In this document: positions 1-64,000 of the stretch, one piece after another
How positions within the stretch are numbered: the stretch's first letter is position 1
How the letters are laid out: the number at the start of each line of letters is the position of its first letter
Virus record (IMG/VR): IMGVR_UViG_3300032665_000013
From: a virus
Lineage: Duplodnaviria; Heunggongvirae; Uroviricota; Caudoviricetes
Direction: 5' to 3' (one strand)
DNA: 64,000 bases
Made by a program: the position numbers and the translations under genes
The notes under the pieces: model-generated
The model's database searches: none
The model's input: the letters and a program-made list of their open reading frames with translations, nothing else
Told to the model about the DNA's origin: nothing

Positions 1-1
1 A

Positions 2-271
2 TTCACAGCGGGAAATCGTGGTGCTGCACATAGAAAATATCCTTATTCTGCTGTTGAATATGCTGCTAGAGGATTATATGACGAATTTAAGGATAGAAAA
101 CCTTTCCCATTTACTTTAAATGATGAAAATGAAGTAAAAATAAGAGAAGGTAATATCCTCGGGTGCAAAAAATCTGATATTTTAGATGAAAATGACTTGA
201 CATTATTTGATTCATTTATTAAAACATCTATTAAATTTGCACAAAATGATTATGAAAAGGAATTTGCATGA
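2..271 (+). CDS. 3' end of an ORF entering from the window edge (hypothetical)
   Basis: Open frame from position 2 to TGA 269-271. Stop overlaps the ATG of the next gene (ATGA). Confidence 0.4.
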   Translation, partial: FTAGNRGAAHRKYPYSAVEYAARGLYDEFKDRKPFPFTLNDENEVKIREGNILGCKKSDILDENDLTLFDSFIKTSIKFAQNDYEKEFA

Positions 272-594
272 AGAAATATGTTTACTTTTTTACTCGACAA
301 GATATAAGCCCAGAGCAACAATTGGTACAAACATCACATGTTGCCCTTAAATTGGGTGTAGAATATGGGTCGGTTATTAATCCTGATAATACTTATTTTA
401 CAGTGATCGGAGTTAGAAATCGAGAAGCTCTAGAAGCCGTGGCAGAAATTTTAATTAAATTTAATTTTCGGTTTGAAGTCTTTTCTGAACCAGATTTGAA
501 TGACGAAATCACATCCATTGCAACTACACCGATTGATGAAGATAATCGAGGAGCATTGCTGGCTTTCAATCTACTAAAGTTTGGTAGACATTAA
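268..594 (+). CDS. PTH2-family peptidyl-tRNA hydrolase-like protein
   Basis: 108 aa. Segment YVYFFTRQD...QLVQTSHVALKLG matches the PTH2 core (VVRTDL..GK.AAQCSHAA). Assignment from remembered motif only. Confidence 0.45.
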   Translation: MKKYVYFFTRQDISPEQQLVQTSHVALKLGVEYGSVINPDNTYFTVIGVRNREALEAVAEILIKFNFRFEVFSEPDLNDEITSIATTPIDEDNRGALLAFNLLKFGRH

Positions 595-600
595 AAACTT

Positions 601-629
601 CTTGACATGTATTATGAAGTTTGGTATAT
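601..629 (+). promoter_or_regulatory. sigma70/T4-early-like promoter TTGACA-17 nt-TATATT
   Basis: Exact -35 TTGACA, 17-nt spacer, -10 TATATT, directly after the stop of ORF 268..594. Confidence 0.5.
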
Positions 630-639
630 TACGAAAATA

Positions 640-1243
640 GAGTTTAAGGCTCCTTACCGCAACTCAAAAAAATCTTTCTGTGAAAAAAGACCAAAGCGGA
701 GCCTGTATAATTTAATGTAGAAGAGTTTTCGAGGGTTTCCTTATTTCTTCTACATTAATGTAATTATTAGGATGATTACTGCAAACCATTAGCGCCTTCG
801 GGCACCTCGAATCCATTTGGATTCTTTATGGAAGATATATTCTTTCAAGAGTATATCGTGGCCTAGCATAAACTAGGAGTAGGGCTTCTCCGAATAGAAG
901 AAGAGGTAAGATCCGAAATCAAATAGCATCCTGCATATATCAATTTAAGGCTAGGTTTAGCAATTTTACTTAACGGTAAAGTTTTTGACTTCAATTCAAA
1001 AATGATAAGGTTCAACTCCTTAAAACAAAAACTAGCCTGTTGAAAAATTAAATTTGGGATCAGTTCAACAAACAACTATGCATTTGACTTGTAAGCAAAA
1101 ACGCAAAAGTTGATCCCGTTGATTAAAGGTTAATTACCGCATTTAATCAGTTTACCAAAACCGACGCTATTATGTTCTCATAATAGCGAAATTTGTGGAA
1201 CATGAACAGTCCACACTTAACCTGTAGAAAATGGAGAATTATT
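640..1243 (+). other. about 600-nt ORF-free structured leader or ncRNA candidate
   Basis: No plus-strand ORF above 15 codons. Perfect 10-bp hairpin cgctattatg/cataatagcg, UUCG tetraloop hairpin gcc-ttcg-ggc, several 6-8 bp stems. The three ORFs called here run the other way and look spurious. Confidence 0.35.
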
Positions 1244-2647
1244 ATGTCTTTTAAGAATGCTGTTTTGAATACACCTGTAGTAGCTCGTACCAAGAATGGT
1301 ATGAGTGCATTGGAGTCCACTCTTAGCAATACTACTGACCTATTTTTTAAGATCGGTGCAAGCCGTGGTAAGGATATTTCGGTAAATTTGCTTAAGGCAT
1401 ATCATGAAGATCGTGACCTTACCCTTCGTATCATCCAATGGGCACGAGATGTTCGTGGTGGAGCAGGTGAACGCCAGCTGTTCCGTCAAGCTCTCAAGCT
1501 AATTGAAAAGAATTTCAAGAGTGATCTTCTGGATACTACTCTTCTTGTTAATGTCCCTGAAATTGGACGTTGGGACGATCTTTTGATTTTTGAAGATGTA
1601 GAAGTTAAGGCATATGCATTTTCTTTGATTGCAAAGGCGTTGGAGGCTGGAAATGGTCTATGTGCAAAGTGGATGCCTCGTAAGGGTGCGGTTGCTGTAG
1701 AACTCCGTAGCTATCTTGGATGGAGTCCTAAGTTCTATCGTAAGCGTCTTGTAGAACTTACCAAGGTTGTAGAAACTCAAATGTGTTCTAAGGAATGGGA
1801 TACCATCAACTTTAGCCACGTTCCTTCACTTGCAATGTCTCGTTACTCTAAGGCATTTGGTAAGAATGCTCCTGATGCATTTACTTCCTATAAGGAAGCC
1901 TTGAAGAAGGGTGATGATCCTAAGGTCAAGGTAAATGCGGGAGCAGTTTATCCTTACGACATTGTTAAGAACGTTCGTTATGGGGATAATTCTCTTGCTG
2001 ATGAGCAATGGAAAGCTTTGCCAAACTATGTTGGTGATGCAATGGCCCTACCATTGGTTGATGTTTCAGGGTCTATGACTTCTAAGGTTGGAGGTAGCTC
2101 TACTATCTCTTGTCTGGATGTTGCAGTATCTCTTGGTTTGTATCTTTCTGATAAGAATACAGGAGCATTCAAGGATCTATTCTTGACCTTTAGCAGCAAG
2201 CCTAAGTTTGAACATCTGAAGGGGACTCTTTCTCAGAAGCTTCGCCAAATGGAAAGTTCACATTGGGAAATGTCTACTGATCTTCATTCGGCGTTTAATG
2301 AAATTCTGCGAGTAGCGGTTTCTAATCGAGTTCCACCTGAAGACATGCCTAAGGCTCTTCTGATCCTTTCCGATATGCAGTTTAATTGCTGTATGAATTA
2401 TGATGATACTGCATTCCAGATGATTCATCGTAAGTATCATGAAGCTGGATATGAAGCTCCTAACGTCATCTTTTGGAATTTGAATTCCTCTGACAATGTG
2501 CCTGTTCGTTTCGATGAAAAGGGTACTGCACTTGTCTCTGGATTTTCTCCTTCCATTATGAAGTCGATATTGGATGGAGATATGTCTGGAATGACACCAG
2601 AAGGTATCATGAAGAAGGCAGTCCTTTCGGATCGTTATTCTTATTGA
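1244..2647 (+). CDS. vWA-domain protein with N-terminal helical TROVE/DUF2828-like domain (Ro60/Rsr-like candidate)
   Basis: MIDAS motif DVSGSMTS plus hydrophobic strand ILSDMQF of a von Willebrand A fold in the C-terminal half. N-terminal 280 aa are Ala/Leu-rich helical repeats. Start placed at ATG 1244 with GGAG 9 nt upstream (ORF track starts 1193). Confidence 0.6.
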   Translation: MSFKNAVLNTPVVARTKNGMSALESTLSNTTDLFFKIGASRGKDISVNLLKAYHEDRDLTLRIIQWARDVRGGAGERQLFRQALKLIEKNFKSDLLDTTLLVNVPEIGRWDDLLIFEDVEVKAYAFSLIAKALEAGNGLCAKWMPRKGAVAVELRSYLGWSPKFYRKRLVELTKVVETQMCSKEWDTINFSHVPSLAMSRYSKAFGKNAPDAFTSYKEALKKGDDPKVKVNAGAVYPYDIVKNVRYGDNSLADEQWKALPNYVGDAMALPLVDVSGSMTSKVGGSSTISCLDVAVSLGLYLSDKNTGAFKDLFLTFSSKPKFEHLKGTLSQKLRQMESSHWEMSTDLHSAFNEILRVAVSNRVPPEDMPKALLILSDMQFNCCMNYDDTAFQMIHRKYHEAGYEAPNVIFWNLNSSDNVPVRFDEKGTALVSGFSPSIMKSILDGDMSGMTPEGIMKKAVLSDRYSY

Positions 2648-2731
2648 ATAATTTATTGCTATGGTATACAAACCATACAGTCTGTGCCTGATATATTGAA
2701 ATGTGATATCAGGAATTGTCAGACCAATAAA

Positions 2732-2776
2732 TAAAAGGTGGAATGTCGTTGTGATGGAGGGCATTCCACCTTTTTC
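2732..2776 (+). terminator. Rho-independent terminator
   Basis: aaaaggtggaatg...cattccacc 10-bp stem followed by TTTTT. Confidence 0.7.
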
Positions 2777-2862
2777 ATAGTTATAATGTGTATAATATAC
2801 GATGAATCGATTATTAGATGTTGACAGTCTAAATTTTATACTCTATAAATAGATATGTAAAT

Positions 2863-2938
2863 GGGGATGTAGCTCAGTTGGGAGAGCAGAAGCTTTGCAA
2901 GCTTAAGGTCAGGAGTTCGAGCCTCCTCATCTCCACCA
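2863..2938 (+). tRNA. tRNA-Ala(TGC)
   Basis: Full cloverleaf read by hand: acceptor GGGGATG/CATCTCC with G3:U70 Ala identity pair, D-arm GCTC-AGTTGGGA-GAGC, anticodon loop TTTGCAA, T-arm AGGAG-TTCGAGC-CTCCT, encoded CCA. Confidence 0.9.
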
Positions 2939-3029
2939 ATTTTTAGGAATTTTATATGAGTGGCAGTTGGATTAACAATAAAAGTCACCAACCATCTGAG
3001 GGATGGGGCGGTTTAAAATAATAAATTAT

Positions 3030-3100
3030 GGGGCTACCGATGGGTCGGGTGGCAGGCTGGCAGTCTACTAACCGGGATTCGATTTCCCGTAGCTCCACCA
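3030..3100 (+). ncRNA. tRNA-like element 1 (acceptor stem + mini D-hairpin + T-arm, no canonical anticodon arm)
   Basis: GGGGCTA/TAGCTCC acceptor with G3:U70, ACCA tail, T-arm CGGGA-TTCGATT-TCCCG. CCGA-TGGG-TCGG hairpin sits directly after the acceptor. The 24-nt middle has no anticodon stem. Confidence 0.45.
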
Positions 3101-3113
3101 AAGTTTTATAGGT

Positions 3114-3169
3114 TCAGCTTGCTCGTGGGAGCTAGTGCATTAAGGTAGATTCGACTTCTACAAGCTGTT
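3114..3169 (+). ncRNA. tRNA-like element 2 (acceptor-like stem + mini D-hairpin + T-arm)
   Basis: CAGCTT/AAGCTG 6-bp stem, GCTC-GTGG-GAGC hairpin, T-arm GTAGA-TTCGACT-TCTAC. Same architecture as element 1. Confidence 0.35.
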
Positions 3170-3492
3170 CATCAATCTCCCTAGAGGGGATCTGGCTGTG
3201 GGTATCTGAAGAGATAAGGTTATGACGGCAGGATACGGGAAGCCAGTCATATAAATTAGAGGATCTTCCTCTGTGAAACATTACAACAAGCTTCAAGTCT
3301 TAATGGCTAAGAAAGCGTTTATATTTTAGGATATAAACACCTACGAAACCAAACGATTTTGCATTTCTAGTAATGGGGAATGGATGAAGAAGATCCTTTA
3401 TTGTATCTTCTATAGCATAATTTAAGATATACGTTGAGATACGTTATTAAGTCTTTATTTTATTGCCAAAGTCGTTTAGACAAGAGAATACA

Positions 3493-3939
3493 ATGTTAAA
3501 GAAAATCGCACTAGGATTAACATTTGCCCTAGCTTTCGTTACCATGGCTCCATCAGTAGCCTATGCAGCAAATAATCAAAATGAAATTAACTGCCTTGCA
3601 CAAAACATATATTTTGAGGCTGGAAACCAACCCGAACGTGGCAAGATTGCAGTTGCAACTACAGTGATGAATAGGATTAGGGATGGCCGATTTGGTAGTT
3701 CCGCCTGCTCAGTTATACATCAAAGAACAAAACGCACTTGCCAATTTTCATGGGTTTGTACACATGCAAAAGTACGAGACAGAAAATTGTATGCAAGCGT
3801 TATCCCAATAGCGGAAAGAGTATATAATGGTCAAACAAATGATCCATCTAACGGGTCATTATTTTTTAGATCAACCCGCTTGACATGCAAACATAGATAT
3901 GCTATAAGAATTGGTCAGTTAGTTTTCTATAAGGTTTAA
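3493..3939 (+). CDS. secreted SleB/CwlJ-type cell wall hydrolase
   Basis: Signal peptide MLKKIALGLTFALAFVTMAPSVAYA. Hydrolase_2 motifs NIYFEAG...ERGKIAVATTVMNR and QFSW. Start moved to the second Met (ORF track 3463). Confidence 0.65.
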   Translation: MLKKIALGLTFALAFVTMAPSVAYAANNQNEINCLAQNIYFEAGNQPERGKIAVATTVMNRIRDGRFGSSACSVIHQRTKRTCQFSWVCTHAKVRDRKLYASVIPIAERVYNGQTNDPSNGSLFFRSTRLTCKHRYAIRIGQLVFYKV

Positions 3940-3942
3940 ATA

Positions 3943-4098
3943 ATGGCAAGTAACGTGTATGATGAATTGGCGATTGATTTTGTTAAAGTCGCCCGCCTAA
4001 ATAAATTCCAAGCAAATATTATTGTAGATTTCTTAAAAAATGAGGGATTTATTGATTATGATCAGTTAAAAGAATATTACGAAGAAGAGTCTGAGTAA
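3943..4098 (+). CDS. small acidic protein (51 aa), hypothetical
   Basis: ATG 3943 to TAA 4096-4098. Stop overlaps the next ATG (TAATG). Below the ORF-track length cutoff. Confidence 0.3.
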   Translation: MASNVYDELAIDFVKVARLNKFQANIIVDFLKNEGFIDYDQLKEYYEEESE

Positions 4099-4328
4099 TG
4101 TCGTCTTTACCTGAGATTAAAGATCTATGCGTTATTTTAGATGGACTAGTTAAAACATATAAGATCCCTTATATGGATGCAGCTATTCATTATTGTGAAG
4201 AAAATGGAATCGAAATAGAAACTATAGCCAAAGCTATAAAATCTAATGAAAAGTTGAGGTCTAAAATCCAAACGGAGGCTGAAGACCTCAACTTTTTAAC
4301 TCAAAAAACAAGTAGAATCGATTTGTGA
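4098..4328 (+). CDS. hypothetical protein just upstream of gene 59 (position of T4 gene 33)
   Basis: 76 aa, translationally coupled on both sides. No recognisable motif. The gp33 idea is positional only. Confidence 0.4.
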   Translation: MSSLPEIKDLCVILDGLVKTYKIPYMDAAIHYCEENGIEIETIAKAIKSNEKLRSKIQTEAEDLNFLTQKTSRIDL

Positions 4329-4900
4329 CACCATTCGAAGCATATAAACTTTATAATGCTCTAAAACAGCATTTTAGAGATGAAAAGTATAATTTTTTCA
4401 AGTACAATGGTAAGACAAAACTAACAGATTCAACATTTGAAAAAAGAAAAGATAAATATTTCTTTAAAAAACTCTCTTTACATCCAGATCCTAAAGGTTT
4501 TTTGATTGCAAATTTCTCAAAATGCGGATATACTATCTGGATTGGAGATTTAGTGAAGAGTCCTGAATATCAGGATAATTACCGCAAATGGGCGGCTTCT
4601 TTAGGATCCTTATCCTATAATCTTTCTAATGAAATTTCATCCTTATCGGATGATTTATCGTCGTTAATAAAAACTAGCGGCGATTATCCAAAGCTATTTC
4701 AGTTGTATGTTGATGGATCCTTATCAACAGAAAGCTTAATAGCTATGGACTATGTACTTAACTTTATCTCATATTGGGATAAGTTAATTGATGATCCCAT
4801 CTTCTATCAAGATGTCATATCTCGGGTACGGAAATATAAACCTTTCGTACAAATAGATATGGTAAAAATAAAGAAAATTTTGAAAGAAAAATGGGGTTAA
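4325..4900 (+). CDS. 59: gp59 helicase loader
   Basis: AYKLYNALKQHFRDEKYNFFKYN...TFEKRKDKYFFKKLS aligns with T4 gp59 VYKLYLMIKQHMNGKYDVIKYN...AYQKRRDKYFFQKLS. Confidence 0.8.
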   Translation: MTPFEAYKLYNALKQHFRDEKYNFFKYNGKTKLTDSTFEKRKDKYFFKKLSLHPDPKGFLIANFSKCGYTIWIGDLVKSPEYQDNYRKWAASLGSLSYNLSNEISSLSDDLSSLIKTSGDYPKLFQLYVDGSLSTESLIAMDYVLNFISYWDKLIDDPIFYQDVISRVRKYKPFVQIDMVKIKKILKEKWG

Positions 4901-4984
4901 TCCTCTTTGTTATGATATTGTGAACATAAATACTACCGAGGCTTAGATCCTCATACCATCAGAGAATATAAGAGGAAATATCAC

Positions 4985-5932
4985 ATGTCATTTAGTAAAT
5001 TTAAACAATCCCAACAAGACTCTCTTCGTAAGCTTAGTGAAGATTTAGCGAAGACCGAAGGTAATAACAATAAGGCAGATGATCGTCTATGGAAGCCTAC
5101 CGCAGATAAGCAAGGTAATGGTTCGGCCATCATTCGATTTTTAGCTACACCAGCCGTAGATGGTGGCGATAGGCAACCATATGTCAAATATTACGGGCAC
5201 TCATTCAAAAACGAAGCAAATGGAAAATGGTACATTGAAAAGTGCCGTTCGACAATTGGATTACCAGATCCTGTAATGGAGGTCAATGGTAAACTTTGGG
5301 AAGATGGATCGTATAACGATAAATCCCCTGAGCGTGAACAAGCTCGTAAGCAAAAGAGACATCAACATTTCGTTGCAAATATCCTTGTGATCAAGGATAC
5401 CAATGCTCCCCAGAATGAAGGTAAGATCTTTTTATATGATTTTGGTCCCGGAATTTTCAATTTCATTAAAACAGCAATGAATCCACCTATTGATGATTTG
5501 ACAAAAGAACCTTTGCATGCGGCATTTGATCCATTCAATTTTTGGACTGGTGCAGATTTTTATATGCGTTTTAATGTTAAAAATAAGCAACGCACATATG
5601 AAAATTCTTCATGGGGCGCACCTCGTGTGTTGGCACCAGATAACGAATTGGAAAAAATCCATGCAAATGAATTTTCAATAAAAGAATTTATTGATCCAGC
5701 GACATTTAAGAGCTTTGAAGAGCTTCATAAGCGCCTCGCATTTGTTTTGGGTAGTAAGCCTGATTCGTCACCAAGAGAAGAGCCTAAGGAGCTTAAAAAG
5801 GCTCTTTCCAAGTCAATGAAAGAAGAATCAGTAGATGAGTCATTGCCTTGGGATAGTGGTTCTGACTCTAATACAACCTTTGGATCGGATGACTTCGATC
5901 CTGATGACTTCGCTAAGTTGTTAGAAGATTGA
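4985..5932 (+). CDS. 32: gp32 single-stranded DNA-binding protein
   Basis: GNGSAIIRFL, GKWYIEKCRST, ANILVIKDTNAPQNEGKIFLYDFG and the acidic C-tail match T4 gp32 throughout. Confidence 0.95.
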   Translation: MSFSKFKQSQQDSLRKLSEDLAKTEGNNNKADDRLWKPTADKQGNGSAIIRFLATPAVDGGDRQPYVKYYGHSFKNEANGKWYIEKCRSTIGLPDPVMEVNGKLWEDGSYNDKSPEREQARKQKRHQHFVANILVIKDTNAPQNEGKIFLYDFGPGIFNFIKTAMNPPIDDLTKEPLHAAFDPFNFWTGADFYMRFNVKNKQRTYENSSWGAPRVLAPDNELEKIHANEFSIKEFIDPATFKSFEELHKRLAFVLGSKPDSSPREEPKELKKALSKSMKEESVDESLPWDSGSDSNTTFGSDDFDPDDFAKLLED

Positions 5933-5940
5933 TATCCTAA

Positions 5941-5973
5941 ATAGGGTGGTGTAATAGCCACCCTATTTTTTTC
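5941..5973 (+). terminator. Rho-independent terminator after gene 32
   Basis: atagggtgg-tgtaatag-ccaccctat followed by TTTTTTT. Confidence 0.6.
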
Positions 5974-5987
5974 AAAGAGATTCCTAT

Positions 5988-7049
5988 ATGAAGTTGCTTT
6001 TTATTCTCAAAAGAAGAGAAGATTATAATTCTGAAATACATTCAAAAATTGGTCTAAGCACAGGATTATATAATTCCGCTAAATTCATGAATGATATGAT
6101 GGTGGAATCTGGATTTGATTCTGTCTTAGAGGTGGCTGTCGATAATAATTGCATAGACAGACTCGTGACTGAACATAACCCAACTCACGTAATTATAGAA
6201 GCACTTTGGGTAGTACCTTCTAAATTTGCCGAGCTTACAAAATTACATCCTAATGTGACATGGATTATTAGACTACACAGCGAAATGCCCTTCATGGCTG
6301 GCGAAGGTATTGCATTGGATTGGATGGGCGATTATGCTTCATTCAATAATGTTTTAATAGCCTGTAACGCACCAAGAATGCTAGGTGAGGTAAGGGTATT
6401 TCTAAAATCAAAATTTAGATGGTCTAATGAGAAGACAGAGGATAAGGTTATTTACCTTCCAAATTTTTACCCACAAGAATATTCAATTAAATCTTTTGAT
6501 AAAGATAAATATTGGATCGATATATCTTGTTTCGGAGCGGTCAGACCTCTTAAAAATCATGTATTACAGGCTCTTGCTGCATTAAAGTTTGCTAATTCCA
6601 TTAAAAAGCAATTGCGATTTCATGTGAATGGTGATAGAATTGAGATGAAGGGAGATCCCATTCTTAATAATCTTAAGGGGATGTTCCAACATTTTTCTAC
6701 TTCCACTGCCAAACATGAAATTATCATGCATACATGGTGTCCTAGAGAACAATTTTTAAAAGTATGTTCCGATATGGATATTGGAATGCAGTGTAATCAT
6801 TCAGAAACGTTTAATATTGTTAGTGCAGATCTTGTTTCACAAGGCGTCCCTATTGTAGGATCCAGTGAAATTCCTTGGGCATCTAGGTTATTCAATGCCG
6901 AGCCATATAATAGCGATGGTATTGCTAAGGCATTGACTCGCACATATATGTTTCCAAATGTCAATGTACGAAGAAATCAAAAGAAATTGTATAAATACAC
7001 TAACAAGACACGTAAAATCTGGGAAAACTATTTTAAAAGGGTATCATAA
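5988..7049 (+). CDS. GT-B-fold glycosyltransferase-like protein (possible DNA or sugar transferase)
   Basis: 353 aa, similar size and loose motif layout to T4 beta-glucosyltransferase (Gly-rich nucleotide-sugar loop ISCFGAVRPLKNH). Weak, from memory only. Confidence 0.35.
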   Translation: MKLLFILKRREDYNSEIHSKIGLSTGLYNSAKFMNDMMVESGFDSVLEVAVDNNCIDRLVTEHNPTHVIIEALWVVPSKFAELTKLHPNVTWIIRLHSEMPFMAGEGIALDWMGDYASFNNVLIACNAPRMLGEVRVFLKSKFRWSNEKTEDKVIYLPNFYPQEYSIKSFDKDKYWIDISCFGAVRPLKNHVLQALAALKFANSIKKQLRFHVNGDRIEMKGDPILNNLKGMFQHFSTSTAKHEIIMHTWCPREQFLKVCSDMDIGMQCNHSETFNIVSADLVSQGVPIVGSSEIPWASRLFNAEPYNSDGIAKALTRTYMFPNVNVRRNQKKLYKYTNKTRKIWENYFKRVS

Positions 7050-7051
7050 CA

Positions 7052-7264
7052 ATGTCAAGCGAATTAGATCCTCATTCCGTAGTATTATACAAATGGGATG
7101 ACCAAGGCAGACTTCAAACTACAAACAAATTTGCTAGAAATCTAGAAGAAGCTAAACGTATAGCTTCAGAATTTGAGCATGATTTGGTAAAAATTTACAA
7201 CGAATTTATGGAACTGATTTCCATCAATAGCGATGGTGGTCCTGATGGAGAGATATACGCATGA
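7052..7264 (+). CDS. hypothetical protein
   Basis: ORF tightly following 5988..7049. Confidence 0.4.
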   Translation: MSSELDPHSVVLYKWDDQGRLQTTNKFARNLEEAKRIASEFEHDLVKIYNEFMELISINSDGGPDGEIYA

Positions 7265-7464
7265 AATATATTATTTTAGGGAATGGAATTTCTATTAATA
7301 AGGAATTCGAAACTGCGTCAGAAGCCTTTACTTTTGGAAAAGGTCTAAATGTAAATTTTGCAGTTCATGAAAAAGATATGGGTGTTATAGATCTTAAGCC
7401 TGTGATTATTGCAGAGTGCGATAAAGGTTCGAGTACATCTGGGCCAGAGTATCTAGCAGGATAA
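7261..7464 (+). CDS. hypothetical protein
   Basis: ATGA overlap with the preceding ORF. Confidence 0.4.
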   Translation: MKYIILGNGISINKEFETASEAFTFGKGLNVNFAVHEKDMGVIDLKPVIIAECDKGSSTSGPEYLAG

Positions 7465-7465
7465 T

Positions 7466-7497
7466 AAAAAGGGGAGCTAATGCTCCCCTTTAGTTTA
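7466..7497. terminator. bidirectional terminator between convergent transcription units
   Basis: aaaaaGGGGAGC-taat-GCTCCCCtttagttt: GC stem with an A-run upstream and T-run downstream. Confidence 0.6.
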
Positions 7498-7532
7498 TAG
7501 ACAGTTATTATTTTGTTCTAGTCTAATTTTAT

Positions 7533-7829
7533 TTAGTTGTTGGATGATCCACTGTCGCCAGCATCATCTGGTTGGGGAGTAGGTTTCTTTTTAGGAACAA
7601 ATTTTTCGACACCACTTATACCAAGGCATCCGATTATTAGATATACTAAAGAATCGTAGATAAATTCGGTAATAGTCTTTCCATAATATAAATTGGAAGC
7701 CCAAGTAGCAACCACCATCATCAAACAGATAAATGCGACCCATCGTTTAGAGGAAGGGACGCCATCGTAATCCTGAAGAATTTTTGATACATATGAAAAT
7801 GCGAGAGTTATTTTCATTAATTGCTCCAA
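7533..7829 (-). CDS. small membrane protein with two TM helices
   Basis: Hydrophobic segments WVAFICLMMVVATWA and LVYLIIGCLGISGV. Confidence 0.45.
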   Translation of the reverse strand: MEQLMKITLAFSYVSKILQDYDGVPSSKRWVAFICLMMVVATWASNLYYGKTITEFIYDSLVYLIIGCLGISGVEKFVPKKKPTPQPDDAGDSGSSNN

Positions 7830-9628
7830 TAATTTAAATCTAATGAATTTCTTGGTGCTGCCGTTGGAGAAATAGTTACTCCACCACCGCTACCACCAGC
7901 ACTTGAATTGTTTGTTTTATTATTTATAATAGTATGACCGGCAGTAGCAAATTGCTTAGATGTTTTAGCATCCTTCCTTTTTTCATGTTCTCTATCCATG
8001 GTCACCAATTGTTTTGATTTTTCTTGTAATGGCGCATGTATTTTAGTGGCAGGATGAGTTTTAGGTGTAGCTATCATAGGACTTCGTTTAGTAGTTGGTG
8101 TAGCCGTGGGTGCGGGAGACGCATCCCCACCATCAAATAATTTATAAGCCCCATATCCCAAAGCCGCTGTACCAGCGACAGCAGCCGCTCCGGCTAATAC
8201 TTCTGGTGCAGCTAGAACAGCTCCAACGCCCGCTAGACCCTCTCCTATACCAGCTAGTAGGCCACCACCTTCTACTAACCCTCCTAACGCCTCTGCGCCC
8301 CCTACAGCGGCACCTGCCTCTCCACCTAATGCCTCAGCCCCAGCCGCTTCAGGAGCGGCATCTTTTAAGAGACTTCCACCTTTAGGAGATTTACCATTAC
8401 CAAATAAATTTTTAACTTTAGGACCAACTTTAGAAAGAACATGCTCTCCTACCTTTTCTTCAGCAACACCAGCAGCAACTTTAGTTGCATCATGTAGGAA
8501 ACTACCTTTATTCCCTTCACCTTCTTCATCTTTAGATTCTTCATCTTTAGATTCTCTGGTGAACAACTTTTTAAGTTTCTCTCCTACACTTGTCTTGCTT
8601 TTTTCTGATACTTGTTCTGCATCATGGCGCTCTTTATCCTCACGTTCATTAAGCTTTTCTACTTGCTCATGTTCTTGTTTTTCTTCTTCTTTTATTTTAC
8701 CTGTCATCATATATGAAAGAATATTCGATACGTTCTTATCTATCGACATTAATAATTTAGAAGAATCTAGATTCATAATTGGGAACGCATGTTCTCTTTT
8801 AATAGGTTCTTTATCTTTTTTGAACCAATTCATTACCTTTGCAATATCATCCATAATTGGCATGTGAACAGCCAATCGTTCATGAACGTGTCCTACATAT
8901 TTCTTGGCCGCATCGCCAGCCAGTCTCTTAACTTTATCACGATGGTTATTTACCTTATCGTGCTGGTCACCTAATTTTTTATTATGGTCATTAGCATGAT
9001 TATTTAAATGTTCGGTAATATCATTTTTAGAAAGTGGTATTCCATCTTTTCTATAAGAAAAGTCATTGGGAGACATCGGAGCAATACCCATCTTTTTAAG
9101 ACGAGTTTTTTCTGCATTTGTAAGATCCATTAACTTACCAAGAGACTCTCTCTCATTGATAGGTTTGCGCTTAATAAATGCATCTTTGATATTATCAAGA
9201 ACTTTACTTAGATTATCTAATACTTTACTAGATTTATCTAGATTAGCGTCAATATGATTCAAAGATTCTTTTAAATTATCACTTGATTTATCTAGATTAG
9301 CGTCAATATGATTCAAAGATTCTTTTAAATTATCACTTGATTTATCTAGATTAGCGTCAATATGATTCAAAGATTCTTTTAAATTATCACTTGATACCTT
9401 AGGAAGTCGAGGCTTATCACTTTCTTGTTTTTGTGCTTGGGGTTCTGGTTTCAGTAACTCAGCTGTTGATACATCTTCTTGTACTTCCGCAGTTTTAACT
9501 GTTGCAGAAACACGGTCAAGCATTTTAGCAGTAGCTATCGGAGCTTCTTTTTTCCCGGCAAACCATTTTCCATTCGATTCATCAAATGAATATTTTTCGC
9601 CATTGATGGTAATAGGTTCTTTAGCCAT
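7817..9628 (-). CDS. large repeat-containing virion protein (coiled-coil plus Gly/Ala-rich C-terminus); tape-measure/gp29-like candidate
   Basis: 603 aa. Three perfect 18-aa repeats SSDNLKESLNHIDANLDK, a Lys/Glu-rich helical segment, a GGxxGAxxGG glycine-zipper-like tail. Lies beside the baseplate module. Confidence 0.55.
   Translation of the reverse strand: MAKEPITINGEKYSFDESNGKWFAGKKEAPIATAKMLDRVSATVKTAEVQEDVSTAELLKPEPQAQKQESDKPRLPKVSSDNLKESLNHIDANLDKSSDNLKESLNHIDANLDKSSDNLKESLNHIDANLDKSSKVLDNLSKVLDNIKDAFIKRKPINERESLGKLMDLTNAEKTRLKKMGIAPMSPNDFSYRKDGIPLSKNDITEHLNNHANDHNKKLGDQHDKVNNHRDKVKRLAGDAAKKYVGHVHERLAVHMPIMDDIAKVMNWFKKDKEPIKREHAFPIMNLDSSKLLMSIDKNVSNILSYMMTGKIKEEEKQEHEQVEKLNEREDKERHDAEQVSEKSKTSVGEKLKKLFTRESKDEESKDEEGEGNKGSFLHDATKVAAGVAEEKVGEHVLSKVGPKVKNLFGNGKSPKGGSLLKDAAPEAAGAEALGGEAGAAVGGAEALGGLVEGGGLLAGIGEGLAGVGAVLAAPEVLAGAAAVAGTAALGYGAYKLFDGGDASPAPTATPTTKRSPMIATPKTHPATKIHAPLQEKSKQLVTMDREHEKRKDAKTSKQFATAGHTIINNKTNNSSAGGSGGGVTISPTAAPRNSLDLNYWSN
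9231..9392. repeat. three identical tandem 54-bp repeats inside CDS 7817..9628
   Basis: Unit gatttatctagattagcgtcaatatgattcaaagattcttttaaattatcactt repeated head-to-tail without mismatch, followed by a degenerate fourth copy. Confidence 0.8.
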
Positions 9629-9784
9629 CGTTATTCTCTAGTTCCTCTTTAAGCTTCTGTTGTATTAAACCCGAATAGATATCTCTTTCAAAAGGAAATA
9701 AATTTTCTATTTCTGGTATAGAGAAATTATGGCGCTGAGTCAAATTAAATATTAAATAGTAATAGTTTATTAACGAATTATGAC

Positions 9785-10474
9785 TCAGCCCCACGGAAAA
9801 AAATCAGCAATTCCTTCCAATTCAATAATTCTATCATTCTTTTTAGTATTGGTATACTTAATAGTATGGCGAAGTTTTGGCATTGTATCTACAAATTCAT
9901 CTAAAATCTTTTCATAATTTACTTTTCCAAAATTATTTATGAATTCCTGTTTTTCTTCTAAGCTATATGATGCAGCATCATATACTTTATCTCCTTCATA
10001 AATCGTTTCCAGACAGGATGCTATCATATCAATTTTAGTTTTTACCGATGTATCATTAATAGTAGGGTATCGGAATTGAATTTTAATATCATTTCCGATA
10101 TCTATTAATGTATGATGTTCTGGAAATATAGTGGGCTTAATAGAATCTATATCGACATCAAATGAATATATCTTATTATCCTCTTTATCTCTATATCGTA
10201 GGGTCACAACATCATTGACAGATTTGGCTCTAATTTGTAAAAATAGATACTCTACATCAAATATTGGTAGTTTATTGACATCTATAGAACTGTCACCAAG
10301 ACAATTTGTTAATACTTGTTTAACAGCATTCGCTGTATCTTTTGGATCATTGCTTTCTTGGGCTATAAGAAATATTTTTTCTTCTCTTACAGTAAAGGGT
10401 CTAAATTTTACTTTATCTTTTACACTGATCAAAGATGTCTCAAAAGTTGGAGCGGAAATAATTGGAAGAGTCAT
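9785..10474 (-). CDS. hypothetical virion-module protein
   Basis: 229 aa. Occupies the T4 gene 1 position but has no P-loop. Confidence 0.5.
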   Translation of the reverse strand: MTLPIISAPTFETSLISVKDKVKFRPFTVREEKIFLIAQESNDPKDTANAVKQVLTNCLGDSSIDVNKLPIFDVEYLFLQIRAKSVNDVVTLRYRDKEDNKIYSFDVDIDSIKPTIFPEHHTLIDIGNDIKIQFRYPTINDTSVKTKIDMIASCLETIYEGDKVYDAASYSLEEKQEFINNFGKVNYEKILDEFVDTMPKLRHTIKYTNTKKNDRIIELEGIADFFPWG

Positions 10475-10485
10475 TTAAAACCTCA

Positions 10486-11106
10486 TTATAGTATGGTAAT
10501 ACCAGTTGCTGGTAAATTTGTTATTTGGGAAGGCTGTTGTGATATCGATAGGTTATTTGTATTAAAATTAACAGGATTAGTTGTGGAGTAGTACGTATAC
10601 GCAAAAGAAGCTGGAACAAGCACCAAGCTGTCCGTTGCAGCCCATGAAAAATTAATAGGACCGACTGATACAGGGAATATATCTTTAAATGTGGTTGTCA
10701 TGATCGTTCCGCCATCTTGCCCAAATTGCGTAAGGGTTCCTTGCCCGATATAGCTATCGTGATAGTTTAAGAGCATAGCCCCTGATCCTGAATACGAGGG
10801 CATCACTAGATTTATCCAACTTTGTAAAAGTTCTAAAATATTTCCAGATGCATCACAATAAAACATAAGATCTAAGTTGGAAAAATTCGTACCTGTAGCA
10901 TATGGCATATCAATACCATATCCGAGACGTTTTGTAGAATTAGTTTCGATACGTCTATTTGGCTGTTGGGCAGATGTACATAATAGATTAATACTTTGGG
11001 CAGATCCTTTAACACTACTAGGAGGATTTAGCATCATTTCAAAATGGGCTTCTCGTGCCAAACTTTGATTTGTTTGAGATAAGAATGTTTGGATATTGAA
11101 TGACAT
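10486..11106 (-). CDS. gp3-like tail completion/sheath stabiliser (positional)
   Basis: 206 aa, directly downstream of the gp2-like gene as in the T4 order 3-2-4. No strong motif. Confidence 0.35.
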   Translation of the reverse strand: MSFNIQTFLSQTNQSLAREAHFEMMLNPPSSVKGSAQSINLLCTSAQQPNRRIETNSTKRLGYGIDMPYATGTNFSNLDLMFYCDASGNILELLQSWINLVMPSYSGSGAMLLNYHDSYIGQGTLTQFGQDGGTIMTTTFKDIFPVSVGPINFSWAATDSLVLVPASFAYTYYSTTNPVNFNTNNLSISQQPSQITNLPATGITIL

Positions 11107-11762
11107 TATTTCTTCCTTATGGGTTTAGCAGGTTTCTTTTGTTTCACGGATGACAACATAGCAGCAGAATCCTTCCAAACAGCAGCAGTAGTTGCTTTTT
11201 GGAATTTCTGAGTAGGTAACATCAATGCAATATCCCATTCTTTAGGCTCAATGTATAAAAATTGGGATCTCACATGATCGTATAAATACATTTTAAAACA
11301 TGGCTTGAATAATGAAAGATTAGATGCATTTTTTAAGGTTTGGTATGATATCATTAAACGAGTTGTATCATCATACTTTTTATTATTAGCTATCACATAC
11401 AAAGCATCCATTAGTTTAGCCCTTAGCACTGGTTGAAGATAGTGTAGGTTAATACCGTAGAATCCTCCGGGGAATGTTGCTACTGGAAATATAAGAGGGA
11501 ATGCATCCCAATACGGAAGCTCATCTTTATGTTTAGCATCATATGTGAACATATACATACGTCCCGGCATACATGTATTAGTGGCCAAAGCATTCCCAAA
11601 TAGGTTATCTCTATTAGAAATCAATCTAGCAGCCCTATAATTTAATGCCTTATTACGAAACCAATCTCTTGCCTCTTTAGATTTATTAGGAAGAATACCC
11701 AAATCAGCGGCTTTTTTAAGCATATTACTATAGATATATTTACTGGTGGTAGTTGAAACCAT
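11106..11762 (-). CDS. 2: gp2-like DNA end protector
   Basis: Motif GRMYMFTYDAKHKDELPYWDAFPLIF resembles the conserved gp2 core. Adjacent to gene 4. Confidence 0.5.
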   Translation of the reverse strand: MVSTTTSKYIYSNMLKKAADLGILPNKSKEARDWFRNKALNYRAARLISNRDNLFGNALATNTCMPGRMYMFTYDAKHKDELPYWDAFPLIFPVATFPGGFYGINLHYLQPVLRAKLMDALYVIANNKKYDDTTRLMISYQTLKNASNLSLFKPCFKMYLYDHVRSQFLYIEPKEWDIALMLPTQKFQKATTAAVWKDSAAMLSSVKQKKPAKPIRKK

Positions 11763-11788
11763 TTAAAATCATTCCTCGTTTTATATAT

Positions 11789-12226
11789 TTAGTTGATAAA
11801 CCCACTGTTCTTTTCTGTAGATATAACAAATATCCAGCCTCGTTCATCACAGAATTTTTTACATGCATTCCATTTCGCCTGATTGATCATATACGTAGAG
11901 GCTTCTTCTAGATATCTTTTAGTTTGACGTTTAGGTTTAACAGGAGGTTTGGTATACTTATCGGGTTTAATCTCCATTACAATTTTATCACCAGCTTTAT
12001 TTTCTAAGTAAATATCTGGAAAATATCTATGGCTTTTTTGGTCAATAGGATTAAAGTATACAATAGAAAATTCCTCTGATGCCCATTTTAAAACAGAAGG
12101 ATCTAAATCTAATCTACGGAATACTTGTAGTTCCCACCCAGAGCGATATATAATATTATTTGGATTGCCCATATATTTATCGGGATTCTCTGGGGTATAA
12201 CGGCCTTTATAGGTTTTATAGTTCAT
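11789..12226 (-). CDS. 4: gp4 head completion protein
   Basis: YRSGWELQVFRRLDLDPSVLKWASEEFSIVYFNP...RYFPDIY matches T4 gp4 YRSSWE...RWLD.NP.V..WASE...PYYNP...RYYPDFY. Confidence 0.85.
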   Translation of the reverse strand: MNYKTYKGRYTPENPDKYMGNPNNIIYRSGWELQVFRRLDLDPSVLKWASEEFSIVYFNPIDQKSHRYFPDIYLENKAGDKIVMEIKPDKYTKPPVKPKRQTKRYLEEASTYMINQAKWNACKKFCDERGWIFVISTEKNSGFIN

Positions 12227-12262
12227 TTAATTTATCTCACATAAATACTTTATCCAATATAA

Positions 12263-12270
12263 TATTTATA
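12263..12270 (-). promoter_or_regulatory. T4-type late promoter TATAAATA for gene 4
   Basis: Exact TATAAATA on the minus strand about 37 nt upstream of the gene 4 start. The divergent plus-strand side has CATAAATA at 12239-12246. Confidence 0.4.
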
Positions 12271-12279
12271 GGGAAAGCC

Positions 12280-13149
12280 ATGAGTTCAACCACTATTACT
12301 GACCCAAATGTAGTAAAACAATCTTACAAGCCATATACTGGCTCACAATCGCATGTATTTCCGCCTGAATTAGCAAAATCTGCTAATTTTTTATCTATGA
12401 ATATCAGATCATATCAAAATACTCCCGGAATAACTAGTGGAGGTTCTGCTCCTTCTGTATCAGGATATAATATTCACCTGCCTATACCATACGCAGGATT
12501 AGAAGATAATTTTCATATCGATTATGAAAATACTGCTAGAGATGTTTTAGGTGGTACAGCGGCTGCTGTTATGGCTGCGCTTCATAATAGAACAGTTGCA
12601 GGTGATCCCCATGCAGGATATATTTCTAGAGTAGAAGATGGTATAAAAAATAGTTATTATGGTGAATGGGAGGGTATATCTGCCTTTGTGGGATCAGAAC
12701 TTCACGGGGCTATTTTAAATAAAACTGGCACAATCGGGCAACAAGCTGTAGGACAAGCTGTTAATCCTAATATATCTGTCTTATTTAAAGGAATAGGTAT
12801 TAGAACTCATTCGTTCCGATGGAAATTGGTAGCCAAAAATTCTGCTGAATCTAATCAAATATACGGAATAATAAAACTTTTAAAAACGGCTGCTCTTCCA
12901 TCTAGAAACGCTGGTAGTAGTTTTACTATCCTAGATTATCCAGATGTTGCATTTTTATCTTTGAATGGCCCTCAGGGTAACGGATTAATTACATTTGCAG
13001 GTTTTGGTTGCTTTATCGAAGATATTCAGGTAAGCTATGGTGGATCTACGAGTCCTGCATTCTTTTTAAATTCTAATGCACCAGTAGAAGTAGACCTTAT
13101 GATATCATTTAGAGAACGTACTATTATAACATCGTCGGATATATCATAA
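12280..13149 (+). CDS. baseplate or tail-tube-associated protein (gp48/gp54-like candidate)
   Basis: 289 aa immediately upstream of gene 53. Start set at ATG 12280 with AGGGAAAG upstream (ORF track uses TTG 12160). Confidence 0.35.
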   Translation: MSSTTITDPNVVKQSYKPYTGSQSHVFPPELAKSANFLSMNIRSYQNTPGITSGGSAPSVSGYNIHLPIPYAGLEDNFHIDYENTARDVLGGTAAAVMAALHNRTVAGDPHAGYISRVEDGIKNSYYGEWEGISAFVGSELHGAILNKTGTIGQQAVGQAVNPNISVLFKGIGIRTHSFRWKLVAKNSAESNQIYGIIKLLKTAALPSRNAGSSFTILDYPDVAFLSLNGPQGNGLITFAGFGCFIEDIQVSYGGSTSPAFFLNSNAPVEVDLMISFRERTIITSSDIS

Positions 13150-13745
13150 TGACAACGCCTTCTTATTTCGGAAATTTTCCTAATACAGTTTATAATGGAA
13201 CAACTATTCCTAATATATTCATGCGAGTTAAATTTCTAGAAACGTTACGGCTGGCTTCATCTGTATATTATCCATATGTTATAGAAGAAGGAGAAACTGC
13301 TGATGGCATCGCATCTTGGTATTATGGTAGTCCCGTTTATGATTGGGTAATTTACCTAGCAAATAATATCATAGATCCTTATAGTCAATGGCCCAAAACA
13401 TCTGCTCAATTTTCAGATTATATTATTAAAACATATGGTAGTATACAAGCCGCTCAATCTGAAATATTATTCTATAGACGAGAGCCAGATATAGGATATC
13501 TATCTCCTGATGGTAGTCAATTTTCATCTTCTCCGCAACAGGGATATAATGTTGTGGTAAATAATACAGATTTAAGAATAACTCCATCATCATATGCTAC
13601 TATACAAGATCCGGCCAATTACTTTCCAGTATATGCGTATGATTATGAGAATGAACTTAACGAAAATAAACGTAATATATCACTCATAGATAAAAGTCTA
13701 TTACAACGAATTGTTTCTGAATTATCTGGATTACTAAATGCCTAA
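13149..13745 (+). CDS. 53: gp53 baseplate wedge protein
   Basis: ADGIASWYYGSPVYDWVIYLANNIIDPYSQW aligns with T4 gp53 ELANAIYGNPQLYWVLLMCNDNYDPYYGW. Same length class (198 vs 196 aa). Confidence 0.8.
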   Translation: MTTPSYFGNFPNTVYNGTTIPNIFMRVKFLETLRLASSVYYPYVIEEGETADGIASWYYGSPVYDWVIYLANNIIDPYSQWPKTSAQFSDYIIKTYGSIQAAQSEILFYRREPDIGYLSPDGSQFSSSPQQGYNVVVNNTDLRITPSSYATIQDPANYFPVYAYDYENELNENKRNISLIDKSLLQRIVSELSGLLNA

Positions 13746-15177
13746 CAATACATATAATCCCGGATCCTTATCCAAGATATCCCTAATCATCACCAACTTT
13801 GATGGATCTAAACAAATAGACATATCTTCTATATTCGTTAATCTCTCTATTACTGAAGATATTTTCAAGAATACATTATACGGATCGGTTATTATCAAAG
13901 ATGCAATCGGCCTTCTCGAAGGTGCGCCAAATAATCCAAATTTACAAGGCTTTCCTATAGTCGGAGAAGAATTCCTTTTGGTATCGTATACTCCGTTAAA
14001 TCAAGATACAGTTAATTTAAGATTTATGGTATATTCTGTTGACGATATCGTATACGGAAAATCCAATTTTAAAAAACAGTACACCCTTAATTTCTGTAGT
14101 GAAGAACATCTGATCGATTCTACTACAGTGGTAATGAAAAGCTATACTGGCATTAATTCAGATAATGTTCAAAATCTATGTAAGGATTTCTTACAAATAG
14201 ATAAGGTAGATATACCATATAAAGGACATGCAATTAAGAAATTCGATAAGATACAGCCGACCAGAGGCAACCAGAATGTTGTCATTCCTAGATTGCCGCC
14301 AATTCAAGCCGCACATTTTCTTGCCAGACGTTCTATTGCGGCAGATGCAGCGATGAATACAGGTACATACCTATTCTTTGAAAACTTTAAAGGATTTAAT
14401 TTTTGTGATTTGGAATATCTTATCACCCAAGGAATAACAAAATTTAATTCATTTGGTAAATATACTTCTCAGACAGATTATCATCCTATGGTATACAGAT
14501 TCGAAGATCCTATTGTGGTTGGCTCTACCTCTAAACAACCACAACTAAGAGAAATGAATGCCATTCAAGCAATGCATCAAAAACATTATTTTGATACTAT
14601 TGAAAAATTAAAAAGAGGACTAATAGAATCCGATACAGTCCTATTCGATTATACCAAAGGAACTTATTCTCCTACCAGATATAGATATATAACTACTCTT
14701 GACAAAACCAATACCAATCAGGTTGGATTGGGTAATGAGACAGGAAACTCTTTTCCTACCAATAGTAATTCTTTTATGACATTTGCTACATCTAATAGCG
14801 ATAATGTCGTTAAATATAGTAAATTTTTCATGATACCTAAAGATACAAGCCAACCAGACACATTTCTAGATACGATTTATCCTAACAGGGCATCATATTT
14901 TACAGGAATGGCCCAGAATATGTTTACTCTAGATACTTATGGGAATACCAAAGTAAATGCAGGTGATGTCATTTATGCCACCATTCCGTCTAGTGTAGAT
15001 AATTCTCCTAATAAATTTATTAGTGGCTATTATCTTGTTTGTACTATTCGACATATCATAAGTCAAACATATTATCATATGAAAATGGATATCTATAAGA
15101 ATGCTGTTGACACAAAACTACCAACAATGGATTTACCTAAATCAAATACCACATCTAACACAGGAAATTCTAAATGA
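13738..15177 (+). CDS. 27: gp27 baseplate hub protein
   Basis: N-terminal LYG segment and C-terminal YYLVCTIRHIISQTYYHMKM (T4 gp27 [22 protein letters not shown]). Directly precedes gene 5 as in T4. Confidence 0.7.
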   Translation: MPNNTYNPGSLSKISLIITNFDGSKQIDISSIFVNLSITEDIFKNTLYGSVIIKDAIGLLEGAPNNPNLQGFPIVGEEFLLVSYTPLNQDTVNLRFMVYSVDDIVYGKSNFKKQYTLNFCSEEHLIDSTTVVMKSYTGINSDNVQNLCKDFLQIDKVDIPYKGHAIKKFDKIQPTRGNQNVVIPRLPPIQAAHFLARRSIAADAAMNTGTYLFFENFKGFNFCDLEYLITQGITKFNSFGKYTSQTDYHPMVYRFEDPIVVGSTSKQPQLREMNAIQAMHQKHYFDTIEKLKRGLIESDTVLFDYTKGTYSPTRYRYITTLDKTNTNQVGLGNETGNSFPTNSNSFMTFATSNSDNVVKYSKFFMIPKDTSQPDTFLDTIYPNRASYFTGMAQNMFTLDTYGNTKVNAGDVIYATIPSSVDNSPNKFISGYYLVCTIRHIISQTYYHMKMDIYKNAVDTKLPTMDLPKSNTTSNTGNSK

Positions 15178-16145
15178 TTAGTGACCTTCAACATATTATG
15201 GGAGTAGATCATACTATATGGTATGTCGGAGTTGTAGAAAATAGAGATGATCCATTAATGTTAGGTAGATGTCAAGTTAGAATAATTGGTGTACACCCTG
15301 ATGATAAAACATTAGTTCCTACCACAGATCTTCCATGGGCTATGCCAATTCTTCCTGTTAATGGATCACCGGCTTTTGCTGGCATGGGGCATTCTCCTGT
15401 AGGACCAGTTATTGGTACAACAGTTTTTGGTATATTTGCTGATGGTATAGAGCGCCAGCTTCCATATATGCTAGGAACGATTGCAGGCGGTGTAGGACAC
15501 CTTGACGCAGGTTCTAGTGCATCACTAGGGGATACGTTATCAGGCTTCGTAGCGGGCTTTATTCCCACAGCTGCATCAACTGGCATGATATCCCGTGGAG
15601 CATTCTATGCTAAATTTCTATTACAGAATTTAAATAATGCAGGATTTAAAATAAAAGATTTTCATGCAGCGGCAATAATGGGAAATATTGCTGGCGAATC
15701 TGGTGTTCAAGCCGTGGTAGAAGGACATTTTGGGCATCCATCTGGCCCTCCTCCTATCAACAGTCATAATGTCGGATACGGATTTGCACAATGGACCAAT
15801 AGTAGATTGGTTAATTATCTCAATTATTGTAGCCAACATAATAAGAACCCTCAGAGCGAGGATGCTAATATGAGTTTTCTCATATATGAACTTACAGGAT
15901 CATTTAAAGGTATGTTAAATGCGTTAGCATCTGGCGGTACGCATAGTGCAGCTGGAAATCCTAACGGACCACATAATGTGGATAATATCATAGGGGCAAC
16001 GTCCTATGTCCTAGGACAGTTTGAACGTCCTGCCTATAGATGTTTAGCCACTACAACACCTCGTCGCATAAATTATGCACAATTGATATGGGCTGGCATG
16101 AAAGGTACTGGCCAGCCAGTTAGTGGAACAGGAACCTATTCATGA
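15174..16145 (+). CDS. 5: gp5 N-terminal part: OB-fold plus tail-associated lysozyme domain
   Basis: WYVGVVENRDDPLMLGRCQVRIIGVHPDDK...TDLPWAMP matches the gp5 OB domain. GYGFAQWTNSRLVNYLNYC is the phage tail lysozyme signature. Confidence 0.75.
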   Translation: MISDLQHIMGVDHTIWYVGVVENRDDPLMLGRCQVRIIGVHPDDKTLVPTTDLPWAMPILPVNGSPAFAGMGHSPVGPVIGTTVFGIFADGIERQLPYMLGTIAGGVGHLDAGSSASLGDTLSGFVAGFIPTAASTGMISRGAFYAKFLLQNLNNAGFKIKDFHAAAIMGNIAGESGVQAVVEGHFGHPSGPPPINSHNVGYGFAQWTNSRLVNYLNYCSQHNKNPQSEDANMSFLIYELTGSFKGMLNALASGGTHSAAGNPNGPHNVDNIIGATSYVLGQFERPAYRCLATTTPRRINYAQLIWAGMKGTGQPVSGTGTYS

Positions 16146-17941
16146 CAGATTTATCAAACACAATTAATAATATCATAACTTCTACAGAAATGGCAATAGT
16201 AGATATAGCATCAACAGATTTTCTTTCTGTTTTCGGTGGAGCAGGGAACTTATCTGTAAATAATCTAACCCAATATATTCAAAGTTTTACTAATACTATC
16301 CCCATTTCTACTGTAGAAACATATCCAACGCTTTCTTCCACTACTTCAGATGTAGACACTAATACAATATTATATAATCCAAACGTTAGTGTTAGAAGTG
16401 ATATAACTGGATCAAATACATCTGCCAATGGAGTTGTTAATCCAACCACTAGATATGTCAATCCAATAGGTAATGAACCTCCTGTAGCGGGGCAGGTTAG
16501 CTATTATCCATATAATAAAGCTTATGTGAGTGAGTCAGGCCATCTTAAAGAAATAGACGATACTCCCGGTAATGAACGTTTGTTAGATCAGCATGTATCT
16601 GGTACATATCAGGAAATGAAGGCTTCAGGCGACCATGTTATCAAGGTGGTTGGTGACAGTTATACAATTGTTGCGGGCGCAGATCATATTACAGTTCAAG
16701 GTTCTATATTAGTTCATGGCGAACAAGAATGTAATATGAGAATAGGTGGTTCCATTAATATTATAACAGATGGAGGATGTAACTTAGTATCAAAGGGGGC
16801 ACTAAGAGTTAGAGCTTCTAGTTTGGCTTTCGAATCCACATCTGGTGATATTTCATTCCTATCTGCTGCCAATTTAACTATGACAGCCGCTGGATCCACT
16901 AATATTAAAAGTCAATCGACAGCTATCCAAAGTGATAATATAACATCTATCAAAGCTGGGCAGAATTTGGTTATAGAAGCTCAAAAGATATCAGAACATT
17001 CTATGTCTGATATTGTCGCTCAGGCAAGCGGAGGAATTTATATGCAATCCCAAGGAGATACAGATATTATTTCTGGTGGCAAGACTGTATTAACAGGATC
17101 ATCTATAGAAGTAGCCGGGATATTAAATGCACAAGGTCAAACTAATATGTTAGCGTCTGGTACTCCTGTTCAAGGACAAGGTTCAGCTAGTGGTAGTAGT
17201 CAATCCCCAGATCAATTTGTTCCAGCTCAATTATCTAATGGATCTGGTATAACTGGATCTAACAATCCAGATGACGTTTATATGATGAATGATGATGATA
17301 CCCAATCTGCAATGACAGCTATTCAAACAGGTCTTAAAAATGGTACTATCCAATCTGCGGATCTTATACCACCTGCGGCTGGTCAATCAGATGCGGCTGG
17401 TGCGCCTAATGTCAATTTTAATGCTATTCCAACTTCTATTATTGCGCTGCCTAGTGGAGGTGCTTTAGATAATCTTCAGCTATCGCCTAATTTCACTTTG
17501 GGAAGACTTTCTAAACATGCTTTGGCAAGCCCTACATCAGTAGTAGCTCAACATGGGTTAAGTCAATTGCAGATGGTACAAAATCTTCAAATGTTAGCAT
17601 TGAATTCTCTGGAATTAATTAAGAAAAAGTTTCCAGACATGCAGATTACAAGTGGATTTAGATTAGGAAGTTCTAATTCTCAACATGAACGAGGTATGGC
17701 ATGTGATATGCAATTTGCATCTGCAAATGCAAATAGAAATCAATACTTTACATATGCTCAATGGATACGAGATAATGTACCATACGATCAATTATTATTA
17801 GAGTATAAAAATTCTGGTACTAAATTACCATGGATTCATATATCATATAATGGTGGAGGAAATAGACGCCAAGTATTAACCCTTTTTAACGGGCTAACAC
17901 ATGGGAGTGGGCTGATCGACCTTTCGGGTAGTTCTTCATAA
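16142..17941 (+). CDS. gp5-like beta-helical spike protein with C-terminal M15-family peptidase domain
   Basis: VxGxxxxx-type repeats (IKVVGDSYTIVAGADHITVQGSILVHG). C-terminal SGFRLGSSNSQHERGMACD has the SxHxxGxAxD zinc-binding signature of VanY/L-Ala-D-Glu peptidases. Confidence 0.6.
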   Translation: MTDLSNTINNIITSTEMAIVDIASTDFLSVFGGAGNLSVNNLTQYIQSFTNTIPISTVETYPTLSSTTSDVDTNTILYNPNVSVRSDITGSNTSANGVVNPTTRYVNPIGNEPPVAGQVSYYPYNKAYVSESGHLKEIDDTPGNERLLDQHVSGTYQEMKASGDHVIKVVGDSYTIVAGADHITVQGSILVHGEQECNMRIGGSINIITDGGCNLVSKGALRVRASSLAFESTSGDISFLSAANLTMTAAGSTNIKSQSTAIQSDNITSIKAGQNLVIEAQKISEHSMSDIVAQASGGIYMQSQGDTDIISGGKTVLTGSSIEVAGILNAQGQTNMLASGTPVQGQGSASGSSQSPDQFVPAQLSNGSGITGSNNPDDVYMMNDDDTQSAMTAIQTGLKNGTIQSADLIPPAAGQSDAAGAPNVNFNAIPTSIIALPSGGALDNLQLSPNFTLGRLSKHALASPTSVVAQHGLSQLQMVQNLQMLALNSLELIKKKFPDMQITSGFRLGSSNSQHERGMACDMQFASANANRNQYFTYAQWIRDNVPYDQLLLEYKNSGTKLPWIHISYNGGGNRRQVLTLFNGLTHGSGLIDLSGSSS

Positions 17942-18086
17942 CGTCTTGTGCAGCTGCCCATGCAGTCTCAGCTTGCCTAGTATGGATGATAATATTTCCG
18001 ATAGGATCACCCACAGATCCATGAATATCCTTGGCATAGACAGGATTAGAAATCAAGATAGTAATCGACATAATAAAATACTTCAT
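17886..18086 (-). CDS. small secreted protein (signal peptide MKYFIMSITILISNPVYA)
   Basis: ORF with a clear signal peptide. Overlaps the 3' end of the convergent spike gene. Confidence 0.25.
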   Translation of the reverse strand: MKYFIMSITILISNPVYAKDIHGSVGDPIGNIIIHTRQAETAWAAAQDVMKNYPKGRSAHSHVLAR

Positions 18087-18144
18087 GGTTGAACTCCTTA
18101 TCAATTGATTTGGTATAACACCAATAGATTAATTATTGGTTATC

Positions 18145-18519
18145 TTATGCCAAAGAATTTTTGATGAAGTTATACCCCAAACCGAATTCATATTCGATAT
18201 AATCATAGCCATAAAATTTAAATTGTTCTTCAAGTCCTTCTGCACAAATGAGGATTCGAATAGCGTCTTCACGACTATTGTTCATTGCATCACGAATAAT
18301 CAGAATACGATTATTGAAATCAGCTTCCCGATTTTTTTGTTCAATCCGTTCACGTTCAATAGAAGCGTCAGAAATTTCACAAACTTCATCCCAAATTGCT
18401 TGCTTACCGTCATCATCAGCACTCTTCCACTGTTGCCAGAAATTAGAAGTAGGACGATATCCGTATGCATCCTTATGGATATCCGAAATAAGATTTTCAT
18501 CAAAAGTGTGATTGGTCAT
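18145..18519 (-). CDS. hypothetical acidic protein
   Basis: 124 aa. AAGGAAG Shine-Dalgarno 7 nt upstream of ATG. Confidence 0.5.
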   Translation of the reverse strand: MTNHTFDENLISDIHKDAYGYRPTSNFWQQWKSADDDGKQAIWDEVCEISDASIERERIEQKNREADFNNRILIIRDAMNNSREDAIRILICAEGLEEQFKFYGYDYIEYEFGLGYNFIKNSLA

Positions 18520-18599
18520 AATGACTTCCTTTGCGTGAATATCCTCTTCTAATATATTTTAATTATAGTGTCAACATTTATTTTAAATTTTTGACTTCG

Positions 18600-18700
18600 A
18601 TATAATCATATAGATAAAATCTAAAATCTTCTGCCAGAAATTAGAAATGATATTTTTATCAAAAGTGTGATTAATTATAATGACTTCCTTTGCGTGAATA
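18600..18700 (-). pseudogene. decayed partial copy of the 5' end of gene 18145..18519 (start codon lost, 36-nt internal deletion)
   Basis: 55 nt near-identical to 18497-18551 including the SD (ATGACC has become ATAATT). Remnant reads INHTFDKNIISNFWQ against parent MTNHTFDENLIS...SNFWQ. Confidence 0.45.
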
Positions 18701-18932
18701 TCCTCATCCAAAATATTAAATGAGGATTACCATTGTGCTTACACCATGCCAAAGCGACCTGTGCCTCATCGGATGTAGGTGATGATCTGGATCTAATTCT
18801 ATCGACCGTTTCCAATAATTCTAATGCACCATCACGCATCCATTTTGGTAGATCTTCATTTGTTGATTTATCCAATAGTCTTTGTCTAAACTCATTATAA
18901 CGTTGAGTTTGTTTAATTTCTTCGTCTGTCAT
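18675..18932 (-). CDS. hypothetical protein
   Basis: 85 aa. Last 12 codons lie inside the duplicated segment. Confidence 0.5.
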   Translation of the reverse strand: MTDEEIKQTQRYNEFRQRLLDKSTNEDLPKWMRDGALELLETVDRIRSRSSPTSDEAQVALAWCKHNGNPHLIFWMRIFTQRKSL

Positions 18933-18944
18933 AAATTTTCCTTA

Positions 18945-18985
18945 ATAAAAAAGGGGAGAGATTTCTCCCTCCCCTTTCCCCGCCT
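18945..18985 (-). terminator. Rho-independent terminator after the OMP gene
   Basis: Minus strand reads GGGAGGGAG-aaat-CTCTCCCC followed by TTTTTT. Confidence 0.55.
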
Positions 18986-19010
18986 ATTCTAAATCAGCCC
19001 ATGCTCTAAT

Positions 19011-19490
19011 TTAGAATCGTAGAGTTGCCGTAGCAGCTACAGCATTCTTATGGGTAGATCCCAAATCATGATATTGGTATTGGGCACCTACAGATACCGG
19101 ACCAACAACATTAACCTCGACACCGCCAGTGAAAACAGCTCCCTTAATGGAACGAGCATTAAAATCACGGAAATTATCATATGCCGCACCAGCATAAAGA
19201 AGCGCATGGTTATTCAATTCGTAACCAACTCGGCCACCAACGTTGATGTCAGAACGATCAAATACGTTTGACAACCCAGCTTCTACACCTACCGTAACAG
19301 GTCCGACAAGCTTTGCATCATATCCAGCTTCTACGCCATAATTGAAACTATGGTTCGCAGGCACATTTGTAACATCCTGATAGCCAGCTGTCGCTGTCAC
19401 ACGAGGTCCAGTAAAGCTATCTGCCATAGCAGGAGTTGCAGCAAATGCAAGGACAGCTGTAGCGATAGCAAACAAAATAGACTTATTCAT
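19011..19490 (-). CDS. small outer-membrane beta-barrel protein (Ail/Lom/OmpX-like)
   Basis: Signal peptide MNKSILFAIATAVLAFAATPAMA. Alternating Gly/aromatic beta strands. C-terminal ATLRF aromatic signature. Locally higher GC. Confidence 0.7.
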   Translation of the reverse strand: MNKSILFAIATAVLAFAATPAMADSFTGPRVTATAGYQDVTNVPANHSFNYGVEAGYDAKLVGPVTVGVEAGLSNVFDRSDINVGGRVGYELNNHALLYAGAAYDNFRDFNARSIKGAVFTGGVEVNVVGPVSVGAQYQYHDLGSTHKNAVAATATLRF

Positions 19491-19500
19491 ATATTCATTC

Positions 19501-19623
19501 CTTTAATAATATTAGTTTAGTTTAGACTTAAGCTCTTCTGCCTTGGCTTTCCATAAGGCTTGGAACTTAGGATTCTTTGCCCTTGCCATCAGGTCATAGA
19601 ATTTCGAAATAGTTTCTATAGGG
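19501..19623 (-). CDS. small ORF (40 aa) coupled to the upstream gene
   Basis: ATG overlaps the stop of 19624..19986 (AATGTTTAA). Confidence 0.25.
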
Positions 19624-19986
19624 TTAAACATTTTTATTTTCTCTGTTGTATTGTTCGACACTGCGCATGCCTGCGGGAGAAATAATTACTTGACCTCTTG
19701 CAGAATCTCCATAATCAGCAAAAGTCAACCAATGAAGATTTTCTTTTCCTACAAGATTTACAAAATCGGCCATTACTTTTCGTGTCATTCTAGGCAGATC
19801 CCGATATACCCAATCGATTTTATCTGGAAAGCATTCACGAACTAGAGAAGCTTCTAATTCATCAGACAGCTTCTTTAACTCTTGCATTTCTTCCTTTGTG
19901 AATGGATTATTACCAGCCATACAATTACACCTTTCGATTCCACAATATACAAAACATTTCTTATTGATTAACTCGGGTCCATACAT
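19624..19986 (-). CDS. hypothetical protein
   Basis: 120 aa ORF. Confidence 0.45.
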   Translation of the reverse strand: MYGPELINKKCFVYCGIERCNCMAGNNPFTKEEMQELKKLSDELEASLVRECFPDKIDWVYRDLPRMTRKVMADFVNLVGKENLHWLTFADYGDSARGQVIISPAGMRSVEQYNRENKNV

Positions 19987-20576
19987 TCTTTATAAATCCT
20001 TGATCTTACGTCATTTGCCGACATACCTTCCGTATCTAAAGAATTTAGAAAATTGGCAATATGATCCAATCCTTCATAGAGATAAGGTTTAGGTGTCTTA
20101 CTAACATTTGCATCATAGATCTTTTTACGTAGACCAGACGAACTAAAATGATGATCACGAGAACAATAATGAATCTTAATAGGTAAATTAGCCCCTGTAA
20201 AAGTATGATTATGTTTGTAATCAGCACCAAGAAATCTAACATCAATTGGATACGTTGTCAAGATAGCATATAGATCATCTTCTGTTTCGTATGGAATAAT
20301 TGTGGCACCTGATGCAAAAATACAACTACTTAATTGTAACCATCGTTCGAAATATGATTGGATAGGTCTGTTCTTCTCAGGGCGATCTATAGTGGGATCA
20401 GTATGCAATCCAATATAGAGGTGGCTACAATTCTCCCTACATTCCTTAAGCATTAGTAAATGCCCAGCATGTAAAAGATCAAATGAAGAAGCTATGAAAC
20501 CATTTGTCATGAATTTAAAATCGCTTCTACCAAAAAGATAAACCCTACTGTGATCACTATAAGATCCATAGCACAT
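19968..20576 (-). CDS. cytidylyltransferase-fold nucleotidyltransferase (HldE domain II / TagD-like)
   Basis: FDLLHAGHLLML is the HxGH signature. Downstream IGLHTDPTIDRPEKNRPIQSYFERWLQLSSC...LGADYK parallels the HldE adenylyltransferase domain. Confidence 0.55.
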   Translation of the reverse strand: MCYGSYSDHSRVYLFGRSDFKFMTNGFIASSFDLLHAGHLLMLKECRENCSHLYIGLHTDPTIDRPEKNRPIQSYFERWLQLSSCIFASGATIIPYETEDDLYAILTTYPIDVRFLGADYKHNHTFTGANLPIKIHYCSRDHHFSSSGLRKKIYDANVSKTPKPYLYEGLDHIANFLNSLDTEGMSANDVRSRIYKECMDPS

Positions 20577-20713
20577 TTAGTGATATAATATGCAATACGA
20601 GACACCATAGAAAACCTATGTATTGGATTATTCTTGTCGAATGTACGGGCTATATCACATACTCCAATCCACAACATTAAAAATGTAAGAATGTAATAAA
20701 ATATCATCACCAT
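20507..20713 (-). CDS. small membrane protein
   Basis: Two hydrophobic helices. Confidence 0.35.
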   Translation of the reverse strand: MVMIFYYILTFLMLWIGVCDIARTFDKNNPIHRFSMVSRIAYYITKCAMDLIVITVGFIFLVEAILNS

Positions 20714-20900
20714 TTGGTTAAAACCTCATATAAACTTTTTATCATATACTTAATAAGTGCAACAGGCCACCATACAAGTTCCGAAGTGGTCATAAAATTT
20801 CCAGCTCCACCAATTACGAGAAACAATCCAATTATAGGCCATGCTAAAGTCACAAGAAAAATAATCATACTCATATTTTAATTTCCCTTTTATTCACGGT

Positions 20901-21365
20901 CTATTGTGGTGCATGGCGAGTAGTTTGTTTTGCAAGAAAGAACATAATTCGAGGCATATAATTCGCAGCTTGTTTGAGTAAATTACGTGCCTCACATTCC
21001 CATTCCACCGCTTCAGCTAAGATTTCTTTGGTATTGGTAAGCTTGGCGTTGGTTATATCGAGTAATTCTTTAGCGTATTTTAGGGCAGTTATGCGGTGAT
21101 CTGCATCTTCTCTGAGAGCTATCACGTTACGTTTAAGATGAGCAACCTCATACCGTAGTTCAGTAATCACGGTGGCGGCTCGTCCCTCATATGTTTTATC
21201 TGGTGTGGGCCAAGAATATAAATCGGTGCGTCCATCTAGATTGTCAGTTTGGCGTAGTGACTTCGCTTCGGCCATCATCTTACTAATTTCCGAAGAGGCA
21301 ATAGCAGATAAGTAAAGTTGTTCCACCAGTGCATTCAGTTCATCTTCAGGCATTTGGTTAGTCAT
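20901..21365 (-). CDS. hypothetical protein
   Basis: 154 aa ORF. Confidence 0.5.
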   Translation of the reverse strand: MTNQMPEDELNALVEQLYLSAIASSEISKMMAEAKSLRQTDNLDGRTDLYSWPTPDKTYEGRAATVITELRYEVAHLKRNVIALREDADHRITALKYAKELLDITNAKLTNTKEILAEAVEWECEARNLLKQAANYMPRIMFFLAKQTTRHAPQ

Positions 21366-21588
21366 GGTTAGTGTCTCGTTCTACATCGTTACTGAGACGA
21401 CCAAAAATAAAACCAAGAACCATAGCACTAACGGGACCAAAAAATGCATTCCAATTCATTGAATCGCCACACATACCCACGCCAGCAATTGCCATAAAAA
21501 TTGGTGATATAATCATTGCCACGATAAAATATAATATATTCTTCATATCACTTCCCTTTATTTTGGTTTGTGAGAAAGGCTTTGGCAC
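21358..21588 (-). CDS. small membrane protein
   Basis: Two TM segments. ATGA overlap with its neighbour. Confidence 0.45.
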   Translation of the reverse strand: MPKPFSQTKIKGSDMKNILYFIVAMIISPIFMAIAGVGMCGDSMNWNAFFGPVSAMVLGFIFGRLSNDVERDTNHD

Positions 21589-21844
21589 GTTTTAAATGAT
21601 CTGATGATCCGGCAATAACACCTGATGTCAAGCATTCGATAATGGATACTGCTAATTCCAAAGTTGCTTCAGTATCAGTTAAACGATCCTCGGCTGCGAT
21701 TCTGTGGCGGGCGAAGGCTTGGACAGGTACTTCATGATCCCATTGCCCATCGACTATCCCCTCCCCAGCGCCTTCTGTGTGCGGGAATGTCCAGCGCACT
21801 AATGCTCCAGCCGCTTCCCTATCCGCTTGCGTCGCCTCAATCAT
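21548..21844 (-). CDS. hypothetical protein
   Basis: 98 aa ORF. Confidence 0.4.
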   Translation of the reverse strand: MIEATQADREAAGALVRWTFPHTEGAGEGIVDGQWDHEVPVQAFARHRIAAEDRLTDTEATLELAVSIIECLTSGVIAGSSDHLKRAKAFLTNQNKGK

Positions 21845-22166
21845 GGCTGGTGTCCTGTTCTGCGAGAAAGTCAGAAACTGGCGGTGGTAAATCGCAGGGA
21901 TCCACCCAATTTCTTAACAGCTGCACCGCCTCCGCCAGCCGTGCCTTAGTGTCTATCAAATCCTTCAAGTGTGTTGCAGCAGCTTTAGCAGTTGCTTGGT
22001 ATGCCGTTTTCATATCATTCATTGCAGACAACATACGGAATTTTTCTTCTTTCAATTCAGCGAGTTCTTTATCTAGAATATCTAGTTCTTTAACTAGAGC
22101 ATCCCGCTCATCCCGCATTTCACACCAAGTCTTGTCATCATCATGTATCATCATAAAACCTTTCAC
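21837..22166 (-). CDS. hypothetical coiled-coil protein
   Basis: 109 aa, heptad-like Lys/Glu/Leu pattern. Confidence 0.45.
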   Translation of the reverse strand: MKGFMMIHDDDKTWCEMRDERDALVKELDILDKELAELKEEKFRMLSAMNDMKTAYQATAKAAATHLKDLIDTKARLAEAVQLLRNWVDPCDLPPPVSDFLAEQDTSHD

Positions 22167-22217
22167 TTAATTTATGTCTCTAAACGCATAAAATAAGTTT
22201 ATGCTATAAAGGACATA

Positions 22218-22676
22218 TTATGGATTCATCCATTTTTCTTTAAGTGCCATCGCATCCCACCACGCATTATGGCGAACAGCATTTTCAAGTTTACTTGGAT
22301 ATGAGTCCACCCTTACCATACGAAAGGTGAGGTTGTCAAGCCCTACCATCATACCCGGTCCAGTAATTAAACATTCATTAAAATATTTAATATCATCTGG
22401 CCAATCTGCAATTATAACCGGATCACGATCATTTCCGATAAGGGTTTTAATCTTTCTACCAATATCGGCTGTATTATCACATTTATATGCCATACCGGGA
22501 AGAGGACTTGGAATATCCCATAGAATGGGAAGAACATTATCCTTTACCCATTGTTCACATTTCTTTTTCGATACAGGAGCTACACAATAAATGCTTTCAC
22601 CATCCTGCCTGACCAATGCAAGAGAGATTAATTCTCCGCCGAATCCATTAAATTCACAATCTAAAAAATAAATCAT
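22218..22676 (-). CDS. dexA: DEDDh-family 3'-5' exonuclease (dexA-like)
   Basis: Exo I FLDCEFNG, Exo III HNAWWDAMAL (H-x4-D). Confidence 0.6.
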   Translation of the reverse strand: MIYFLDCEFNGFGGELISLALVRQDGESIYCVAPVSKKKCEQWVKDNVLPILWDIPSPLPGMAYKCDNTADIGRKIKTLIGNDRDPVIIADWPDDIKYFNECLITGPGMMVGLDNLTFRMVRVDSYPSKLENAVRHNAWWDAMALKEKWMNP

Positions 22677-22909
22677 ACCAATTCTTCTCTATAAAAAGTA
22701 TGACCATATCCATCTACAGTTATACCATATAATTTTTCATACCAATCTGGGATATACCGTTTAGGAGCTTTAGCAAAGAAGTCTTTAAATGCATCCAACC
22801 ATACTTTCCGATCTTTCAAATCAGCACTATACGATAGGGTAAACAAAGATTGATTTGGTATCAATTCCATATCATCTGTTAAAACAGTAAATCTTGTAGG
22901 CATGCTCAT
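22673..22909 (-). CDS. hypothetical protein
   Basis: 78 aa, coupled ORF. Confidence 0.45.
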   Translation of the reverse strand: MSMPTRFTVLTDDMELIPNQSLFTLSYSADLKDRKVWLDAFKDFFAKAPKRYIPDWYEKLYGITVDGYGHTFYREELV

Positions 22910-22921
22910 AATATAAACCTT

Positions 22922-23293
22922 TTATCTTGGTGCTCTTCGCTCTATAACATGATGAATAAATTTCTCAGGAGAAAAATATTTCTCAAATATGGCCAATACT
23001 AACATAGGATCATATGGTTTGCAAGAAAAAATATCAACATAGGCAGAATTGCCGTCAGACGGGCAAAAATGTGCCGATATATTAGAGTCTTGTAAAAGCT
23101 GATAAATGGAGAATCCAACCTTATTAGGATCGTTGGTTTCACACCATACGATTTGAAGATCCCCAATTTTAATCATTTCGATACGTTCAAGAAGTTCATC
23201 TATAAACTTTTGAAATGTTATCTTACAATTAATAGCATCTGAATTACAATTAGATGCATCGATGGCAGTCAACCATCCCCAAGGTTCTTCCAT
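22922..23293 (-). CDS. speD: pyruvoyl-dependent S-adenosylmethionine decarboxylase-like (SpeD/SpeH small type)
   Basis: SNISAHFCPSDGNSAYVDIFSCK matches ESHISIHTWPE.GYAAVDVFTCG of AdoMetDC, with the self-cleavage Ser context. Confidence 0.55.
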   Translation of the reverse strand: MEEPWGWLTAIDASNCNSDAINCKITFQKFIDELLERIEMIKIGDLQIVWCETNDPNKVGFSIYQLLQDSNISAHFCPSDGNSAYVDIFSCKPYDPMLVLAIFEKYFSPEKFIHHVIERRAPR

Positions 23294-23348
23294 TTTGTTC
23301 TCCGTTTAAAAAGTAAAGAATCTATTTATCAAACGGAGAACAAAACGA

Positions 23349-23519
23349 TTACCAATCTAGGTCATCTTCCTCCATAAGTGCTTCTATATTTCTAGTGTGT
23401 AGAGCATTCCGTATCTTTTTTTCTTTTCGATGGGAATTACGATCAAAGATATCTCGCCTAAAATCTCGAACATCATCATATTCATGACTTTTACGCATAT
23501 CATCTTGGCTCTTAGACAT
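23349..23519 (-). CDS. small charged ORF (56 aa)
   Basis: ATG to TAA. Below the ORF-track cutoff. Confidence 0.25.
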   Translation of the reverse strand: MSKSQDDMRKSHEYDDVRDFRRDIFDRNSHRKEKKIRNALHTRNIEALMEEDDLDW

Positions 23520-23599
23520 TGAAATTAAAACCTCTTCTCAATAAACACAGATTCTTTACTCCTATTTTACTCTGGTGTCAAGGGTATATTCATTCCCTA

Positions 23600-24241
23600 T
23601 TACCCAACCTTCTCCGATTGGTGTGAATTCTTCACATGTTTCGCTAGTGGGCCGGGTAAAAAATTCCCGTCCTCTGCGGATGATATGCAACCAAAAGGGC
23701 ATGGCTTTGCTTTGCTTCTGTCCTTTTTTTCGTCCTTTCCCGATACCACAATCTGTGAAGATTGAAGATCTAAAACATCATCTGTTTTTGTAACATTATG
23801 CTGATTCAAATCTGGCAATAATCCGGGAAATGTGTTATGAACCAAATCATATGTGATATTCTTATAAGGACATCTTTTCTCTTTCATAGCAAGAACAAGT
23901 TCTGCATCGTCTGGATCAAGAGCCTCTAGTAGCTGTACAAACATAGTTTGACGTTTAAGATCTGGAATATTGTCAGCCTGTCCTTTGATGAATAGATAAA
24001 GGGTTCTAGACTCCCTGTAAAGACTTCCTTCACTATCAGCAGCCTTTGGCATCTTTTTAAAGTTAGGTGCGCCTTCAGGAAGGTTAAATACTACGTCAGG
24101 GTGAAACATATACATCAAAATTTGTACGAGTGGTTTAATGCTTGCACATGTACCCAATGCATCTTGGCGTTGTTTAGGATCTTTAATTCCAGAAATAATC
24201 TTGAGAATTTCAGAAATCCCCTGTCTACGCTGTTCAGTCAT
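23600..24241 (-). CDS. hypothetical protein
   Basis: 213 aa ORF. Confidence 0.5.
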   Translation of the reverse strand: MTEQRRQGISEILKIISGIKDPKQRQDALGTCASIKPLVQILMYMFHPDVVFNLPEGAPNFKKMPKAADSEGSLYRESRTLYLFIKGQADNIPDLKRQTMFVQLLEALDPDDAELVLAMKEKRCPYKNITYDLVHNTFPGLLPDLNQHNVTKTDDVLDLQSSQIVVSGKDEKKDRSKAKPCPFGCISSAEDGNFLPGPLAKHVKNSHQSEKVG

Positions 24242-24422
24242 ATTATCATTCGCCTTTTATAATTGTCTTAAATTGTGAAACACTATCAAGAAACATCAAT
24301 TGTTTCTTATGTGGAAGATCATAGAAGTTCTTCTTATTATATAGGAGGCGATAAAATTGAGATGCTTGGGATATTTCTTCACTTGTATACATATCGAGAT
24401 TCTACCTATTCATAAATTTTGT

Positions 24423-25130
24423 TCAAATCAATGCGTTGTTACGAACATCATCAAACAGCTGGTCACGCAATAGTTCACCATCTGAATACACATCTTGCAA
24501 AACATCATCTTCTGCATACATCTCATATTTAACGGGATGGCTCTCCGTGGTATAAGTAAAAAACTTACTATCCCAATATGGGGTATGCTTAAGAATCATT
24601 CGACCCTTCTTAGACCTTTTACCAGAATCAGTAAGAGGATCCTTATACACGTCAATCCATTCACCGTTGATAAATGCCGCCGAACACTTCATTGCAAACT
24701 TTTGATCGTCACGATTAACAATCTGTAGAAGAGCGCCGCCTTGGCCGAATGCCACATTATCAGCACTATAACCAATAGCAATAATAGCATTCAGAATTTC
24801 TTTGATAGTGTCAATAGTAATACCATCGCCTTGAATTACACGAACATTGTTGAGAACCTTATATCCTTTATCATTAATAGCATGCCCAAAATGATAATCA
24901 AGGATTCGGATGCAGCTTTCTACCACTGTTGCTGGATCGCCACTATCTGGGCGGATAACGGTAAACCCACCAAGTTCTCCGTTCAAGATAATCTTCTGTT
25001 TAATTTCAGGATCAGTTCCTAGGAGTTCGCAAAACTCAAAAATATTATAAGTATCTCCTACTATTGCAAAAGTCTTACCACCGGTGCCAAAATTGTCAAT
25101 CATCGTGTTAATGTAGGTTCGTTCACTCAT
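24423..25130 (-). CDS. nadV: nicotinamide phosphoribosyltransferase NadV/NAMPT, C-terminal half
   Basis: TVIRPDSGDP, GYKVLNNVRVIQGDGITIDTIKEIL, AFGQGGALLQ, KDPLTDSGKRSKKGR align with human NAMPT residues about 300-440. Own start ATG 25128-25130 with GGAAAGGAAA SD. Confidence 0.85.
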   Translation of the reverse strand: MSERTYINTMIDNFGTGGKTFAIVGDTYNIFEFCELLGTDPEIKQKIILNGELGGFTVIRPDSGDPATVVESCIRILDYHFGHAINDKGYKVLNNVRVIQGDGITIDTIKEILNAIIAIGYSADNVAFGQGGALLQIVNRDDQKFAMKCSAAFINGEWIDVYKDPLTDSGKRSKKGRMILKHTPYWDSKFFTYTTESHPVKYEMYAEDDVLQDVYSDGELLRDQLFDDVRNNALI

Positions 25131-26206
25131 TTTATATTTCCTTTCCAATCAACTAGTTTAAAAGAGCATCCATTAAACTTAGCGTTTCTTTTTGAATAAC
25201 TATTATATGTGCCTTCTTTGATGGCTATGTTCCATACCCCTTCAGTGCATCTATGTTCTCTCAAAAATGAACCTTTATTACCACAAAAGGTAAACAAAAG
25301 ATTGTCTACCGGGGAATAGCATTCTATTTTCTTGTCAGTAGCCTTCATGTGAATACTAGGATCATACTCATCGCAGTTGATATTCACAAACTTATTCAGT
25401 TCTTTAATAAAGACTGTGACCATCCCCTTTGTTGTTCCATGATCAGGTTTCCTATTTTCTTTGGACGCCAGTGTTGAGTATCTATCCTTATTATGGTAAT
25501 ATTCTTCGGTTGTTACATGACATATTTTATCAGTGAAGGAGTCTTTTACAGTAACCTTACCTGCATGAATGCCATTAAGTTCATGATTGTCTTCTGTAGT
25601 TGCATATCTTCGCATTCCAGCATCATCTATTACTTTCCCTCCAAACACCTTAACATGAACACTAGGATCAAACATGCTAACTGGCATGGAACTTGTTTCT
25701 CCTGTTTCAATAACTCGTACACTAACTTTGCCAGACGATGCGGTGCGATATAGATGTTTATTGTTTCGGTATTCCTCTACGGAAACTCTACAAACACCAC
25801 CAGATGATATTTTTATAACCCGAACACTGTTGCTAGTAGGATAAGCATGAATAGTAGAATCAAACTCATCTTTTGGAATCCTGAAATAAGTTGAATCTTC
25901 TAGCAATCTAACAACAACCGTATTTTTAGTATTCCACCCTCTGCCTCCGGATATTATATTATAAGTATCTACCCTTTTCACGAAATCTTCATTTACAAGT
26001 TCCGCTTCTTTGTTATTCATCTCATCAAACGAATCATACATGTATAATATGCGTCTGCTAAACGCATGAACACCGTATTTTAACAAGGCATTAGTAAAAC
26101 GAGTCCCGGAACCAAGATATCCATCATCAATGTTGGTAGTAGAATGCTGTCCAACATATATCATACCATTGATAGTATTTGTAGTTTCGTATATAATATA
26201 AAACAT
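25127..26206 (-). mobile_element. free-standing GIY-YIG homing endonuclease gene inserted inside nadV
   Basis: MFYIIYETTNTINGMIYVGQHS...GYLGSG. TGA stop overlaps the ATG of the nadV C-half (ATGA). Start 35 nt after the nadV N-half stop. Confidence 0.85.
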
Positions 26207-26240
26207 TTTTAAGTATGCTCCATTGCAGTAACACACTTAT

Positions 26241-26945
26241 TTAGTCCTTTTGGTGACTTGCACTTATAGAATGTTCGCTAGCAGGAATACTAAAACCAGC
26301 CATATCAGCACCATAATACCGACGAGCATACAAAAGAGCTTCGATAGTGTCAGTACCCATGAAGTTGATAAGATGGGCAGATCCGCCAATTCCAGCAGAT
26401 TCCAAACTAGATACGCCACGAGCGCCGAAATCGTGCAATTTAAAATTAATATCAGCGGGTGTGCCAGTATGTTCAAGAGCATCCAAAATCACCTTCTTAA
26501 TTTCACGACTATTGGTTGCTACTGTTGTAGGATACCAAATCGAACGAAGAATAGCAGTTTCAAGAAAACTTGTCAACCAATAACATTTTGGATCTGTGTT
26601 GATGATAGTCGCCAACACATTACGAACAGGAATAACCATTCCCTCTGGAACTGCCTTAATATGAACAGGAAGGCAACCATTATGAGCATGAAGAATATAT
26701 TCCCATCCTTCACGGTTAAATGGTTCACCATGGGCAGTAATAATGGCCTCAGCTTCATCAATCATGTCTTGGGTAATAGGTGCAAGCAAGTATTCCTTGA
26801 TAAATGCTTGGAGGCCAAAAAATACGGTTTCATCATACTTTCCACCCCTACTCTCGATATAACTGTAGATATATTCGGTGTTAGGAGGATATTGATTGAA
26901 CTGGCTGTACTTATACGAATCTGCGTTAAGAATAATATTTTTCAT
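26241..26945 (-). CDS. nadV: nicotinamide phosphoribosyltransferase NadV/NAMPT, N-terminal half
   Basis: ILNADSYKYSQFNQYPPNTEYIYSY, IKAVPEGMVIP, INTDPKCYWLTSFLETAILRSIWYPTTVATNSREIKK, KLHDFGARGVSS are near-identical in pattern to NAMPT residues 10-245. Ends at HQKD where NAMPT continues. Confidence 0.9.
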   Translation of the reverse strand: MKNIILNADSYKYSQFNQYPPNTEYIYSYIESRGGKYDETVFFGLQAFIKEYLLAPITQDMIDEAEAIITAHGEPFNREGWEYILHAHNGCLPVHIKAVPEGMVIPVRNVLATIINTDPKCYWLTSFLETAILRSIWYPTTVATNSREIKKVILDALEHTGTPADINFKLHDFGARGVSSLESAGIGGSAHLINFMGTDTIEALLYARRYYGADMAGFSIPASEHSISASHQKD

Positions 26946-26998
26946 AGTAGCAAAACTCCTTTGCTTGTTAATGATCTTGGTCTGTCCTAGATCAGTCG

Positions 26999-27313
26999 TT
27001 ATTTAGGCGAAAACTTAAAAACCGCATCATAATTTTCATTCCATCCGGGAGAATCATATACTACAGTCCAACCCTGTTGTCTATAAATTTCTTCAATATC
27101 AAGATAATTATTTTCGAATATTTCTACTCGTGTCATCCCAGATTTAATGAGCTTTTCTATAATTGTATTTTGAGAAATTGTAAATGGTCTATTATTAAAT
27201 TCCTTAACAATTAACTCATTAACAGTTTCGATAACAATTTGAGGAATATAATGGACTTTACTAGATAAAGCTTCTTTTGGTGAAATAGGAAGTATATGTC
27301 TAGATGTTACCAT
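26999..27313 (-). CDS. hypothetical protein
   Basis: 104 aa ORF. Confidence 0.45.
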   Translation of the reverse strand: MVTSRHILPISPKEALSSKVHYIPQIVIETVNELIVKEFNNRPFTISQNTIIEKLIKSGMTRVEIFENNYLDIEEIYRQQGWTVVYDSPGWNENYDAVFKFSPK

Positions 27314-27795
27314 TATTCAAACTCCACTAAAGTTACCGAGCCTCCTTGCTCTGTTATCACCTTAGCAAAATCTTCTAGCATAGTCAAGATACGATTTTTA
27401 TCTCCACCAGCAAGACCCATTCCGATATAAGGAAATCCAAATCTAGCTTTACTAAGTGTAGTAAGCTTCTTTAGAATAAGATAGAAGCTCTCATACTCGA
27501 AATGATCAATGCCACGAGGCGTATAGTGGACCTGAGTGTATGCATTGATCACGATGAAATTAAAAGTTGTATACGAGCTAAAGTTGCCAAGCTTAGCGAC
27601 AGGATTCTTCCACTGTTGAGATGCCAAACAATCAGCATCATATGCACCCGGATATCTTGCACGAATTTCCTTGGCAATGCCCCCTGCCATTGTGTTTTGA
27701 CAGTTGCAACCATGTACGATAACATCAAACTCACCTTGTTCGGCAAGATCAATAAGGTTTCCTTTGGTATGTTTAAGCATTGTTCTGACTTTCAA
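27313..27795 (-). CDS. macro-domain protein (ADP-ribose binding/processing)
   Basis: GNLIDLAEQGEFDVIVHGCNCQNTMAGGIAKEI fits the macro domain N-terminal signature (G.I......DAIVN.AN..L..GGGV..AI). Confidence 0.6.
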   Translation of the reverse strand: MKVRTMLKHTKGNLIDLAEQGEFDVIVHGCNCQNTMAGGIAKEIRARYPGAYDADCLASQQWKNPVAKLGNFSSYTTFNFIVINAYTQVHYTPRGIDHFEYESFYLILKKLTTLSKARFGFPYIGMGLAGGDKNRILTMLEDFAKVITEQGGSVTLVEFE

Positions 27796-27967
27796 TTTTT
27801 CGAATTTTCGGCTTCATATTTTCATAAATTATATGACGACAAGCGGCTAATGAAAATGGGTTGTAAGGAACAAAACATCCTCCTGAACCATCATCATTCA
27901 GCGACCATCTAGAACAAAATTCTATACAATCACATTCAACACGATCTGTTGTTTTATCATTTATCAT
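27773..27967 (-). CDS. small Cys-rich protein
   Basis: 64 aa with CDC...C...C...C pattern. Confidence 0.3.
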   Translation of the reverse strand: MINDKTTDRVECDCIEFCSRWSLNDDGSGGCFVPYNPFSLAACRHIIYENMKPKIRKIESQNNA

Positions 27968-28012
27968 AAAATTTATCCCAAATTGCGTTTCGGAATCGAA
28001 TATGGTGGTAAA

Positions 28013-28318
28013 TTATATTCGATTCCGAACCTCATCATCCCATTTGCAAAAGGTTTTGTATTTCTTAGTAGACTGTTCTACAATTGCGATCGATTGAGAA
28101 AAATTGAAATTATTGGCGACAAAGTAATTCAAAGCAGCGTATACGTCACCGATTTCTTCGATAAACTTTTCATTAAGATCGCCAGACCAATGATCAGTCT
28201 TGCCTTCAGATCCAATCAGCTTTCCGCAAACTTGTTGCAGTTCACCCAATTCTTCGATCAGCTTGGACAACCCGTTCCATTCGCTTGATCCTATACAATA
28301 TGGTTTAGTCATGGCCAA
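28013..28318 (-). CDS. mazG: MazG-like nucleotide pyrophosphohydrolase domain protein
   Basis: LIEELGELQQ...EEIGDVYAAL matches the EExGE...EExGD MazG core. Confidence 0.5.
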   Translation of the reverse strand: MAMTKPYCIGSSEWNGLSKLIEELGELQQVCGKLIGSEGKTDHWSGDLNEKFIEEIGDVYAALNYFVANNFNFSQSIAIVEQSTKKYKTFCKWDDEVRNRI

Positions 28319-28653
28319 TCCTGCGCTTTCTTACGTTCAAATTCACGTAGCATTTTAGCATTTTTTTGTTTTAAACGAATGCTTCTTTCATATTCTTTAT
28401 CCATATTAATAAAAAATTTCTTTTCCTCACATGTTAGATCTATGTTGAATAGAGTATCTCTATCTGCTAAAATTGCGCCTCTCGTCAATGTTACAGTTTT
28501 CCAGAAGAATCCATAAACACAAACACGCCAATTATCGTTTATATTACGAATTCTATCTTTATTGACATAATAGCTCGTTTCATGCCAATTATCCCATAAG
28601 ATATCATATCCCTCATTTTTAATTTGGTTTATAACAAATTGTGCAAATCTCAT
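28309..28653 (-). CDS. hypothetical protein
   Basis: 114 aa ORF. Confidence 0.45.
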   Translation of the reverse strand: MRFAQFVINQIKNEGYDILWDNWHETSYYVNKDRIRNINDNWRVCVYGFFWKTVTLTRGAILADRDTLFNIDLTCEEKKFFINMDKEYERSIRLKQKNAKMLREFERKKAQDWP

Positions 28654-28908
28654 TTTTCTATCCTTTATTCACATATCTAATTCAAGCTAAACCAAAGATA
28701 TCTGTTGGTATACTCGTTATAGATATCAATGCCTTCCTTTAACTTATATAATGTAAGTCTTTTATCTGGAAGCTTACGAGTTATAATAGCTTTAAGTTTA
28801 AAATAATCTAAATCTGACATTACTCGACCTTATCTAATATATCAAGAATTTCTTTTTCAGTTGCCTCATCATCATTATAATCTTCGTTAATAAACTTAAC
28901 TGGATCAC

Positions 28909-29145
28909 CTATCTTAAATTTATTAATTTGTTCTTGTAGAAAAGTATATATATCAATGGTGATAAAATATCACTAGAACCATAATAATTACTTTTCTGTA
29001 ATATCTTTTTACGTAAATCACATGTAGTATAAGCTTCTATTTTATCTCTTACATTTCTAGTCTCATTATAAAATTCTACCATCAATTTTTCAGTATTAGA
29101 ATCTATTAATACTTTGAATAACTTATCTTGGAACTTAATATACAT
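28909..29145 (-). CDS. hypothetical protein
   Basis: 78 aa ORF in an AT-rich stretch holding several short minus-strand ORFs. Confidence 0.3.
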   Translation of the reverse strand: MYIKFQDKLFKVLIDSNTEKLMVEFYNETRNVRDKIEAYTTCDLRKKILQKSNYYGSSDILSPLIYILFYKNKLINLR

Positions 29146-29205
29146 AATTAATCACCTTAATAATTTACTTCATAAATACATTAACTAATCTTTAATTTAT
29201 AACGA

Positions 29206-29517
29206 TCAGTTAGACTTTTCAGTTAAACTGCAAACTGAATCAATATTGTCTGTTTCAATAAGCTGCCATCCATTATATGCATTCCAAATAGCAAATCTTC
29301 CATCAAACTGTCCTCCATGTAATTTTTGTATTTTCGTATCTCCACAAATTTTAACTATTGTGGAAGATACAGGTAACTTATATTGTTCTTCCACAGTTTC
29401 ATTTTCATTTCCAGCTAGATTACGATATGGGGGATTGCCGATGTAATACCCAGAAGAGGCGTCATCATCACAACCAGAAAGAGTTAAACATATTAATATC
29501 ATAATAAAGTATTTCAT
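29206..29517 (-). CDS. lipoprotein (lipobox LSGC)
   Basis: MKYFIMILICLTLSGCDD. Confidence 0.5.
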   Translation of the reverse strand: MKYFIMILICLTLSGCDDDASSGYYIGNPPYRNLAGNENETVEEQYKLPVSSTIVKICGDTKIQKLHGGQFDGRFAIWNAYNGWQLIETDNIDSVCSLTEKSN

Positions 29518-29566
29518 AACTAATTCCTTAATAATTTACTACTGCTTGTCCAATTTTTAAATTTAT

Positions 29567-30052
29567 TCATGGCAATGTTTCCGGGTAATAATGTGTTTCA
29601 ACCACATTTTTGCATCTATCACATAAGCCAGTTTCATTGTCAACAATTTTATATCGTTTCCAACACCTAGGGCATTTTAGATCTAAATTTATAAAATGTA
29701 ATGCGCCGAGTTTAACTTCGCCACAATTAGCAATATTACAATCGGAAGGAAAGATTCCTGATGGTATACAGACGATATCTTCAATACTAGCTCCTCTGCC
29801 TACAATATCAGACAGTTCGCCAGATTGATTATCCATATCGAGCATAATAGCTACATCAAACATATTGGTATAAAATATCCATCCAATATCTTCAGCCTTT
29901 GTAATTTTATTTTGCTTTCTGATATTCATGTCTAATTTGCTCGCTGCGTTATCAATTAAATCTCGCAATATTTTCTTCACATCAAATTCATGAAATTCAA
30001 TATCTTGATGTTTGTCCATCAAATTAGTATCAGTGTCAAAAAGTAGACGCAT
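29567..30052 (-). CDS. hypothetical protein with C-terminal zinc ribbon
   Basis: CPRCW...CDRC. Confidence 0.45.
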   Translation of the reverse strand: MRLLFDTDTNLMDKHQDIEFHEFDVKKILRDLIDNAASKLDMNIRKQNKITKAEDIGWIFYTNMFDVAIMLDMDNQSGELSDIVGRGASIEDIVCIPSGIFPSDCNIANCGEVKLGALHFINLDLKCPRCWKRYKIVDNETGLCDRCKNVVETHYYPETLP

Positions 30053-30055
30053 ATA

Positions 30056-31153
30056 TCATACTCCTAGGAAGAAATTGATAATATGAAAATGATCATCAAA
30101 AAGCATATCTTCACGAAGTTCCCCGATAGGGATCCACTTTGCTTTTTCAGCATCATCCGCACCTTTGACCTTAGGCAATTTTACATCATCTGTCAACTTG
30201 AAATGGGCAGCATGAGTGATAACCCTACCCAAAGTAGATCGATGCACATCATCGAACACATGTTCGCCTACTTGACAACCACGGATAACCTTTTCAGGAA
30301 CCTTAATAAGAGTTTCTTCCTTAAGTTCACGAAGGATACCATCGGATATACGTTCATCCATCTCTAAATGGCCTCCCGGAAGTGCCCACAGCCCCTTTCC
30401 CGGCTCACTGCGGCGCTTTACCAACAGAATATGCCCAGATTGCTCTACAACAGCATCTACAGTAACATGTTTAACTGGATATGGTGCAGCTGCCCATGAT
30501 TTCTTATATGCCTTTACGTGGACCAATTCCGACTTCAATTGGTCATACTCTGAGGTATGAATAAATCGGTCAAAGAGAAATTGTGCGCTCTCCTTAGGAA
30601 GAAGAGAATCTTGGACTTCCCATTTATGTAACCGTCCTTCAAGAAATCCTTCACGAATATTAGTTGCATGAATATCTCCATGAACATCCACATTCACGGA
30701 TTCCCATTGGGGGAACAATTTAAGATAATATGAAGAATGATCTTTAGAGGCTCCAATCAAGCCTACTTTGGCATCAGCAGTTCCATGAAGATGAAATCCA
30801 CCCTCATTAATGATATCAAGAGTTACATTATTAGCAATATCTTGAATTTGCTTAACCCACGCACTATCATTGTAAAGCTTATCATATAGAGGCTTAATAA
30901 TAAGGCGACTGTTAGCAGTTTCTGTGGAATATCCAAATGGAATCCCTACATGATCTGAGAATACCTCAGAAATAACATTTTCTCGCTCTTGAAATGTAAA
31001 GGGGGTACGAATTGTACGTGCTTTACCAGCAGATCCAACCAAAACCAAGACATTTCTTGATTTCTCTAAAGCGGTTTGGATAACCTTGACATGGCCAAGG
31101 TGAAGAGGACTAAATCGCCCAATAAAAACCAATAGGTCAAATTCTTTATTCAT
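30056..31153 (-). CDS. natV: bifunctional NMN adenylyltransferase (NadM type) plus Nudix hydrolase, NatV-like
   Basis: N-terminal LVFIGRFSPLHLGHV (GRFQP.H.GH). C-terminal Nudix box GLWALPGGHLEMDERISDGILRELKEETLI. Confidence 0.85.
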   Translation of the reverse strand: MNKEFDLLVFIGRFSPLHLGHVKVIQTALEKSRNVLVLVGSAGKARTIRTPFTFQERENVISEVFSDHVGIPFGYSTETANSRLIIKPLYDKLYNDSAWVKQIQDIANNVTLDIINEGGFHLHGTADAKVGLIGASKDHSSYYLKLFPQWESVNVDVHGDIHATNIREGFLEGRLHKWEVQDSLLPKESAQFLFDRFIHTSEYDQLKSELVHVKAYKKSWAAAPYPVKHVTVDAVVEQSGHILLVKRRSEPGKGLWALPGGHLEMDERISDGILRELKEETLIKVPEKVIRGCQVGEHVFDDVHRSTLGRVITHAAHFKLTDDVKLPKVKGADDAEKAKWIPIGELREDMLFDDHFHIINFFLGV

Positions 31154-31213
31154 AGCTCAAAACTCCTTTGAGTAATTATGCAAAGAGTCTATCTCTAAGC
31201 ATCGGTATTTATA

Positions 31214-31522
31214 TTAGCAAGAATGCTCTCTTAATACGATTCCAACCTTTGTCTGAATATATTGACAATCATATTTATTATCTTGAATTATATTCATATC
31301 GTCAGTAGTTTTATCTCCATCTGTCCGATATCCAATTACCAATCCATCATTTGATGGTGGTGTTGAAGTAGATGTATCGACAGGAACATCAGTTTCGCTG
31401 GTAGTAGGTATTCCTGTATCGACTTGAGATGTATTAATTTTATTATGTTTACCAGATTGCCCACCTTGGGCTTCGCATCCTGATAGCAAACATATCGCAA
31501 TAATGCAAGATAAAAGTTTCAT
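31214..31522 (-). CDS. lipoprotein (lipobox LSGC)
   Basis: MKLLSCIIAICLLSGCEA. Confidence 0.5.
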   Translation of the reverse strand: MKLLSCIIAICLLSGCEAQGGQSGKHNKINTSQVDTGIPTTSETDVPVDTSTSTPPSNDGLVIGYRTDGDKTTDDMNIIQDNKYDCQYIQTKVGIVLREHSC

Positions 31523-31568
31523 ATTATAATCCTAAAAAATGGAGGGGATTTCTCCCCTCCAAATTCAA

Positions 31569-32423
31569 TTAGTTGCTAGGAAGCTGGATCATATTGGATG
31601 CATTGCCTGCAACATAAGTTGGCAAATGACCATCCCACTTTTCCAGATACTTTTGCTTCAGAATGTTGGGATTCGCTTCTAGAGCTTGTGCCTCGATCTG
31701 GGTAGCCTTAGCATCACCTGTAGCCTTAGCTACTCGTGCTTCTGCATCAGCCTTGGCAGTTGCGACATTAGCTTCAGCTGCCAGAGCTTGCTGTTGGTTA
31801 GTGATCTTTTGATTGATCTGTGCCATAACAGCCTGAGGAACACGAGGACCGCCAGCCCAATAAAGCTGCTCTACAACCAAACCACGGTCGTTGAAAAACT
31901 TCTGAACATCAACCTGAGTTCGTGCCAAAAGCTCTCCCTTCTTAGCACCATAGATATCTTCAATGCTCATTGCAGAGGCTTGATTAATCAAAGCTCCACG
32001 AATTTCATTGCGAAGTGGTCCAGCAATGATATCGTCCATATCCATACGATAGTTTGTATACAACTTAGGAGCCTTAGATGGATCCACATGGTATGCTACA
32101 CCAATATCTGCTGTAGCACTCATACCGTTACTATCGTTGAACTGAAATTCCTCGTTAACATTATTCCCTTCATTGGAAGAAGCTGTCCAAACATAAGTAT
32201 GAGTCGATACAGGATACTCATAAATCGAAGTGCCTAGTCCGGTAAAATAAGTACCAATTCCCTTAGGATCTGGATCTACACCGGCATTAGAACCCCATGA
32301 GGTAACTTGGATACCCACGTTACCCGGAGCAACCCTCGAACACGCACCAAGACTGACAGCGCAAACGCTAAGCAAAATAATATCACGAATCTTCATTATT
32401 AACATCTTCCTTTTGATTGACAA
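31569..32423 (-). CDS. SPFH/band-7 (stomatin/prohibitin-like) lipoprotein
   Basis: Lipobox SLGAC, then SPFH-like core with Ala/Gln-rich coiled-coil tail. Confidence 0.6.
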   Translation of the reverse strand: MSIKRKMLIMKIRDIILLSVCAVSLGACSRVAPGNVGIQVTSWGSNAGVDPDPKGIGTYFTGLGTSIYEYPVSTHTYVWTASSNEGNNVNEEFQFNDSNGMSATADIGVAYHVDPSKAPKLYTNYRMDMDDIIAGPLRNEIRGALINQASAMSIEDIYGAKKGELLARTQVDVQKFFNDRGLVVEQLYWAGGPRVPQAVMAQINQKITNQQQALAAEANVATAKADAEARVAKATGDAKATQIEAQALEANPNILKQKYLEKWDGHLPTYVAGNASNMIQLPSN

Positions 32424-32613
32424 CTGGCATTATTGCCGCTGCTCGTTTAAATACGATGGAAATAACCCATACAATAATCGATACCATCAATACGATTAGT
32501 GCAATTCCGACATCATCATGAGCATTAAACAAAAACTGAATAGTCTTTGGTATCAAGATGAATACACCAAATATAATAAATGGCCATTTAGCCACATTTA
32601 AAAAAGATTTCAA
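32383..32613 (-). CDS. small membrane protein
   Basis: Two TM helices. Confidence 0.4.
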   Translation of the reverse strand: MKSFLNVAKWPFIIFGVFILIPKTIQFLFNAHDDVGIALIVLMVSIIVWVISIVFKRAAAIMPVVNQKEDVNNEDS

Positions 32614-32846
32614 GACTTTTTCCCCTTAGATTTTGCAATAAGAAATCCAATAGTTGGAAATATTGCAATAAACCACACTATGGATAATGCCACACTGGAT
32701 AACAAATATCCAAAAACCTTTTCTCCATCGATTTCTGTAGTCCTACTACGACTAAAGGTATCGAACACTTGAAAATCTTTACCATATGCCAAATAACCTC
32801 GAATAATGAGAGTTACTATTGCTCCCAATATATAAAGTTCACACAT
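32610..32846 (-). CDS. small membrane protein
   Basis: Two TM helices. ATGA coupling. Confidence 0.4.
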   Translation of the reverse strand: MCELYILGAIVTLIIRGYLAYGKDFQVFDTFSRSRTTEIDGEKVFGYLLSSVALSIVWFIAIFPTIGFLIAKSKGKKS

Positions 32847-33276
32847 TCTTTTTTTCCTTTAAGAGTTTAGCAATTTTCTTTCCCATTGTAAATACAATTA
32901 TAGCTGGAATGACCATAATAATTATAGGCCATGCCAAAGAGCTTATAATGAGAAGTAAAGTGCATTTAAGAAGCATATCCTCGTCAAGTTCCCCATTTTT
33001 ATAATAAAAAGGTGTGGGATCAGATTGGTACGCAAACCCTATTATTCCAATAATCAAAAAGAATATAAGTAATGCACATACGAAATATATAAACATATTG
33101 GTTTTCCTATGAGGGAAGAAGGGGGGGTGGTAAATCCACCCCCTAGTTAAATTAGGCAGCTTCTGCCATTTCCATAGCAATGTTTGCAGCTTGGATCTTA
33201 CGATTCTGGTTTGCACCAAACCAAGCGGATTGAAGACGGCTTTCAGTCGAACGACCAAGGATGTGATCAGTGGCAT
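32839..33276 (-). CDS. membrane protein
   Basis: Three hydrophobic helices. Confidence 0.4.
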   Translation of the reverse strand: MPLITSLVVRLKAVFNPLGLVQTRIVRSKLQTLLWKWQKLPNLTRGWIYHPPFFPHRKTNMFIYFVCALLIFFLIIGIIGFAYQSDPTPFYYKNGELDEDMLLKCTLLLIISSLAWPIIIMVIPAIIVFTMGKKIAKLLKEKKNV

Positions 33277-34117
33277 AAGTCACTGCATTAAATGCCTGCC
33301 ACCATGTGCCACGACCAAATTCTGCACCGGGCTGACTCTCTAGTGCTTCGTATACGGTACGAGCTGGACGGCTGGCCAGTTCACCCTCTTCAGCCTTAGC
33401 ATTGCTGACAGCTGGGAAAATACGGTTAAAGTATTCAACAATGGTTTCATTGGTGAAACGCTTGCTAGACAGATATTCAGCCATTTCCTTATACTTAGCA
33501 AGCTTCTCCTTCGAAATACCGAGGGCTTCCTTTGCAAGATCAGCATTAAACTGGCTACGATGACCAGCTGAGAACCGAGAAGTAAACGAGGAACCCATTG
33601 CCATTGCAAGAGTATTAGCACAGACTACCCGGATAGGAGTAAAACGGATTTCAATCGACTTACCATACTGATGCGGGTTAGAAAAAAGAAGAAATCCTTC
33701 AACTCGATCATGACCAAGAATTTCAAACGATTCATTGATCTTGGCAAGTGCCCATACATTACGACCATCGTTCAAGGAACCTGCGGTATTCATTTCCATA
33801 TCACCAGCAGCGACAAAATCATTAAAGAAATTAAACGCTTCGCTGTTTTGAACAGGATTCCAATCCTTACCAACAACATCCAAAATACGATTATCAGAAG
33901 TGCGAACCAACGCCGACTTTGCGTTAACTCGAATGGTTTCACCATTTACATGGGTGAAAAGAGGAGTCTTCGCAACTTCCCAATCCAAGCCAGCAGCCTG
34001 CATAATCTGTTCAGGAGTCAAATCAGCCGGAACCTTAGTACCCAGACCGTGCCAAGGCAATTCACCAGCCCAAGCCATCTGTGCTTCACCATTTACCATT
34101 TCAAGTGCATGTGCCAT
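33152..34117 (-). CDS. DUF932-like phage/plasmid-related protein
   Basis: Start placed at MAHALEMVNG with AAAGGAAAA SD. Resembles the TIGR03299-type family by general pattern only. Confidence 0.4.
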   Translation of the reverse strand: MAHALEMVNGEAQMAWAGELPWHGLGTKVPADLTPEQIMQAAGLDWEVAKTPLFTHVNGETIRVNAKSALVRTSDNRILDVVGKDWNPVQNSEAFNFFNDFVAAGDMEMNTAGSLNDGRNVWALAKINESFEILGHDRVEGFLLFSNPHQYGKSIEIRFTPIRVVCANTLAMAMGSSFTSRFSAGHRSQFNADLAKEALGISKEKLAKYKEMAEYLSSKRFTNETIVEYFNRIFPAVSNAKAEEGELASRPARTVYEALESQPGAEFGRGTWWQAFNAVTYATDHILGRSTESRLQSAWFGANQNRKIQAANIAMEMAEAA

Positions 34118-34158
34118 AATATATTTTCCTTTTAACCAGAGCAGTCCATCCGCTCTTG

Positions 34159-34206
34159 ATGTGACTCTTATACCCCCAACAGATATAAGAGTCAACATCT
34201 TTTTTC
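34159..34206 (-). promoter_or_regulatory. 15-bp inverted repeat in the 5' region of gene 33152..34117
   Basis: gatgtgactcttata...tataagagtcaacatc flanked by an A-run and a T-run. Confidence 0.35.
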
Positions 34207-34226
34207 AAAAAAGTGCAATTATTTTA

Positions 34227-34511
34227 TCAACCCTGTCGAGAACCCGGATTTGTGTACTTCTCCTTACGAGGAGATGCATTAAATTCATTTTGACGGGATG
34301 TTAGCTTGGTAAGAACTCGCCGCATAGTACGGCCACCGGGGAACTTCTTCCCAGACCGTGTACGAGCGGGTTTAGTGTTGTTTACTCCAACCCTGCGACC
34401 GTTTACCAAAATATGGATAGACTGATCTTTCGTATCACTAGGAACGCCTAGAAGATCTTGACGAGTCTTTGAAGTCATACAAGCAATTTGAATAGAAGAT
34501 AGATTATTCAT
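34227..34511 (-). CDS. small basic protein
   Basis: Arg/Lys-rich 94 aa. Confidence 0.4.
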   Translation of the reverse strand: MNNLSSIQIACMTSKTRQDLLGVPSDTKDQSIHILVNGRRVGVNNTKPARTRSGKKFPGGRTMRRVLTKLTSRQNEFNASPRKEKYTNPGSRQG

Positions 34512-34527
34512 AATATAATTTCCTTTA

Positions 34528-34920
34528 TTAATCTACGGTTTCTTCGACGCAGCAAAAATTTTCAAATTCTCGCCATGATCCTGTAAATATTACATCAGTA
34601 GGATCCTTGATCACCACCTTATCTGGATAAATGTGATACTCAAATTCCTGCCATTTATCTTGATTCAATTCAGGAGAACACAAATAAATTCCTCCCGCAC
34701 TATCACCTTTCAATCGGCCAACAATTTGAGCAGCCATACATCCCATTCCATTAAATTGGGTAGCTGCATCATTGTAGCCATTTACCATAGTCTTAGAATT
34801 CATAAAAGATGCGATATCCTTACCATGTCCTGTAGGATAACCATCAAATTGACGATAAAATGCCACAAACGGGGTTTTTCCATCAGTTTCATAAAAGTAT
34901 GTTAGTGACCGAGTTCCCAT
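34528..34920 (-). CDS. hypothetical protein
   Basis: 130 aa ORF. Confidence 0.45.
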   Translation of the reverse strand: MGTRSLTYFYETDGKTPFVAFYRQFDGYPTGHGKDIASFMNSKTMVNGYNDAATQFNGMGCMAAQIVGRLKGDSAGGIYLCSPELNQDKWQEFEYHIYPDKVVIKDPTDVIFTGSWREFENFCCVEETVD

Positions 34921-34939
34921 AATATAATTCCTTCAAAAT

Positions 34940-35239
34940 TTAATTAATAGTAACGTTCTTCATTTCTCGAAGAGCTTGATCCACACCAGAATTTATACGG
35001 TGTTGAATTAGGTCAATATATGCTGGAACTAATGTTTTAGCTCCACCTTGAATGGCCAAAGTATATACAACTCCTTCTATCTTCCATGTTAACGCTGAAG
35101 ATATAATACCAAATTTTTCTGTGGTTGTCAAGTCATCATGAGATTTAAAATAGGAATCAGTTGTCTTTGTAAGCTCGGCTACCAATTCTATAATATAATT
35201 ATGAAGATCATCTAGTCGTTCGGTTTTTATTTTATTCAT
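34940..35239 (-). CDS. hypothetical protein
   Basis: 99 aa ORF. Confidence 0.45.
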   Translation of the reverse strand: MNKIKTERLDDLHNYIIELVAELTKTTDSYFKSHDDLTTTEKFGIISSALTWKIEGVVYTLAIQGGAKTLVPAYIDLIQHRINSGVDQALREMKNVTIN

Positions 35240-35251
35240 AATATAATTTCC

Positions 35252-36085
35252 TTAAATGTGACAATCGACCACAGTAAACCACTGGTCTGATGGTGTTTTA
35301 TTAATAAGGTCTGCGTACCAATTGTACCACTCGGTTTTACTCATTTCGTTAGAAACGCTGCCAAACCAACCCATTTCTCCCCGTTCGAACCAAGTTCCAT
35401 CCTTTACAACAGCAAAAGTTGTAAAGGCTGCTGCCCTAGCATTACTAGCGTATTCATCTTCAGTTACTGAATATGATTCATAATTTCTATCCCACCTGAA
35501 TTCTTCAGATGCATTAAGATCCATAATCACTGGAGAAGATGAGAAGATTTGTCTAGCCTTATCATGATTATAATCATTTTCCAACAAAATATAATTATAA
35601 GTTGGAAGCACTCGGCCATCACGAATTGTGTGAAATTTTTTCCATTTAATTCTAGCAGACGCTTCAGCATCATCACGAATCTTTACAATATTGATGGCAC
35701 CTTTAGTTGATTTGTCCATGGCAATATGTCCACCCCATCGACCACCGACAACCCACCAATCCCATTTTTTATTAGGATTGGTTCGATGAATAACTCGATT
35801 AATGTGACCGTTTGATTTACGGGTGAATCGATAATACTTACCATTTTCATTTATATCATCTCCATAATAATACGAAAGAAATTCAACAAATGTCATTTTG
35901 GTATTATCAGGAGATGAATTATGAGCTTTAAATTCTGCCCTAGCCTCAGCCGTAATGTCGATATCTTTGACATATTGATCATCTAACCCTGTACATTCAA
36001 ATTCATGCCAAGGCGCAAGAATGGTTTCCAGCTCCATTTGGGTAGGCTTAGTGGGTGTGATTACCAGTAGACTAAAATGTGACAT
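35252..36085 (-). CDS. hypothetical protein (Trp-rich WDWWVVGGRWGG motif)
   Basis: 277 aa ORF. Confidence 0.5.
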   Translation of the reverse strand: MSHFSLLVITPTKPTQMELETILAPWHEFECTGLDDQYVKDIDITAEARAEFKAHNSSPDNTKMTFVEFLSYYYGDDINENGKYYRFTRKSNGHINRVIHRTNPNKKWDWWVVGGRWGGHIAMDKSTKGAINIVKIRDDAEASARIKWKKFHTIRDGRVLPTYNYILLENDYNHDKARQIFSSSPVIMDLNASEEFRWDRNYESYSVTEDEYASNARAAAFTTFAVVKDGTWFERGEMGWFGSVSNEMSKTEWYNWYADLINKTPSDQWFTVVDCHI

Positions 36086-36137
36086 AATATAATCCTCAAT
36101 TTGATGTGAAAATATATAACCTAATTAGCGATAGATG

Positions 36138-36404
36138 TCAAATCCTATTTTCACCTTCTTTAATCGCTCTTTCAATCATTACCCTCAACATAGTTGTTAG
36201 ATTTGGATCGATCACATTGATAACACTTGCATACCAACCAACAATATCGCTAAGTGCATCTGCAATAATAAATGACGATTCAGGAGTAAGATTTTTGGCG
36301 TTAGCTCCACCAAGAAACACCAGAATTTCTTCATGAATAATTTTACGTAGGCTATCAGACTTTTTCATCAATTGTTCAATATCTACCATGATTAATCGTT
36401 CCAT
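36138..36404 (-). CDS. hypothetical protein
   Basis: 88 aa ORF. Confidence 0.4.
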   Translation of the reverse strand: MERLIMVDIEQLMKKSDSLRKIIHEEILVFLGGANAKNLTPESSFIIADALSDIVGWYASVINVIDPNLTTMLRVMIERAIKEGENRI

Positions 36405-36733
36405 TCTATAATAAGTTTACGGCCATTTTTACGCAAAATCCCAACATAATTACCGATATTATTATCAATAATTGCCTCTTCATCAGGATCTATTTCAAAA
36501 ATACTAAGACCTTCTTTCTCACAGGCATAGGTCCAACTTCCAAGTACACCATATTTAACATGAGATGTAGCATCTGTCGCCCGTTCAGCATGGCTATGCA
36601 TAATTGCTATTCTACGCTGATAGTCGGTATTATACCATCCAGAACATTTATAAGCATAGTCAAATCGTACAATTTCAATGCCTTCTTCTGTGACCTTAAC
36701 ATCTTTCCGACGAGTGTAGCAATAAACGCCCAT
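36392..36733 (-). CDS. hypothetical protein
   Basis: 113 aa ORF. Confidence 0.45.
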   Translation of the reverse strand: MGVYCYTRRKDVKVTEEGIEIVRFDYAYKCSGWYNTDYQRRIAIMHSHAERATDATSHVKYGVLGSWTYACEKEGLSIFEIDPDEEAIIDNNIGNYVGILRKNGRKLIIEWND

Positions 36734-36793
36734 AAAGATCTCCTTTGTGTTGAAGCCTTTATAGACGTTTATAAAACTAAGTCAAGCCTAAAT

Positions 36794-37267
36794 TTAAAAA
36801 TCTTTTATGTTAGATACCAAGTCGATAGTCTGTTCAGCGGATGTATGAGTTATTCCTCTGCCACCAGCTGTGATAAATGCGTCAACATTTTTCCATTGAT
36901 CATCTATCAATAATATATCATGCGCTGCATACAGAGCTTTTACCTCTTTTTTAGGTACGATAACTGGAATCCAAGATGGAAATCCATTGGATATCAACCA
37001 TCTAATTTTCTGTTTAGCAACATCAATGAATAAATCCTGTTGAATGCCACCAGCGGATGAAAGATAAAAAACTTTAAGATTTATCGATTGAAGATATCTA
37101 ATAAGATCGAATGCATCTGGTAAAACAGGAAGGGTTTCAAATCCACCATCTTTAACAAATTTTGGAAATTTCCACTGCCACTCTTCTTTTGTGCTACTAG
37201 AAAAATCATATCCAGAATTAAAATCTGCCAATACGCCATCTATATCTAAAGCAATTGTTGTAATCAT
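36794..37267 (-). CDS. gmhB: HAD-superfamily phosphatase (GmhB-like heptose bisphosphate phosphatase candidate)
   Basis: Motif I DIDGVL, motif IV LLIDD. 157 aa. Sits inside the heptose cluster. Confidence 0.5.
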   Translation of the reverse strand: MITTIALDIDGVLADFNSGYDFSSSTKEEWQWKFPKFVKDGGFETLPVLPDAFDLIRYLQSINLKVFYLSSAGGIQQDLFIDVAKQKIRWLISNGFPSWIPVIVPKKEVKALYAAHDILLIDDQWKNVDAFITAGGRGITHTSAEQTIDLVSNIKDF

Positions 37268-37881
37268 TAGTATTTTATCTCCTCTGGATTTTTATCGCTC
37301 TGAGTTCTACGGATAGTCTGAGCGATAAAATGCATCAATGCTTGGCTTGCATCTTCAACAATCCCATAATTATTAGATTCGATATGTAAATAAACATCTG
37401 AGTAGTCTAATGCTGCTCCTCCATCGAATCCTACAATTGCAATTGTTTTCATACATTTAGCTTTAGCTGTTTGTAATGCTTTGCAAATATTTGGACTATT
37501 TCCAGATGAACTAATAGCAATTAAAACATCATTGCGCCTTCCTTGCCATTCTATTTGTTTTGAAAAAACTTCATCATAACCAATATCATTGGCGATGGCA
37601 GTCATAACAGAAACATTTGATGCTAAAGAAATAATTTTTGGATATAATTCTGTATCTGTTGCTACCCCTTTCATACAATCACATGATAAATGTTCAGATA
37701 TTGCTGCTGACCCGCCATTGCCACATGTGAATATGGTTTTAGAAGATCCCATAGCTTGTATCATAATATCAACTATTTGATCTAAATCAAATTCATCAAT
37801 ATTATGAATTGCTACTGCTAGGTCATCAGCATAAGTATGCAAATCTAGATAAGGTTTAGTCACGATATACCACCTTTGCAC
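37267..37881 (-). CDS. gmhA: sedoheptulose-7-phosphate isomerase GmhA (SIS domain)
   Basis: IFTCGNGGSAAISEHL and SSSGNSPN. Confidence 0.8.
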   Translation of the reverse strand: MQRWYIVTKPYLDLHTYADDLAVAIHNIDEFDLDQIVDIMIQAMGSSKTIFTCGNGGSAAISEHLSCDCMKGVATDTELYPKIISLASNVSVMTAIANDIGYDEVFSKQIEWQGRRNDVLIAISSSGNSPNICKALQTAKAKCMKTIAIVGFDGGAALDYSDVYLHIESNNYGIVEDASQALMHFIAQTIRRTQSDKNPEEIKY

Positions 37882-38803
37882 CTTCTGGTGCCATTTTAAC
37901 TGTTAACACTGTGTCTTTAAACTTACATTGTGTTAATTTGTTGCGATCTTTTTCTGTTTGCATCATGGCTAATATATACCCACCTCCGCCAGCACCAAGA
38001 ACCTTACATCCGATACTGCCTAAGGAATAACAAGTTTCAATAATATCATCTATGATATTGTTTGATATTTCGGATGATGTTTTTTTCTTAAGGTTCCACG
38101 AATGAGATAAATTTGTGCCATACTGAATTATATCTACTTTAGAATTTCCAATTAAATGCGCTATATCTTTTATTTTATCTAAGTGGTTCGATTTATCAAA
38201 CACCACAGTATCTAAAATTGAGGTGGCTTTTCTTTGTATTCCAGTTGAAATAAGAACACAATTATCCAATATATTATTATCATCAATTTTAGAAATTTTA
38301 CATCCAGATTCTGAATATTCGATATAATTCATCCCACCAAATGCTGAAGCATACTGATCTTGTTTGCCAATTCTCCATCCGCATTTTTCAATTTCTATCT
38401 TAGAGGCAAGCTCTGCTATTGAATATGCATTATATCCAGAAAAAGAATATAAATCTACTACAGCAGAAATAAGGGCACATGTGAAGGCAGAAGATCCACC
38501 TAGCCCACTTCCTATCGTAGGAATATCCGCCCATGTATTAATTTCGATACCTGTTTTTATTCCAAAATATTTGAGAACTTCTCTGACAATATCATGTTCA
38601 ATATCATTGATATCATAGACAAGTTCTTGTTTCATATATGAAATTTTAACATGACGATGCGGAGTTTTACTAACAGCCACATAAACAAATTTATCAACAG
38701 CGATGGAGATTGTAGCGCCACCGCCATTATTAATATAATACTCTGGAACATCTGTACCACCTCCAAAAAAGCTAACCCGTAACGGAGCTTTAGCTAAAAT
38801 CAT
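37856..38803 (-). CDS. hddA: GHMP-family D-glycero-D-manno-heptose 7-phosphate kinase (HddA-like)
   Basis: APLRVSFFGGGTDV N-terminus and GHMP motif IPTIGSGLGGSSAF. Confidence 0.75.
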   Translation of the reverse strand: MILAKAPLRVSFFGGGTDVPEYYINNGGGATISIAVDKFVYVAVSKTPHRHVKISYMKQELVYDINDIEHDIVREVLKYFGIKTGIEINTWADIPTIGSGLGGSSAFTCALISAVVDLYSFSGYNAYSIAELASKIEIEKCGWRIGKQDQYASAFGGMNYIEYSESGCKISKIDDNNILDNCVLISTGIQRKATSILDTVVFDKSNHLDKIKDIAHLIGNSKVDIIQYGTNLSHSWNLKKKTSSEISNNIIDDIIETCYSLGSIGCKVLGAGGGGYILAMMQTEKDRNKLTQCKFKDTVLTVKMAPEGAKVVYRD

Positions 38804-38958
38804 AAAATTTCCTCAATAACAACCCCAACCTCTACATTTAGTACATTTTACCCCGCCGCCGGGGGCATTAACTATATCCCCGTCACAATCTGGGGTAGCA
38901 TCCCATAGCTCATCGTGATATTCTTTGCGCTTGGCTTCTTTACGTCCATCCTCTGTCA

Positions 38959-39969
38959 TTATCCGGTCCTATACATGAACTTTGGAGACGCTACAGAAAT
39001 GTCTTTCCCTATGTTTTCGGCTACCAATGATTGGCATAAGGCATTCCACTGAGAAGACACTCTATCCCAATTAAATCTAAAATCTGCATATGTTTTTACA
39101 AAATTAAGATATGGCATCATATTATCATTTTGTAGACGATTAATAGTATCATCCAAGAGATTATAGAACAATCCAGCATGTTTGTTTTGATCATTATCCC
39201 ATTGATATTGTAATGTCAACCCACCACTTGTATCAGTTAATCCTGCAAAATTAGGATGAACGCATACACAACCAGATGACATTGCCTCAATCAAGGATCT
39301 ACTATTACATTCCATCCAAATGGAAGGATATGCAAAAATATGTGCATTTGCTACATGCTGTCTTACAGTTTCGTTACTAGCAAATCCGTGGTAGTTAATT
39401 TGGGGATGATTTCGACAACGTTCAAATAATTCTTCGAATTGTGCATCAGCTTCTGACCATCCATAAATTGCATAGCTAGAAAATACATCTAAAATTATAT
39501 TAGGATGTTTCTTCGCCAGTTCTTCAAATACTGGCACCAAGATGTTCAATCCTCTCTGAGGAGTGGAGGTATAGATTAAACGTATTTCTTTTTTTGGATC
39601 TGGTTTATTAATTGCTGGAAATGGATCAATTGCGGTATCGATTACACAGAATTGCTGAGTTTGGGGGACACCTAACAACATCTGATATGCGTTCATTTGC
39701 CAATTACCACAATATACTATCTTATGAAACCTATTTCTGCTATTAGGATCCTGTAGATGTTTAGTTTCACTATCCATTGGTAGATCATGAACCCAATAAA
39801 TTCTAAGCCTATCATCATGTAATTCTCGTACACGAGAAGGAATAATCTGAAATTTATCATGAAATTCCGGGTTTAATCTTGAAATAAGACCTTCTACCAT
39901 TTGTTCAGTTCCGCCATGAGAATTCTTATTTAATTCATTACGGGACCAAAGTTTTGGATCAATGCTCAT
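38959..39969 (-). CDS. GT4/GT1-family glycosyltransferase
   Basis: C-terminal ECNSRSLIEAMSSGCVCV corresponds to the E.FG..L.EAMA.G.PV motif. Confidence 0.65.
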   Translation of the reverse strand: MSIDPKLWSRNELNKNSHGGTEQMVEGLISRLNPEFHDKFQIIPSRVRELHDDRLRIYWVHDLPMDSETKHLQDPNSRNRFHKIVYCGNWQMNAYQMLLGVPQTQQFCVIDTAIDPFPAINKPDPKKEIRLIYTSTPQRGLNILVPVFEELAKKHPNIILDVFSSYAIYGWSEADAQFEELFERCRNHPQINYHGFASNETVRQHVANAHIFAYPSIWMECNSRSLIEAMSSGCVCVHPNFAGLTDTSGGLTLQYQWDNDQNKHAGLFYNLLDDTINRLQNDNMMPYLNFVKTYADFRFNWDRVSSQWNALCQSLVAENIGKDISVASPKFMYRTG

Positions 39970-40945
39970 AATTTAATTCCTCGATATGTCTATAATGCGA
40001 TTTAATAATATCGCTTAAATTGTGTTTGGGTCTATAATTCAATTGTGTGATGGTTTTAAACGTATCTGCTAAAAGATACGCAGGATCCCCAGAACGTTCT
40101 TCGCTTATCGAATAAGTTAAAGGAAAATGCTGCTGAAACATTTTTACAAGCTCTTTATTAGAGCTATGGCATGCATTACCATTTCCAACGTTAAATGTGT
40201 CGAAATATCCATATTCAGTGAGGATGATATGGTTGGCGGCAGCTATAAGAGTTCGACACACATCTTCTACATGTATGTAATCTCTAACACAGGTTCTGTC
40301 ATATGTATTATAATCAGATCCAAATATCTTGAATTCAGACTTATTTATAGAGGCCATAGACATTTTTGTCAATATATGAGGTTGATCAACATCCTGTCCT
40401 AATTCCCCATATGAGCCTGCTACATTGAAAAACCTCATAGCCATAGCTCTGGCACCATATGCGGCACATACAGCCTCTAAGAGCTTCTCTCCGAACCATT
40501 TGGTCCATCCATAGGGGTTGATGGGATTTCCTGCTAAATCTTCTCTGATTAGATGTGATGTTCCAACATCACCATATACCGCAGCAGAAGAAGCAAAAAC
40601 AATAGGAGTTTTTTGATTTACTCCTTCTACGATACCAGTCAACATTTCAGTTAAATGTGAATTGTTGTTTTTAAAATATGTAAGAGGATTTGTCACAGAT
40701 GGGCCAAGCAAACTATTGGCTCCTAAATGGAATATTACATCAACTTTATTTTGTTTAGCTTTCCAAAAGTTGATATTGCCATATCCTGTAGGCTTATTAT
40801 TATAAGCACGAGAAACATAATTAGAAATGATGTCCAAAGGCTTATTATCAATATCCAAAGCCACAACATTCCAACCAGATTCATGAAGAATTTTACAAAG
40901 AATTCGGCCAATATATCCCCCTGCTCCGGTAACAATAGCTTTCAC
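39959..40945 (-). CDS. NAD-dependent sugar-nucleotide epimerase/dehydratase (extended SDR)
   Basis: VTGAGGYIG Rossmann motif. Catalytic YGWTK (YxxxK). Confidence 0.75.
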   Translation of the reverse strand: MKAIVTGAGGYIGRILCKILHESGWNVVALDIDNKPLDIISNYVSRAYNNKPTGYGNINFWKAKQNKVDVIFHLGANSLLGPSVTNPLTYFKNNNSHLTEMLTGIVEGVNQKTPIVFASSAAVYGDVGTSHLIREDLAGNPINPYGWTKWFGEKLLEAVCAAYGARAMAMRFFNVAGSYGELGQDVDQPHILTKMSMASINKSEFKIFGSDYNTYDRTCVRDYIHVEDVCRTLIAAANHIILTEYGYFDTFNVGNGNACHSSNKELVKMFQQHFPLTYSISEERSGDPAYLLADTFKTITQLNYRPKHNLSDIIKSHYRHIEELNYEH

Positions 40946-41099
40946 AATTCATCCCCAATTTCTATTTCTTCAACATATTTTCGCCCGATATCTAAGCATA
41001 ACGACAAGACTGCCATTGCACTTATTCTGGACGCTAGATTTACAACTAACCATACCGCTATTTTAGCTTTAATATGTTCCCATTTGGTCAACGGTTGTA

Positions 41100-41594
41100 T
41101 CATATACTCTCACTTATCGTATAAGAAATAACATTTGAATAATTCAGATTAAATTTTCCATGTTTACCAGACACTACCACGATATCTTTATCTAATGGAT
41201 CTAATGATATAAATGTAAGCATATCTTGTTCACTGTGTAAACCAGTGTTATATTCAACCGATAATGGAGAATAATTTGTCATATCATGAAAAAATAATGA
41301 TTTATATTGATCATCCATTTCTGAAATATATTCAACTAAAGAATCATACCCGCCTATAGGTCTATAGTAAGAATCTTCGTATATAACCCAAATTTGAGGA
41401 ACAGTCTTAGCATCTGGTGCTAATTCTAAAAGCTCTTCTTTGGTATAGTCCTCTCCAAGATTCATATATGTAAATTCAAAATTCTTATTAGTGAGAACTT
41501 CTTTTGCTTTATCACAAAATTGACAATTATTTTTTCCATAAACGATGAAACGCATATTATCTCCAAGAAATTTTATTAATAGAAATCCTAGCAT
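41100..41594 (-). CDS. nrdC: glutaredoxin-like protein (NrdC-like) with C-terminal extension
   Basis: MRFIVYGKNNCQFCDKAKEVL...TVPQIWV...IGGYD. Confidence 0.55.
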   Translation of the reverse strand: MLGFLLIKFLGDNMRFIVYGKNNCQFCDKAKEVLTNKNFEFTYMNLGEDYTKEELLELAPDAKTVPQIWVIYEDSYYRPIGGYDSLVEYISEMDDQYKSLFFHDMTNYSPLSVEYNTGLHSEQDMLTFISLDPLDKDIVVVSGKHGKFNLNYSNVISYTISESI

Positions 41595-41772
41595 CAGGAT
41601 ATAGACGATCTAGGTAACTTTGGACGGCAAATTCTGATTCAGCCCCATGCAAATGGACCACACTGGATCCCTGTTGCTGACGACGATTACGAACATTATT
41701 CTTAGAATAATAAAAATCGACCATAAAGTTTGCCATGGAATTGTCTCCTTATTTAGGAGTTATATTCCAATT

Positions 41773-42438
41773 TTACTCAGATGTCAAGCTATAATATGCG
41801 TCAACTCTTTCATGTGCGACTGTAACCCAATCGGATACATTTTCAATAAAAACAGATGGACCATCGCCATTTTCGTTAGCAATGATAATCACAACTTGAT
41901 CAATGGATATCCCAGTTAGTTCTTTAAATGCGATAGCATAGATCGTAGATTGGATAAAATAATCTTCTATCCATTCTTTCTTTTTCTCGTTGGTGCTGGT
42001 TTTATAGTCTATAATCGATCTTTTGCCCTTAAATTTGGCAATTAAATCAGATCTTCCGGCTATTCGAAGTGTATCTGAATATAATGGAACTTCTATCCCT
42101 ACAATATTTCTAACATTTTTTAATAGAATAGGTCTTATTTGGCCAAATAGAGCTAATGCCAAACTATTTTCCCGTCTAGGATCTATTTTTTCTCCCATGA
42201 CAAATCGTTCGGCCAAACTATGTAATTCATTTCCTCGCATTGCAGCGGCCCTAGTGATTCTATCAGCTTCTGCATCTCCAATTTTAAGTCTCCATTTTAT
42301 TAGATGGTCTTTATCGGATGTTTTACCTAATACCGTAGTCACTGATGGATATTTTTTACCATCTGGTGTGATATAATATCTACCTGTTGGTAGAGTTTCA
42401 CATTCTAAATCTTCAAATTTCATTAATTCAAGTGACAT
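41773..42438 (-). CDS. PD-(D/E)xK nuclease (YqaJ/Cas4-like fold)
   Basis: GRSDLIAKFKGKRSIIDYKTS core (D...D/E.K). Confidence 0.5.
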   Translation of the reverse strand: MSLELMKFEDLECETLPTGRYYITPDGKKYPSVTTVLGKTSDKDHLIKWRLKIGDAEADRITRAAAMRGNELHSLAERFVMGEKIDPRRENSLALALFGQIRPILLKNVRNIVGIEVPLYSDTLRIAGRSDLIAKFKGKRSIIDYKTSTNEKKKEWIEDYFIQSTIYAIAFKELTGISIDQVVIIIANENGDGPSVFIENVSDWVTVAHERVDAYYSLTSE

Positions 42439-42445
42439 AATTTAT

Positions 42446-42772
42446 TCAATCTGTAGTAGCTTTGATACCAAATTTTTTCTGTTTAGCCTTTACGACTTCT
42501 CGAATTTTTGTTTGCTTAATACCTTTATCACCATATGTATCTGCCATTTTAGAAGTAGGATTGGCTCTAGCTATTCTTCCCATCATATCATTAAATCCGG
42601 CATCTGGTTTGATACTATCGCCAGTTCCGCTTATGATAGCACATCCAGTTACCATTTGTTTTATATGAGGATTGTCGGCCAAATAAGATTCACGAGCGGA
42701 AATACCCATATAATCTTCCCATTCTTCATCAGTTTCAGTATTTTTAAATCTGTAAATAGGCATTAATCCCAC
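42446..42772 (-). CDS. hypothetical protein
   Basis: 108 aa ORF. Confidence 0.4.
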   Translation of the reverse strand: MGLMPIYRFKNTETDEEWEDYMGISARESYLADNPHIKQMVTGCAIISGTGDSIKPDAGFNDMMGRIARANPTSKMADTYGDKGIKQTKIREVVKAKQKKFGIKATTD

Positions 42773-43230
42773 AATCCTCTATAATATTTGCCAAATAATA
42801 TCAATCCATTAGCTATACGTTTATCATATTCTAATGCAGATTCTTTATCATACCAATATTTAGGCTTGTTTGGATCCACTTGGTCATTTATATGCATTTC
42901 TGAATATTTTGGTTTATCAGCTTTAGGGGTGAAAACTAATGTCATATTATCACTATGATGATGAAAATCTTCTGGCTTTAAAATTTGAGCAAATGCCCAA
43001 ATCATTTCATCCAAAGCCCAATTCCATCTATCATGTACAGTTTCATCGTTATCAAAACCTGAATTATGATTCCTTAATTCTTCTGGTACATCTTCGTTAT
43101 CTACAATACATGAACCATGCTTATTCTTTTTTAATTTGATGAGAGCGGGATGAATAATTCGTGCTAACGTGTAGTCAAGATTCCACACATCTTTACGAGA
43201 TATCTTGACTACACGATTAGTTACTTTCAT
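42763..43230 (-). CDS. hypothetical protein
   Basis: 155 aa ORF. Confidence 0.45.
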   Translation of the reverse strand: MKVTNRVVKISRKDVWNLDYTLARIIHPALIKLKKNKHGSCIVDNEDVPEELRNHNSGFDNDETVHDRWNWALDEMIWAFAQILKPEDFHHHSDNMTLVFTPKADKPKYSEMHINDQVDPNKPKYWYDKESALEYDKRIANGLILFGKYYRGLWD

Positions 43231-43241
43231 AATTTTACTTT

Positions 43242-43694
43242 CTAGTGTCTAACAACATGATCGGCGGCGTGAGTAGCGGCCCATGCCAGAGGTTTAATTT
43301 GTGCATCTATACCCAGACAGCCCTTAACCCAACCAAGAGCTTCTTTAACAGCCACATTAGACTTATGCTTTGGATTTGGATTGATATCAAGATGGACCGA
43401 CATATGCCTACCACCTAGGACTTCCAGAATATCAGTTGCGGCATCTACTGCAAACTGAACCTCTGTCAGTAGTCGTTGCTTTAGATTGCCATAATCTTCT
43501 AGGTCTACTGTATGATGAAAAATTTGGCATCCATGTCGAGAATCTTTATGTAGAATAATAACAGTTGAATACTTTGCCATCCACTTTTTATTTTTCTTAT
43601 AACGAATACTATCTGCGCCAACATACACAGAAGAACTTTGTGATGAGTTCATGATAGCTTTTTTGGCATCTTCAAACATATTACTTCCTTTCAA
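43242..43694 (-). CDS. hypothetical protein
   Basis: 150 aa ORF. Confidence 0.45.
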   Translation of the reverse strand: MKGSNMFEDAKKAIMNSSQSSSVYVGADSIRYKKNKKWMAKYSTVIILHKDSRHGCQIFHHTVDLEDYGNLKQRLLTEVQFAVDAATDILEVLGGRHMSVHLDINPNPKHKSNVAVKEALGWVKGCLGIDAQIKPLAWAATHAADHVVRH

Positions 43695-43752
43695 AACATT
43701 AAGTAATGTTGCCTTCTATATAGACTTGATATTACTATGTCAAGGAAAATAT

Positions 43753-43830
43753 TGGCGAATGCGCTGGGATTCGAACCCAGATTTTCAGTTTTGGAGACTG
43801 ACGTGTTAAACCATTGATCACTACGCAAAC
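43753..43830 (-). tRNA. tRNA-Trp(CCA), acceptor stem with two U-U mismatches
   Basis: Minus-strand cloverleaf: anticodon arm TCAGT-CTCCAAA-ACTGA, T-arm CTGGG-TTCGAAT-CCCAG, encoded CCA. Acceptor GTTTGCG/CGCATTC is weak. Confidence 0.5.
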
Positions 43831-43913
43831 GTGAGGGCAAGGTTTTTTAAAGAAAAACCCTGCAAGAAAACTTAATCTCTGTATTATACCAGAGCAGCTC
43901 TGATGCATGCTAC

Positions 43914-44123
43914 CTATTGTCCGAGATTAACGACATTTTGGTTCTTAATAACTAAATCATTTTTAGTTGCATAATCTATAACATCTGAATAATAAAATAT
44001 TATTCCGCCGCCATCCCGTGGTTTGGTATTCGGTAAAGCTTTAAGAAAGCTAAATGTTTGCGGATAGAAATATTTACTACTATCGAATATATCATCTATT
44101 ATTTCTTGATCGGTCATATGCAA
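43914..44123 (-). CDS. hypothetical protein
   Basis: 69 aa ORF. Confidence 0.35.
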   Translation of the reverse strand: MHMTDQEIIDDIFDSSKYFYPQTFSFLKALPNTKPRDGGGIIFYYSDVIDYATKNDLVIKNQNVVNLGQ

Positions 44124-44124
44124 C

Positions 44125-44310
44125 CTAATTAAAATTATTTATAATTTCTATTATTTCTTTATATTGATGCAGTGAGTTTGCCGATGTGCCTGCCAATATT
44201 ACGACTAGTAATTCTAAATGTTCTCTAGGCATCGTTTTAATATGTTCTATATATTCGTTAAAATCTGGACGATCATGTGACATATTTAATCCCTCATAAA
44301 ATACTAGCAT
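44125..44310 (-). CDS. hypothetical protein
   Basis: 61 aa ORF. Confidence 0.35.
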   Translation of the reverse strand: MLVFYEGLNMSHDRPDFNEYIEHIKTMPREHLELLVVILAGTSANSLHQYKEIIEIINNFN

Positions 44311-44328
44311 ATGAAACGTATATACAAT

Positions 44329-44405
44329 TGGTCGGGAAGACAGGGATCGAACCTGCGACCTGATGCTCCCAAAGCACCCGCTCTACCACCTGAGCTACTT
44401 CCCGA
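44329..44405 (-). tRNA. tRNA-Pro(TGG)
   Basis: Acceptor TCGGGAA/TTCCCGA, D-arm GCTC-AGGTGGT-AGAGC, anticodon loop TTTGGGA, T-arm GCAGG-TTCGATC-CCTGT, CCA. Confidence 0.85.
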
Positions 44406-44425
44406 TATTCTTTATTTAGTTTTAG

Positions 44426-44472
44426 GCGGGAGTGACGATTCTTCACCCGCTCTACCATCTTACTGTCAAGCC
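44426..44472 (-). pseudogene. tRNA-Pro-like 5' fragment (acceptor/D-arm/anticodon-stem remnant, no 3' half)
   Basis: ggcttgacagtaagATGGTAGAGCGGGTGaagaatcgtcac shares GGTAGAGCGGGTG with the adjacent tRNA-Pro. No T-arm or acceptor 3' strand follows. Confidence 0.35.
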
Positions 44473-44548
44473 TTCTATATGACTATTTTTGGCCTTTGTG
44501 ATTGGTGTGCTATTTATTGATCGTTTAACTACACTACTAAAACAATAT

Positions 44549-44630
44549 TGGCACCCTAGGTAGGATTCGAACCCACATGTTAGTTCCAGTTACCTTTCGC
44601 TCCGTTCGTAGCGGAGGGGGATACTAGGGC
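44549..44630 (-). tRNA. atypical tRNA-like element, possible degenerate tRNA-Arg(ACG)
   Basis: Acceptor GCCCTAG/CTAGGGT, T-arm GTGGG-TTCGAAT-CCTAC, CCA. Internal hairpin CTCCG-CTACGAA-CGGAG carries an ACG anticodon. No normal D-arm. 82 nt. Confidence 0.3.
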
Positions 44631-44826
44631 ATTAATTGGTTGCGGTGTCACGGATTTGCACCGGTTTTCTAGGATATGAGCCTAGTGAGATACTGAACCT
44701 CCCACCCGCTATGAAACTCTGTGAAGCCCTTTCAACTTCTTGGATAGCTCCCTTACCGATAGTCTATCTATGTCATCTTCCCGATGCGGGGCTAAGTTTT
44801 TACGGATATTTTCTTAGCATCTAATA

Positions 44827-44901
44827 TGGTACTCGGTAGTGGGATCGAACCACTGACAACTGCCGTGTAAAAGCAGCACTCTACCGCTGAGTTAACCGAG
44901 C
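44827..44901 (-). tRNA. tRNA-Val(TAC)
   Basis: Acceptor GCTCGGT/ACCGAGT (G1-U72), D-arm ACTC/GAGT, anticodon loop TTTACAC, T-arm AGTGG-TTCGATC-CCACT, CCA. Confidence 0.85.
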
Positions 44902-44918
44902 ATTTTTTCAAAATTTTA

Positions 44919-44994
44919 TGGTACGGACGGTGAGGATCGAACTCAACACCTACTGGTTGGAAGCCAGTCACGCAAACCACTACGCCACGCCCGC
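44919..44994 (-). tRNA. tRNA-Gly(TCC)
   Basis: Acceptor GCGGGCG/CGTCCGT, anticodon arm ACTGG-CTTCCAA-CCAGT, T-arm TTGAG-TTCGATC-CTCAC, CCA. Confidence 0.85.
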
Positions 44995-45064
44995 ATGTAT
45001 TTCTAAAGTATATATGTAAATTTATAGGTTGTCAAGTAATATTTTCAATATTTTATAAATAACT

Positions 45065-45829
45065 TTGTGGTTCACGAAGTCCCCACTTCCAACCACCTTA
45101 ACAGCTTTCAAGGAGCATGTCAACATGATTATTTATCTCTACGTAAAACAACATTCCATCACAGGATTAAAATATTTTGGAATGACTACTAAATTAAATC
45201 CCTTTACTTATAAAGGTTCTGGTAAATATTGGTCAAAACATATCAAAAAACATGGTAGAGATTATATTAAAACATTAGATGTTTGGGGATTTGATGACCA
45301 AAAGCTTTGTACTGAGTTTGCTTTAAAATTCTCTCGTGATAATAATATCGTCAATTCTAATCAATGGGCCAACCTTATAGAAGAGATTGGAATTTCTGGA
45401 AGAATTAGAGGGCAGTCGGGATCACCAAGAAGCGAAGAGTGCAGAATAAAAATATCAGAAAAAGCTTTAGGTAGAAAATCTTGGAACAAAGGACTAACTA
45501 AAGAAAATGATCCAAGGGTTGCTAAAATATCACAATCCTTGTCAGGTATAAAGAAAAATTCCGAACATATTGAAAAATTAAAAATTCCTAAATCGGATGA
45601 ACATAAACAAAAAATAAAAGAAATAATGAATAAAGATAAATATAAAAACTTATTAGCAGATAGAGTCAGAGGAATACCAAGAACAGAAGAACAAAAGCAT
45701 AAACAACGATTGGCTATGATAGGTAGACCCGGAGCAAACAAAGGAAAACCTATGTCTGAAGAAAGTAAAAGAAAACTCAGCGAGTCTCAAAAATTAAGAA
45801 TAGCCAAAAGGAAAGAATTATGTCCATAA
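45065..45829 (+). mobile_element. GIY-YIG homing endonuclease (Seg-like) with NUMOD3 DNA-binding repeats
   Basis: N-terminal IIYLYV...GLKYFGMT...GSGKYW. Three NUMOD3-like repeats (SPRSEECRIKISEKALGR, HIEKLKIPKSDEHKQKI, RTEEQKHKQRLAMIGRPG). Confidence 0.7.
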
Positions 45830-46161
45830 ACAATATTAATAAAAAAATAGCGGTCACTGCAACTGATTTAATGGGGACCATGGGAACAGTGTATTTTTTC
45901 TTTTTTTTAGTTATGATACCATTGGTATTCCCCACATTAATGACTCCAATAATGTATATTTCATCGTCTATAATTCAACTTGTTGTCCTTCCTCTTATCA
46001 TGGTAGGACAACAAGTTCAAGGTGAAAAGACAGAAATAAGAGCAATCCAAGATCATGAAACATTGATGGCAGAATTAGCTGAAATCAAAGAAATTCATTC
46101 AACTCTCAATCAACTTCATAAGGATAAAGCTGGATGTGGTTACGTCTCTGTCTCTTCTTGA
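45820..46161 (+). CDS. membrane protein
   Basis: Two long hydrophobic helices. Confidence 0.45.
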   Translation: MSINNINKKIAVTATDLMGTMGTVYFFFFLVMIPLVFPTLMTPIMYISSSIIQLVVLPLIMVGQQVQGEKTEIRAIQDHETLMAELAEIKEIHSTLNQLHKDKAGCGYVSVSS

Positions 46162-46718
46162 TCTTAAATATTATTTTATGTAGTAATCCAACATTCGGTC
46201 AAACTATAACTGCTGATAGGCCGGGTATTGGTGCGGATCCTGAAACTGTTCCACAATATACATTACAACCAGAGATGGGAACTGATTCTAAAGAAATTCG
46301 CCTTGGGGTATTAAAAGGATTTGAATTGGATCGAGATGACACAAGCTGGGGGGCCAAGGTATCACTAATAGATAATGATACATTTAAATCATCTCTAAAA
46401 ATATCATATGATGAAACTCTTAAAACTGTGGTAGAAATTCCTTCCAATTATACCTACAACAAATGGTTTAATTTAGGAACAGATATTTCTATCTCTAAGA
46501 CAGTTAAGATATACGCTGGCGAATTTAATTTTACTCCTACTTCTACCTTAACAATCAGTCCAACTGTATATTTTGATGGTAAACCTAGAGTAGCGGCTTT
46601 TGTAGCATGGATACCACTTAAACATCAAAATATACAATTCGATATCGGATATGACAAGAAAAAGTTTAGTATTGGAATAAGCACGGCTTTAAATTTCAAA
46701 GACATATTTAAAAAATAA
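46134..46718 (+). CDS. secreted beta-rich protein
   Basis: N-terminal signal sequence MWLRLCLFLILNIILCSNPTFG. Alternating beta pattern. Confidence 0.5.
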   Translation: MWLRLCLFLILNIILCSNPTFGQTITADRPGIGADPETVPQYTLQPEMGTDSKEIRLGVLKGFELDRDDTSWGAKVSLIDNDTFKSSLKISYDETLKTVVEIPSNYTYNKWFNLGTDISISKTVKIYAGEFNFTPTSTLTISPTVYFDGKPRVAAFVAWIPLKHQNIQFDIGYDKKKFSIGISTALNFKDIFKK

Positions 46719-46861
46719 AGGGTTTTTCCTAGCCGGAACGCACTCTACCCTTAAACGTTTTATTAACTTGGCTGCGACAACCGGAATTGCACCGATGTTT
46801 TCCTAACATAACCTACCCTAGGATTGTAGGTACGCTTATTTAGAAGCTTATATCACAAAAT

Positions 46862-47068
46862 TTATTCTTGTTTTTCGGCCATCCAATTTTCTGCAAAATT
46901 CATTGCATCTTTTCTTGAAGAAAGATTATATGCAATCATTTTATTATCGAATATGAAACTCCAAGTAAGATTTACATTATTACGCACGATATCAATATAG
47001 ATGTTATTTTTGTAAACACAAAGATCATAATCAGGATACTTCAAATCTTCTTGATTCCAGTCTATCAT
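46862..47068 (-). CDS. hypothetical protein
   Basis: 68 aa ORF. Confidence 0.4.
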   Translation of the reverse strand: MIDWNQEDLKYPDYDLCVYKNNIYIDIVRNNVNLTWSFIFDNKMIAYNLSSRKDAMNFAENWMAEKQE

Positions 47069-47116
47069 AATATTACCCTTCCATTTGTCAAAGTCTGAAA
47101 CTTATCTGACTTTGGA

Positions 47117-47470
47117 TCATATTCTTCCCAATCTTTTAGCCCAAGGACCTCTAAATGTCAAGAGAAAAGTAGTACCATTTGAATCAACTTTATGAAAATC
47201 TTCTCGTCTAGTTATAAATGGTTTCAAACTTGGTTTATGCCAAACCCATCTACCACCTAAAAAAGTTTCTGTCAATCTTCCATAAAGAACCCATGAAAAG
47301 CAATTGAATGCATGAGAATGAAACATTTCTCTCGATTTGCCTTCAAATTTCAAAAGCGCAATTGAAAAAACATTTTTCCATTCTATCAACCAATATCCTG
47401 TAACAGTGGATTCTGGACCGCCATCTTTCATAATTTTAAATAATTTCATATTCCATCCTAACAGCTTCAA
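47117..47470 (-). CDS. hypothetical protein
   Basis: 117 aa ORF. Confidence 0.45.
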   Translation of the reverse strand: MKLLGWNMKLFKIMKDGGPESTVTGYWLIEWKNVFSIALLKFEGKSREMFHSHAFNCFSWVLYGRLTETFLGGRWVWHKPSLKPFITRREDFHKVDSNGTTFLLTFRGPWAKRLGRI

Positions 47471-47717
47471 CCAACTTTCGTCTGTGGGTCTTTCGGGGAT
47501 TCTGGTTTAATGGAACTACTATAATCCCTTTTTCGTAATATAACAGGCTGCGCTGTGCTTAACCGGGACCACCCGCACACCGAATCGAACGGTTCAGACC
47601 TCTTGTTCAAAAAAGTATTTTTTAAATGCGGTAATCAGCCTAATATCACAGGATTGCTTTTGTCCGCTAAGACACCCAAAGTTATAGCGTTTTTATTTGC
47701 TGTAACAATCCTAAAAC

Positions 47718-47791
47718 TGGCGACTCTGACGGGACTCGAACCCGTCTTCACCGGTAGACAGCCGGTGGCCTTCCCTGACGGCAACAGAGCC
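47718..47791 (-). tRNA. tRNA-Asp(GTC)
   Basis: Acceptor GGCTCTG/CAGAGTC, anticodon arm ACCGG-CTGTCTA-CCGGT, T-arm ACGGG-TTCGAGT-CCCGT, CCA. Confidence 0.8.
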
Positions 47792-47796
47792 ATTAT

Positions 47797-48039
47797 TTAA
47801 TATTTAGATAGGTTTCTGATAGGAATTATCTTATCTTCTCCATCTTTATATGTCACTATTACACATGCCTCGTCGTAATATGTACAAAATTCAGAAATAA
47901 TAGCCAGTTGACATCCAAATTTATTGGTATTTACTAGCACCATTTCCCCAACTTCATAGTTCGTTTGGGCATGTCGACCGTGAGTTGGAATTGCATCGAT
48001 TAGAATTGGTTTCATAAAACTTCTCCTTACCATCTGCAA
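47797..48039 (-). CDS. hypothetical protein
   Basis: 80 aa ORF. Confidence 0.4.
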   Translation of the reverse strand: MQMVRRSFMKPILIDAIPTHGRHAQTNYEVGEMVLVNTNKFGCQLAIISEFCTYYDEACVIVTYKDGEDKIIPIRNLSKY

Positions 48040-48073
48040 TAAATCATTTTCAACACAAAGTCAACATAAAAAT

Positions 48074-48158
48074 TGGTGGGTAAGTGTGGACTCGAACCAC
48101 TCCCGGTTAAGGTCAGGTTTTACAGACCGTCTGCTAGAACCCCTAGCTTTACCTACCC
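48074..48158 (-). tRNA. class-II-length tRNA-like gene, anticodon unresolved (possible Tyr GTA)
   Basis: Acceptor GGGTAGG/CTTACCC, T-arm GTGG-TTCGAGT-CCAC, CCA, 85 nt. A CTGTAAA loop is present but its flanking stem does not pair. Confidence 0.4.
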
Positions 48159-48165
48159 ATAAATG

Positions 48166-48242
48166 TGGTGCCTCTCCGAGGTTTCGATCCCCGTTCTTCC
48201 GCTCTTCAGGCGGACGCTATGACCACATCAGCTAAAGAGGCA
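48166..48242 (-). tRNA. tRNA-Phe(GAA)
   Basis: Acceptor TGCCTCT/AGAGGCA (U1-A72), anticodon arm TCCGC-CTGAAGA-GCGGA, T-arm CGGGG-ATCGAAA-CCTCG, CCA. Confidence 0.8.
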
Positions 48243-48467
48243 CTCTATTAAACCATCCGTAGCATGAGGATTCCTACCCCGCCCAACCAATCTTAGCTAT
48301 TCAACTATGAATGCCCATCGCTACGGTGATGGGTGGCCTCTTACTCTGTGTTTCGAGTTTCGAACCTCTACACACATATAAAACTGGTCTAGGTGGTGGG
48401 TAACGCTCCCACGATCCGGTGGTTCCAAACCACCGTTTAGCCCTTGCTATCTCACCTAGATATTATA

Positions 48468-48544
48468 TGGTAGCGATGGAGAGATTCGAACTCACACTGT
48501 TCTGGTTCTAAGCCAGTTGTCTCCTGCCGTTGGACTACATCGCC
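48468..48544 (-). tRNA. tRNA with TAG anticodon (Leu-decoding) but short class-I variable arm
   Basis: Acceptor GGCGATG/CATCGCT, anticodon stem CTGG/CCAG with loop CTTAGAA, T-arm GTGAG-TTCGAAT-CTCTC, discriminator A, CCA. Confidence 0.5.
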
Positions 48545-48545
48545 A

Positions 48546-48998
48546 CTATCTTTTTTGTGAATGGCAATTTGGACATAAAAATTGTAAATTTTCAGGTGAG
48601 TCATCCCAATGTTTTTCATTGATATGATCAATTTCTAAAATCAATTTTTTATTATTCCAAAAAGATTCAATTTTACATTCATTACATATTTCTGGTATCC
48701 CTAAAGCAATTAATCCATTTCTTAAATGGGATGCTTTTTGTCTTCCAGAATTTATATCTCTTGTAACTAAGCGTTCGATAGGATTTCTCTTATTTAGAGA
48801 GACTTTTCCTTTATTCCAAGCTTGACCAGTCATATGAGACAAATCAATTTGAAATTTCGAACACACACGCTTTAAATGACTTATGTTGCCTCCGACAGAC
48901 CTCTTGTCACATTTCCTCAAAACTTCAGATAAAGACATCGAATCTGCTACTATTAAAGCTAATTCATCTTTTTTATAATTATTATATTTTTTATTCAT
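48546..48998 (-). mobile_element. HNH homing endonuclease
   Basis: C-terminal HINEKHWDDSPENLQFLCPNCHSQK. Immediately abuts a tRNA. Confidence 0.7.
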
Positions 48999-49380
48999 TG
49001 ATTACTCCATTAGTAGAGTAACTATTTATATAATATTGTATATTTACTAATCTAAAATGATTGATGTTTTCTTGCTACGCCCTTCTAGCTTAGAAAAAGT
49101 TTATCAGGCTAACATCAATCATTTTAAATCTGGTTCCAATATATAGTCACCAGCAACCTTTAAAACACACTTTAAAACACAAAAATAATTACAATATCCA
49201 ATAAATTAATAAAAATATTAAGTTAGGGCATAATAACTTCTCCTATTTATAAAAGAATTCGTATTAAGATTTAGCTAGAATATATTATATTGCATTTATT
49301 GTCAAGAGAAAATTTCAGTGTACAGAAACTTTCAAACTCTATCTCGGAGCGACCGAACATTCTCCCCCTAGGGAGCTTAC

Positions 49381-49456
49381 TGGTGGACCATCTCGGGTTC
49401 GAACCGAGGACATACGGATTAAAAGTCCGCCACTCTACCTACTGAGTTAATGGTCC
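49381..49456 (-). tRNA. tRNA-Lys(TTT)
   Basis: Acceptor GGACCAT/ATGGTCC perfect, D-arm ACTC/GAGT, anticodon arm GCGGA-CTTTTAA-TCCGT, T-arm CTCGG-TTCGAAC-CCGAG, CCA. Confidence 0.9.
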
Positions 49457-49487
49457 AATTAACTGTTCAAACGGCTGTAGACAAAAC

Positions 49488-49736
49488 TTAATTTGTCTTA
49501 ACTTGTCTTAAATATTCCAACACTTCTTCTTCAGTATCATATACTTTGATATGTGTCAAAGGATTTCTTAGTGCTACATGAATTTTAGACCCAAATTTAC
49601 GGATTATTCCATATCCTTCAAATCTTCCTTCACCAGCTTGTCTATTATTCCAACGAGTCCTATACCTATAGGGAAAAGGTTCGCTATTATAGTCTACATT
49701 CAATATTTCTGCACATTTTTGATAAAAACTTTTCAT
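49488..49736 (-). CDS. hypothetical protein
   Basis: 82 aa ORF. Confidence 0.4.
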   Translation of the reverse strand: MKSFYQKCAEILNVDYNSEPFPYRYRTRWNNRQAGEGRFEGYGIIRKFGSKIHVALRNPLTHIKVYDTEEEVLEYLRQVKTN

Positions 49737-49767
49737 ACCAATTATATAGTATAGTTTTTATATTATG

Positions 49768-49971
49768 TCAAGATAAAAGTTCAATTTCATCTTCATTACA
49801 AGGACATGTAACATGATCAAAAAAAACGTTTTTATCATCAAATAGTACATCATATGGCCAACGAGTTGTGTTAACTATACCTACAATAGTCCCAGCTCTT
49901 GTTGTTGCTCCTTCGAAATTGTAGGAACATTTTTTGGTGGCTATGATTTTATCTCCTACTTTAAATTTCAC
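49768..49971 (-). CDS. hypothetical protein
   Basis: 67 aa ORF. Confidence 0.4.
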   Translation of the reverse strand: MKFKVGDKIIATKKCSYNFEGATTRAGTIVGIVNTTRWPYDVLFDDKNVFFDHVTCPCNEDEIELLS

Positions 49972-49973
49972 GA

Positions 49974-50678
49974 TTACGCTGCCTTTTTGAAGAGGAAAAA
50001 GCTTTCGTGCTGTGGATAATTATCCACAAATTTACGAGCATAATATGAAATATGGTTATTGCTAATCTTGAAATCTGGGATATCCCAACGAATTCGTTCA
50101 ACAATGGTCTTAGGTGAAATAGTTGTGTGACCACGATTCATCGCACGAAATGCATACGACTTAAAGAGAGTATACACATATGGATTCTCAGTGTCAAACT
50201 TTGTAAAGCTTTCAACCAAAGAATTATCTTTAGTGGCATTCGCTGGCTCTTGTGCTGTAGGTGTTTCTACAGGTGACGATACAGCTTCAACCAATACAAG
50301 ATCATTCTCATCAAAAGCTCCACGCCCCTTAAAGGAGTCAACACAAGTATAGGCATACTTATCGCCTGCCCATACCTTGTATACTGTCATATTCTTCCAA
50401 ATGGGATACTTAATAGAACTGACCTTATCACCAACCTGAAACTTAGTTGGGGTTACCTTTGGTTCTTCGATTTTCTGAGGAACGAGAAAGATTTCATCTA
50501 GTGCAAACAGAGTTGCACTATAACTTGAATGAGTTCCTACCAACTTTGCTCGAATTGGATATGGTCGGCCATTTAGAACTTCCATAACTTCCAAATCTTT
50601 GTCAGCCAAATCAGAAAATGGATATTTACCATTTTGCTTCGTCTGACGCACAATATCACCAATCTTATAATAAACCAT
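49974..50678 (-). CDS. hypothetical protein
   Basis: 234 aa ORF. Confidence 0.5.
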   Translation of the reverse strand: MVYYKIGDIVRQTKQNGKYPFSDLADKDLEVMEVLNGRPYPIRAKLVGTHSSYSATLFALDEIFLVPQKIEEPKVTPTKFQVGDKVSSIKYPIWKNMTVYKVWAGDKYAYTCVDSFKGRGAFDENDLVLVEAVSSPVETPTAQEPANATKDNSLVESFTKFDTENPYVYTLFKSYAFRAMNRGHTTISPKTIVERIRWDIPDFKISNNHISYYARKFVDNYPQHESFFLFKKAA

Positions 50679-50744
50679 AATATATTCTCCGTTTCAATAT
50701 GAGGGCATTATACCCTGTTTAATAACTCTTGTCAACTCTTTTTT

Positions 50745-50816
50745 TGGTGGCTGGTAGTGGATTCGAACCACTCTGAGAGGCTTATGAAACCTCTTTAATC
50801 ACCAGATCGACCAGCC
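50745..50816 (-). tRNA. tRNA with CAT anticodon (Met or lysidine-Ile)
   Basis: Acceptor GGCTGGT/ACCAGCC, anticodon arm GAGGT-TTCATAA-GCCTC, T-arm AGTGG-TTCGAAT-CCACT, CCA. Short D-arm. Confidence 0.75.
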
Positions 50817-51037
50817 ATTGTGTTTTTAATCTTAGATTGTTCTATAACCAAATCAAGTTTATTTCGAAGGTTAATTGCATCAATTATTACCTGAAAATCC
50901 CCTCCTGCTATAGGTTTATTATTTTCAATTATATCATATGCATCTTTTTGATAATCCATAAGAGATATCTGTAGTTGTGTCATAAGTTTAGTAATAACTC
51001 GACCATCAACCCATGTTACGGTATTAGTCCTTTTCAT
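50795..51037 (-). CDS. hypothetical protein
   Basis: 80 aa ORF. Its 3' end overlaps the tRNA. Confidence 0.35.
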   Translation of the reverse strand: MKRTNTVTWVDGRVITKLMTQLQISLMDYQKDAYDIIENNKPIAGGDFQVIIDAINLRNKLDLVIEQSKIKNTMAGRSGD

Positions 51038-51044
51038 AATATAA

Positions 51045-51094
51045 AACCTTTAATGGTGCCGATGGTTAGATTCGAAACACATATATAGTTGCGG
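51045..51094 (-). pseudogene. tRNA 3'-half-like remnant (T-loop plus acceptor 3' strand plus CCA, no 5' half)
   Basis: TTCGAATCTAACC-ATCGGCA-CCA on the minus strand with no complementary 5' strand upstream. Confidence 0.3.
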
Positions 51095-51165
51095 TGCCCC
51101 CAGAAGGAATCGAACCCTCGTGTCCAACTTACAAGATTGGCAGTCTACCATTGACTTATAGGGGC
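51095..51165 (-). tRNA. tRNA-Thr(TGT), CCA not encoded
   Basis: Acceptor GCCCCTA/TGGGGGC, D-arm AGTC/GACT, anticodon arm CCAAT-CTTGTAA-GTTGG, T-arm GAGGG-TTCGATT-CCTTC. Confidence 0.8.
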
Positions 51166-51206
51166 ATTATGACTATAATGAGATATAAATTATATTAGGA
51201 GTATAT

Positions 51207-51866
51207 ATGTATACAAATAAATGCATAACATGTCAAGAAAATTTTACCGTAAATAGAGACTCTAGGAAAAGAAAGTATTGCAATTCATGCAAAGAAAAAC
51301 AACCCAAACCCTCTACTTCTAAGACCTGTAAAAATTGTCAGAAAAATTTTGCAACCCCGACATATCATCAAAGGGTAAAAATATTCTGCTCGCATTCTTG
51401 TTCTGCTGAATTTAATAATAAATTAAGATCAAAGAATATGGTACAAAAATTAAAGACAAATATTGTTAAGAAAAACATTGAGCCACAATTTTGTATTTTA
51501 TGTAATACTAAAGTAAAGTTTAAAAAATCGAAATATTGTTCTAAAAATTGTGAACTGACACATAAAAAGAAAATAAAACTAGACAAATTTGAAAAAGGTG
51601 AATTATCTTCCAAATTGGCTAAAGATATTCTCTTAGAGAATCACGGTAACATATGCTTGAATACAACTTGCGCATGGGATTTCACAAAGAAATTTGTCAG
51701 TGTTGAACTTGAACATATAGATGGTAACTCAGAAAATAATTTACCAGAAAATTTGACCTTACTATGCCCAAACTGCCATTCTTTAACGTCAACTTATAAA
51801 GCTAAAAATAAAGGAAATGGTAGATCTGTCAGAATGGAAAGATATTATTCTGGTAAAAGTTATTGA
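51207..51866 (+). mobile_element. HNH homing endonuclease with N-terminal Cys-rich zinc-finger region
   Basis: Multiple CxxC pairs, then HIDGNSENNLPENLTLLCPNCH. Confidence 0.7.
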
Positions 51867-51871
51867 AAGGT

Positions 51872-51958
51872 TGGTACGGGCGACAGGACTCGAACCTGCA
51901 TGAGTAAAACTCGGGAAATTTTAAGTCTCCGGTGTCTACCAAATTCCACCACGCCCGC
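51872..51958 (-). tRNA. tRNA-Leu(TAA)
   Basis: Acceptor GCGGGCG/CGCCCGT, anticodon arm GGAGA-CTTAAAA-TTTCC, long variable arm, T-arm GCAGG-TTCGAGT-CCTGT, CCA. 87 nt. Confidence 0.85.
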
Positions 51959-52151
51959 AAAATAATGTTTAATTAAAAGGATGAAAAAATGTTTTTTCTT
52001 TCCCGCAATGAGAACATTTATAATCCATAAACGTTCCATGGTTATTTGAATTATCTTCAATATTTTCTGATACAGTTGTATTATTATACAACCAATCATG
52101 AAAACCCAATTTACATAGAATATTCTTAATCATAATATAAAACCTTTTAAC

Positions 52152-52236
52152 TGGTGCCCTGAGTGAGACTTGAACTCACATTCCCGAAGGATCCAAATTT
52201 TGAATCTGGTGCGTCTACCAATTCCACCATCAGGGC
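52152..52236 (-). tRNA. tRNA-Leu(CAA)
   Basis: Acceptor GCCCTGA/TCAGGGC, anticodon arm CCAGA-TTCAAAA-TTTGG, variable hairpin TCC-TTCG-GGA, T-arm GTGAG-TTCAAGT-CTCAC, CCA. Confidence 0.85.
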
Positions 52237-52370
52237 ATTCAACTTATATAGGACAGTTTTTATAATGTGTCAATCATTATTTTATATAAGTGGTTAATCC
52301 ACATATAAAAATCCCTATCAAATACCGTGGTAGATATATCTGATAGGGATTTAAAAGTCAATACTAATTT

Positions 52371-53588
52371 TTAGTGATTGATGCGAATAATTCCATCATG
52401 ATCTACTTTATTTGCAAAATGTCCTGCGGCTTCGTTTTTAACGCCTTTTAAGCGTAAACCAGATACAACACCATGTCCAGCTTTACCGAGCGTTCTACCA
52501 GCTTGTGCGTGACGATCAAAGGTATTATCATCATGATCCCCGTTTACGATAGGGTATCTACGGCCAGATTTCACATCTTCAACATGAGTAGGATTTGGAA
52601 CATCCTTACCCCTGTGATAAACCATAGCCACTGTATGTCCACCTTCCAATTTCTTAACTGATTCATGATCGTTTGATTCAGCATGTCCTGTCCCTGTATG
52701 CGAAAGTGTAAGATGATAATTTTCAGGCGTTTTAGGATGGCCGACACGGTTAGGAATTTTTGTGTAATCATAAAATTGGGCACCCGGATGACGCTTAAAA
52801 AGTTGCGGAGCATGATGTTCCCATGAAATATCCGAAGTAACATTCATACGAACTCCCGGTTTATATCCCTTCTTTGTTGCTGCCTTAACGTGATTACCAA
52901 TTTCATGATCAATTAATCGTCCAGCATGTTCAGGATGCATTGCCAAATAATGTGTTCTCAAAACTTTGGCCGATAATGCTGCGTCTGGATATTGTTTATT
53001 TCCACCAGCTTCTGTACCCAAGCAATTTGCACGGCATTCTTTAGAAGCACGAGGGCAAACATCAAACTTATGAAGACCATTAGTTGCGTGTGGTGCTAAA
53101 GAAAGTCCTTTTGTATGAACCATCTCACCTGTGGATTTCTTAGTCTTACCATTTTCACCTAGCATAGATGGACCAGTTTTATATCCACGACTTTGGGCAA
53201 AAGAATTCCAATGAGCCTTTGATTCTTTAAGTTTTGCACTAGATTGTGAAGGAGATTCGTGTTCCATCGATTCAAACGTATGACGAAGTTTTTGCCCCAT
53301 TGTCTTATGTACATTTGCCCCATCAGGAAGCTCAGAATTGCCCTGTTGAATAAGGGCACGAGTCTTAGGTAAATTCATAGACTTATGAGCAAACTTTTCA
53401 ACATCGACATCTTCAAAAATGCTGCCAAACATTTTATCATCCACGCCTTCATGCATAGATCCTGTGTGCATAGATGGATCGGAAGGACTACTTACATGGA
53501 ATAAAAAGTCATGAAGACACTTATTGGTGATTAATGGATGTTCGCTGACAGCCATTGCTTCAGCCAAAAATGAGGTAAAAGTTTTCAT
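52371..53588 (-). CDS. His/Gly/Lys-rich hypothetical protein, 405 aa
   Basis: Long ORF with locally higher GC. Cys cluster CPRASKECRANC. No recognised domain. Confidence 0.5.
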   Translation of the reverse strand: MKTFTSFLAEAMAVSEHPLITNKCLHDFLFHVSSPSDPSMHTGSMHEGVDDKMFGSIFEDVDVEKFAHKSMNLPKTRALIQQGNSELPDGANVHKTMGQKLRHTFESMEHESPSQSSAKLKESKAHWNSFAQSRGYKTGPSMLGENGKTKKSTGEMVHTKGLSLAPHATNGLHKFDVCPRASKECRANCLGTEAGGNKQYPDAALSAKVLRTHYLAMHPEHAGRLIDHEIGNHVKAATKKGYKPGVRMNVTSDISWEHHAPQLFKRHPGAQFYDYTKIPNRVGHPKTPENYHLTLSHTGTGHAESNDHESVKKLEGGHTVAMVYHRGKDVPNPTHVEDVKSGRRYPIVNGDHDDNTFDRHAQAGRTLGKAGHGVVSGLRLKGVKNEAAGHFANKVDHDGIIRINH

Positions 53589-53781
53589 AGTTTAAAATAT
53601 CCCTGTTGATGTTGTACTTATTCTATTTAGGGTTTATGGTGCTTCCAAACGGTCCCGATCCGTAAACCTATTTCTAGGTTCCCTTTGTTTAGCAAACAAG
53701 GACAGCCACCCGACTGCTCTACCTTCCATTGACTTATATATCGGTCATTAAATGCCTTTATGCCTCATATAGCAGTCATTA

Positions 53782-53871
53782 TGGCGGAACCGGTGGGATT
53801 CGAACCCACGGACCCCGTAAAGGGTCGCCACCTTTCCAAGATGGTGCCTTAGACCGCTCGGCCACAGTTCC
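53782..53871 (-). tRNA. tRNA-Ser(GGA)
   Basis: Acceptor GGAACTG/CGGTTCC, D-arm GCCGAGCGGTCTAAGGC, anticodon arm CCATC-TTGGAAA-GGTGG, variable hairpin, T-arm GTGGG-TTCGAAT-CCCAC, CCA. Confidence 0.85.
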
Positions 53872-53936
53872 AGTTATAACTTAAAATATTTACCGCACTT
53901 TAATCTGTAACTAATAGTTTGATTACTTACACTATT

Positions 53937-53989
53937 CTCCGAGAATTACTAATAGATTTACGTTATCTACTATTTAGTAATTCTCGGAG
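53937..53989. repeat. perfect 16-bp inverted repeat between the two tRNA-Ser genes
   Basis: ctccgagaattactaa...ttagtaattctcggag with a 21-nt spacer. ACTAATAG direct repeats upstream. Confidence 0.6.
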
Positions 53990-53996
53990 TTCTATG

Positions 53997-54083
53997 AGGA
54001 AGGCGGGTGGTGTCGATCCCCACACCCGTTAAGGTGCCACTAGTTTTCAAGACTAGGCTGTAGGCCGCTACAGTTCACCTTCC
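53997..54083 (-). tRNA. tRNA-Ser(TGA)-like with extended 13-nt T-loop, CCA not encoded
   Basis: Acceptor GGAAGGT/GCCTTCC, anticodon arm CTAGT-CTTGAAA-ACTAG perfect, T-stem GGGTG/CACCC enclosing a 13-nt loop. Confidence 0.5.
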
Positions 54084-54151
54084 ATATTCATTATATATGT
54101 ATAATAGGCTTAACCCATGTTAATTTAATCCGCTTGATTGGAACCATTATT

Positions 54152-54772
54152 TTACATAGTTGGGCCATTACCATTTTTAAACCCAATTTCTCCGCCTTGA
54201 TCAATAATGGCCTGACATACATCATCAAACAGCATAGGTTTGAATTCCGTATGCTCGGCAGATACACAAAAATATCTTGGATCTATTCCTTCTTTATAAA
54301 AGGTCTGATATCCAAAACTTCCACCGGGACCATCTAGTTCTTTGTATGGAACTTTCGTCATAACCCTGTTAGAATGAAGATGACCATGTATATTACATCC
54401 GAACCTTCCAAGAGACTCAGCATGAATTGGGATATGAGATAGAATCAACCCATTCATTACATGGTAACCACGAATATCATAAAAATACGGAGTATAATCA
54501 GTCAATTTAAAAATATCATGATTGCCCTTGATCAAAACCTTCTTTCCATTCAGTTTACCAAATGTAGACAGATGTTTACGACCAATAACCGCATCTCCTA
54601 GTACATAAACTTTATCGTTATCTTGAACTGTATCATTCCACAGTTCAATCATAGCAATATCCATCTCTTCCGCCGAATTCCAAGGCCGAATGGGGTTACC
54701 ATTTTTATCTGTAAAAACACACATATTGTTATGTCCAAAATGTGTATCAGCGATTAGAAATGTTCTACTCAT
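54152..54772 (-). CDS. calcineurin-like metallophosphoesterase
   Basis: ADTHFGH, GDAVIGR, GNHD motifs. Confidence 0.65.
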   Translation of the reverse strand: MSRTFLIADTHFGHNNMCVFTDKNGNPIRPWNSAEEMDIAMIELWNDTVQDNDKVYVLGDAVIGRKHLSTFGKLNGKKVLIKGNHDIFKLTDYTPYFYDIRGYHVMNGLILSHIPIHAESLGRFGCNIHGHLHSNRVMTKVPYKELDGPGGSFGYQTFYKEGIDPRYFCVSAEHTEFKPMLFDDVCQAIIDQGGEIGFKNGNGPTM

Positions 54773-54783
54773 ATTTATTCCTT

Positions 54784-54945
54784 ACAAATGATCCATTAAA
54801 ATATCCGACCATTTTTCAATTATTTCATCTCTGATATCATCGTCAAGATCGTTCCATTCATCTCCGATACCTTTACGAGATTCCAAATCTTTAACAATGG
54901 CCTCTGCCGCTTCTCTATACGAAGCAATATCATTTGTCAACATCC
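54784..54945 (-). CDS. small acidic ORF (53 aa)
   Basis: ATG to TAA. Below the ORF-track cutoff. Confidence 0.25.
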
Positions 54946-54953
54946 TTGACTCC

Positions 54954-55421
54954 TCAAACATAAGAAATTTTAGAAAAACCTTCTTCCATCATGGGATGTT
55001 GAAAATTCATCGCCATAGATTCCAAAACATGTTTTGGAATTGTCTTACCGAGACGAGAATCCAACCTACGCTGCCATTCTTCTTTATCTGGAACAGGAAA
55101 TACAACAGCCTTAAAATTATATCCAAATGGTTTCAAAATATCGATAATTCTTTTCCGAGACTTCACCGAAAGATTAGTACGATCAATGTAGATATCAGAC
55201 CCAGCTTCAGCTAACTTAGCCAGACGATTAAACATGGTTTTCTCAGCAAACCCTATAAGATCTTTAAATGCTGCATCATATGTCATCATATAGGTATTAG
55301 CAATATCTTCAATAATTCGATCTGTAGAAACAACAAAGGTATTAAAATCTTTCTGTGCATCAACCCAAGTGGATTTACCGGATCCGGGAACGCCGACTAA
55401 AAAAGTACATTTACGCATCAT
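54954..55421 (-). CDS. pnk: polynucleotide 5'-kinase (T4 Pnk kinase domain only)
   Basis: [10 protein letters not shown] P-loop, [26 protein letters not shown] match T4 Pnk [38 protein letters not shown]. The phosphatase domain is absent from this ORF. Confidence 0.7.
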   Translation of the reverse strand: [155 protein letters not shown]

Positions 55422-55596
55422 CAGATCCTTTCTTCTTAAAAGTATACTTCAATTTTGGAACAACAACCATTTGTTGAGTTTCATTATAATAAGGATTAAC
55501 CGAAACTCCAACCAATTCCCAACCTTCTCGTTTATGCCATGCCAGAGTTTCAGGAGAAAGTCCAGTTTTAACTGTCAAAATATTATAATTACTCAT
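55411..55596 (-). CDS. hypothetical protein
   Basis: 61 aa ORF. Confidence 0.3.
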   Translation of the reverse strand: MSNYNILTVKTGLSPETLAWHKREGWELVGVSVNPYYNETQQMVVVPKLKYTFKKKGSDDA

Positions 55597-56725
55597 AATC
55601 TCTTACGCCTTTAAATTTTCCAAATCTTGGTATACCATCAGGAGTATAATCCTGAAATACTACAGTACCCATTTTACCTATAATTTGAGATTTGTCAACC
55701 AAAAGTTGTCGGCAATATTCGAGAGAACCTAATGGACCACTTCCAAATAATTTACCTTCTTTTGTCTGACAAATTACATTCGCAGCTACTCCCTCACGAT
55801 TACCATCTCCATCCACCACATCAATAATCAAAAATTCATCATCCTGAAATTCTTTCCATTTCATTAATGATGTCGAACGCTTAAATTCATATTTTTCATT
55901 GAGACGTACCATGCCACCTTCAAACTCAGATTGTAGATATTCCGAACATACATTACCGACATTTTCCAATGGACAGTCGAGAATAGTATCTACGGCCACA
56001 ATAGAAGGATGATTAATAACATATACGATTGCCTCATACGTAGAATATCTTTGTATAAATCCTACATCTATAGATGGCACATCATAAATCCAGTATTGAA
56101 CCTTGGCAGCAGATTCGATAAGATCTTCCGCAGTTGGAGTTTTTTTCTTAATCAATGACATTATCTTATTAAAATTACGGCTATATTCATGGTTATAAAG
56201 TTCGCCGTCCAGAATAAGATCTGGGAATTGTTCAAATAATGGTGCCAACGCATCCGAAATATGGGGAACAGATACAAATAATTCTTTATTACGAGAAAAA
56301 CATCCATCTTTGGTGACGATACATCTGGCACCATCTAATTTTGGTTGGACTGATACTGAGGTAACTCCGGCTTCAATTAAAAACCGTAGACGATCTTTCC
56401 ATTTTGTTGCCAACATAGGTTCAACACCTTGTCTGTTATCAACATCATTAATGTTTTCAAAATAGCCTTTTTTTATTTGTTTTTCATACATCGCTATTAC
56501 TTCAAGTTCGGCCTGATCTTCTGGCGAAGTTTCGTTAGTTTTTCCTACATTTTTAGACTTACACCTAGTCCAACTAGAAATAGTCTTCTTTCCATCTATT
56601 TGGCCAGAAATAGTATGGTAAGACCCCCCATCGATTTCTGCGTACCAAATTTGAATATTACCTTTGGTTGTTCTTTTATACAGATGAGGTTTCGTTTTCA
56701 TTAATAATTTCTTTCTTAAAAACAT
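55589..56725 (-). CDS. ATP-dependent DNA ligase (T7-size)
   Basis: Motif I VQPKLDGARCIV (KxDGxR). EPMLATKW upstream. Confidence 0.75.
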   Translation of the reverse strand: MFLRKKLLMKTKPHLYKRTTKGNIQIWYAEIDGGSYHTISGQIDGKKTISSWTRCKSKNVGKTNETSPEDQAELEVIAMYEKQIKKGYFENINDVDNRQGVEPMLATKWKDRLRFLIEAGVTSVSVQPKLDGARCIVTKDGCFSRNKELFVSVPHISDALAPLFEQFPDLILDGELYNHEYSRNFNKIMSLIKKKTPTAEDLIESAAKVQYWIYDVPSIDVGFIQRYSTYEAIVYVINHPSIVAVDTILDCPLENVGNVCSEYLQSEFEGGMVRLNEKYEFKRSTSLMKWKEFQDDEFLIIDVVDGDGNREGVAANVICQTKEGKLFGSGPLGSLEYCRQLLVDKSQIIGKMGTVVFQDYTPDGIPRFGKFKGVRDYE

Positions 56726-56836
56726 AATGTGTGTGATAATTTTTCACATATACTGAGACTAATTCCCATCCATCCGCTCCATATCTATTCATTGTAGCTT
56801 CAGACATTTCAACAAAATTTAAATATTGAAATGTCT

Positions 56837-57268
56837 TCACTTCTCGGCCTCTGGATAGATAATAATCATAGGCTTTTGTTGTTTTTCTGCATAATCATGC
56901 GTATACCATGTTCCTCCATTAGGTTGCCATTCTTTTTGATATGGCACTACCATAAGAAGATCTGTCTCGTCAACTATATTTCTATTACGAGCAAAATAGC
57001 TTAAAGGCTCTCTACGTTCATCTGAGATAACAAAAGCTCGTAGATCCTCTTTTGCAGGCGGATGGCATACAATTTTATAACCAAGTTGTTTGGCTATATC
57101 TGCTAATTCTGCATCAACTCCTATACAATCGCCATGATGAAATTCAAATTCTTCATAAATTTTTGCACCTTCATGTTTAATATTATGAAGAAAATTGCAT
57201 GCCATTTGAATTTGATATTGATTACAACCGGAACGTGTGCCTGTTACACCGATCTTGATAACACTCAT
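56837..57268 (-). CDS. hypothetical protein (possible Rossmann-like nucleotide-binding fold)
   Basis: 143 aa ORF. HHGDCIGVDAELADIAKQLG pattern. Confidence 0.4.
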   Translation of the reverse strand: MSVIKIGVTGTRSGCNQYQIQMACNFLHNIKHEGAKIYEEFEFHHGDCIGVDAELADIAKQLGYKIVCHPPAKEDLRAFVISDERREPLSYFARNRNIVDETDLLMVVPYQKEWQPNGGTWYTHDYAEKQQKPMIIIYPEAEK

Positions 57269-57684
57269 ACATCAGTCTCCGAATTTAACTTATTAATAAA
57301 CCAAGGTCTAGCGATATTCGCAATAGGACCACCAAGTTTCTTTGGGTCAATCTGGGAAGCAATCATTGTATCCATTTCTTCCTTCATGATATCATTGAAA
57401 ACCCAACGAATAAAGTCTCCCATAGATTTCATTTCAAATAGCATAATTTGAACAGTAGAATCAGAATTAACAAACGTCAATGCTCTTGACGAAACATGTG
57501 CATTCCAATATCCAGATTCATACATCCATACTAAAGCTTCATCTCTAGCCTTGGTAGATTTGGGATAGATATCCCAATCATTAATTGGTTTATTTGTGAC
57601 TAAACTGGTAATAGCTCCGCCAGCAATAAAGCATTCTTTCAGACCAGCTGACCCACCGAATACAGCAAGAATTTTATCTTTCAT
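57265..57684 (-). CDS. minimal pol-beta-type nucleotidyltransferase-like protein
   Basis: FGGSAG...NDWDIY resembles the GS...D.D NTase motif. Confidence 0.4.
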   Translation of the reverse strand: MKDKILAVFGGSAGLKECFIAGGAITSLVTNKPINDWDIYPKSTKARDEALVWMYESGYWNAHVSSRALTFVNSDSTVQIMLFEMKSMGDFIRWVFNDIMKEEMDTMIASQIDPKKLGGPIANIARPWFINKLNSETDV

Positions 57685-57816
57685 GCTAGAACTCCCACTC
57701 GAATGGTGGGAGGTTGACGATGATCGCTCGGAAGACGTTCCTTCTAAAATAGGAAAAGATTTAATAGATTTTATAATATCATGCTTTCTACATTAAAGAT
57801 TATACACATACTTCGT

Positions 57817-58617
57817 TTAGATGTCAAGTGTTAAATTGGGATTGAACTCATTTTTATTTTCTTCTCTGTAACCCTTTGGATTAGCTACAATTCTAGTTTT
57901 TCCAATGTGGTAATCGAAGCTAGAGTGAGTGTGTCCATGTGTCCAAAGCACAATATGCTCATTATCTAAAATCAATTCGGACAAATCAGAGTGATATGCA
58001 CCGTTCAAGTGATAATCACCAGCATATTTTGCATTTATACTAAGTGGACTTGGGGCATGATGAGTGCATACCACAACTTTCCCAACATACCCCTCAATTT
58101 CCTTTTTAAGGTATGCTACAGCCTTGTCATGTAGCAATACGGCATCAGATACCTTGAATTTACGATAATTAGGCTTACCCCATGTAATAAGCCTAAAGTC
58201 ATTCATACAATCACCAATAATAACAAGAGACGTAGGATTACGTTTGTTGCCATCAAACCATAAAGTGGAACCGATAAATTTAATCTCATCTATAACAATA
58301 GAATCATTATCCAAAACATGAACATTTGGATACGCATTAAACAACACTTTTAAATATGCCGCATATGAATCGATCCTACCATGATAATATTCATGGTTGC
58401 CAAGGATATAAATTACATTCTTCCAGTTTTCAGAACAATAATCCATAAATGAGCTAAAATCAGCATTAAGAGTAAGCTGATAAGGACTCTCTGATCCACG
58501 AAGTAGATAGTCAATCACGTAAATATCCCCGGAAAGAACGAGAACGTCCGATCCGGGGATAGGGCGAGGCAGAGTATCAAACTCTGCATGTAGATCACTT
58601 AAAACGGTTATTTTCAT
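57817..58617 (-). CDS. calcineurin-like metallophosphoesterase
   Basis: LSDLH, GDIYV, GNHEY, HHAP, GHTH motifs. Confidence 0.65.
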   Translation of the reverse strand: MKITVLSDLHAEFDTLPRPIPGSDVLVLSGDIYVIDYLLRGSESPYQLTLNADFSSFMDYCSENWKNVIYILGNHEYYHGRIDSYAAYLKVLFNAYPNVHVLDNDSIVIDEIKFIGSTLWFDGNKRNPTSLVIIGDCMNDFRLITWGKPNYRKFKVSDAVLLHDKAVAYLKKEIEGYVGKVVVCTHHAPSPLSINAKYAGDYHLNGAYHSDLSELILDNEHIVLWTHGHTHSSFDYHIGKTRIVANPKGYREENKNEFNPNLTLDI

Positions 58618-58924
58618 CTCTATACATCCTATAATCTTTAATTAATGGTTCTACAATTAGTACATAAGTTGGAATTATTGTAATCGCACCAAGTATGATA
58701 CACAATGCACCAACCTCTCCCACAAATGATGCTAGTAGAAAAAATATTTCAATTGATCCCCATACTCCAACACAAGCTGCAAATAGTAAACTAAATGCGG
58801 CTACAAAATCCATCAGCGCATCATTATCCAATATAGCTGCCCAAAGAGCTTTCCAATCAATCATTATACATCGCTCCATCAAACCATTCATCACGAAGTT
58901 GATTATATTTGGTATTGCTACCAA
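58595..58924 (-). CDS. membrane protein
   Basis: Three hydrophobic helices. Confidence 0.4.
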   Translation of the reverse strand: MVAIPNIINFVMNGLMERCIMIDWKALWAAILDNDALMDFVAAFSLLFAACVGVWGSIEIFFLLASFVGEVGALCIILGAITIIPTYVLIVEPLIKDYRMYRDENNRFK

Positions 58925-59669
58925 GATTATTACGAACCATATTTAAAATGGCATCGTATGCTAGGGCCGGAGAATTGTCATCAAACAATTTAAATACCAA
59001 AGGTCGAAGGTAAGGAAGCTCCTTATCACCATATTTGATGGCATAAGTTTTACGATCCAACCCAAGAGTTTTTGTATAATATTCGACCCTGTTGAAAAGA
59101 CAGGTTGCCATTTCATGCAAGAAAAACTCAATTTTATATTCGAAATTTATCAACTTGATACGATCTTCATCTAGCACATGAGCTTTAATATCGTCAAGAG
59201 AATTTTCCAAAATCATCTCAACAATATTTCGATCTTGTAAAATCGATTCCTTGGCTTTATGGATTTGGACATACCAATGGCACTTCAATTTTACCATATG
59301 GCCTGAGTCAAATCGAACCACAAAACCTTCAAGGTCTTCCAAATCATGGACGTATTCAAGGAAAGCCTTAGTATCGTTTTGTTCTCCATAATTGGTCATA
59401 TTAAATACCCGAACAACAGGAATATCACCATTACCTTCTACAAATTTAACCATGGAATCATGCTTTGCATAATGGCCATTATGCAAATGACGAATAGCAG
59501 TCAAAACAAGCTGATCTTCTTTATAATCAAGTACGATACGTTGTTTACGTGAACACCATTCAAAGATCGGAGTAAGGTGCATGGAAATCATCCAACGAGC
59601 AAACTTCTCATATTGGGGATTGTTCTTCACAAACTCCTCTACAGGCTTAGCAACATCGGTAGCACCCAT
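58857..59669 (-). CDS. rnlA: RNA ligase 1 (RnlA), C-terminal 270 aa, separate ORF in +1 frame
   Basis: PIFEWCSRKQRIVLDYKE, GFVVRFDSGHMVKLKCHWYV, GLDRKTYAIKYG align with T4 Rnl1 [50 protein letters not shown]. Confidence 0.75.
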   Translation of the reverse strand: MGATDVAKPVEEFVKNNPQYEKFARWMISMHLTPIFEWCSRKQRIVLDYKEDQLVLTAIRHLHNGHYAKHDSMVKFVEGNGDIPVVRVFNMTNYGEQNDTKAFLEYVHDLEDLEGFVVRFDSGHMVKLKCHWYVQIHKAKESILQDRNIVEMILENSLDDIKAHVLDEDRIKLINFEYKIEFFLHEMATCLFNRVEYYTKTLGLDRKTYAIKYGDKELPYLRPLVFKLFDDNSPALAYDAILNMVRNNLGSNTKYNQLRDEWFDGAMYND

Positions 59670-59679
59670 CTTAGTACCC

Positions 59680-60102
59680 CTAGATCATCTGACCATCGAC
59701 AATGAATGGAGCAATCATGCTTCCATCTAATTTTTCAACAATGACATGTGGATGACCAAGATTTATTTGATTTTCCTGAGTTTCTTCACGCTCGTTCACG
59801 TTGAAGAACTTATGATAAGGGCGACGAATAATATCACCAGTTTTAGAATCAAAAATGATACCACGACATTCACGGCGAATTTTGGCTTGATATTGTGGAA
59901 GATTACGCTCCTCTAAAGAACCAATCGTCTTAAACTCACCATTTACATCAGGAAACGTATCATGAAAACAAACGTTATAGTTTACAACAGTATAACCTTC
60001 TTTCTCGGCAACTACAAATTCAGGACGATCCTTGATAGCAGGTAGAACATCTTTAATATTATAGATTTCTGGGAATTCATATCCGTACATAATATATCTC
60101 AC
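59680..60102 (-). CDS. rnlA: RNA ligase 1 (RnlA), N-terminal 140 aa including KxDG motif I
   Basis: ECRGIIFDS...RPYHKFFNVNE...IVEKLDGSMIAPFIVDGQMI matches T4 Rnl1 ECRGIMFEM...RPMEKFFNLNE...ILTKEDGSLVSTYLDGDEIL. Ends at TAG 10 nt before the C-part ATG. Confidence 0.75.
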   Translation of the reverse strand: MRYIMYGYEFPEIYNIKDVLPAIKDRPEFVVAEKEGYTVVNYNVCFHDTFPDVNGEFKTIGSLEERNLPQYQAKIRRECRGIIFDSKTGDIIRRPYHKFFNVNEREETQENQINLGHPHVIVEKLDGSMIAPFIVDGQMI

Positions 60103-60154
60103 TTTTATCTGTTACAAGTGTCATAATATACAAAATCAGCTGTGTCAATAGATA

Positions 60155-60631
60155 TTATGATGATTTATTTTTAACCAATCGATATCCAAGAATCCTAGCA
60201 GCTTCTTTAATCAATTTAAGATTAACATCATTATTATCTTGTCCACGCTTCCATGCACCATATGACAGAGCATTAAATCCATCATAATGATCCAACATAG
60301 CGAGAGTTTGATTGTCAGCATGAGTGCATTCGACAACTCTACCATAATTTCCTATCTTGTTAGAATATGTTGGGGAATAGATAATCTTTTTACCCAATTC
60401 TGGATCGTTACTCCATTGATGGAGGTAATCATTGTTCAACATTATTACAGTACGATAACCCATATTAATTCTCCCTTTATGCCGCAACACACATATGAAA
60501 ATGAAGACCCGTTTCGAGAGCTTTATGGCCGATTGCCACCGGAAAGAATCTTCCTTCTGGCGTAGCTGCAATAACCACATTTTGATTAGCATCACCAAGA
60601 ATTTTCTCTGCCGCTTTAACAGCATTCGCAT
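60155..60631 (-). CDS. hypothetical protein
   Basis: ORF of 158 aa. True start likely an internal Met. Confidence 0.35.
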   Translation of the reverse strand: MRMLLKRQRKFLVMLIKMWLLQLRQKEDSFRWQSAIKLSKRVFIFICVLRHKGRINMGYRTVIMLNNDYLHQWSNDPELGKKIIYSPTYSNKIGNYGRVVECTHADNQTLAMLDHYDGFNALSYGAWKRGQDNNDVNLKLIKEAARILGYRLVKNKSS

Positions 60632-60752
60632 AAGTCTTATACGTTTTCAGAGCAGTATTGATGTCTGACGATCCATTCCAAAGAACTTTCATGCTACTTC
60701 CTTTCGGTCTTGATGTAACTCTTCTAACGTATTTTAAATTAGGTGTCAACAA
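60477..60752 (-). CDS. hypothetical protein
   Basis: 91 aa ORF overlapping the previous one in another frame. Only one of the two is likely real. Confidence 0.3.
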   Translation of the reverse strand: MLTPNLKYVRRVTSRPKGSSMKVLWNGSSDINTALKTYKTYANAVKAAEKILGDANQNVVIAATPEGRFFPVAIGHKALETGLHFHMCVAA

Positions 60753-60867
60753 TTAATTTAAAACAATTTCAGAAAGAAGCACATATCCATGAACACTAGG
60801 AAGTGCCTTATATTCATATAGATGGTAAAGAATGGAATTGTAGTTTGTGATAATTCCGGGAATAATT

Positions 60868-60941
60868 TGGTATCCGAGGGCGGTAACGCTCCACCGTCTA
60901 TGAATTATCAGTTCATTGCTCTACTTTTGAGCTACACGGAT
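60868..60941 (-). tRNA. tRNA-Ile(GAT)-like with atypical D and T loops
   Basis: Acceptor ATCCGTG/CTCGGAT (one mismatch), D-arm GCTC/GAGC, anticodon arm ATGAA-CTGATAA-TTCAT, T-stem GGTGG/CCGCC with loop AGCGTTA, CCA. Confidence 0.5.
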
Positions 60942-60944
60942 ATC

Positions 60945-61019
60945 TGGATGCCCCGTTTGGACTCGAACCAAAACCTACAGATTCAAAGTCTGTTGTCACT
61001 ACCATTAGACTAAGGGGCA
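60945..61019 (-). tRNA. tRNA-Gln(TTG)
   Basis: U1-A72 acceptor TGCCCCT/CGGGGCA, anticodon arm ACAGA-CTTTGAA-TCTGT, T-arm TTTGG-TTCGAGT-CCAAA, CCA. Confidence 0.8.
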
Positions 61020-61032
61020 TTAATTTTTATTA

Positions 61033-61106
61033 TGGATGCCCTCCAAGGACTCGAACCTTGATTCACGGAGTCAGAGTCCGCTCTCTTACCATTAGAGGAA
61101 AGGGCA
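61033..61106 (-). tRNA. tRNA-Gln(CTG)
   Basis: U1-A72 acceptor TGCCCTT/GAGGGCA, anticodon arm GCGGA-CTCTGAC-TCCGT, T-arm CAAGG-TTCGAGT-CCTTG, CCA. Confidence 0.8.
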
Positions 61107-61479
61107 ATATAGTATATATGTTACTTTTTAAACATAGGATATGTTAATCTTTGATATAGCAAATAAGAACCAATTATCCCACTAAATATAGCAAGGCTAT
61201 AATGCCCAATAAATATATCGGCTATACATCCCAGCAAATTCAAAATTATAAGAATCATATGTATAATTTTTATTGTCATAATATTTCACTTTTTCTTAAA
61301 CAAAGGAGAGTATATTAGTTGGTGAGTTATGGCTAGAGCGAATAACCCGCTTATAAAAGAACTAATATACTCACCAGAATATAATTCTGTCACACACGCC
61401 ATCGCATTTAATGCGGCAAGGATAGTTCCTATGGCTTCAAACAATTTGTACTTTGGCATGTCATTACTTTCATTTTATA

Positions 61480-61557
61480 TGGTAGCCCCACCGAGTTTCG
61501 ATCCCGGATCATAGACTTGAGAGGTCTATATGCTACCCAACTTACACCATGGGGGCC
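61480..61557 (-). tRNA. tRNA-Glu(CTC)-like
   Basis: Anticodon arm ATAGAC-CTCTCAA-GTCTAT, T-arm CCGGG-ATCGAAA-CTCGG, CCA. Acceptor 6 bp plus one mismatch. The 5' end overlaps the stop of the GIY-YIG gene. Confidence 0.5.
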
Positions 61558-62180
61558 GTTCTTCCTTTATACCATCCATCTGGAATATTGTCAATTCTTT
61601 TTATCTTTTTATTTACTATACCATCAGTAATCCATTGTGTTCCAAATTGTGAGTTTTCTTTTCCACAATTTTTTCCTATTTTAGATAAACGCATTTTATT
61701 TTTAGATTCATCTGAATGTTTTTTACCAAGAAATGTAGAAAATGCTTCTTTACCGTGGCGTTCTATAATCTTAGATATTCTATTTAATTTCCAACTTTCG
61801 GATGAATGATATTCTTTAAATTGTTTAGATGTATAATTTCTACGACTATATCCTCCCATGCTAGAAGCTCGTGGTGATCTTAGTCCATTTGAATTAATAT
61901 AACTAAATCCACCTTTACCTCCAACACAGATATTGTAGGTGTCATTTCTTGCACAAAACTCTTCAGTTACTAATTCGGCTTCCTTGGAATTCATCTCAAA
62001 TTTGGTATCAAAAATATATACGATTTCTTTATCAAAATTACTTATTCCATATTTTTCAATGGCATGATTCAATAATGTTCCTGATCCCATATATGAATCT
62101 TTTAAATTCTTTGTTTGATGTTTTCCGATATAAATTTTACCATTTATCTTATTTGTTATTTTATAAATTGTATAAAACAA
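61542..62180 (-). mobile_element. GIY-YIG homing endonuclease
   Basis: MFYTIYKITNKINGKIYIGKHQ...SYMGSG. Paralogous to the nadV-inserted endonuclease. Confidence 0.75.
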
Positions 62181-62247
62181 AATATTCTCCGGGTTTACAT
62201 AATTAGATTTACCATATGTACTATATATGTAAACCCGGAGTTCTATG

Positions 62248-62320
62248 TAGAGCAGACGGGGTTCGAACCCGCTTACACTTGATTGAAAATCAAGCCGCCC
62301 GCCGATTAGCGTTCTGCTCC
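62248..62320 (-). tRNA. tRNA-Glu(TTC), CCA not encoded
   Basis: Acceptor GGAGCAG/CTGCTCT, D-arm CGC/GCG, anticodon arm CTTGA-TTTTCAA-TCAAG, T-arm GCGGG-TTCGAAC-CCCGT. Confidence 0.8.
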
Positions 62321-62323
62321 ATA

Positions 62324-62875
62324 TTAATCAATAGTAACCGTAACTCCGGTTTTTTCTATTGGCTTTAATAAATCATAATATATGCTATATATAGCATGTT
62401 TATGTGCTATGTCAATATCTTTTTTCGCATCATCCATAAAAAATTTTCTAGCAGAGATAATATTTTGATTCCGCATATTATCTCTGATATCTGTACTCAA
62501 AAGTAACCACGAACCATTATCATAATTTTTAATAGTTGTCGAATCAATATTAGGGGTACTTATAAAAGTTTTTGGCAAATGTACAGATATCTTTTTATTA
62601 GCATAATCTACGTTATAAGTTATCTTATTTAAACTTGTTTTAAATTCTACAGAACCACTTATAATAGATGATAGCTCTGCCTTCATTTTATAGTTTTGGT
62701 ATGTAGATGTCGCCACTGTTGTAGAATTATATTCTAATGATACTAGATCACTCTTTTCTTTTAATTGAGAAATAGCATTCACTACAGTACCGATATTATC
62801 CCAATCACTCCGAGCCATAACCCCAATTATAAAATAAGTTATTAATGCACCAGCTATACAAGATTTATACCCCAT
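62324..62875 (-). CDS. membrane-anchored hypothetical protein
   Basis: N-terminal TM helix AGALITYFIIGVMA. Confidence 0.45.
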   Translation of the reverse strand: MGYKSCIAGALITYFIIGVMARSDWDNIGTVVNAISQLKEKSDLVSLEYNSTTVATSTYQNYKMKAELSSIISGSVEFKTSLNKITYNVDYANKKISVHLPKTFISTPNIDSTTIKNYDNGSWLLLSTDIRDNMRNQNIISARKFFMDDAKKDIDIAHKHAIYSIYYDLLKPIEKTGVTVTID

Positions 62876-63983
62876 AATGACGAATTGCCTTATAATTGGT
62901 AGATGTTTTTTGAGAATAAATTTTCAACTCTTTACCTTGATAAGAAATCAGGGGTTTAGAACATCCATGCGAAATCCAATTAAGAGCATGTGTCCTAGCA
63001 TAGGCTGGATTATGGTGGGCCGTAGCAATATATTCCACCATTTGCTCTCTTTGATAAACACAACGCTTATTAAATTTTATAATTTGATCTGAATTCATCT
63101 TTTTAATCAAAGACATAATATTATAAGTTGAAAAATAATATGCAGCCCGATCACTTGTCAACCCCTGAAGTTTAATTACAGAGGTCGGAAGCTTATGATG
63201 ACGAGAATACTTACTAATTTTATTAGCAGGTCGCAATCCATCTTTATCAAATCCTACGGCATAGGATGTAAATTGATATCTACCCATGCTAAGCAAAGTA
63301 TCTCCCAATGACGGAATATTATCCAGAAAATTACGACCACCTTCTTTCATATAAAGATTCATCATAATATAATTCTGCTCACCATTACGATATGGCATCA
63401 ATTCCGTCATAGAATACGCTGTAAGAGCATTTGCATCAATTTGGATGGCAGAGTACACTAGTCCCCAACAATGCGCTGTATCAAGCTTATTATCAACACA
63501 CAAATGTCCCCAATTAATATCGTTCTTAACCTTACCAAGGTCCATATTCAAAATATGATTATGGCGAACGATTGACATCTTTTCAGGCGAAGAATTTACA
63601 TAATGGTCAATAATAGACGATGCAGATGATACAGTGGCAGGAGAAACATTTTGAATATGCAATTTCTTATTCCATACACGTTTCATAGACGAATTCCAAT
63701 CCACAGTCTTGGAATTTGGAATATTTCCATTGAAGTCTAAATACCCAAATGACAGTTTGGATAGACCAGCTTTTTTAACTGGTGCAAAATCAACTGGTCC
63801 TCTTTTATCAATACGATGTGACAATTCAAACCTAAACAATGGTTTAAATCCAGCATAATCGTTCTTAAAAGGCGCTAAACCAATAATCATCGGAATAGCA
63901 GCCAATTTAACCAAATTATAAACATTACTCATAATATACTCCTGTCTTATTTTAGGACTATACCAGAGAAAGGTTAATGTCAA
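62865..63983 (-). CDS. hypothetical protein (N-terminal hydrophobic segment)
   Basis: 372 aa ORF. No recognised domain. Confidence 0.45.
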   Translation of the reverse strand: MTLTFLWYSPKIRQEYIMSNVYNLVKLAAIPMIIGLAPFKNDYAGFKPLFRFELSHRIDKRGPVDFAPVKKAGLSKLSFGYLDFNGNIPNSKTVDWNSSMKRVWNKKLHIQNVSPATVSSASSIIDHYVNSSPEKMSIVRHNHILNMDLGKVKNDINWGHLCVDNKLDTAHCWGLVYSAIQIDANALTAYSMTELMPYRNGEQNYIMMNLYMKEGGRNFLDNIPSLGDTLLSMGRYQFTSYAVGFDKDGLRPANKISKYSRHHKLPTSVIKLQGLTSDRAAYYFSTYNIMSLIKKMNSDQIIKFNKRCVYQREQMVEYIATAHHNPAYARTHALNWISHGCSKPLISYQGKELKIYSQKTSTNYKAIRHYGV

Positions 63984-64000
63984 GTTAATTTTGGTGTTAT

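Follow-up and report, generated by a model that had tools for sequence, protein, structure and literature searches.

A phage nadV gene in two pieces, with a free-standing GIY-YIG homing endonuclease gene between them

On the minus strand of the window, the whole 64,000-nucleotide stretch of caudoviricete virus DNA analysed here (IMG/VR record IMGVR_UViG_3300032665_000013), two open reading frames (ORFs) resembling the two ends of nadV, the gene encoding nicotinamide phosphoribosyltransferase (NAMPT), are found on either side of an ORF resembling a GIY-YIG endonuclease, which raises the questions of whether the outer ORFs encode a single enzyme, how they came to be separated, and whether they are still of use to the phage. 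The explanation favoured here, with a probability of about 0.8 for the whole of it, is a nadV gene in pieces that was created by a free-standing GIY-YIG homing endonuclease gene (HEG). Regarding the enzyme, the two parts of nadV are as follows:

26945..26241, minus strand: ORF of the nadV N-half (NadV-N), 234 aa plus stop, the stop codon TAA lying at 26243-26241
25130..24423, minus strand: ORF of the nadV C-half (NadV-C), 235 aa plus stop, beginning MSERTYINTM

The N-half, which ends in PASEHSISASHQKD followed by TAA, spans the NAMPT_N domain and the beginning of the catalytic barrel, and its translation contains the motifs DSYK, HDFGARG and GTDT and the histidine of EHS (His225, nt 26273-26271). 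The translation of the C-half contains RPDSGDP, which the initial annotation had also placed there and which occupies residues 60-66 of this half (nt 24953-24933), together with QGDG, GQGG and the C-terminal part of NAMPT. In human NAMPT numbering, DSYK holds Asp16/Tyr18, DFGARG Phe193/Arg196, GTDT Asp219, EHS His247 and RPDSGD Arg311/Asp313, and since residues such as Tyr18' of DSYK in the N-half presumably act on the other protomer, both halves would contribute across the dimer.

In Pfam, the N-half matched NAMPT_N (9.6e-32) and positions 1-59 of NAPRTase, and the C-half matched positions 110-222 of NAPRTase (3.6e-32). The PHROG 448 profile (nicotinamide phosphoribosyl transferase; 500 positions) was covered from 13 to 260 by the N-half and from 263 to 493 by the C-half, and the structure of Xcc NAMPT (PDB 7YQO) from residue 19 to 248 (E 4e-82) and from 259 to 476 (E 1e-58), respectively, a match strength far beyond chance. 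When aligned to intact phage NadV proteins (Synechococcus phage B23 gp49 and Ralstonia phage RsoM2USA_14), the halves abut with 0 residues missing and one extra, and the clean split without loss of residues that had been proposed from the letters alone is thereby borne out. The two ORFs, which jointly span the full-length profile and keep all catalytic motifs, together encode a whole nicotinamide phosphoribosyltransferase. A model of the fused N- and C-halves reached a pLDDT of 92 and a pTM of 0.91, with the lowest confidence (67) at residues 221-240, and had TM-scores of 0.93-0.95 to 7YQO and 0.93 to human NAMPT; the break point (234|235) falls within a loop of this model (231-236), just after the catalytic-histidine motif EHS.

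Regarding the intervening ORF, the following features were recognised:

26206..25127, minus strand: free-standing GIY-YIG homing-endonuclease gene, 359 aa, with ATG at 26206 and TGA at 25129-25127
26206-25931, minus strand: catalytic domain of the HEG, residues 1 to about 92
residues about 93-359 of the HEG: C-terminal region of tandem beta-hairpin modules of about 30 aa each, presumably for DNA binding

The description of this ORF as a GIY-YIG endonuclease holds, with its length corrected from 360 to 359 aa. The protein matched PHROG 314, 'homing endonuclease' (2.7e-30), and, by tblastn, Seg-like GIY-YIG endonucleases of T4-like phages (1e-22), and in an AlphaFold2 model (pLDDT 84.5) the best Foldseek matches were to the catalytic domain of I-TevI (1MK0/1LN0, probability 1.00, TMt 0.61-0.65), the E-value of 0.02 being weak because the match covers only about 95 of the 359 residues. 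Across 31 sequences of the HEG family, Y17, G19, H21, Y30, E67 and N83 are invariant, the window protein reading YIIY...IYVG...E67...N83. Pfam assigned no family to the window HEG at default settings and at E<=10 gave a sub-threshold SegE_GIY-YIG match only (E 0.018), and the C-terminal repeat domain had no Pfam or PDB match; HEG homologues bear PF19835, PF01541 and PF07460. An in-frame GTG lies upstream at 26236 and is unused by the homologues, all of which begin MFY or MYY. The gene is free-standing, being an ORF of its own between the N-half stop and the C-half start and out of frame with nadV, and comparison of the loci shows that its family occurs essentially only at this nadV site.

The three genes are joined by two short intervals, at which further features are located:

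26240..26207, minus strand: spacer of 34 nt from the N-half stop to the HEG ATG
25138..25143, minus strand: Shine-Dalgarno-like AAGGAA, 7 nt upstream of the C-half ATG, inside the last HEG codons

The HEG thus begins 35 nt after the N-half stop and its TGA overlaps the C-half ATG as ATGA, both as first described. Of the translational coupling that had been claimed for the locus, the part concerning the HEG and the C-half agrees with this overlap, and the part concerning the N-half and the HEG does not agree with the 34 nt between them. The spacer holds GGAG (26221-26218), 11 nt upstream of the HEG ATG, and in the alignment of 5' junctions it is a degenerate copy of an element, CTGCTCTGTTGCAGAAATCGTATAAATACAT, which is conserved upstream of the HEG in distant relatives and also precedes a HEG copy that sits outside nadV (locus L096). 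Those distant relatives have gaps between all three genes and an AAGGAG Shine-Dalgarno sequence belonging to the C-half itself; the equivalent AAGGAG, likewise 7 nt ahead of the C-half start codon, is kept in L087, L088, L089, L091 and L093. The window HEG copy is without the TATAAATA-containing element that stands upstream of distant HEG copies. TATAAATA, the T4 late-promoter consensus, was not enriched in the window (11 found against 13.2 expected), and its conservation upstream of distant HEG copies is reported with no late-promoter claim for the window phage. A predicted hairpin over GGAG, the HEG Shine-Dalgarno sequence, was no better than in shuffles (z = -0.77), and the same was the case for a sigma-70 promoter and terminator scan of 24200-27400.

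Investigation of related loci revealed the same layout of N-half, HEG and C-half in at least 11 independent metagenomic loci (L003/4/5, L006, L087, L088, L089/90, L091, L092-95, L097 and L173/174), drawn from ENA, JGI, Logan and IMG/VR on contigs of up to 323 kb. Of the close N-half protein clusters, 107 extend as far as the EHS motif, and 37 of these have the split-type signature EHS[IV]; 27 of the 37 end 13 residues or fewer from EHS, mostly in ...[YFH]G[KR], and the other 10 have longer tails of group-B type. More than 70 intact relatives, of 449-486 aa, were found, and NadV of KVP40 and all homologues examined in cultured phages are single polypeptides. The relatives have either one intact gene or the same split, none showing the halves as unrelated genes, and a gene that is contiguous in relatives is present here as two ORFs with a HEG exactly between them, as is characteristic of genes in pieces. 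Neither the split-type cassette described below nor a full-length HEG was found in cultured phages, and a search of GenBank phages for DNA nearly identical to 24300-27100 gave no match.

The initial annotation had excluded an intron, and a group I (or II) intron that contains the HEG and is spliced to give a single full-length NadV is indeed very improbable. I-TevI and many other GIY-YIG endonucleases of phages are encoded in introns (PMC2988022), and an insertion in a conserved active-site region is typical of introns, but Rfam returned nothing at E<=1 in 23500-28000 of the window and, in 11 related loci, no intron at the gathering score, with hits to tRNAs only. The HEG is flanked by non-coding sequence on its upstream side only, 34 nt long, with 0 nt on the other side; the stop of the N-half and the Shine-Dalgarno sequence and ATG of the C-half are kept across very divergent loci; and in a derivative from which the HEG has been deleted (L171) the two nadV ORFs, read in different frames, share 8 nt, leaving no room for an intron. 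Joining of the products at the protein level would need fragments of a split intein, which add roughly 100 residues to an N-half and roughly 35 to a C-half. The halves found here end and start at adjacent NAMPT positions with a total excess of one residue, and the model of their fused sequence is a complete NAMPT with no part unaccounted for, so that a 'fractured gene', with split-intein fragments on both halves, the HEG between them and trans-splicing of the proteins, can be given almost no credence, even though the layout of enzyme, free-standing endonuclease and enzyme has been described in phage metagenomes (Dassa et al., 2009; PMC2677866) and two relatives, L065 and L070, have a probable intein elsewhere in nadV.

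Regarding the movement of the split, sliding-window and dN/dS comparisons were made directly between the window and L003, in which the HEG is also present between the halves, and delimited a tract as follows:

24970..26310, minus strand: mobile cassette (co-conversion tract), recognised from identity and pS between the window and L003 and from the protein mosaic

This cassette of about 1.3 kb contains the last 22 or so N-half codons, the spacer, the HEG and the first 52 or so C-half codons; with the HEG at its centre, it reaches about 60 nt back from the N-half stop and takes in about 150 nt of the C-half, and its borders adjoin the conserved motifs FSIPAxEHS and RPDSGDP. Nucleotide identity between the window and L003 is 91.1% inside 24981-26310, compared with 71.5% in the N backbone and 59.6% in the C backbone; pS is 0.33 in the cassette and 0.84 and 0.91 outside it, and dS is 0.41-0.44 in the cassette and saturated in the backbones. 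The proteins are mosaic as well, since the L003 C-half from residue +55 onwards is 86-97% identical to that of an intact allele (L013) and its residues -11 to +50 resemble the split alleles L087 and L088. Because a cassette of 91% identity is set in remaining sequence of 60-71% identity that is synonymously saturated, it is concluded to have moved horizontally into intact-type nadV, and the comparison with other phages shows that the endonuclease and the split travel together and have been copied into otherwise intact-type backbones, as homing with co-conversion would do. In a neighbour-joining tree of N-halves, built like that of the C-halves without bootstrap support, split alleles occur in at least 25 places among intact ones; the C-half tree is based on an incomplete motif filter that misses many split C-halves. 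A single clade of split alleles, as expected from one ancient split, was rejected by the N-half tree, the scatter being explained by the mosaic analysis.

The split is also found where the endonuclease gene has decayed. In L003, L004 and L005 a 2-nt deletion in the YIG motif causes a frameshift in the HEG, and L171 and L172 correspond to L173 after loss of about 1151 bp, the ends of the deletion having the microhomology TGCTC/TGTTC; both nadV halves are intact as ORFs in L003 and in L171. Comparison of these loci thus shows that the gene stays split after frameshift or deletion of the HEG. The stages of a HEG are represented on one target by intact targets, a free-standing copy beside the gene (L096), an active-looking copy (the window), a frameshifted copy (L003) and a deleted one (L171).

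Insertion of the HEG might have killed nadV and left the ORFs as decaying, functionless remnants, and the tryptophan of the conserved TSWG motif is indeed replaced by histidine in the window and by H, Y or F across the split alleles, while the C-half is more diverged than the N-half; the latter is equally the case in intact relatives, which show the same stronger conservation of the N-half. Such decay is improbable given that neither ORF is disrupted in any of the approximately 12 loci, or of the dozens of protein clusters, that were examined, that all catalytic motifs and the C-half Shine-Dalgarno sequence and ATG are conserved, and that the halves persist in the four contigs with the HEG-less split of L171 type. 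The cassette flanks, which post-date the split, have a dN/dS of 0.06, and split lineages show pN of 0.17-0.32 with saturated pS; judged by the comparison of the window with L003, both halves are under purifying selection. A point against the favoured reading is that L171 and L173 yield a pN/pS of only about 0.3. It is likewise unlikely, though less so, that the split is ancient and was inherited only vertically, with an immobile HEG and mosaics arising from ordinary phage recombination. In keeping with vertical descent, identity between the HEG proteins is as low as 35-48% from one distant lineage to another, the HEG of L003 is frameshifted, and in most split lineages synonymous sites are saturated to the point that vertical descent and repeated homing are indistinguishable there. 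Against it, the tract shared by the window and L003 is centred on the HEG and ends at conserved motifs, as expected for double-strand-break repair, the cassette (dS about 0.4) is far younger than its backbones, split and intact alleles are interspersed in the N-half tree, and the dN/dS of the HEG (0.09-0.14) argues that this protein is still under selection.

The split nadV belongs to the known class of genes in pieces, for which Aeh1 nrdA/mobE and T4 39/60 had aptly been named as parallels (PMC2988022), and nadV is new as a host gene; no report of a split nadV was found in the searchable literature. In Aeromonas phage Aeh1 (nrdA-a/mobE/nrdA-b; Friedrich et al., 2007 PNAS, summarised in PMC2988022), a free-standing HEG likewise interrupts a nucleotide-metabolism gene of a T4-related phage at a functionally critical place, without an intron or intein, and the gene yields two separately translated polypeptides that reassemble, as is proposed for the window. 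The Aeh1 endonuclease is of the HNH type and the host gene is nrdA, whereas those of the window are GIY-YIG and nadV; the Aeh1 case is described in that review as a transposition-like insertion in phage Aeh1, whereas the nadV split is found in at least 11 loci and dozens of clusters and, unlike that of Aeh1, has a defined co-conversion cassette moving into intact-type alleles and a HEG-less split derivative. Function of the split enzyme has been shown for Aeh1 (PMC2988022) and is predicted from sequence for nadV. Coding regions in two cistrons with a free-standing HEG between them are also known from T4 gene 39/mobA/gene 60, Aeromonas phage 25 gene 43A/seg43/43B and nrdD of Felix O1-like phages (PMC2988022; PMC4837284), seg43 encoding a Seg-like GIY-YIG enzyme as in the window; the HEG as cause of the gene 43 split is unclear (PMC2988022). 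These host genes differ from nadV, none being involved in NAD+ salvage or anti-defence.

SegA-G of T4 have a homologous N-terminal domain by sequence, are free-standing and co-convert flanking markers, but their usual place is between genes and their cleavage sites are hundreds or thousands of bp distant (PMC2988022), whereas the HEG family of the window is located inside its presumed target gene, with a short co-conversion tract (about 60 and 150 nt). The fractured genes of Dassa et al. (2009) share the gene order and the origin in phage metagenomes; half of those loci carry a Vsr-like endonuclease family (PMC2677866), from which the window family differs, and in the window, which is without split-intein fragments, the halves cannot be ligated. 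The NadV/Nampt of KVP40 is of the same enzyme family, has a NadM/NatV-like adenylyltransferase-Nudix partner gene nearby and shares the presumed role of rebuilding NAD+ against NAD+-depleting defences, the difference being that it is a single polypeptide and the window enzyme is in two pieces (bioRxiv 10.1101/2024.02.11.579819).

Under the favoured reading of a HEG-made gene in pieces, the endonuclease would cut the intact nadV of co-infecting relatives between the EHS and RPDSG motifs, and repair off the HEG-bearing genome would copy the cassette in by intronless homing with co-conversion. The cassette carries the recoded end of the N-half, stop codon included, then the HEG, the ribosome-binding site and ATG of the C-half, and about 52 recoded codons of that half. 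The recoded flanks would make the split allele immune to cutting. The two polypeptides would be translated separately, the C-half starting from its own Shine-Dalgarno sequence and by coupling to HEG termination through ATGA, and would associate non-covalently as an (N.C)2 NAMPT. Together with the product of the neighbouring NadM/NatV-like gene, this enzyme may rebuild NAD+ during infection; NadV/Nampt and an NMN adenylyltransferase form the NARP2 pathway, by which phages restore NAD+ and evade defences that deplete it (bioRxiv 10.1101/2024.02.11.579819). Since the uncertainty in the cassette borders is only tens of nucleotides, the homing site is directly testable.

We consider it slightly more probable than an even chance that the cassette is, beyond this, self-propagating and gene-splitting, such that homing turns an intact nadV into a working two-subunit enzyme, the split, whose precise reversal is improbable, outlives the endonuclease, and fission has become heritable throughout the clade. 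With each homing event, nadV would then acquire a stop, a ribosome-binding site and a start codon, together with about 70 recoded codons around the junction, among them two small insertions common to split alleles, TDPE and GELGG. If so, an anti-defence enzyme is being split by a selfish element throughout a whole clade of uncultured phages, T4-like and jumbo, which provides a natural, population-scale example of evolution from monomer to heteromer. After nrdA, 39/60, gene 43 and the reported nrdD, nadV would be the fifth host gene for HEG-made genes in pieces and by far the most widespread example, with all stages of the HEG life cycle visible on this one target. For NAMPT, the loop after the catalytic histidine would be a permissive break point, and the split alleles may supply co-evolved junction sequences for split-enzyme engineering. 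Regarding annotation, nadV fragments of about 230 aa in phage metagenomes are to be read as real two-piece genes and not as truncations.

Near nadV in the window are a NadM-like gene of CTP_transf_like and NUDIX domains, located at 31153..30056, and a gene encoding a Macro domain. The window phage is uncultured, and its nearest tail protein, 33% identical, is that of Caulobacter phage Cr30.

Investigation of nadV, which encodes the NAD-salvage enzyme NAMPT, revealed two ORFs with a GIY-YIG homing endonuclease ORF between them, arranged as follows:

26945..26241, minus strand: nadV N-half, a 234-aa ORF with the C-terminal end ...FSIPASEHSISASHQKD, then TAA
34 nt, minus strand: spacer from the N-half stop to the endonuclease ATG
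ATG 26206, TGA 25129-25127, minus strand: endonuclease ORF, 359 aa
ATG 25130, end 24423, minus strand: nadV C-half, a 235-aa ORF with the N-terminus MSERTYINTM

The C-half ATG overlaps the endonuclease TGA (ATGA). The N-half matched the Pfam model NAMPT_N and positions 1-59 of NAPRTase, positions 13-260 of PHROG 448 (nicotinamide phosphoribosyl transferase, 500 positions) and residues 19-248 of the Xcc NAMPT 7YQO, while the C-half matched NAPRTase positions 110-222, PHROG 448 positions 263-493 and 7YQO residues 259-476. Compared with intact NadV of Synechococcus phage B23, Ralstonia phage RsoM2USA and 70-odd metagenomic relatives, no residue is absent from the halves, and the stretch from EHS to the VSD/VGD motif has 37 residues in the two pieces versus 36 in intact proteins. 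By sequence, the halves are thus two parts of one enzyme, NadV/NAMPT; the Pfam, PHROG 448, 7YQO and intact-NadV alignments agree with the initial annotation that nadV was split without loss of residues, the sole numerical slip of which was an endonuclease length of 360 aa.

Regarding the middle ORF, Pfam gave no match at default settings (SegE_GIY-YIG at E 0.018), and PHROG 314, 'homing endonuclease', was matched at 2.7e-30. The first ~150 residues resemble Seg-like GIY-YIG genes of T4-like coliphages, Aeromonas phages and Vibrio phages (tblastn, ~1e-22), and Y17, G19, H21, Y30, G32-S33-G34, E67 and N83 are invariant among 31 aligned full-length relatives; PF01541, PF19835 and NUMOD3 are present in metagenomic homologues. 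The three best PDB matches of the AlphaFold2 model (pLDDT 84.5) are all the I-TevI catalytic domain (prob 1.00, TMt 0.61-0.65), and the PHROG, tblastn, invariant-residue and model evidence together upholds the original assignment as a GIY-YIG endonuclease. Residues ~93-359 (window 25130-25930, minus strand; ~265 residues) are confidently modelled as 7-8 tandem ~30-aa beta-hairpin(+short helix) modules of the pattern G-x-V-[ST]-V ... [YF]-[DN]-x-x-x-H, with one module fewer in the copies of the window and of L003 and L006 (L numbers denote fetched metagenomic loci). These modules had no counterpart in PDB or Pfam, and the region probably represents a modular DNA-binding domain not yet described.

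Intron, intein and bypass readings of the break were all set aside. Rfam returned nothing at E<=1 in window 23500-28000 and tRNAs alone in 11 related loci, and the non-ORF sequence at the split amounts to only 34 nt, in keeping with the earlier statement that the arrangement is not an intron. A split intein adds ~100 residues to the N part and ~35 to the C part, whereas the two nadV halves together exceed intact proteins by a single residue. Fused, the N and C sequences form a complete NAMPT in a structure model (pLDDT 92, pTM 0.91; TM-scores: 7YQO 0.93-0.95, human NAMPT 0.93), with confidence lowest (67) at residues 221-240 and the junction 234|235 inside a loop (231-236) with a helix on either side.

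The full-length endonuclease family comprises about 30 clusters (32-93% identity, 359-411 aa). Of the 15 fetched loci that carry it, 14 have it flanked by nadV halves, an N-half of ~235 aa and a C-half of ~225-231 aa:

L003/4/5; L006
L087 (304-kb contig); L088 (92 kb); L089/90 (323 kb)
L091; L092-95; L097; L173/174

In the fifteenth, L096 (same contig as L061), a family member (1517-2683) is intergenic, immediately upstream of an intact nadV (2747-4099), a free-standing position that may be ancestral for the family. The L096 endonuclease has 42% identity, and the neighbouring intact nadV junction reads EHSCVTSWGRDNEV. In word-seeded searches of a 5.8-billion-protein set, on which the prevalence figures rest, 107 of the 120 best N-half relatives reach the EHS motif and 37 of these have EHS[IV], the signature of the split type; the majority of the 37 end in ...[YFH]G[KR]-stop and have another residue in place of the conserved TSWG Trp. 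The best C-half relatives are mostly 224-241-aa proteins beginning at the junction. Neither the full-length endonuclease nor the split-type junction was detected in any cultured phage of the GenBank set.

Among the fetched loci, the window N-half is nearest to intact genes (85% to L007/L008), with 84% to L003, of its own lineage, and 65-73% to split alleles of other lineages, and in an NJ tree without support values split alleles are interspersed with intact ones at 25 or more separate positions. This scattering is due to a mosaic pattern seen in sliding windows: the window and L003 match the intact L007/L013 type (~90%) up to ~15 residues before the junction, share 59-77% with split L087/L088 and 31-56% with intact genes from residue -11 to ~+50, and beyond ~+50 the L003 C-half has 86-97% identity with intact L013. 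At the nucleotide level, window and L003 are 91.1% identical (1210/1328) over 24981-26310. Outside this stretch, identity falls to 71.5% for the N-half and 59.6% for the C-half, with sharp borders at ~26310 and ~24970-25000. Synonymous divergence between the two is 0.33 (dS 0.44) in the flanks of this cassette and 0.32 (dS 0.41) in the endonuclease gene, versus 0.84 and 0.91, saturated values, in the nadV backbones; in most split lineages, too, synonymous change has reached saturation. Because the difference lies at synonymous sites, stronger constraint is ruled out as its cause, and N-half tail, endonuclease gene and C-half head have a far more recent common ancestor than the surrounding genes. 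Homing with co-conversion would leave just such a footprint, and the comparison documents horizontal movement of a defined cassette. The borders adjoin FSIPAxEHS and RPDSGDP, the two most conserved nadV motifs, which would be the homology source for repair, and split-type C-half heads differ from intact genes by indels (+2 'DP', +3 'ELG') and substitutions that they have in common, changes expected to protect the split allele from the endonuclease.

A conserved CTGCTCTGTTGCAGAAATCGTATAAATACAT element stands upstream of distant endonuclease copies, and its presence in L096 as well, outside nadV, assigns it to the endonuclease gene. The ~30-nt element upstream of the ATG, (A)CTGCTCTGTTGCAG(A/G)AAT(C)GTATAAATACAT, contains both a small palindrome and a T4 late-promoter-like TATAAATA and is kept at the DNA level while the proteins are only ~40% identical. 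It was located at:

L087, 4709-4752
L088, 4712-4761
L089, 4712-4765
L096, 1452-1484
also L091, L093, L097 and L173

In L173 part of the element is translated as N-half tail, and the window lineage has a degenerate version (window copy 26240-26207); TATAAATA is not enriched within the window.

Regarding function, dN/dS is 0.06 in the cassette flanks, where the interval compared is wholly post-split, and 0.09-0.14 in the endonuclease gene, which shows purifying selection on both split nadV and endonuclease. The full set of NAMPT catalytic motifs is distributed over the two halves, AAGGAG lies ~7 nt upstream of the ATG in every group-A C-half, and AAGGAA (25143-25138) precedes the window C-half; both halves look functional. 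The clearest evidence for this is the decay of the endonuclease, in two forms:

L003 5838-5900, L004 and L005: endonuclease frameshifted by loss of 2 nt from the YIG motif (ATATATGTTGG -> ATATATTGG), 93% identical to the window copy
L171 4191-4298 and L172: endonuclease gene absent

The frameshifted gene is read as a decaying copy because the same deletion occurs in three independent assemblies; the nadV halves are intact around it in L003 and L004, while L005 is a 1.4-kb contig that stops short of the C-half. L171/L172 (four contigs, one 87-kb) have split nadV without an endonuclease gene. L171 is collinear with L173 save for a ~1151-bp deletion with TGCTC/TGTTC microhomology at its ends, which extends the N-half tail by the 13 final codons of the endonuclease gene and leaves an 8-nt overlap of N-half stop with C-half ATG. 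With the halves kept in both cases, nadV therefore remains in two pieces without the endonuclease, and the split evidently persists after endonuclease loss.

Sequence comparison thus establishes the anatomy of the split, the family identities, the absence of intron and intein signatures and the recurrent layout. The endonuclease would cut intact nadV of co-infecting relatives between EHS and RPDSG, and repair would copy the cassette into the intact allele. NAMPT is an obligate dimer with active sites at the interface, and the N and C chains would associate non-covalently into an (N.C)2 enzyme. Together with the NadM-like and Macro-domain genes, split NadV would rebuild NAD+ as in the NARP2 system (bioRxiv 10.1101/2024.02.11.579819).

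The class of split gene plus free-standing endonuclease is already known, including Aeh1 nrdA/mobE (function kept), T4 39/mobA/60 and phage 25 gene 43/seg43 (reviewed in PMC2988022) and Felix O1-like nrdD (PMC4837284). Fractured genes (PMC2677866) have the same gene order, however, they depend on split inteins, which split nadV lacks. No mention of split nadV was found in the literature searched; it is new in its host gene, which encodes an enzyme of NAD+ salvage and anti-defence, in an endonuclease subfamily whose repeat domain is uncharacterised, in how broadly it is distributed, and in the comparative series from invasion through decay to loss with the split kept. A more novel reading, with a probability of about 55%, is that the cassette propagates itself as a gene-splitting unit and drives irreversible nadV fission across a phage clade.

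The genes around nadV form an NAD+/ADP-ribose module:

27795..27313, minus strand: Macro-domain gene
31153..30056, minus strand: NadM/NatV-like adenylyltransferase-Nudix fusion (CTP_transf_like+NUDIX)
31569-32423, minus strand: Band_7/SPFH protein gene

The same NadM-like gene lies upstream of nadV in nearly all related loci, and an AdoMet decarboxylase-like gene is present at window 22922-23293. ARAGORN detected 18 tRNA genes (window 43753-62320 and 2863-2938), mostly in a minus-strand cluster at 43.7-62.3 kb. The phage is a distant uncultured T4-like myovirus, whose tail protein shares 33% identity with its Caulobacter phage Cr30 counterpart.

Other possible interruptions of nadV were detected:

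L065 5001-7325 and L070 4965-7316, two related phage contigs: nadV with an in-frame insert, ORFs of 775/783 aa
L064 5001-5770: intact-type nadV with a premature stop or frameshift after ...KPGALLDV

The 312-aa insert of L065/L070 lies exactly within RPD|SGDP and is a probable intein, since it begins with Cys and ends in ...SGN followed by Ser; its match to Pfam Intein_splicing is sub-threshold (E 0.002). RPDSGDP is both this insertion site and the downstream border of the cassette, and the nadV active-site motifs are therefore a mobile-element hot spot. In L064 the C-terminal part runs on in a different frame, suggesting either a pseudogene or a sequencing error. Several intact-type NadV proteins on long contigs (P0187, P0195, P0198, P0204 and P0205; one of the short proteins is labelled Marinibactrum halimedae) have just 289-409 aa with unrelated ends, and may reflect frameshifts or interruptions elsewhere in nadV.

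Follow-up and report, generated by a model that had tools for sequence, protein, structure and literature searches.

Organization of the operon

The locus raises the question whether a phage gene cluster in which a nicotinamide phosphoribosyltransferase is encoded in two pieces can serve to rebuild NAD+, and what a macrodomain protein contributes in its midst. Within the window, the whole 64-kb stretch of DNA that was analysed, we confirmed that an uncultivated tailed phage carries, on the minus strand at 31153..24423, a NARP2-type operon for NAD+ reconstitution with natV and nadV as its core. The operon is a known two-enzyme pathway for rebuilding NAD+ that bacterial defences have destroyed, with two twists, a nadV split by a homing endonuclease gene (HEG) and a macrodomain gene inside the operon. 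All ORFs named in a first-pass annotation of this DNA proved to be real, each lying on the minus strand where it had been placed, and the gene row was 100% identical in a 38-kb JGI contig (L142) that had been assembled independently. A terminator-like hairpin (31540..31561, minus strand) whose 9-bp stem includes 6 GC pairs and is followed by a T6 tail is situated upstream of orf102 and natV. It was the sole strong terminator-like site in 24000..31700 and probably constitutes the 5' boundary of the transcription unit.

The 365 aa product of natV (30056..31153, minus strand) combines an NMN adenylyltransferase (NMNAT) with a Nudix hydrolase. It matched the bifunctional NMNAT/Nudix family NF003786 of NCBIfam with 411 bits (E 4e-123), above the equivalog cutoff of 397 bits, as well as the Pfam families CTP_transf_like and NUDIX and phrog_395 (E 5e-76). 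Its translation shows both motifs previously reported for this protein, HxGH (PLHLGH) and a Nudix box (GHLEMDERISDGILRELKEETLI). Together with the NadV matches described below, these NCBIfam, Pfam and PHROG matches affirm the earlier assignment of NatV and NadV as the salvage pair known from KVP40, now termed NARP2. Searching every ORF with profiles, as the first-pass annotation had advised, thus established the identities of NatV, NadV and the macrodomain protein, while the MazG-like candidate obtained only weak matches.

A homing endonuclease gene divides nadV

The N-terminal half of the nicotinamide phosphoribosyltransferase, nadV-N (26241..26945, minus strand, 234 aa), covers positions 5-238 of the 465 positions of NF006629 (E 8e-101) and matched Pfam NAMPT_N and NAPRTase, whereas nadV-C (24423..25130, minus strand, 235 aa) covers positions 239-461 (E 8e-72). 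Aligned to PDB 7yqo, nadV-N corresponds to residues 19-248 and contains the DSYK, HDFGARG, GTDT and EHS motifs; nadV-C corresponds to residues 259-476 and contains RPDSGDP, VIQGDG and FGQGG. The stop of nadV-N lies 9 residues past the catalytic histidine. The two halves had already been recognized as a split NadV, but the cause of the split had not been named: between them lies a free-standing gene for a GIY-YIG (Seg-like) homing endonuclease of 359 aa (25127..26206, minus strand), which matched phrog_314 (E 1e-30) and carries an IIY...YVG motif. Its stop overlaps the ATG of nadV-C (ATGA). The split is not an artefact of one assembly because the independent contig is identical, and the same split site recurs in diverged contigs. 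An intron was likewise rejected as its cause; two ORFs without intron or intein are present, and the catalytic residues are kept.

Homologues of the endonuclease with 45-82% identity occupy the same site of nadV in three further loci (L148, L149 and L150), so that the split with a homologous HEG was found in four diverged lineages. The HEG has a dN/dS of 0.14. Moreover, identity along NadV is mosaic. Residues 1-210 are nearest to intact alleles (83-97%), while residues ~211-300 are nearest to an HEG-bearing allele (80-87% versus 24-64%), and nucleotide identity amounts to 80-91% across the HEG and the junction compared to 52-79% farther out. Other HEG-bearing alleles thus share the HEG together with ~90 codons of flanking sequence. 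These observations establish that the endonuclease gene is mobile. It would have invaded nadV at a point nine codons beyond that for the catalytic histidine and would have carried in ~25 upstream and ~65 downstream codons of the donor allele. Our literature search found no report of a NadV split by a homing endonuclease.

Small ORFs between natV and nadV

A MazG-like NTP pyrophosphatase had been proposed at 28013..28318 (minus strand). With a likely ATG start at 28312, this ORF encodes 99 aa with EExxE and EExxD motifs and is a candidate all-alpha NTP pyrophosphohydrolase; it matched phrog_25433, labelled as of unknown function (E 5.5e-17), and the NTP pyrophosphohydrolase family phrog_4856 (E 1e-6), while Pfam and PDB searches returned no match, and we retain the assignment as a weak one. 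Its homologues lie between natV and the macrodomain gene in 10 related loci. The region 29567..28309, with a GC content of 31%, contains five small ORFs restricted to the lineage of the window phage. The first of these, orf161 (29567..30052, minus strand), encodes a Cys-rich, zinc-ribbon-like C-terminus with a sub-threshold zinc-finger Pfam match only, and had no tblastn match (E<=1e-5) in 139 related IMG/VR loci. Downstream, the start of orf104 (26999..27313, minus strand) overlaps the stop of the macrodomain gene. This small conserved phage protein has 2034 representative homologues and a confident AF2 model (pLDDT 92) for which a PDB fold search gave no match. In Roseobacter phage DSS3P8, natV and nadV flank a homologue, although only ~10% of the family members are near NARP2 genes.

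A macrodomain gene between natV and nadV

The macrodomain gene (27313..27795, minus strand) has a likely ATG start at 27780, giving a protein of 155 aa that belongs to the T4 Tk.4/Adpp/Poa1p family. It matched phrog_335 (E 1.6e-42), and Pfam Macro with 22.2 bits, barely above the threshold of 22 bits. The AF2 model (pLDDT 89) retrieved the macrodomains of DarG, Poa1p and TARG1 with Foldseek (E 1e-8 to 1e-7), and we are confident in the macro fold predicted by this model. The best PDB sequence match was yeast Poa1p, an ADPR-1''-phosphate phosphatase. The protein is 29% identical both to Adpp of Vibrio phage Gary (E 2e-13) and to T4 Tk.4 (E 2e-17), and its His28 and Asn31 correspond to H24 and N27 of Adpp, whose mutants H24A and N27A lose function (bioRxiv 10.64898/2026.01.28.702374). 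The window protein and Adpp fall into separate clades.

Profile and structure matches together with the observed natV-macro-nadV row corroborate the view that a macrodomain gene is embedded in an NAD salvage operon. Of 60 distinct NadV-seeded viral contigs, 24 (~40%) carry a macrodomain gene on the strand of nadV and no more than 3 kb upstream of it, as do 10 of the 14 contigs of the closest clade. The order natV, macro, nadV is conserved for 45 distinct macro alleles, with NatV identities of 36-64% and a median gap between macro and nadV of 100 nt; common descent may lie behind part of this shared order. The macrodomain gene is therefore an accessory and not a universal gene of NARP2 loci. 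The first-pass annotation considered a macrodomain embedded in NAD salvage genes an undescribed arrangement, which holds only in part. We found no description of this macro family within NARP2 operons, but 15% of NARP1 operons contain Adpp, an ADPR-1''-phosphate phosphatase of the same macro family (bioRxiv 10.64898/2026.01.28.702374), and NADAR domains beside NadM/NadV were noted in 2022 by Iyer, Burroughs, Anantharaman and Aravind (PMC9503650), a search of whose text gave no mention of Macro together with NadV.

Proposed function and alternative explanations

The best explanation, to which we give about an even chance, is a NARP2-type operon with an HEG-split NadV and a macrodomain acting like Adpp. 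NadV would convert nicotinamide and PRPP to NMN, which the N-terminal domain of NatV would adenylate to NAD+, while the Nudix domain could cleave free ADP-ribose to AMP and ribose-5-phosphate. Of the earlier proposal that NAD+ is rebuilt from nicotinamide and ADP-ribose, the nicotinamide part stands, with PRPP and ATP; ADPR would re-enter NARP2 only indirectly, through the ribose-5-phosphate released by the Nudix domain and a PRPP synthetase, and none of the latter was seen within the 64-kb window, which counts against this explanation. Members of the Tk.4/Adpp/Poa1p family cleave substituents at C1'' of ADP-ribose. We prefer the reading that the macrodomain would act on ADPR-1''-phosphate, which RES-type NAD+ phosphorylases produce, and take off its 1''-phosphate; this would detoxify the compound and hand free ADPR to the Nudix arm of NatV. 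The macrodomain would then extend NARP2 as Adpp does NARP1, and by analogy the independent linkage of the same family to the unrelated NARP1 pathway argues for this role. KVP40 Nampt and Nmnat overcome Thoeris, DSR2 and aRES experimentally, and we infer the enzymatic activities and a counter-defence role in the window phage. Since NARP2 by itself cancels aRES in a published assay (bioRxiv 10.64898/2026.01.28.702374), a phosphatase is not required for NARP2 against aRES, which counts against an Adpp-like role. The same applies to the Gln that replaces the essential His of Adpp in half of the NARP2-linked macrodomains; the window protein has His.

It is possible, if rather doubtful, that the macrodomain is instead an AdfM-like anti-DarT2 factor that clears ADP-ribose from phage DNA with no feed into the NAD pathway, residing in the operon only because genes for counter-defence are clustered and expressed together at an early stage. 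T4 Tk.4 (AdfM) is needed against DarTG2 (HIDEN-SEQ preprint, Nov 2025), belongs to the same family and has all invariant residues of the window protein; the sequence therefore cannot separate the two roles. Moreover, the DarG macrodomain was the top Foldseek match, a DarG2-like anti-defence protein is reported from a chimallivirus, and NADAR, the anti-DarTG1 domain of T4, fills the natV-nadV slot in two contigs (L120 and L123), which fits an anti-DarT function as well as ADPR recycling. The family nevertheless includes a proven ADPR-1''-phosphate phosphatase within NAD reconstitution operons, and in many diverged contigs the gene is held tightly between natV and nadV with gaps of few to ~100 nt. 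T4, Felix O1-like phages and KP15 have it outside any NAD operon, and its NARP-linked position is therefore clade-specific. Macro domains cleave 1''-linked ADPR adducts, and Thoeris II ThsA binds His-ADPR through a macro domain. Degradation or binding of ADPR-derived immune signals (gcADPR, His-ADPR), blocking Thoeris signalling, seems highly improbable to us all the same: soluble ADPR derivatives were predicted as phage-macro targets by Iyer et al. 2022, but cleavage of such signals has been shown for no member of the Tk.4/Adpp/Poa1p family, and of the two members studied by experiment, one acts on ADPR-1''-phosphate and the other against DarT2.

Rather than serving in counter-defence, the operon as a whole might be a general metabolic booster that supplies NAD+ to the ligase, the RNR and the redox reactions of the phage, with the macrodomain clearing ADPR-1''-phosphate from RNA repair (KptA/Tpt1 route). 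NARP2 raises NAD+ even when no defence system is present, Poa1p functions in tRNA splicing, and the window encodes an RNA ligase 1, a calcineurin-like phosphoesterase, a DNA ligase and 18 tRNAs. We consider this explanation improbable, as the DNA ligase in the window is of the ATP-dependent type, no KptA/Tpt1 homologue was seen and NARP2 and Adpp have experimental anti-defence phenotypes, although boosting and counter-defence are mutually compatible. That the interrupted nadV is a decaying pseudogene and NARP2 of the window phage defunct appears very unlikely. At the junction, ISASHQ replaces TVTSWG of the otherwise invariant STVTSWG motif of NadV, and the C half shares 51-62% identity with intact relatives, below the 60-73% among these themselves; yet the junction residues are common to the split-nadV lineage and weaker C-half conservation is general across the clade. 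Furthermore, both ORFs are in frame and full length with ribosome-binding sites, all catalytic motifs are retained, the split persists beside HEGs as diverged as described above, and dN/dS of nadV-C against the C half of L150 was 0.13, with dS saturated. As judged from sequence, NadV would be made as two polypeptides needing assembly for activity; such a two-piece Nampt is a prediction, and together with the deviating junction it weighs against our preferred explanation.

Comparison with known systems

Like NARP2 of Vibrio phage KVP40, described by Lee et al. in 2017 and Osterman et al. in 2024, the window locus encodes the same two enzyme families, predicted to form NMN from nicotinamide and PRPP and NAD+ with ATP, and NatV is an NMNAT-Nudix fusion in both. 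In KVP40, natV lies >6 kb from nadV with no macrodomain gene nearby, whereas the window phage has both in a compact operon, NadV is HEG-split, and the core genes enclose the macrodomain gene, the MazG-like ORF and orf104. The NARP1-AP operon (Adps-Adpp-Namat) of Vibrio phage Gary (Osterman et al., bioRxiv Jan 2026) also has a Poa1p-like macrodomain of this family, with catalytic His and Asn conserved, between two pathway enzymes, and the gene is accessory in both systems (15% of NARP1 operons, ~40% of sampled NARP2 contigs). The partner in the window is NARP2, however, for which ADPR is not a substrate and which overcomes aRES alone. NADAR near NadM/NadV (Iyer 2022) is likewise an ADP-ribose-processing domain beside phage NAD+ salvage, the domain in the window being Macro. 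T4 Tk.4 shares phrog_335, a length of 155 aa and the invariant residues with the window protein, but tk.4 adjoins tk and vs in a phage without an NAD reconstitution pathway, and its phenotype is DarT2 protection. In Aeromonas phage Aeh1, nrdA is reportedly split by the free-standing HEG mobE. As in this case and T4 seg/mob, a free-standing HEG lies within a conserved enzyme gene of the window; as in Aeh1-type genes in pieces, it is near the active site, leaves two ORFs without intron or intein, shows co-conversion of its flanks and coexists with retained constraint on both halves, while the target here is NadV, the HEG belongs to the GIY-YIG (Seg-like) endonucleases and function of the split enzyme is predicted.

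The natV-nadV gene row and its surroundings

Positions 31153..24423 of the window hold an unbroken row of ORFs on the minus strand, with natV (31153..30056, 365 aa) first and the C-terminal piece of nadV last. natV is followed by five small ORFs (in order orf161, a lipoprotein-like 103-aa ORF, orf78, orf47 and orf114), a MazG-like ORF (28318/28312..28013), orf64, a macrodomain ORF (27795/27780..27313), orf104 (27313..26999), nadV-N (26945..26241, 234 aa), a GIY-YIG homing endonuclease gene (HEG; 26206..25127, 359 aa) and nadV-C (25130..24423, 235 aa). Since the sole strong terminator-like hairpin of the region (31561..31540) sits just upstream of the row, natV to nadV-C probably constitute one transcription unit. 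Past this terminator, just upstream of the operon, lies a gene for a Band_7/SPFH (prohibitin-like) protein (31569-32423, minus strand), homologues of which were matched in 12 related IMG/VR loci; a prohibitin-family gene follows nadV in Rhizobium phage RHph_X66 as well.

The proposal of an NAD+ salvage gene row at 24423-31153, made in the first-pass annotation, was borne out by NCBIfam, Pfam and PHROG profiles, which identified NatV, NadV and the macrodomain protein. NatV reached 411 bits against a cutoff of 397 for the NCBIfam equivalog of bifunctional NMNAT/Nudix proteins (NF003786), its gene lies 3.1 kb upstream of nadV on the same strand, and the two NadV ORFs cover NF006629 end to end (positions 5-238 by the N piece and 239-461 by the C piece, of 465). 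The macrodomain ORF matched phrog_335 (E 1.6e-42) and was just at threshold for Pfam Macro. The MazG-like pyrophosphatase proposed in the same annotation has PHROG-level support and EExxE/EExxD motifs, but Pfam and PDB searches with this ORF gave no match; a MazG-like gene lies between natV and the macro gene in 10 related loci too.

The five small ORFs (28309-30052, minus strand) lie where the GC content of the window is lowest (31%) and had no tblastn match in related loci; they resemble an insertion specific to this lineage. On either side of natV, the minus strand carries a small lipoprotein-like ORF, namely MKYFIMILICLTLSGC at 29517..29206 and MKLLSCIIAICLLSGC at 31522..31214. orf104 belongs to a family of phage proteins of about 100 aa with 2,034 representatives at E<=1e-3, and one protein homologue search returned the query alone. 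Its AF2 model (pLDDT 92) resembles winged-helix proteins weakly, with no significant fold match in the PDB. Roseobacter phage DSS3P8 has a homologue located between its natV and nadV. As natV or nadV is nearby in only about 10% of 80 viral loci of this large family, orf104 was rejected as a dedicated NARP2 component and is not counted in the pathway.

Megablast of the window against INPHARED (50,697 phage records) gave no match. Its other genes encode a gp32-like SSB, a gp5-like baseplate hub with lysozyme, tail proteins, RNA ligase 1, an ATP-dependent DNA ligase and 18 tRNAs, which makes the source a large phage of myovirus-like type that is uncultivated. Several JGI and SRA metagenomes yielded 16 contigs that encode exactly this NatV, one of which (38 kb) carries a 100% identical gene row including the split NadV. 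Best matches of NadV among cultured phages were Synechococcus phages B3/B23, Ralstonia RsoM2USA and Acidovorax ACP17, all at <=69% identity.

Several further loci of the window were recorded. The gp5-like baseplate hub/tail lysozyme is encoded by two overlapping plus-strand ORFs (15174-17941), covering phrog_430 positions 11-112 (15174-16145) and 308-556 (16142-17941), which could reflect either a frameshift or natural encoding by two genes. The gene for a Ro60/TROVE-like RNA-binding protein (1193-2647, plus strand; phrog_850, E 6e-144) has a truncated tRNA-like element (964-1024; Rfam tRNA 38.7 bits) on one side and tRNA-Ala (2863-2938) on the other, and may represent a phage Rsr with a Y-RNA-like partner. 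Sugar-nucleotide genes on the minus strand (37856-40945 and 19968-20576) encode a GHMP kinase, a glycosyltransferase, an NAD-dependent epimerase/dehydratase and, separately, a cytidylyltransferase-like protein with an FDLLHAGH motif; this set may serve DNA or surface glycan modification. The tRNA array (43753-62320) comprises 17 minus-strand tRNA genes, a NUMOD3-motif ORF (45065-45829, plus strand) as second candidate homing endonuclease and, at 55589-59669 on the minus strand, an ATP-dependent DNA ligase, a calcineurin-like phosphoesterase and a T4-type RNA ligase 1, which together amounts to an RNA-repair and translation toolkit.

NadV and NatV are the salvage pair of Vibrio phage KVP40, named NARP2 by the Sorek laboratory, which demonstrated its activity against type I Thoeris and DSR2 and later against the RES-domain system aRES. 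The inputs of NARP2 are nicotinamide, PRPP and ATP. The expectation that nicotinamide and ADP-ribose are the materials from which the pair rebuilds NAD+ therefore holds for nicotinamide, while ADP-ribose is not a direct substrate and could enter only by a side route through the Nudix domain and a PRPP synthetase. Lee and colleagues reportedly found in 2017 that the Nudix domain of NatV cleaves ADPR to AMP and ribose-5-P. No PRPP synthetase was seen in the 64-kb window: none of ten ORFs of 250-370 aa had a Prs- or Adps-like Pfam match across these 64 kb of genome, nor did the Pfam lists of L142, the 38-kb JGI contig with the identical gene row, and of L143 include one.

NadV is encoded in two pieces around a homing endonuclease gene

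nadV-N ends at a TAA; the HEG (phrog_314, E 1e-30; IIY...YVG motif) begins 34 nt further on in another frame behind a GGAG, and its TGA overlaps the ATG of nadV-C (ATGA). The insertion point is located nine codons past the catalytic histidine of NadV, where intact relatives read ...EHSTVTSWGRE|GEVASYRN... and the window reads ...EHSISASHQKD* followed by MSERTYIN.... Alignment to solved structures revealed that nadV-N kept the DSYK, HDFGARG, GTDT and EHS motifs and nadV-C the RPDSGDP, VIQGDG and FGQGG motifs. From sequence, the two pieces are predicted to assemble into an active Nampt.

Nearly all related loci carry an intact nadV. Many of the best relatives found with nadV-C are themselves proteins of ~225-235 aa on long contigs, and all three inspected (L148, 92 kb; L149, 304 kb; L150) have the order N piece, HEG, C piece at the same nadV site, with HEGs 45-82% identical to that of the window. 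A sliding identity profile showed window NadV to be a mosaic: residues 1-210 are nearest to intact alleles (83-97%), whereas residues ~211-300, which flank the HEG, are nearest to HEG-bearing L150 (80-87%, compared to 24-64% for intact alleles). DNA identity between the window and L150 is 80-91% over the HEG and its junction and 52-79% elsewhere. dS is 0.76 for the HEG and at least 2.2 (saturated) for the nadV halves, with dN/dS values of 0.14 (HEG) and 0.13 (nadV-C). The mosaic profile, the DNA identities and the substitution pattern together mark the endonuclease gene as a mobile free-standing HEG that homes into nadV, is younger than this host gene and co-converts its flanks, while the pieces stay under purifying selection.

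Other causes of the split were rejected. A group I intron would need non-coding sequence that is lacking here, and Rfam gave none, whether at its gathering threshold or at E<=1. An intein at this site is incompatible with the stop codons and the different frame between the ORFs, and an assembly artefact with the same arrangement in an independent JGI contig. Decay of nadV-C, which the identity of 85% in the N half and 55% in the C half might indicate, was mostly rejected because intact relatives are asymmetric too; the co-conversion tract accounts for the excess asymmetry of window NadV.

A different interruption was observed in two related loci, L118 (9989-12328) and L123 (9965-12316), where nadV contains an in-frame intein of ~320 aa that interrupts the catalytic RPD|SGDP motif (…VRPD-CYDDQT…VSGN-SGDP…). 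With the free-standing HEG, this implies that at least two kinds of selfish element target NadV. A literature search found no report of a HEG-split NadV. With this example, Nampt joins the few enzymes that apparently withstand being cut in pieces by a selfish element. The split is also a warning that length filters in homology surveys miscount such genes.

The macrodomain protein belongs to the Tk.4/Adpp family

The AF2 model of the macrodomain protein (pLDDT 89) best matched the macrodomains of DarG, Poa1p and TARG1 (Foldseek: 5m31, E 8.6e-9; 6lfr, E 7e-8), and Poa1p was also the best PDB match by phmmer (E 1.6e-5). Relatives were detected by tblastn in 2,666 phage genomes, the T4-like gene tk.4 among them. 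Two of the relatives have been characterized. In Vibrio phage Gary, Adpp converts ADPR-1''-phosphate, the product of the aRES NAD+ phosphorylase, to ADPR and so restores NARP1 activity; either substitution, H24A or N27A, inactivates it (Osterman et al., bioRxiv January 2026). T4 tk.4 is required for resistance to DarTG2, and its product was named AdfM (November 2025 preprint). The window protein is 29% identical to both Adpp (E 2e-13) and T4 Tk.4 (E 2e-17), and the three have in common an invariant His and Asn, NxYxQ and IGxG; H28 and N31 of the window protein align with H24 and N27 of Gary Adpp. Altogether, sequence and predicted fold place the protein in the Tk.4/Adpp family without fixing its substrate.

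The catalytic His is present in 10/10 sampled NARP1 Adpps, in T4 Tk.4 and in the window protein (VHGCNC). At the His28 position, 26 of 51 NARP2-linked macros other than that of the window (IMG/VR loci L001-L139) have Gln instead (VQGCNC), a substitution in half of the clade which hints at a different activity or mechanism. In a neighbour-joining tree the NARP2-linked macros form a clade apart from nine of the ten NARP1-linked Adpps; the tenth, from phage phiAbaA1, pairs with KP15 Tk.4.

A natV-nadV slot for macrodomain or NADAR genes

To place the operon in context, IMG/VR loci seeded by NadV alone were sampled, giving 60 distinct contigs with at least 4 kb of upstream sequence each. natV was located within 5 kb upstream of nadV on 54 of them, and 24 (40%) had a same-strand macro homologue no more than 3 kb upstream; in the clade closest to the window, 10/14 had one near nadV. 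Over all loci, the order natV, macro, nadV is shared by 45 distinct macro alleles, with a median macro-to-nadV gap of 100 nt and, in 11, a natV-to-macro gap of at most 60 nt; their NatV proteins are 36% to 64% identical to that of the window. Among cultured phages, no macro gene was found in the operons of Acidovorax ACP17, Roseobacter DSS3P8, Rhizobium RHph_X66 and Synechococcus BUCT-ZZ01 (natV and nadV adjacent) or near nadV in KVP40 and Aes508, and in Synechococcus phage B23 it is ~23 kb away from nadV. Of the uncultivated NARP2 operons in one large clade, roughly 40% contain this macro family.

In two further loci the slot holds a NADAR gene instead of a macro gene (L120, 9260-9769; L123, 9376-9924), and in L063 a NADAR gene (9499-9981) lies directly upstream of the macro gene.

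A macrodomain within an NAD+ salvage operon had been regarded as undescribed in the first-pass annotation. This does not apply to NARP1, 15% of whose operons carry the Poa1p-like Macro gene Adpp (Osterman et al., bioRxiv January 2026); for NARP2, a literature search found no description of a macrodomain within that pathway. NARP2 itself and a macro gene in a NARP1 operon are already known.

Possible functions of the macrodomain protein

NAD+ depletion is among the commonest bacterial anti-phage strategies. Phage NAD+ reconstitution has become a very active topic, with NARP1, NARP2 and NARP3 described between 2024 and 2026. A macro-bearing NARP2 sharpens a live question, namely what a PRPP-based pathway gains from a hydrolase of ADPR adducts, for which cost recycling, detoxification of ADPR-1P and anti-DarT activity are candidates. 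The window operon offers experimenters a natural three-gene construct.

We favour, at about an even chance, an Adpp-like dephosphorylation of ADPR-1''-P, which is made by RES NAD+ phosphorylases and has been described as toxic. Such a hydrolase would release free ADPR from C1''-substituted ADPR, and because free ADPR is the substrate of the NatV Nudix arm, the phage would recover AMP and ribose-5-P from an adenylate and ribose pool otherwise locked up. Against this reading stands, above all, a published assay in which NARP2 by itself cancelled aRES (Osterman et al., bioRxiv January 2026); in the published view, NARP2 copes unaided with RES-type NAD+ phosphorylases, and Adpp is an add-on of NARP1. 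The main rival is an AdfM-like activity against DarT2, co-located with the salvage genes as counter-defence genes cluster. The NADAR genes found in the natV-nadV slot agree no less well with this rival, T4 NADAR being anti-DarTG1. The catalytic lysine of DarG and TARG1 is missing from the window protein, where the invariant Gln88 aligns, but this argument against an anti-DarT role was abandoned because T4 AdfM also has Gln at this position and yet counters DarTG2. On balance we consider the anti-DarT2 function less likely than the Adpp-like one. Both the Adpp-like and the anti-DarT2 activity may be true of a promiscuous enzyme.

More tentatively, and somewhat below an even chance, the plug-in slot for Macro or NADAR together with the NatV Nudix domain would constitute a three-step recycling loop (NARP2-AP) served by a competent two-piece Nampt. 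ADPR-1''-P or ADP-ribosylated DNA would be converted to free ADPR, this to AMP and ribose-5-P, and ribose-5-P through PRPP and NMN to NAD+. If true, one operon would undo non-canonical NAD+ consumption by RES phosphorylases and DarT and pay part of its PRPP cost.

Comparison with known systems

As in known NARP2 systems, the phage encodes a PRPP-clade Nampt/NadV, whose catalytic residues are present in the two halves together, and a NadM-Nudix-type Nmnat (NatV). KVP40 and nearly all relatives have a single-polypeptide NadV, in contrast to the two ORFs and HEG of the window; a single chain is a typical feature of NARP2 rather than a functional requirement. Like the Seg-like free-standing GIY-YIG HEGs, the endonuclease ORF lies outside any intron or intein. 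The split parallels nrdA of Aeromonas phage Aeh1, a gene in pieces divided by mobE, and is a new example of this known phenomenon. The L120 and L123 arrangement agrees with the NADAR genes beside NadM/NadV remarked on by Iyer et al. in 2022. Adpp is encoded inside an Adps-Namat operon, whereas the window macro gene lies inside a natV-nadV operon; the modelled fold matches the Poa1p/TARG1/DarG class of Adpp, and homology and motifs are common to AdfM (T4 Tk.4). Taken together, the module is most likely a functional NARP2 in which Nampt consists of two pieces and a hydrolase of the Tk.4/Adpp family is accessory.

Follow-up and report, generated by a model that had tools for sequence, protein, structure and literature searches.

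Cassettes that combine heptose-synthesis genes with glycosyltransferase (GT) genes are already known in phages: one is annotated in Caulobacter phage Cr30 (NC_025422; gp006-gp010 and gp178), and versions are present in cyanophages, such as SynMITS9220M01 (genes 204-207, likewise annotated). Heptosylated phage-type DNA modifications have been reported as well. In E. coli, 5hmC in DNA received one and two heptoses from a bifunctional HAD/APH enzyme, a cytidylyltransferase and a GT-B enzyme of phage origin (bioRxiv 10.1101/2023.12.21.572611, 2023). Heptose is a proven DNA adduct, as heptosyl-5hmC of metaviromic gene clusters ('contig 53', Pyle et al. preprint). In RB69 and DLP3 (Lee et al. 2026; PMC13326640), a SIS isomerase, a kinase/nucleotidyltransferase, an NT5C-like HAD phosphatase and GT4-like transferases yield arabinosyl-5hoC. 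The two characterised bacterial routes lead to GDP-D-glycero-alpha-D-manno-heptose (GmhA, HddA, GmhB and HddC, as in Aneurinibacillus, Campylobacter and Burkholderia, with the kinase WcbL) and to ADP-L-glycero-beta-D-manno-heptose (GmhA, HldE, GmhB and HldD). The cluster at the present locus is therefore not undescribed.

The locus lies in the genome of an uncultured freshwater T4-like phage, at positions 36794-40945 of the 64,000-nucleotide stretch analysed here (the window). Its five co-directional genes were found on the minus strand where they had been placed before, and the same five ORF calls recur on 17 independent metagenome contigs. The features considered are as follows.

41100..41555, minus strand: glutaredoxin, NrdC-like (Glutaredoxin, 1e-11)
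39959..40945, minus strand: extended-SDR nucleotide-sugar epimerase, GalE-like, 328 aa (Pfam Epimerase, TIGR01179, PDB)
38959..39969, minus strand: GT4-family GT-B glycosyltransferase, 336 aa (Glycos_transf_1, AlphaFold model)
38813..38959, minus strand: Cys-rich ORF, 48 aa (sequence reading, gene calls on sibling contigs)
37856..38803, minus strand: HddA-type GHMP sugar kinase, D-glycero-D-manno-heptose 7-phosphate kinase-like, 315 aa (Pfam, NF049969, PDB)
37267..37863, minus strand: GmhA, sedoheptulose-7-phosphate isomerase with SIS domain, 198-204 aa (SIS_2, NCBIfam, PDB)
36794..37267, minus strand: NT5C-type HAD 5'(3')-nucleotidase, 157 aa (NT5C, PHROG 2643)
19968..20576, minus strand: cytidylyltransferase-fold nucleotidyltransferase with HxGH motif (PF01467, orthologs in sister cassettes)
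5988..7049, plus strand: second, orphan GT-B-fold protein, 353 aa, beside gp32 (AlphaFold and Foldseek)

Cr30 contains the same set of glutaredoxin, epimerase, GT, D,D-heptose 7-phosphate kinase, small ORF and phosphoheptose isomerase, the five enzyme and marker genes being arranged as in the window, and its cassette proteins are 35-45% identical to those of the window. A TagD-like cytidylyltransferase is encoded on the same strand a few kb from the Cr30 cassette (17 kb away in the window), and an NT5C-type HAD gene, which directly follows gmhA in the window, is found elsewhere in the Cr30 genome. Unlike in the window, gmhA of Cr30 is followed by genes for a 365-aa conserved hypothetical protein and by rnh, and the small ORF is located between the kinase and GmhA rather than between the GT and the kinase. 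LPS-type auxiliary genes are known from aquatic T4-like phages, namely cyanomyophages and pelagimyophages. The cyanophage cassette also clusters an HddA-like kinase, GmhA, a cytidylyltransferase-domain protein, an SDR and GTs, but with only 27-35% identity, with a HAD-cytidylyltransferase fusion between GmhA and an HldD-like epimerase, and with a GT that is no ortholog of the one described here.

Comparison with the bacterial routes gave a mixed picture. The GmhA-type isomerase and the HddA/WcbL-type GHMP kinase match the GDP-heptose route, but no GmhB and no HddC-type NTP_transferase were found within the 64-kb window, and the nucleotidyltransferase candidate has a cytidylyltransferase fold. 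GmhA, a nucleotidyltransferase with the fold of HldE domain II and an extended SDR distantly similar to HldD recall the ADP-heptose route, but the kinase is of the GHMP and not the PfkB type, and the GalE score of the epimerase is double its HldD score. A GHMP kinase combined with a cytidylyltransferase-fold enzyme fits neither characterised route. The alpha anomer is the product of GHMP heptose kinases, and the beta anomer is the substrate of HldE domain II.

Most of the assignments made earlier for the individual enzymes were borne out. The GmhA ORF (SIS_2, 4.6e-21), which probably starts at 37863 to give 198 aa, has only phosphoheptose isomerases as its best NCBIfam models (121 and 120 bits, the latter TIGR00441; both under equivalog cut-offs) and only GmhA among its top PDB matches (4e-29), with which its GNGGSA and SxSGNS motifs align. 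The kinase (GHMP_kinases_N, 5.8e-15; GHMP_kinases_C, 6e-6) is best matched by the HddA model NF049969 (114 bits against an equivalog cut-off of 600 bits) and by the WcbL/HddA structures 4usm/4usk (5e-32), with the heptose kinases 3k85 and 4n3o also among the matches, and is 36% identical to the Cr30 kinase. All cassette enzymes score under curated equivalog cut-offs, so their substrate specificities are predictions. The extended SDR (Pfam Epimerase, 7.5e-35; GxxGxxG and YxxxK motifs) is nearer to GalE than to HldD (196 bits for TIGR01179 versus 94 bits for TIGR02197), with UDP-glucose 4-epimerases as its best PDB matches (5e-40). Judged by these scores, it could serve a hexose. Cr30 and 13 of 40 related loci have an SDR epimerase gene at the equivalent place.

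The cytidylyltransferase-fold ORF at 19968-20576, which probably starts at residue 23, is genuine (PF01467, 6.4e-9), but models for TagD and ECT fit it as well as HldE domain II does (47 bits for TagD and 40 bits for RfaE domain II, TIGR02199, both under cut-off). Although the gene is 17 kb away from the cassette here, its orthologs, 40-55% identical in protein sequence, are located immediately upstream of the epimerase/GT genes in 24 of the 40 related loci, and in the huge phage LR756511 the gene adjoins that of the kinase. Its product is predicted from these comparisons to be a heptose-1-phosphate nucleotidyltransferase displaced from the cassette.

The HAD protein did not prove to be GmhB-like, as had been proposed. 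No GmhB model was matched in the profile searches, and the sole profile match was to NT5C at 24.8 bits, exactly the cut-off; PHROG 2643 ('5'-3' deoxyribonucleotidase') was matched at 1.5e-21. Homologs are found in 89 phage records, most of which contain no heptose genes, and the Cr30 ortholog adjoins the dCMP deaminase gene outside the heptose cluster. Nor does it resemble the GmhB-like HADs that sister cassettes encode. By these matches the protein is an ordinary, widespread phage NT5C-type 5'-nucleotidase, which probably adjoins the cassette without being a member of it and is a candidate stand-in phosphatase only. The glutaredoxin gene is conserved upstream and marks the cassette, but does not encode a pathway enzyme. 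The 48-aa Cys-rich ORF (C..C...CxxC) that separates the GT from the kinase matches no family, is absent from the closest relative, L017, and is lineage-specific.

We compared the locus with 40 related viral loci (IMG/VR) that had enough flanking sequence. The HddA and GmhA genes are located beside the GT gene in 27 of these, the cytidylyltransferase gene is inside the cassette in 24, and the order from glutaredoxin to GT is kept in 23 as well as in Cr30, DLP6 and phiM12. Sister cassettes also contain HADs with DRDGV, TNQP, KPNxGM and GDRWKD motifs, by which they appear to be true GmhB phosphatases, sugar-type methyltransferases (TylF- and FkbM-type), and a source of sedoheptulose-7-phosphate in the form of transaldolase (TAL_FSA, 132 bits). 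Because this synteny is conserved, with the cytidylyltransferase normally in the cassette and with sister cassettes adding GmhB and transaldolase, the cluster probably represents a phage-borne cassette for making a nucleotide-activated heptose and transferring it, a judgement that leaves the acceptor aside. This part of the earlier proposal stands, whereas the reading of the HAD as GmhB-like does not.

In the proposed pathway, GmhA would convert host sedoheptulose-7-phosphate to D-glycero-D-manno-heptose-7-phosphate, and the HddA-type kinase would phosphorylate C1 to give the 1,7-bisphosphate. Since no GmhB was found in the window, the 7-phosphate would be removed by the host's GmhB or, possibly, by the NT5C-type HAD encoded next door. 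The cytidylyltransferase-fold enzyme would then join heptose-1-phosphate to some NTP. Epimerisation by the GalE-like SDR may follow, and the GT4 enzyme would transfer the sugar.

The GT4 assignment was confirmed by Glycos_transf_1 (7.7e-11). The AlphaFold model of the GT (pLDDT 90.2) has ManT (7qsg), SenB, HepE, TarM, SdgB and BshA as its top PDB fold matches, the first-ranked being a GDP-mannose mannosyltransferase. There are 3144 homologs, the best 120 of which, at 54-77% identity, are on phage-sized contigs; E220-x7-E228 is invariant, and invariant residues are found in both domains. The family is acidic (pI about 6, net charge about -6) and has no hydrophobic segments. In a large T4-like clade comprising Cr30, phiM12, DLP6 and many uncultured relatives, the GT gene belongs to the core genes and lies in the interval from nrdC to rnh. 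Heptose genes are missing beside it in phiM12, DLP6 and several other loci, where phosphomannomutase sometimes stands in their stead. The retention of the GT even there, and the strong conservation of both its domains among phages whose hosts are unrelated, make a conserved acceptor probable. This conservation, together with a single cellular locus in Paraburkholderia, where a GT homolog precedes two TPR plus GT9-like proteins in the architecture of protein glycosyltransferases, leads us to lean tentatively towards a protein encoded by the phage, for example a virion component.

Somewhat doubtful, but worth weighing, is a conserved precursor of the host envelope, such as the LPS inner core, in line with the customary interpretation of such clusters as LPS auxiliary metabolic genes. 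The phage would boost or divert heptose, and the GT would modify LPS core, capsule or a lipid-linked glycan at the inner membrane face, blocking superinfection or preventing progeny from adsorbing to debris. The closest characterised relatives of all the pathway enzymes serve LPS, capsule or S-layer glycan synthesis, such phage genes have been filed as LPS-related host-derived genes (PMC7378029; PMC7029224), and JGI names the GT homologs LPS glucosyltransferase or cell-wall glycosyltransferase. The cassette variants (heptose, methyl-heptose and mannose) also resemble surface-glycan diversification. However, among phages that infect Caulobacter, Stenotrophomonas, Sinorhizobium and freshwater hosts, conservation of the GT is equally strong in its N-terminal domain, which binds the acceptor, and in its donor domain, although the envelope glycans of these hosts differ. 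Peripheral-membrane GT-B enzymes are typically basic, in contrast to this acidic protein devoid of hydrophobic segments. Moreover, a lytic T4-like phage has little time for surface change, and genes for a flippase, a polymerase or a lipid carrier are missing around the cassette in the loci examined. Another type of acceptor, such as a small molecule or RNA, is not very likely.

DNA looks unlikely as the target, because no base-activating enzyme was found in the window, in 866 kb of related neighbourhoods or in Cr30, and because the GT is acidic. In this scenario, heptose would be attached to a pyrimidine of phage DNA that bears a hydroxyl or hydroxymethyl group (5hmC, 5hoC or 5hmU), to block restriction. 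The heptosyl-5hmC precedent and the analogous RB69/DLP3 route favour it: those clusters share the logic of isomerase/kinase, HAD phosphatase, nucleotidyltransferase and GT-B enzyme. In addition, the cassette lies amid genes for nucleotide metabolism and replication (NrdAB, NrdC, dCMP deaminase and RNase H), the GT is kept whatever the host, and a second, basic GT-B protein is encoded beside gp32. The latter (5988-7049; pI of the family about 8.8) has no Pfam, NCBIfam or PHROG match, but an AlphaFold model (pLDDT 87.7) shows a GT-B fold, with BshA, the GT4 BA1558 and MshA as top Foldseek matches (TM 0.67-0.72). It has 3802 homologs at about 65% identity, among isolates occurs only in Ralstonia jumbo phages, and is, on the basis of this model, an orphan GT-B-fold protein placed apart from the heptose cassette. 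Against DNA, no ThyA homolog was detected in the window or in the 866 kb from 80 related neighbourhoods, even though base-modification pathways are usually clustered. The complete genome of Cr30, in which the cassette is present, encodes a single ThyA with canonical D169 and N177 and a dCMP deaminase, and its annotation shows no hydroxymethylase, TET-like enzyme or C5-methyltransferase; neither in Cr30 nor with the cassette was a ThyA variant or 5mYOX enzyme detected. The methyltransferases of sister cassettes are of the sugar type, not DNA C5-methyltransferases. The kinase of the DNA-modifying clusters is APH-like rather than GHMP, sequence comparison links the GT to none of their transferases (tblastn found none from RB69, DLP3 or RL38J1), and DNA alpha-glucosyltransferases fit the GT model worse than generic GT4s (TM 0.41-0.48).

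It is very improbable that another sugar phosphate, such as a pentulose or hexulose phosphate, is the substrate of the SIS isomerase and GHMP kinase and that the activated sugar is therefore no heptose: the sub-cut-off scores, the GalE-like epimerase, the earlier mistaking of SIS isomerases of phage arabinose pathways for related isomerases (PMC6024577) and the different sugar phosphate used by the SIS enzyme of the RB69 arabinose route would allow it, but the best models and every top structure belong to GmhA or heptose kinases rather than to KdsD/API, galactokinase or fucokinase, and sister cassettes encode a source of sedoheptulose-7-phosphate and phosphatases bearing GmhB signature motifs.

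Returning to the heptose cassette, heptose need not be the sole donor of the GT, because relatives have the GT without heptose genes. The heptose genes are an accessory sugar-supply module bolted onto the core GT, and the resulting cassette is common in related uncultured phages.

The five ORFs between 36794 and 40945, which the preliminary description had listed as contiguous genes, are real, all run in one direction on the minus strand, and are so tightly packed that the intergenic space is near nil. The features of this cassette are as follows.

39959-40945, minus strand: extended SDR epimerase (GalE score about twice the HldD score)
38959-39969, minus strand: GT4 glycosyltransferase, hereafter the GT (Glycos_transf_1, invariant EX7E, GT-B model with pLDDT 90)
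38813-38959, minus strand: 48-aa Cys-rich ORF (C..C...CxxC) between the GT and the kinase, overlapping the GT stop codon
37856-38803, minus strand: GHMP kinase (best model, HddA; best structures, WcbL and heptose kinases)
37267-37863/37881, minus strand: GmhA (SIS_2, 4.6e-21; phosphoheptose isomerases account for every top NCBIfam model and solved structure)
36794-37267, minus strand: HAD protein (NT5C deoxyribonucleotidase family only; no match to GmhB models)

GmhA scored 121 and 120 bits with NCBIfam models (equivalog cut-offs, 209-276) and 4e-29 in the PDB search, and the kinase scored 114 bits with NF049969 HddA (600-bit equivalog cut-off) and 5e-32 with WcbL/HddA structures. The SDR scored 196 bits with the GalE family model TIGR01179 (cut-off 262) versus 94 bits with the HldD model TIGR02197 (cut-off 274.6), and its PDB matches reached 5e-40 for GalE and 8e-14 for HldD. 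All of these scores fall short of the curated equivalog cut-offs; the families to which the proteins belong are clear, but the substrate specificities are predicted ones. The GmhA, HddA-type kinase, and GT4 assignments made earlier hold at this level; the epimerase also stands as an extended SDR, which scores higher for GalE than for HldD. Sibling contigs also carry the 48-aa Cys-rich ORF as a called gene; L017, the closest relative, lacks it, and the 50-aa ORF found at about this place in Cr30 is not related to it. Scans of the sequence for promoters, terminators, and T4 late promoters yielded results no better than chance, and the sole argument on the timing of cassette expression would be its operon-like packing with early-type genes.

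The HAD protein had been read as a GmhB-like phosphatase, an assignment that we reject because the protein is an NT5C-type 5'-nucleotidase family member, matches no GmhB model, and has an ortholog in Cr30 that lies outside the cassette, beside the dCMP deaminase gene and 12 kb away. Its homologs were found in 89 phage records, mostly without heptose genes, and are labelled 5'(3')-deoxyribonucleotidase. Among the related loci mapped, the gene is placed after GmhA only in the window and in L017. The GmhB-like HADs of sister cassettes do not resemble it, and a tblastn search with those proteins found no GmhB in the window. Since the window lacks GmhB, dephosphorylation would have to fall to a host enzyme or, speculatively, to the adjoining nucleotidase. 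In the arabinose route of phage RB69, an NT5C-like HAD works as a sugar-bisphosphate phosphatase (PMC13326640).

Two further proteins named in the preliminary description are encoded outside the cassette.

19968-20576, minus strand: cytidylyltransferase-fold protein with an HxGH motif
5988-7049, plus strand: orphan GT-B-fold protein beside gp32 (AlphaFold pLDDT 87.7; resembles BshA, MshA, and GT4 structures)

The fold proposed for the former was confirmed. It scores about equally for TagD (47 bits), ECT (its best PDB match), and RfaE domain II (TIGR02199, 40 bits versus a cut-off of 181.5). It is 40-55% identical to the copies located inside other cassettes, the same range as that of the GT and the kinase, and we therefore treat it as a putative displaced ortholog. 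A role in a heptose pathway is supported by gene neighbourhood, from which it is predicted: the homolog of the cyanophage SynMITS9220M01 is fused to a HAD domain and lies between GmhA and an epimerase, and that of the huge phage LR756511 directly adjoins the kinase. The GT-B fold proposed for the second protein is reproduced by its AlphaFold model. This protein has no Pfam, NCBIfam, or PHROG match and belongs to a basic family (pI ~8.8) with 3802 metagenome homologs at ~65% identity, which among isolates was found only in the Ralstonia jumbo phages phiRSL1 and RsoM2USA.

The source of the window is an uncultured environmental phage of the T4 superfamily. GC content is ~36% across the 64 kb, and the gene content includes T4-type gp32, gp59, baseplate and tail proteins, DNA and RNA ligases, and 18 tRNA genes. 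One tRNA gene lies at 2863-2938 on the plus strand, and the other 17 are scattered among small ORFs and homing endonucleases at 43753-62320 on the minus strand. Just upstream of a tRNA-Gly/tRNA-Val pair, at 45035-45007, is a sigma-70-like promoter close to the consensus (TTGACA-17-TATACT). The T4 Rnl1-type RNA ligase at 58857-60102 (minus strand) appears to be split into ORFs of 140 and 270 aa, both of which match RNA_lig_T4_1 on sibling contigs, and a 139-aa protein encoded at 57265-57684 (minus strand) is flagged as PF26128 (Gad2) on a sibling contig. Genes for NAD salvage are present at 24423-26236 and 30056-31153 (both minus strand). They encode a 241-aa NAPRTase-family fragment and a bifunctional protein with NMN adenylyltransferase and Nudix activities predicted by NF003786 (411 bits, above the cut-off), which together resemble a phage NAD-reconstitution pair. 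The NAPRTase gene may be interrupted, because the next ORF (369 aa) has an N-terminus like that of a homing endonuclease. The 10 kb past the right end of the window encode PTH2 and ADP-ribosyltransferases, two of which (ADPrib_exo_Tox) are adjacent and lie immediately past that end (L098, 3689-5382).

When 50,697 phage records were searched with the cluster by megablast, no relatives emerged at the DNA level, and its relatives are thus found at the protein level only. By protein similarity, the Caulobacter phage Cr30 is the nearest isolate; next come the Sinorhizobium phiM12 group, the Stenotrophomonas phage DLP6, and pelagi- and cyanomyophages. Proteins of the window also recur on 17 contigs from JGI and Logan metagenomes. 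We collected 80 IMG/VR loci holding GT orthologs and mapped their genes, and the 40 with enough flanking sequence formed the basis of the following counts. HddA and GmhA adjoin the GT in 27 of the 40 loci, and the cytidylyltransferase gene is inside the cassette in 24, mostly directly upstream. Less frequent members are the epimerase (13 loci), a 180-196-aa HAD (12 loci), and a 241-249-aa protein (8 loci). This HAD is GmhB-like (Pfam Hydrolase_like and PNK3P; DRDGV, TNQP, KPNxGM, and GDRWKD motifs), and it shares one slot with the GalE-like epimerase, the two occurring together in none of the 40 loci. The 241-249-aa protein is a transaldolase according to Pfam, an enzyme that makes sedoheptulose-7-P. 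Transaldolase-bearing cassettes (L053, L056, L061, L063, L072, L074, L075, L080-L082, L085, L086, L089, and L094) show the gene order cytidylyltransferase, (methyltransferase), GmhA, GmhB, transaldolase, GT, and HddA, which suggests that glycan precursors can be supplied by way of a phage transaldolase; we found no literature linking the two. Methyltransferases of the TylF, FkbM, and MT_23 types are frequent inserts. In the window itself, tblastn detected no transaldolase, phosphomannomutase, or NTP_transferase.

The Cr30 cassette, annotated as such in GenBank, has the order glutaredoxin, epimerase, GT, heptose-7-P kinase, small ORF, and GmhA. The window fits the nrdC-GT-rnh arrangement of the Cr30/phiM12 clade, in which an orthologous GT lies downstream of glutaredoxin in an early region of T4-like type and HddA-GmhA is optional; in the lineage of the window, however, rnh is not adjacent. 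In another related phage (L077, 909-3761), the large subunit of ribonucleotide reductase contains an intein (Intein_splicing, Hom_end_hint).

Taken together, the cassette synteny, the fused and adjoining cytidylyltransferases, and the transaldolase and GmhB variants support a predicted route from sedoheptulose-7-P to NDP-heptose. The observation of the gene set is confirmed, and the interpretation put on it is partly supported. That the set probably makes and transfers an NDP-heptose is backed by conserved synteny and by sister cassettes with GmhB or transaldolase; the lack of GmhB in the window speaks against it. The phage shares a GmhA-type isomerase and a GHMP HddA-type kinase with the GDP-D-glycero-alpha-D-manno-heptose route (GmhA/HddA/GmhB/HddC) but lacks its GmhB; no HddC-type NTP_transferase (PF00483) was detected in the ~45 window ORFs scanned, nor by tblastn with a cyanophage NTP_transferase. 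With the ADP-L-glycero-beta-D-manno-heptose route (GmhA/HldE/GmhB/HldD), it shares the fold of a nucleotidyltransferase and, distantly, an SDR, both of which score below the cut-offs of the HldE domain II and HldD models, whereas the cassette kinase is of the GHMP type and no PfkB kinase (HldE domain I) was found in the scanned ORFs. The predicted enzyme set is a hybrid of these two characterised bacterial routes. It cannot be called undescribed, because the cassette is already in GenBank for Cr30 and cyanophages and is cited as LPS-related auxiliary genes. In a limited library, we found no literature on the clade-wide cassette, its function, or its variants with transaldolase or methyltransferases.

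The GT has 3144 homologs, the best 120 of which are 54-77% identical and located on contigs of up to 232 kb. It contains PF00534 and PF13692, an invariant E220-x7-E228, and other invariant residues spread through both domains, and its model is like GT4 structures. In phiM12, DLP6, and several related loci, it occurs without heptose genes on a backbone of glutaredoxin, GT, 365-aa hypothetical, 116-aa hypothetical, and RNase H, and in some of these loci phosphomannomutase replaces the heptose genes. The top fold match of the model is a GDP-mannose mannosyltransferase. On our reading, the GT is probably a conserved enzyme that transfers manno-configured sugars, supplied by interchangeable modules, to an acceptor that is itself conserved. 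Fold searches against PDB and BFVD retrieved generic GT4s with protein, small-molecule, teichoic-acid, and polysaccharide acceptors and did not discriminate among them. Most of the matches in a GTDB scan were contigs of phages that had been binned into MAGs, and a cellular origin seems likely for the Paraburkholderia and Caballeronia loci alone. Directly after the homolog of Paraburkholderia sp. BCC1885 (42% identity; L120, 7992-14370, NZ_CAAJGM010000022.1) are two TPR and Glyco_transf_9-like proteins of 905 and 701 aa, a layout that resembles the typical architecture of protein glycosyltransferases and may be a weak lead to the acceptor.

As for that acceptor, conservation of the GT across phages fits a phage-encoded protein, which we tentatively place first, at well short of even confidence. 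Remodelling of the host envelope, the conventional reading of such genes as LPS auxiliary genes, ranks a close second; an acceptor domain conserved across unrelated hosts and an acidic, non-membrane GT fit it poorly. Some other acceptor is unlikely.

Transfer of heptose onto a modified pyrimidine of phage DNA appears quite improbable, although it has clear precedents. Heptose is placed on 5hmC by HAD/APH, cytidylyltransferase, and GT-B enzymes of phages (bioRxiv 10.1101/2023.12.21.572611), an analogous route leads to arabinosylated 5hoC in RB69 and DLP3 (PMC13326640), and DNA sugar-hypermodification clusters of phages place NDP-sugar supply genes beside a GT-B transferase, as in the window. 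The cassette also lies among NrdAB, NrdC, dCMP deaminase, and RNase H. However, no ThyA homolog and no 5mYOX-type base-activating enzyme was found in the window or in 866 kb of the 80 related loci, and no thymidylate-synthase-like gene is present in the 10 kb beyond the right end of the window. Searching long related IMG/VR contigs with the Cr30 ThyA gave nine matches, none on cassette-bearing contigs. Cr30 has only one ThyA, which we take to be canonical at D169 and N177 in alignment with E. coli ThyA, and its annotation lists no hydroxymethylase, TET-like enzyme, or C5-methyltransferase. The GT family is, moreover, acidic. The evidence against DNA is thus stronger than the precedent for it. 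An argument that Cr30 and phiM12, as generalised transducers, should have unmodified DNA was dropped, because RL38JI transduces yet has hexosylated 5hoC.

The core position of the GT in a very large phage clade, with heptose genes as one of several interchangeable supply modules, favours a conserved phage-relevant acceptor over host-specific surface editing. A broader and rather speculative reading is that a T4-like clade, large and for the most part uncultured, uses a non-canonical heptose route, with a GHMP HddA-type kinase and a cytidylyltransferase-fold enzyme, to decorate a conserved phage macromolecule, either virion proteins or DNA with an unrecognised acceptor base. The route would be transaldolase-fed and O-methyltransferase-tailored in some members, and heptose, methyl-heptose, and mannose modules would be swapped as a glycan-diversification system. 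If true, this reading would give phage transaldolase a part in glycan precursor supply. The sugar genes found in aquatic T4-like phages are routinely assigned, untested, to the LPS auxiliary metabolic genes. Cr30, which is culturable, genetically tractable, and carries the same cassette, makes the glycosylation question of the clade directly testable. The enzymology of the cassette would define a third route to nucleotide-heptoses, and, should virion or DNA prove to be the acceptor, an abundant group of environmental phages would join those with glycan-based evasion.
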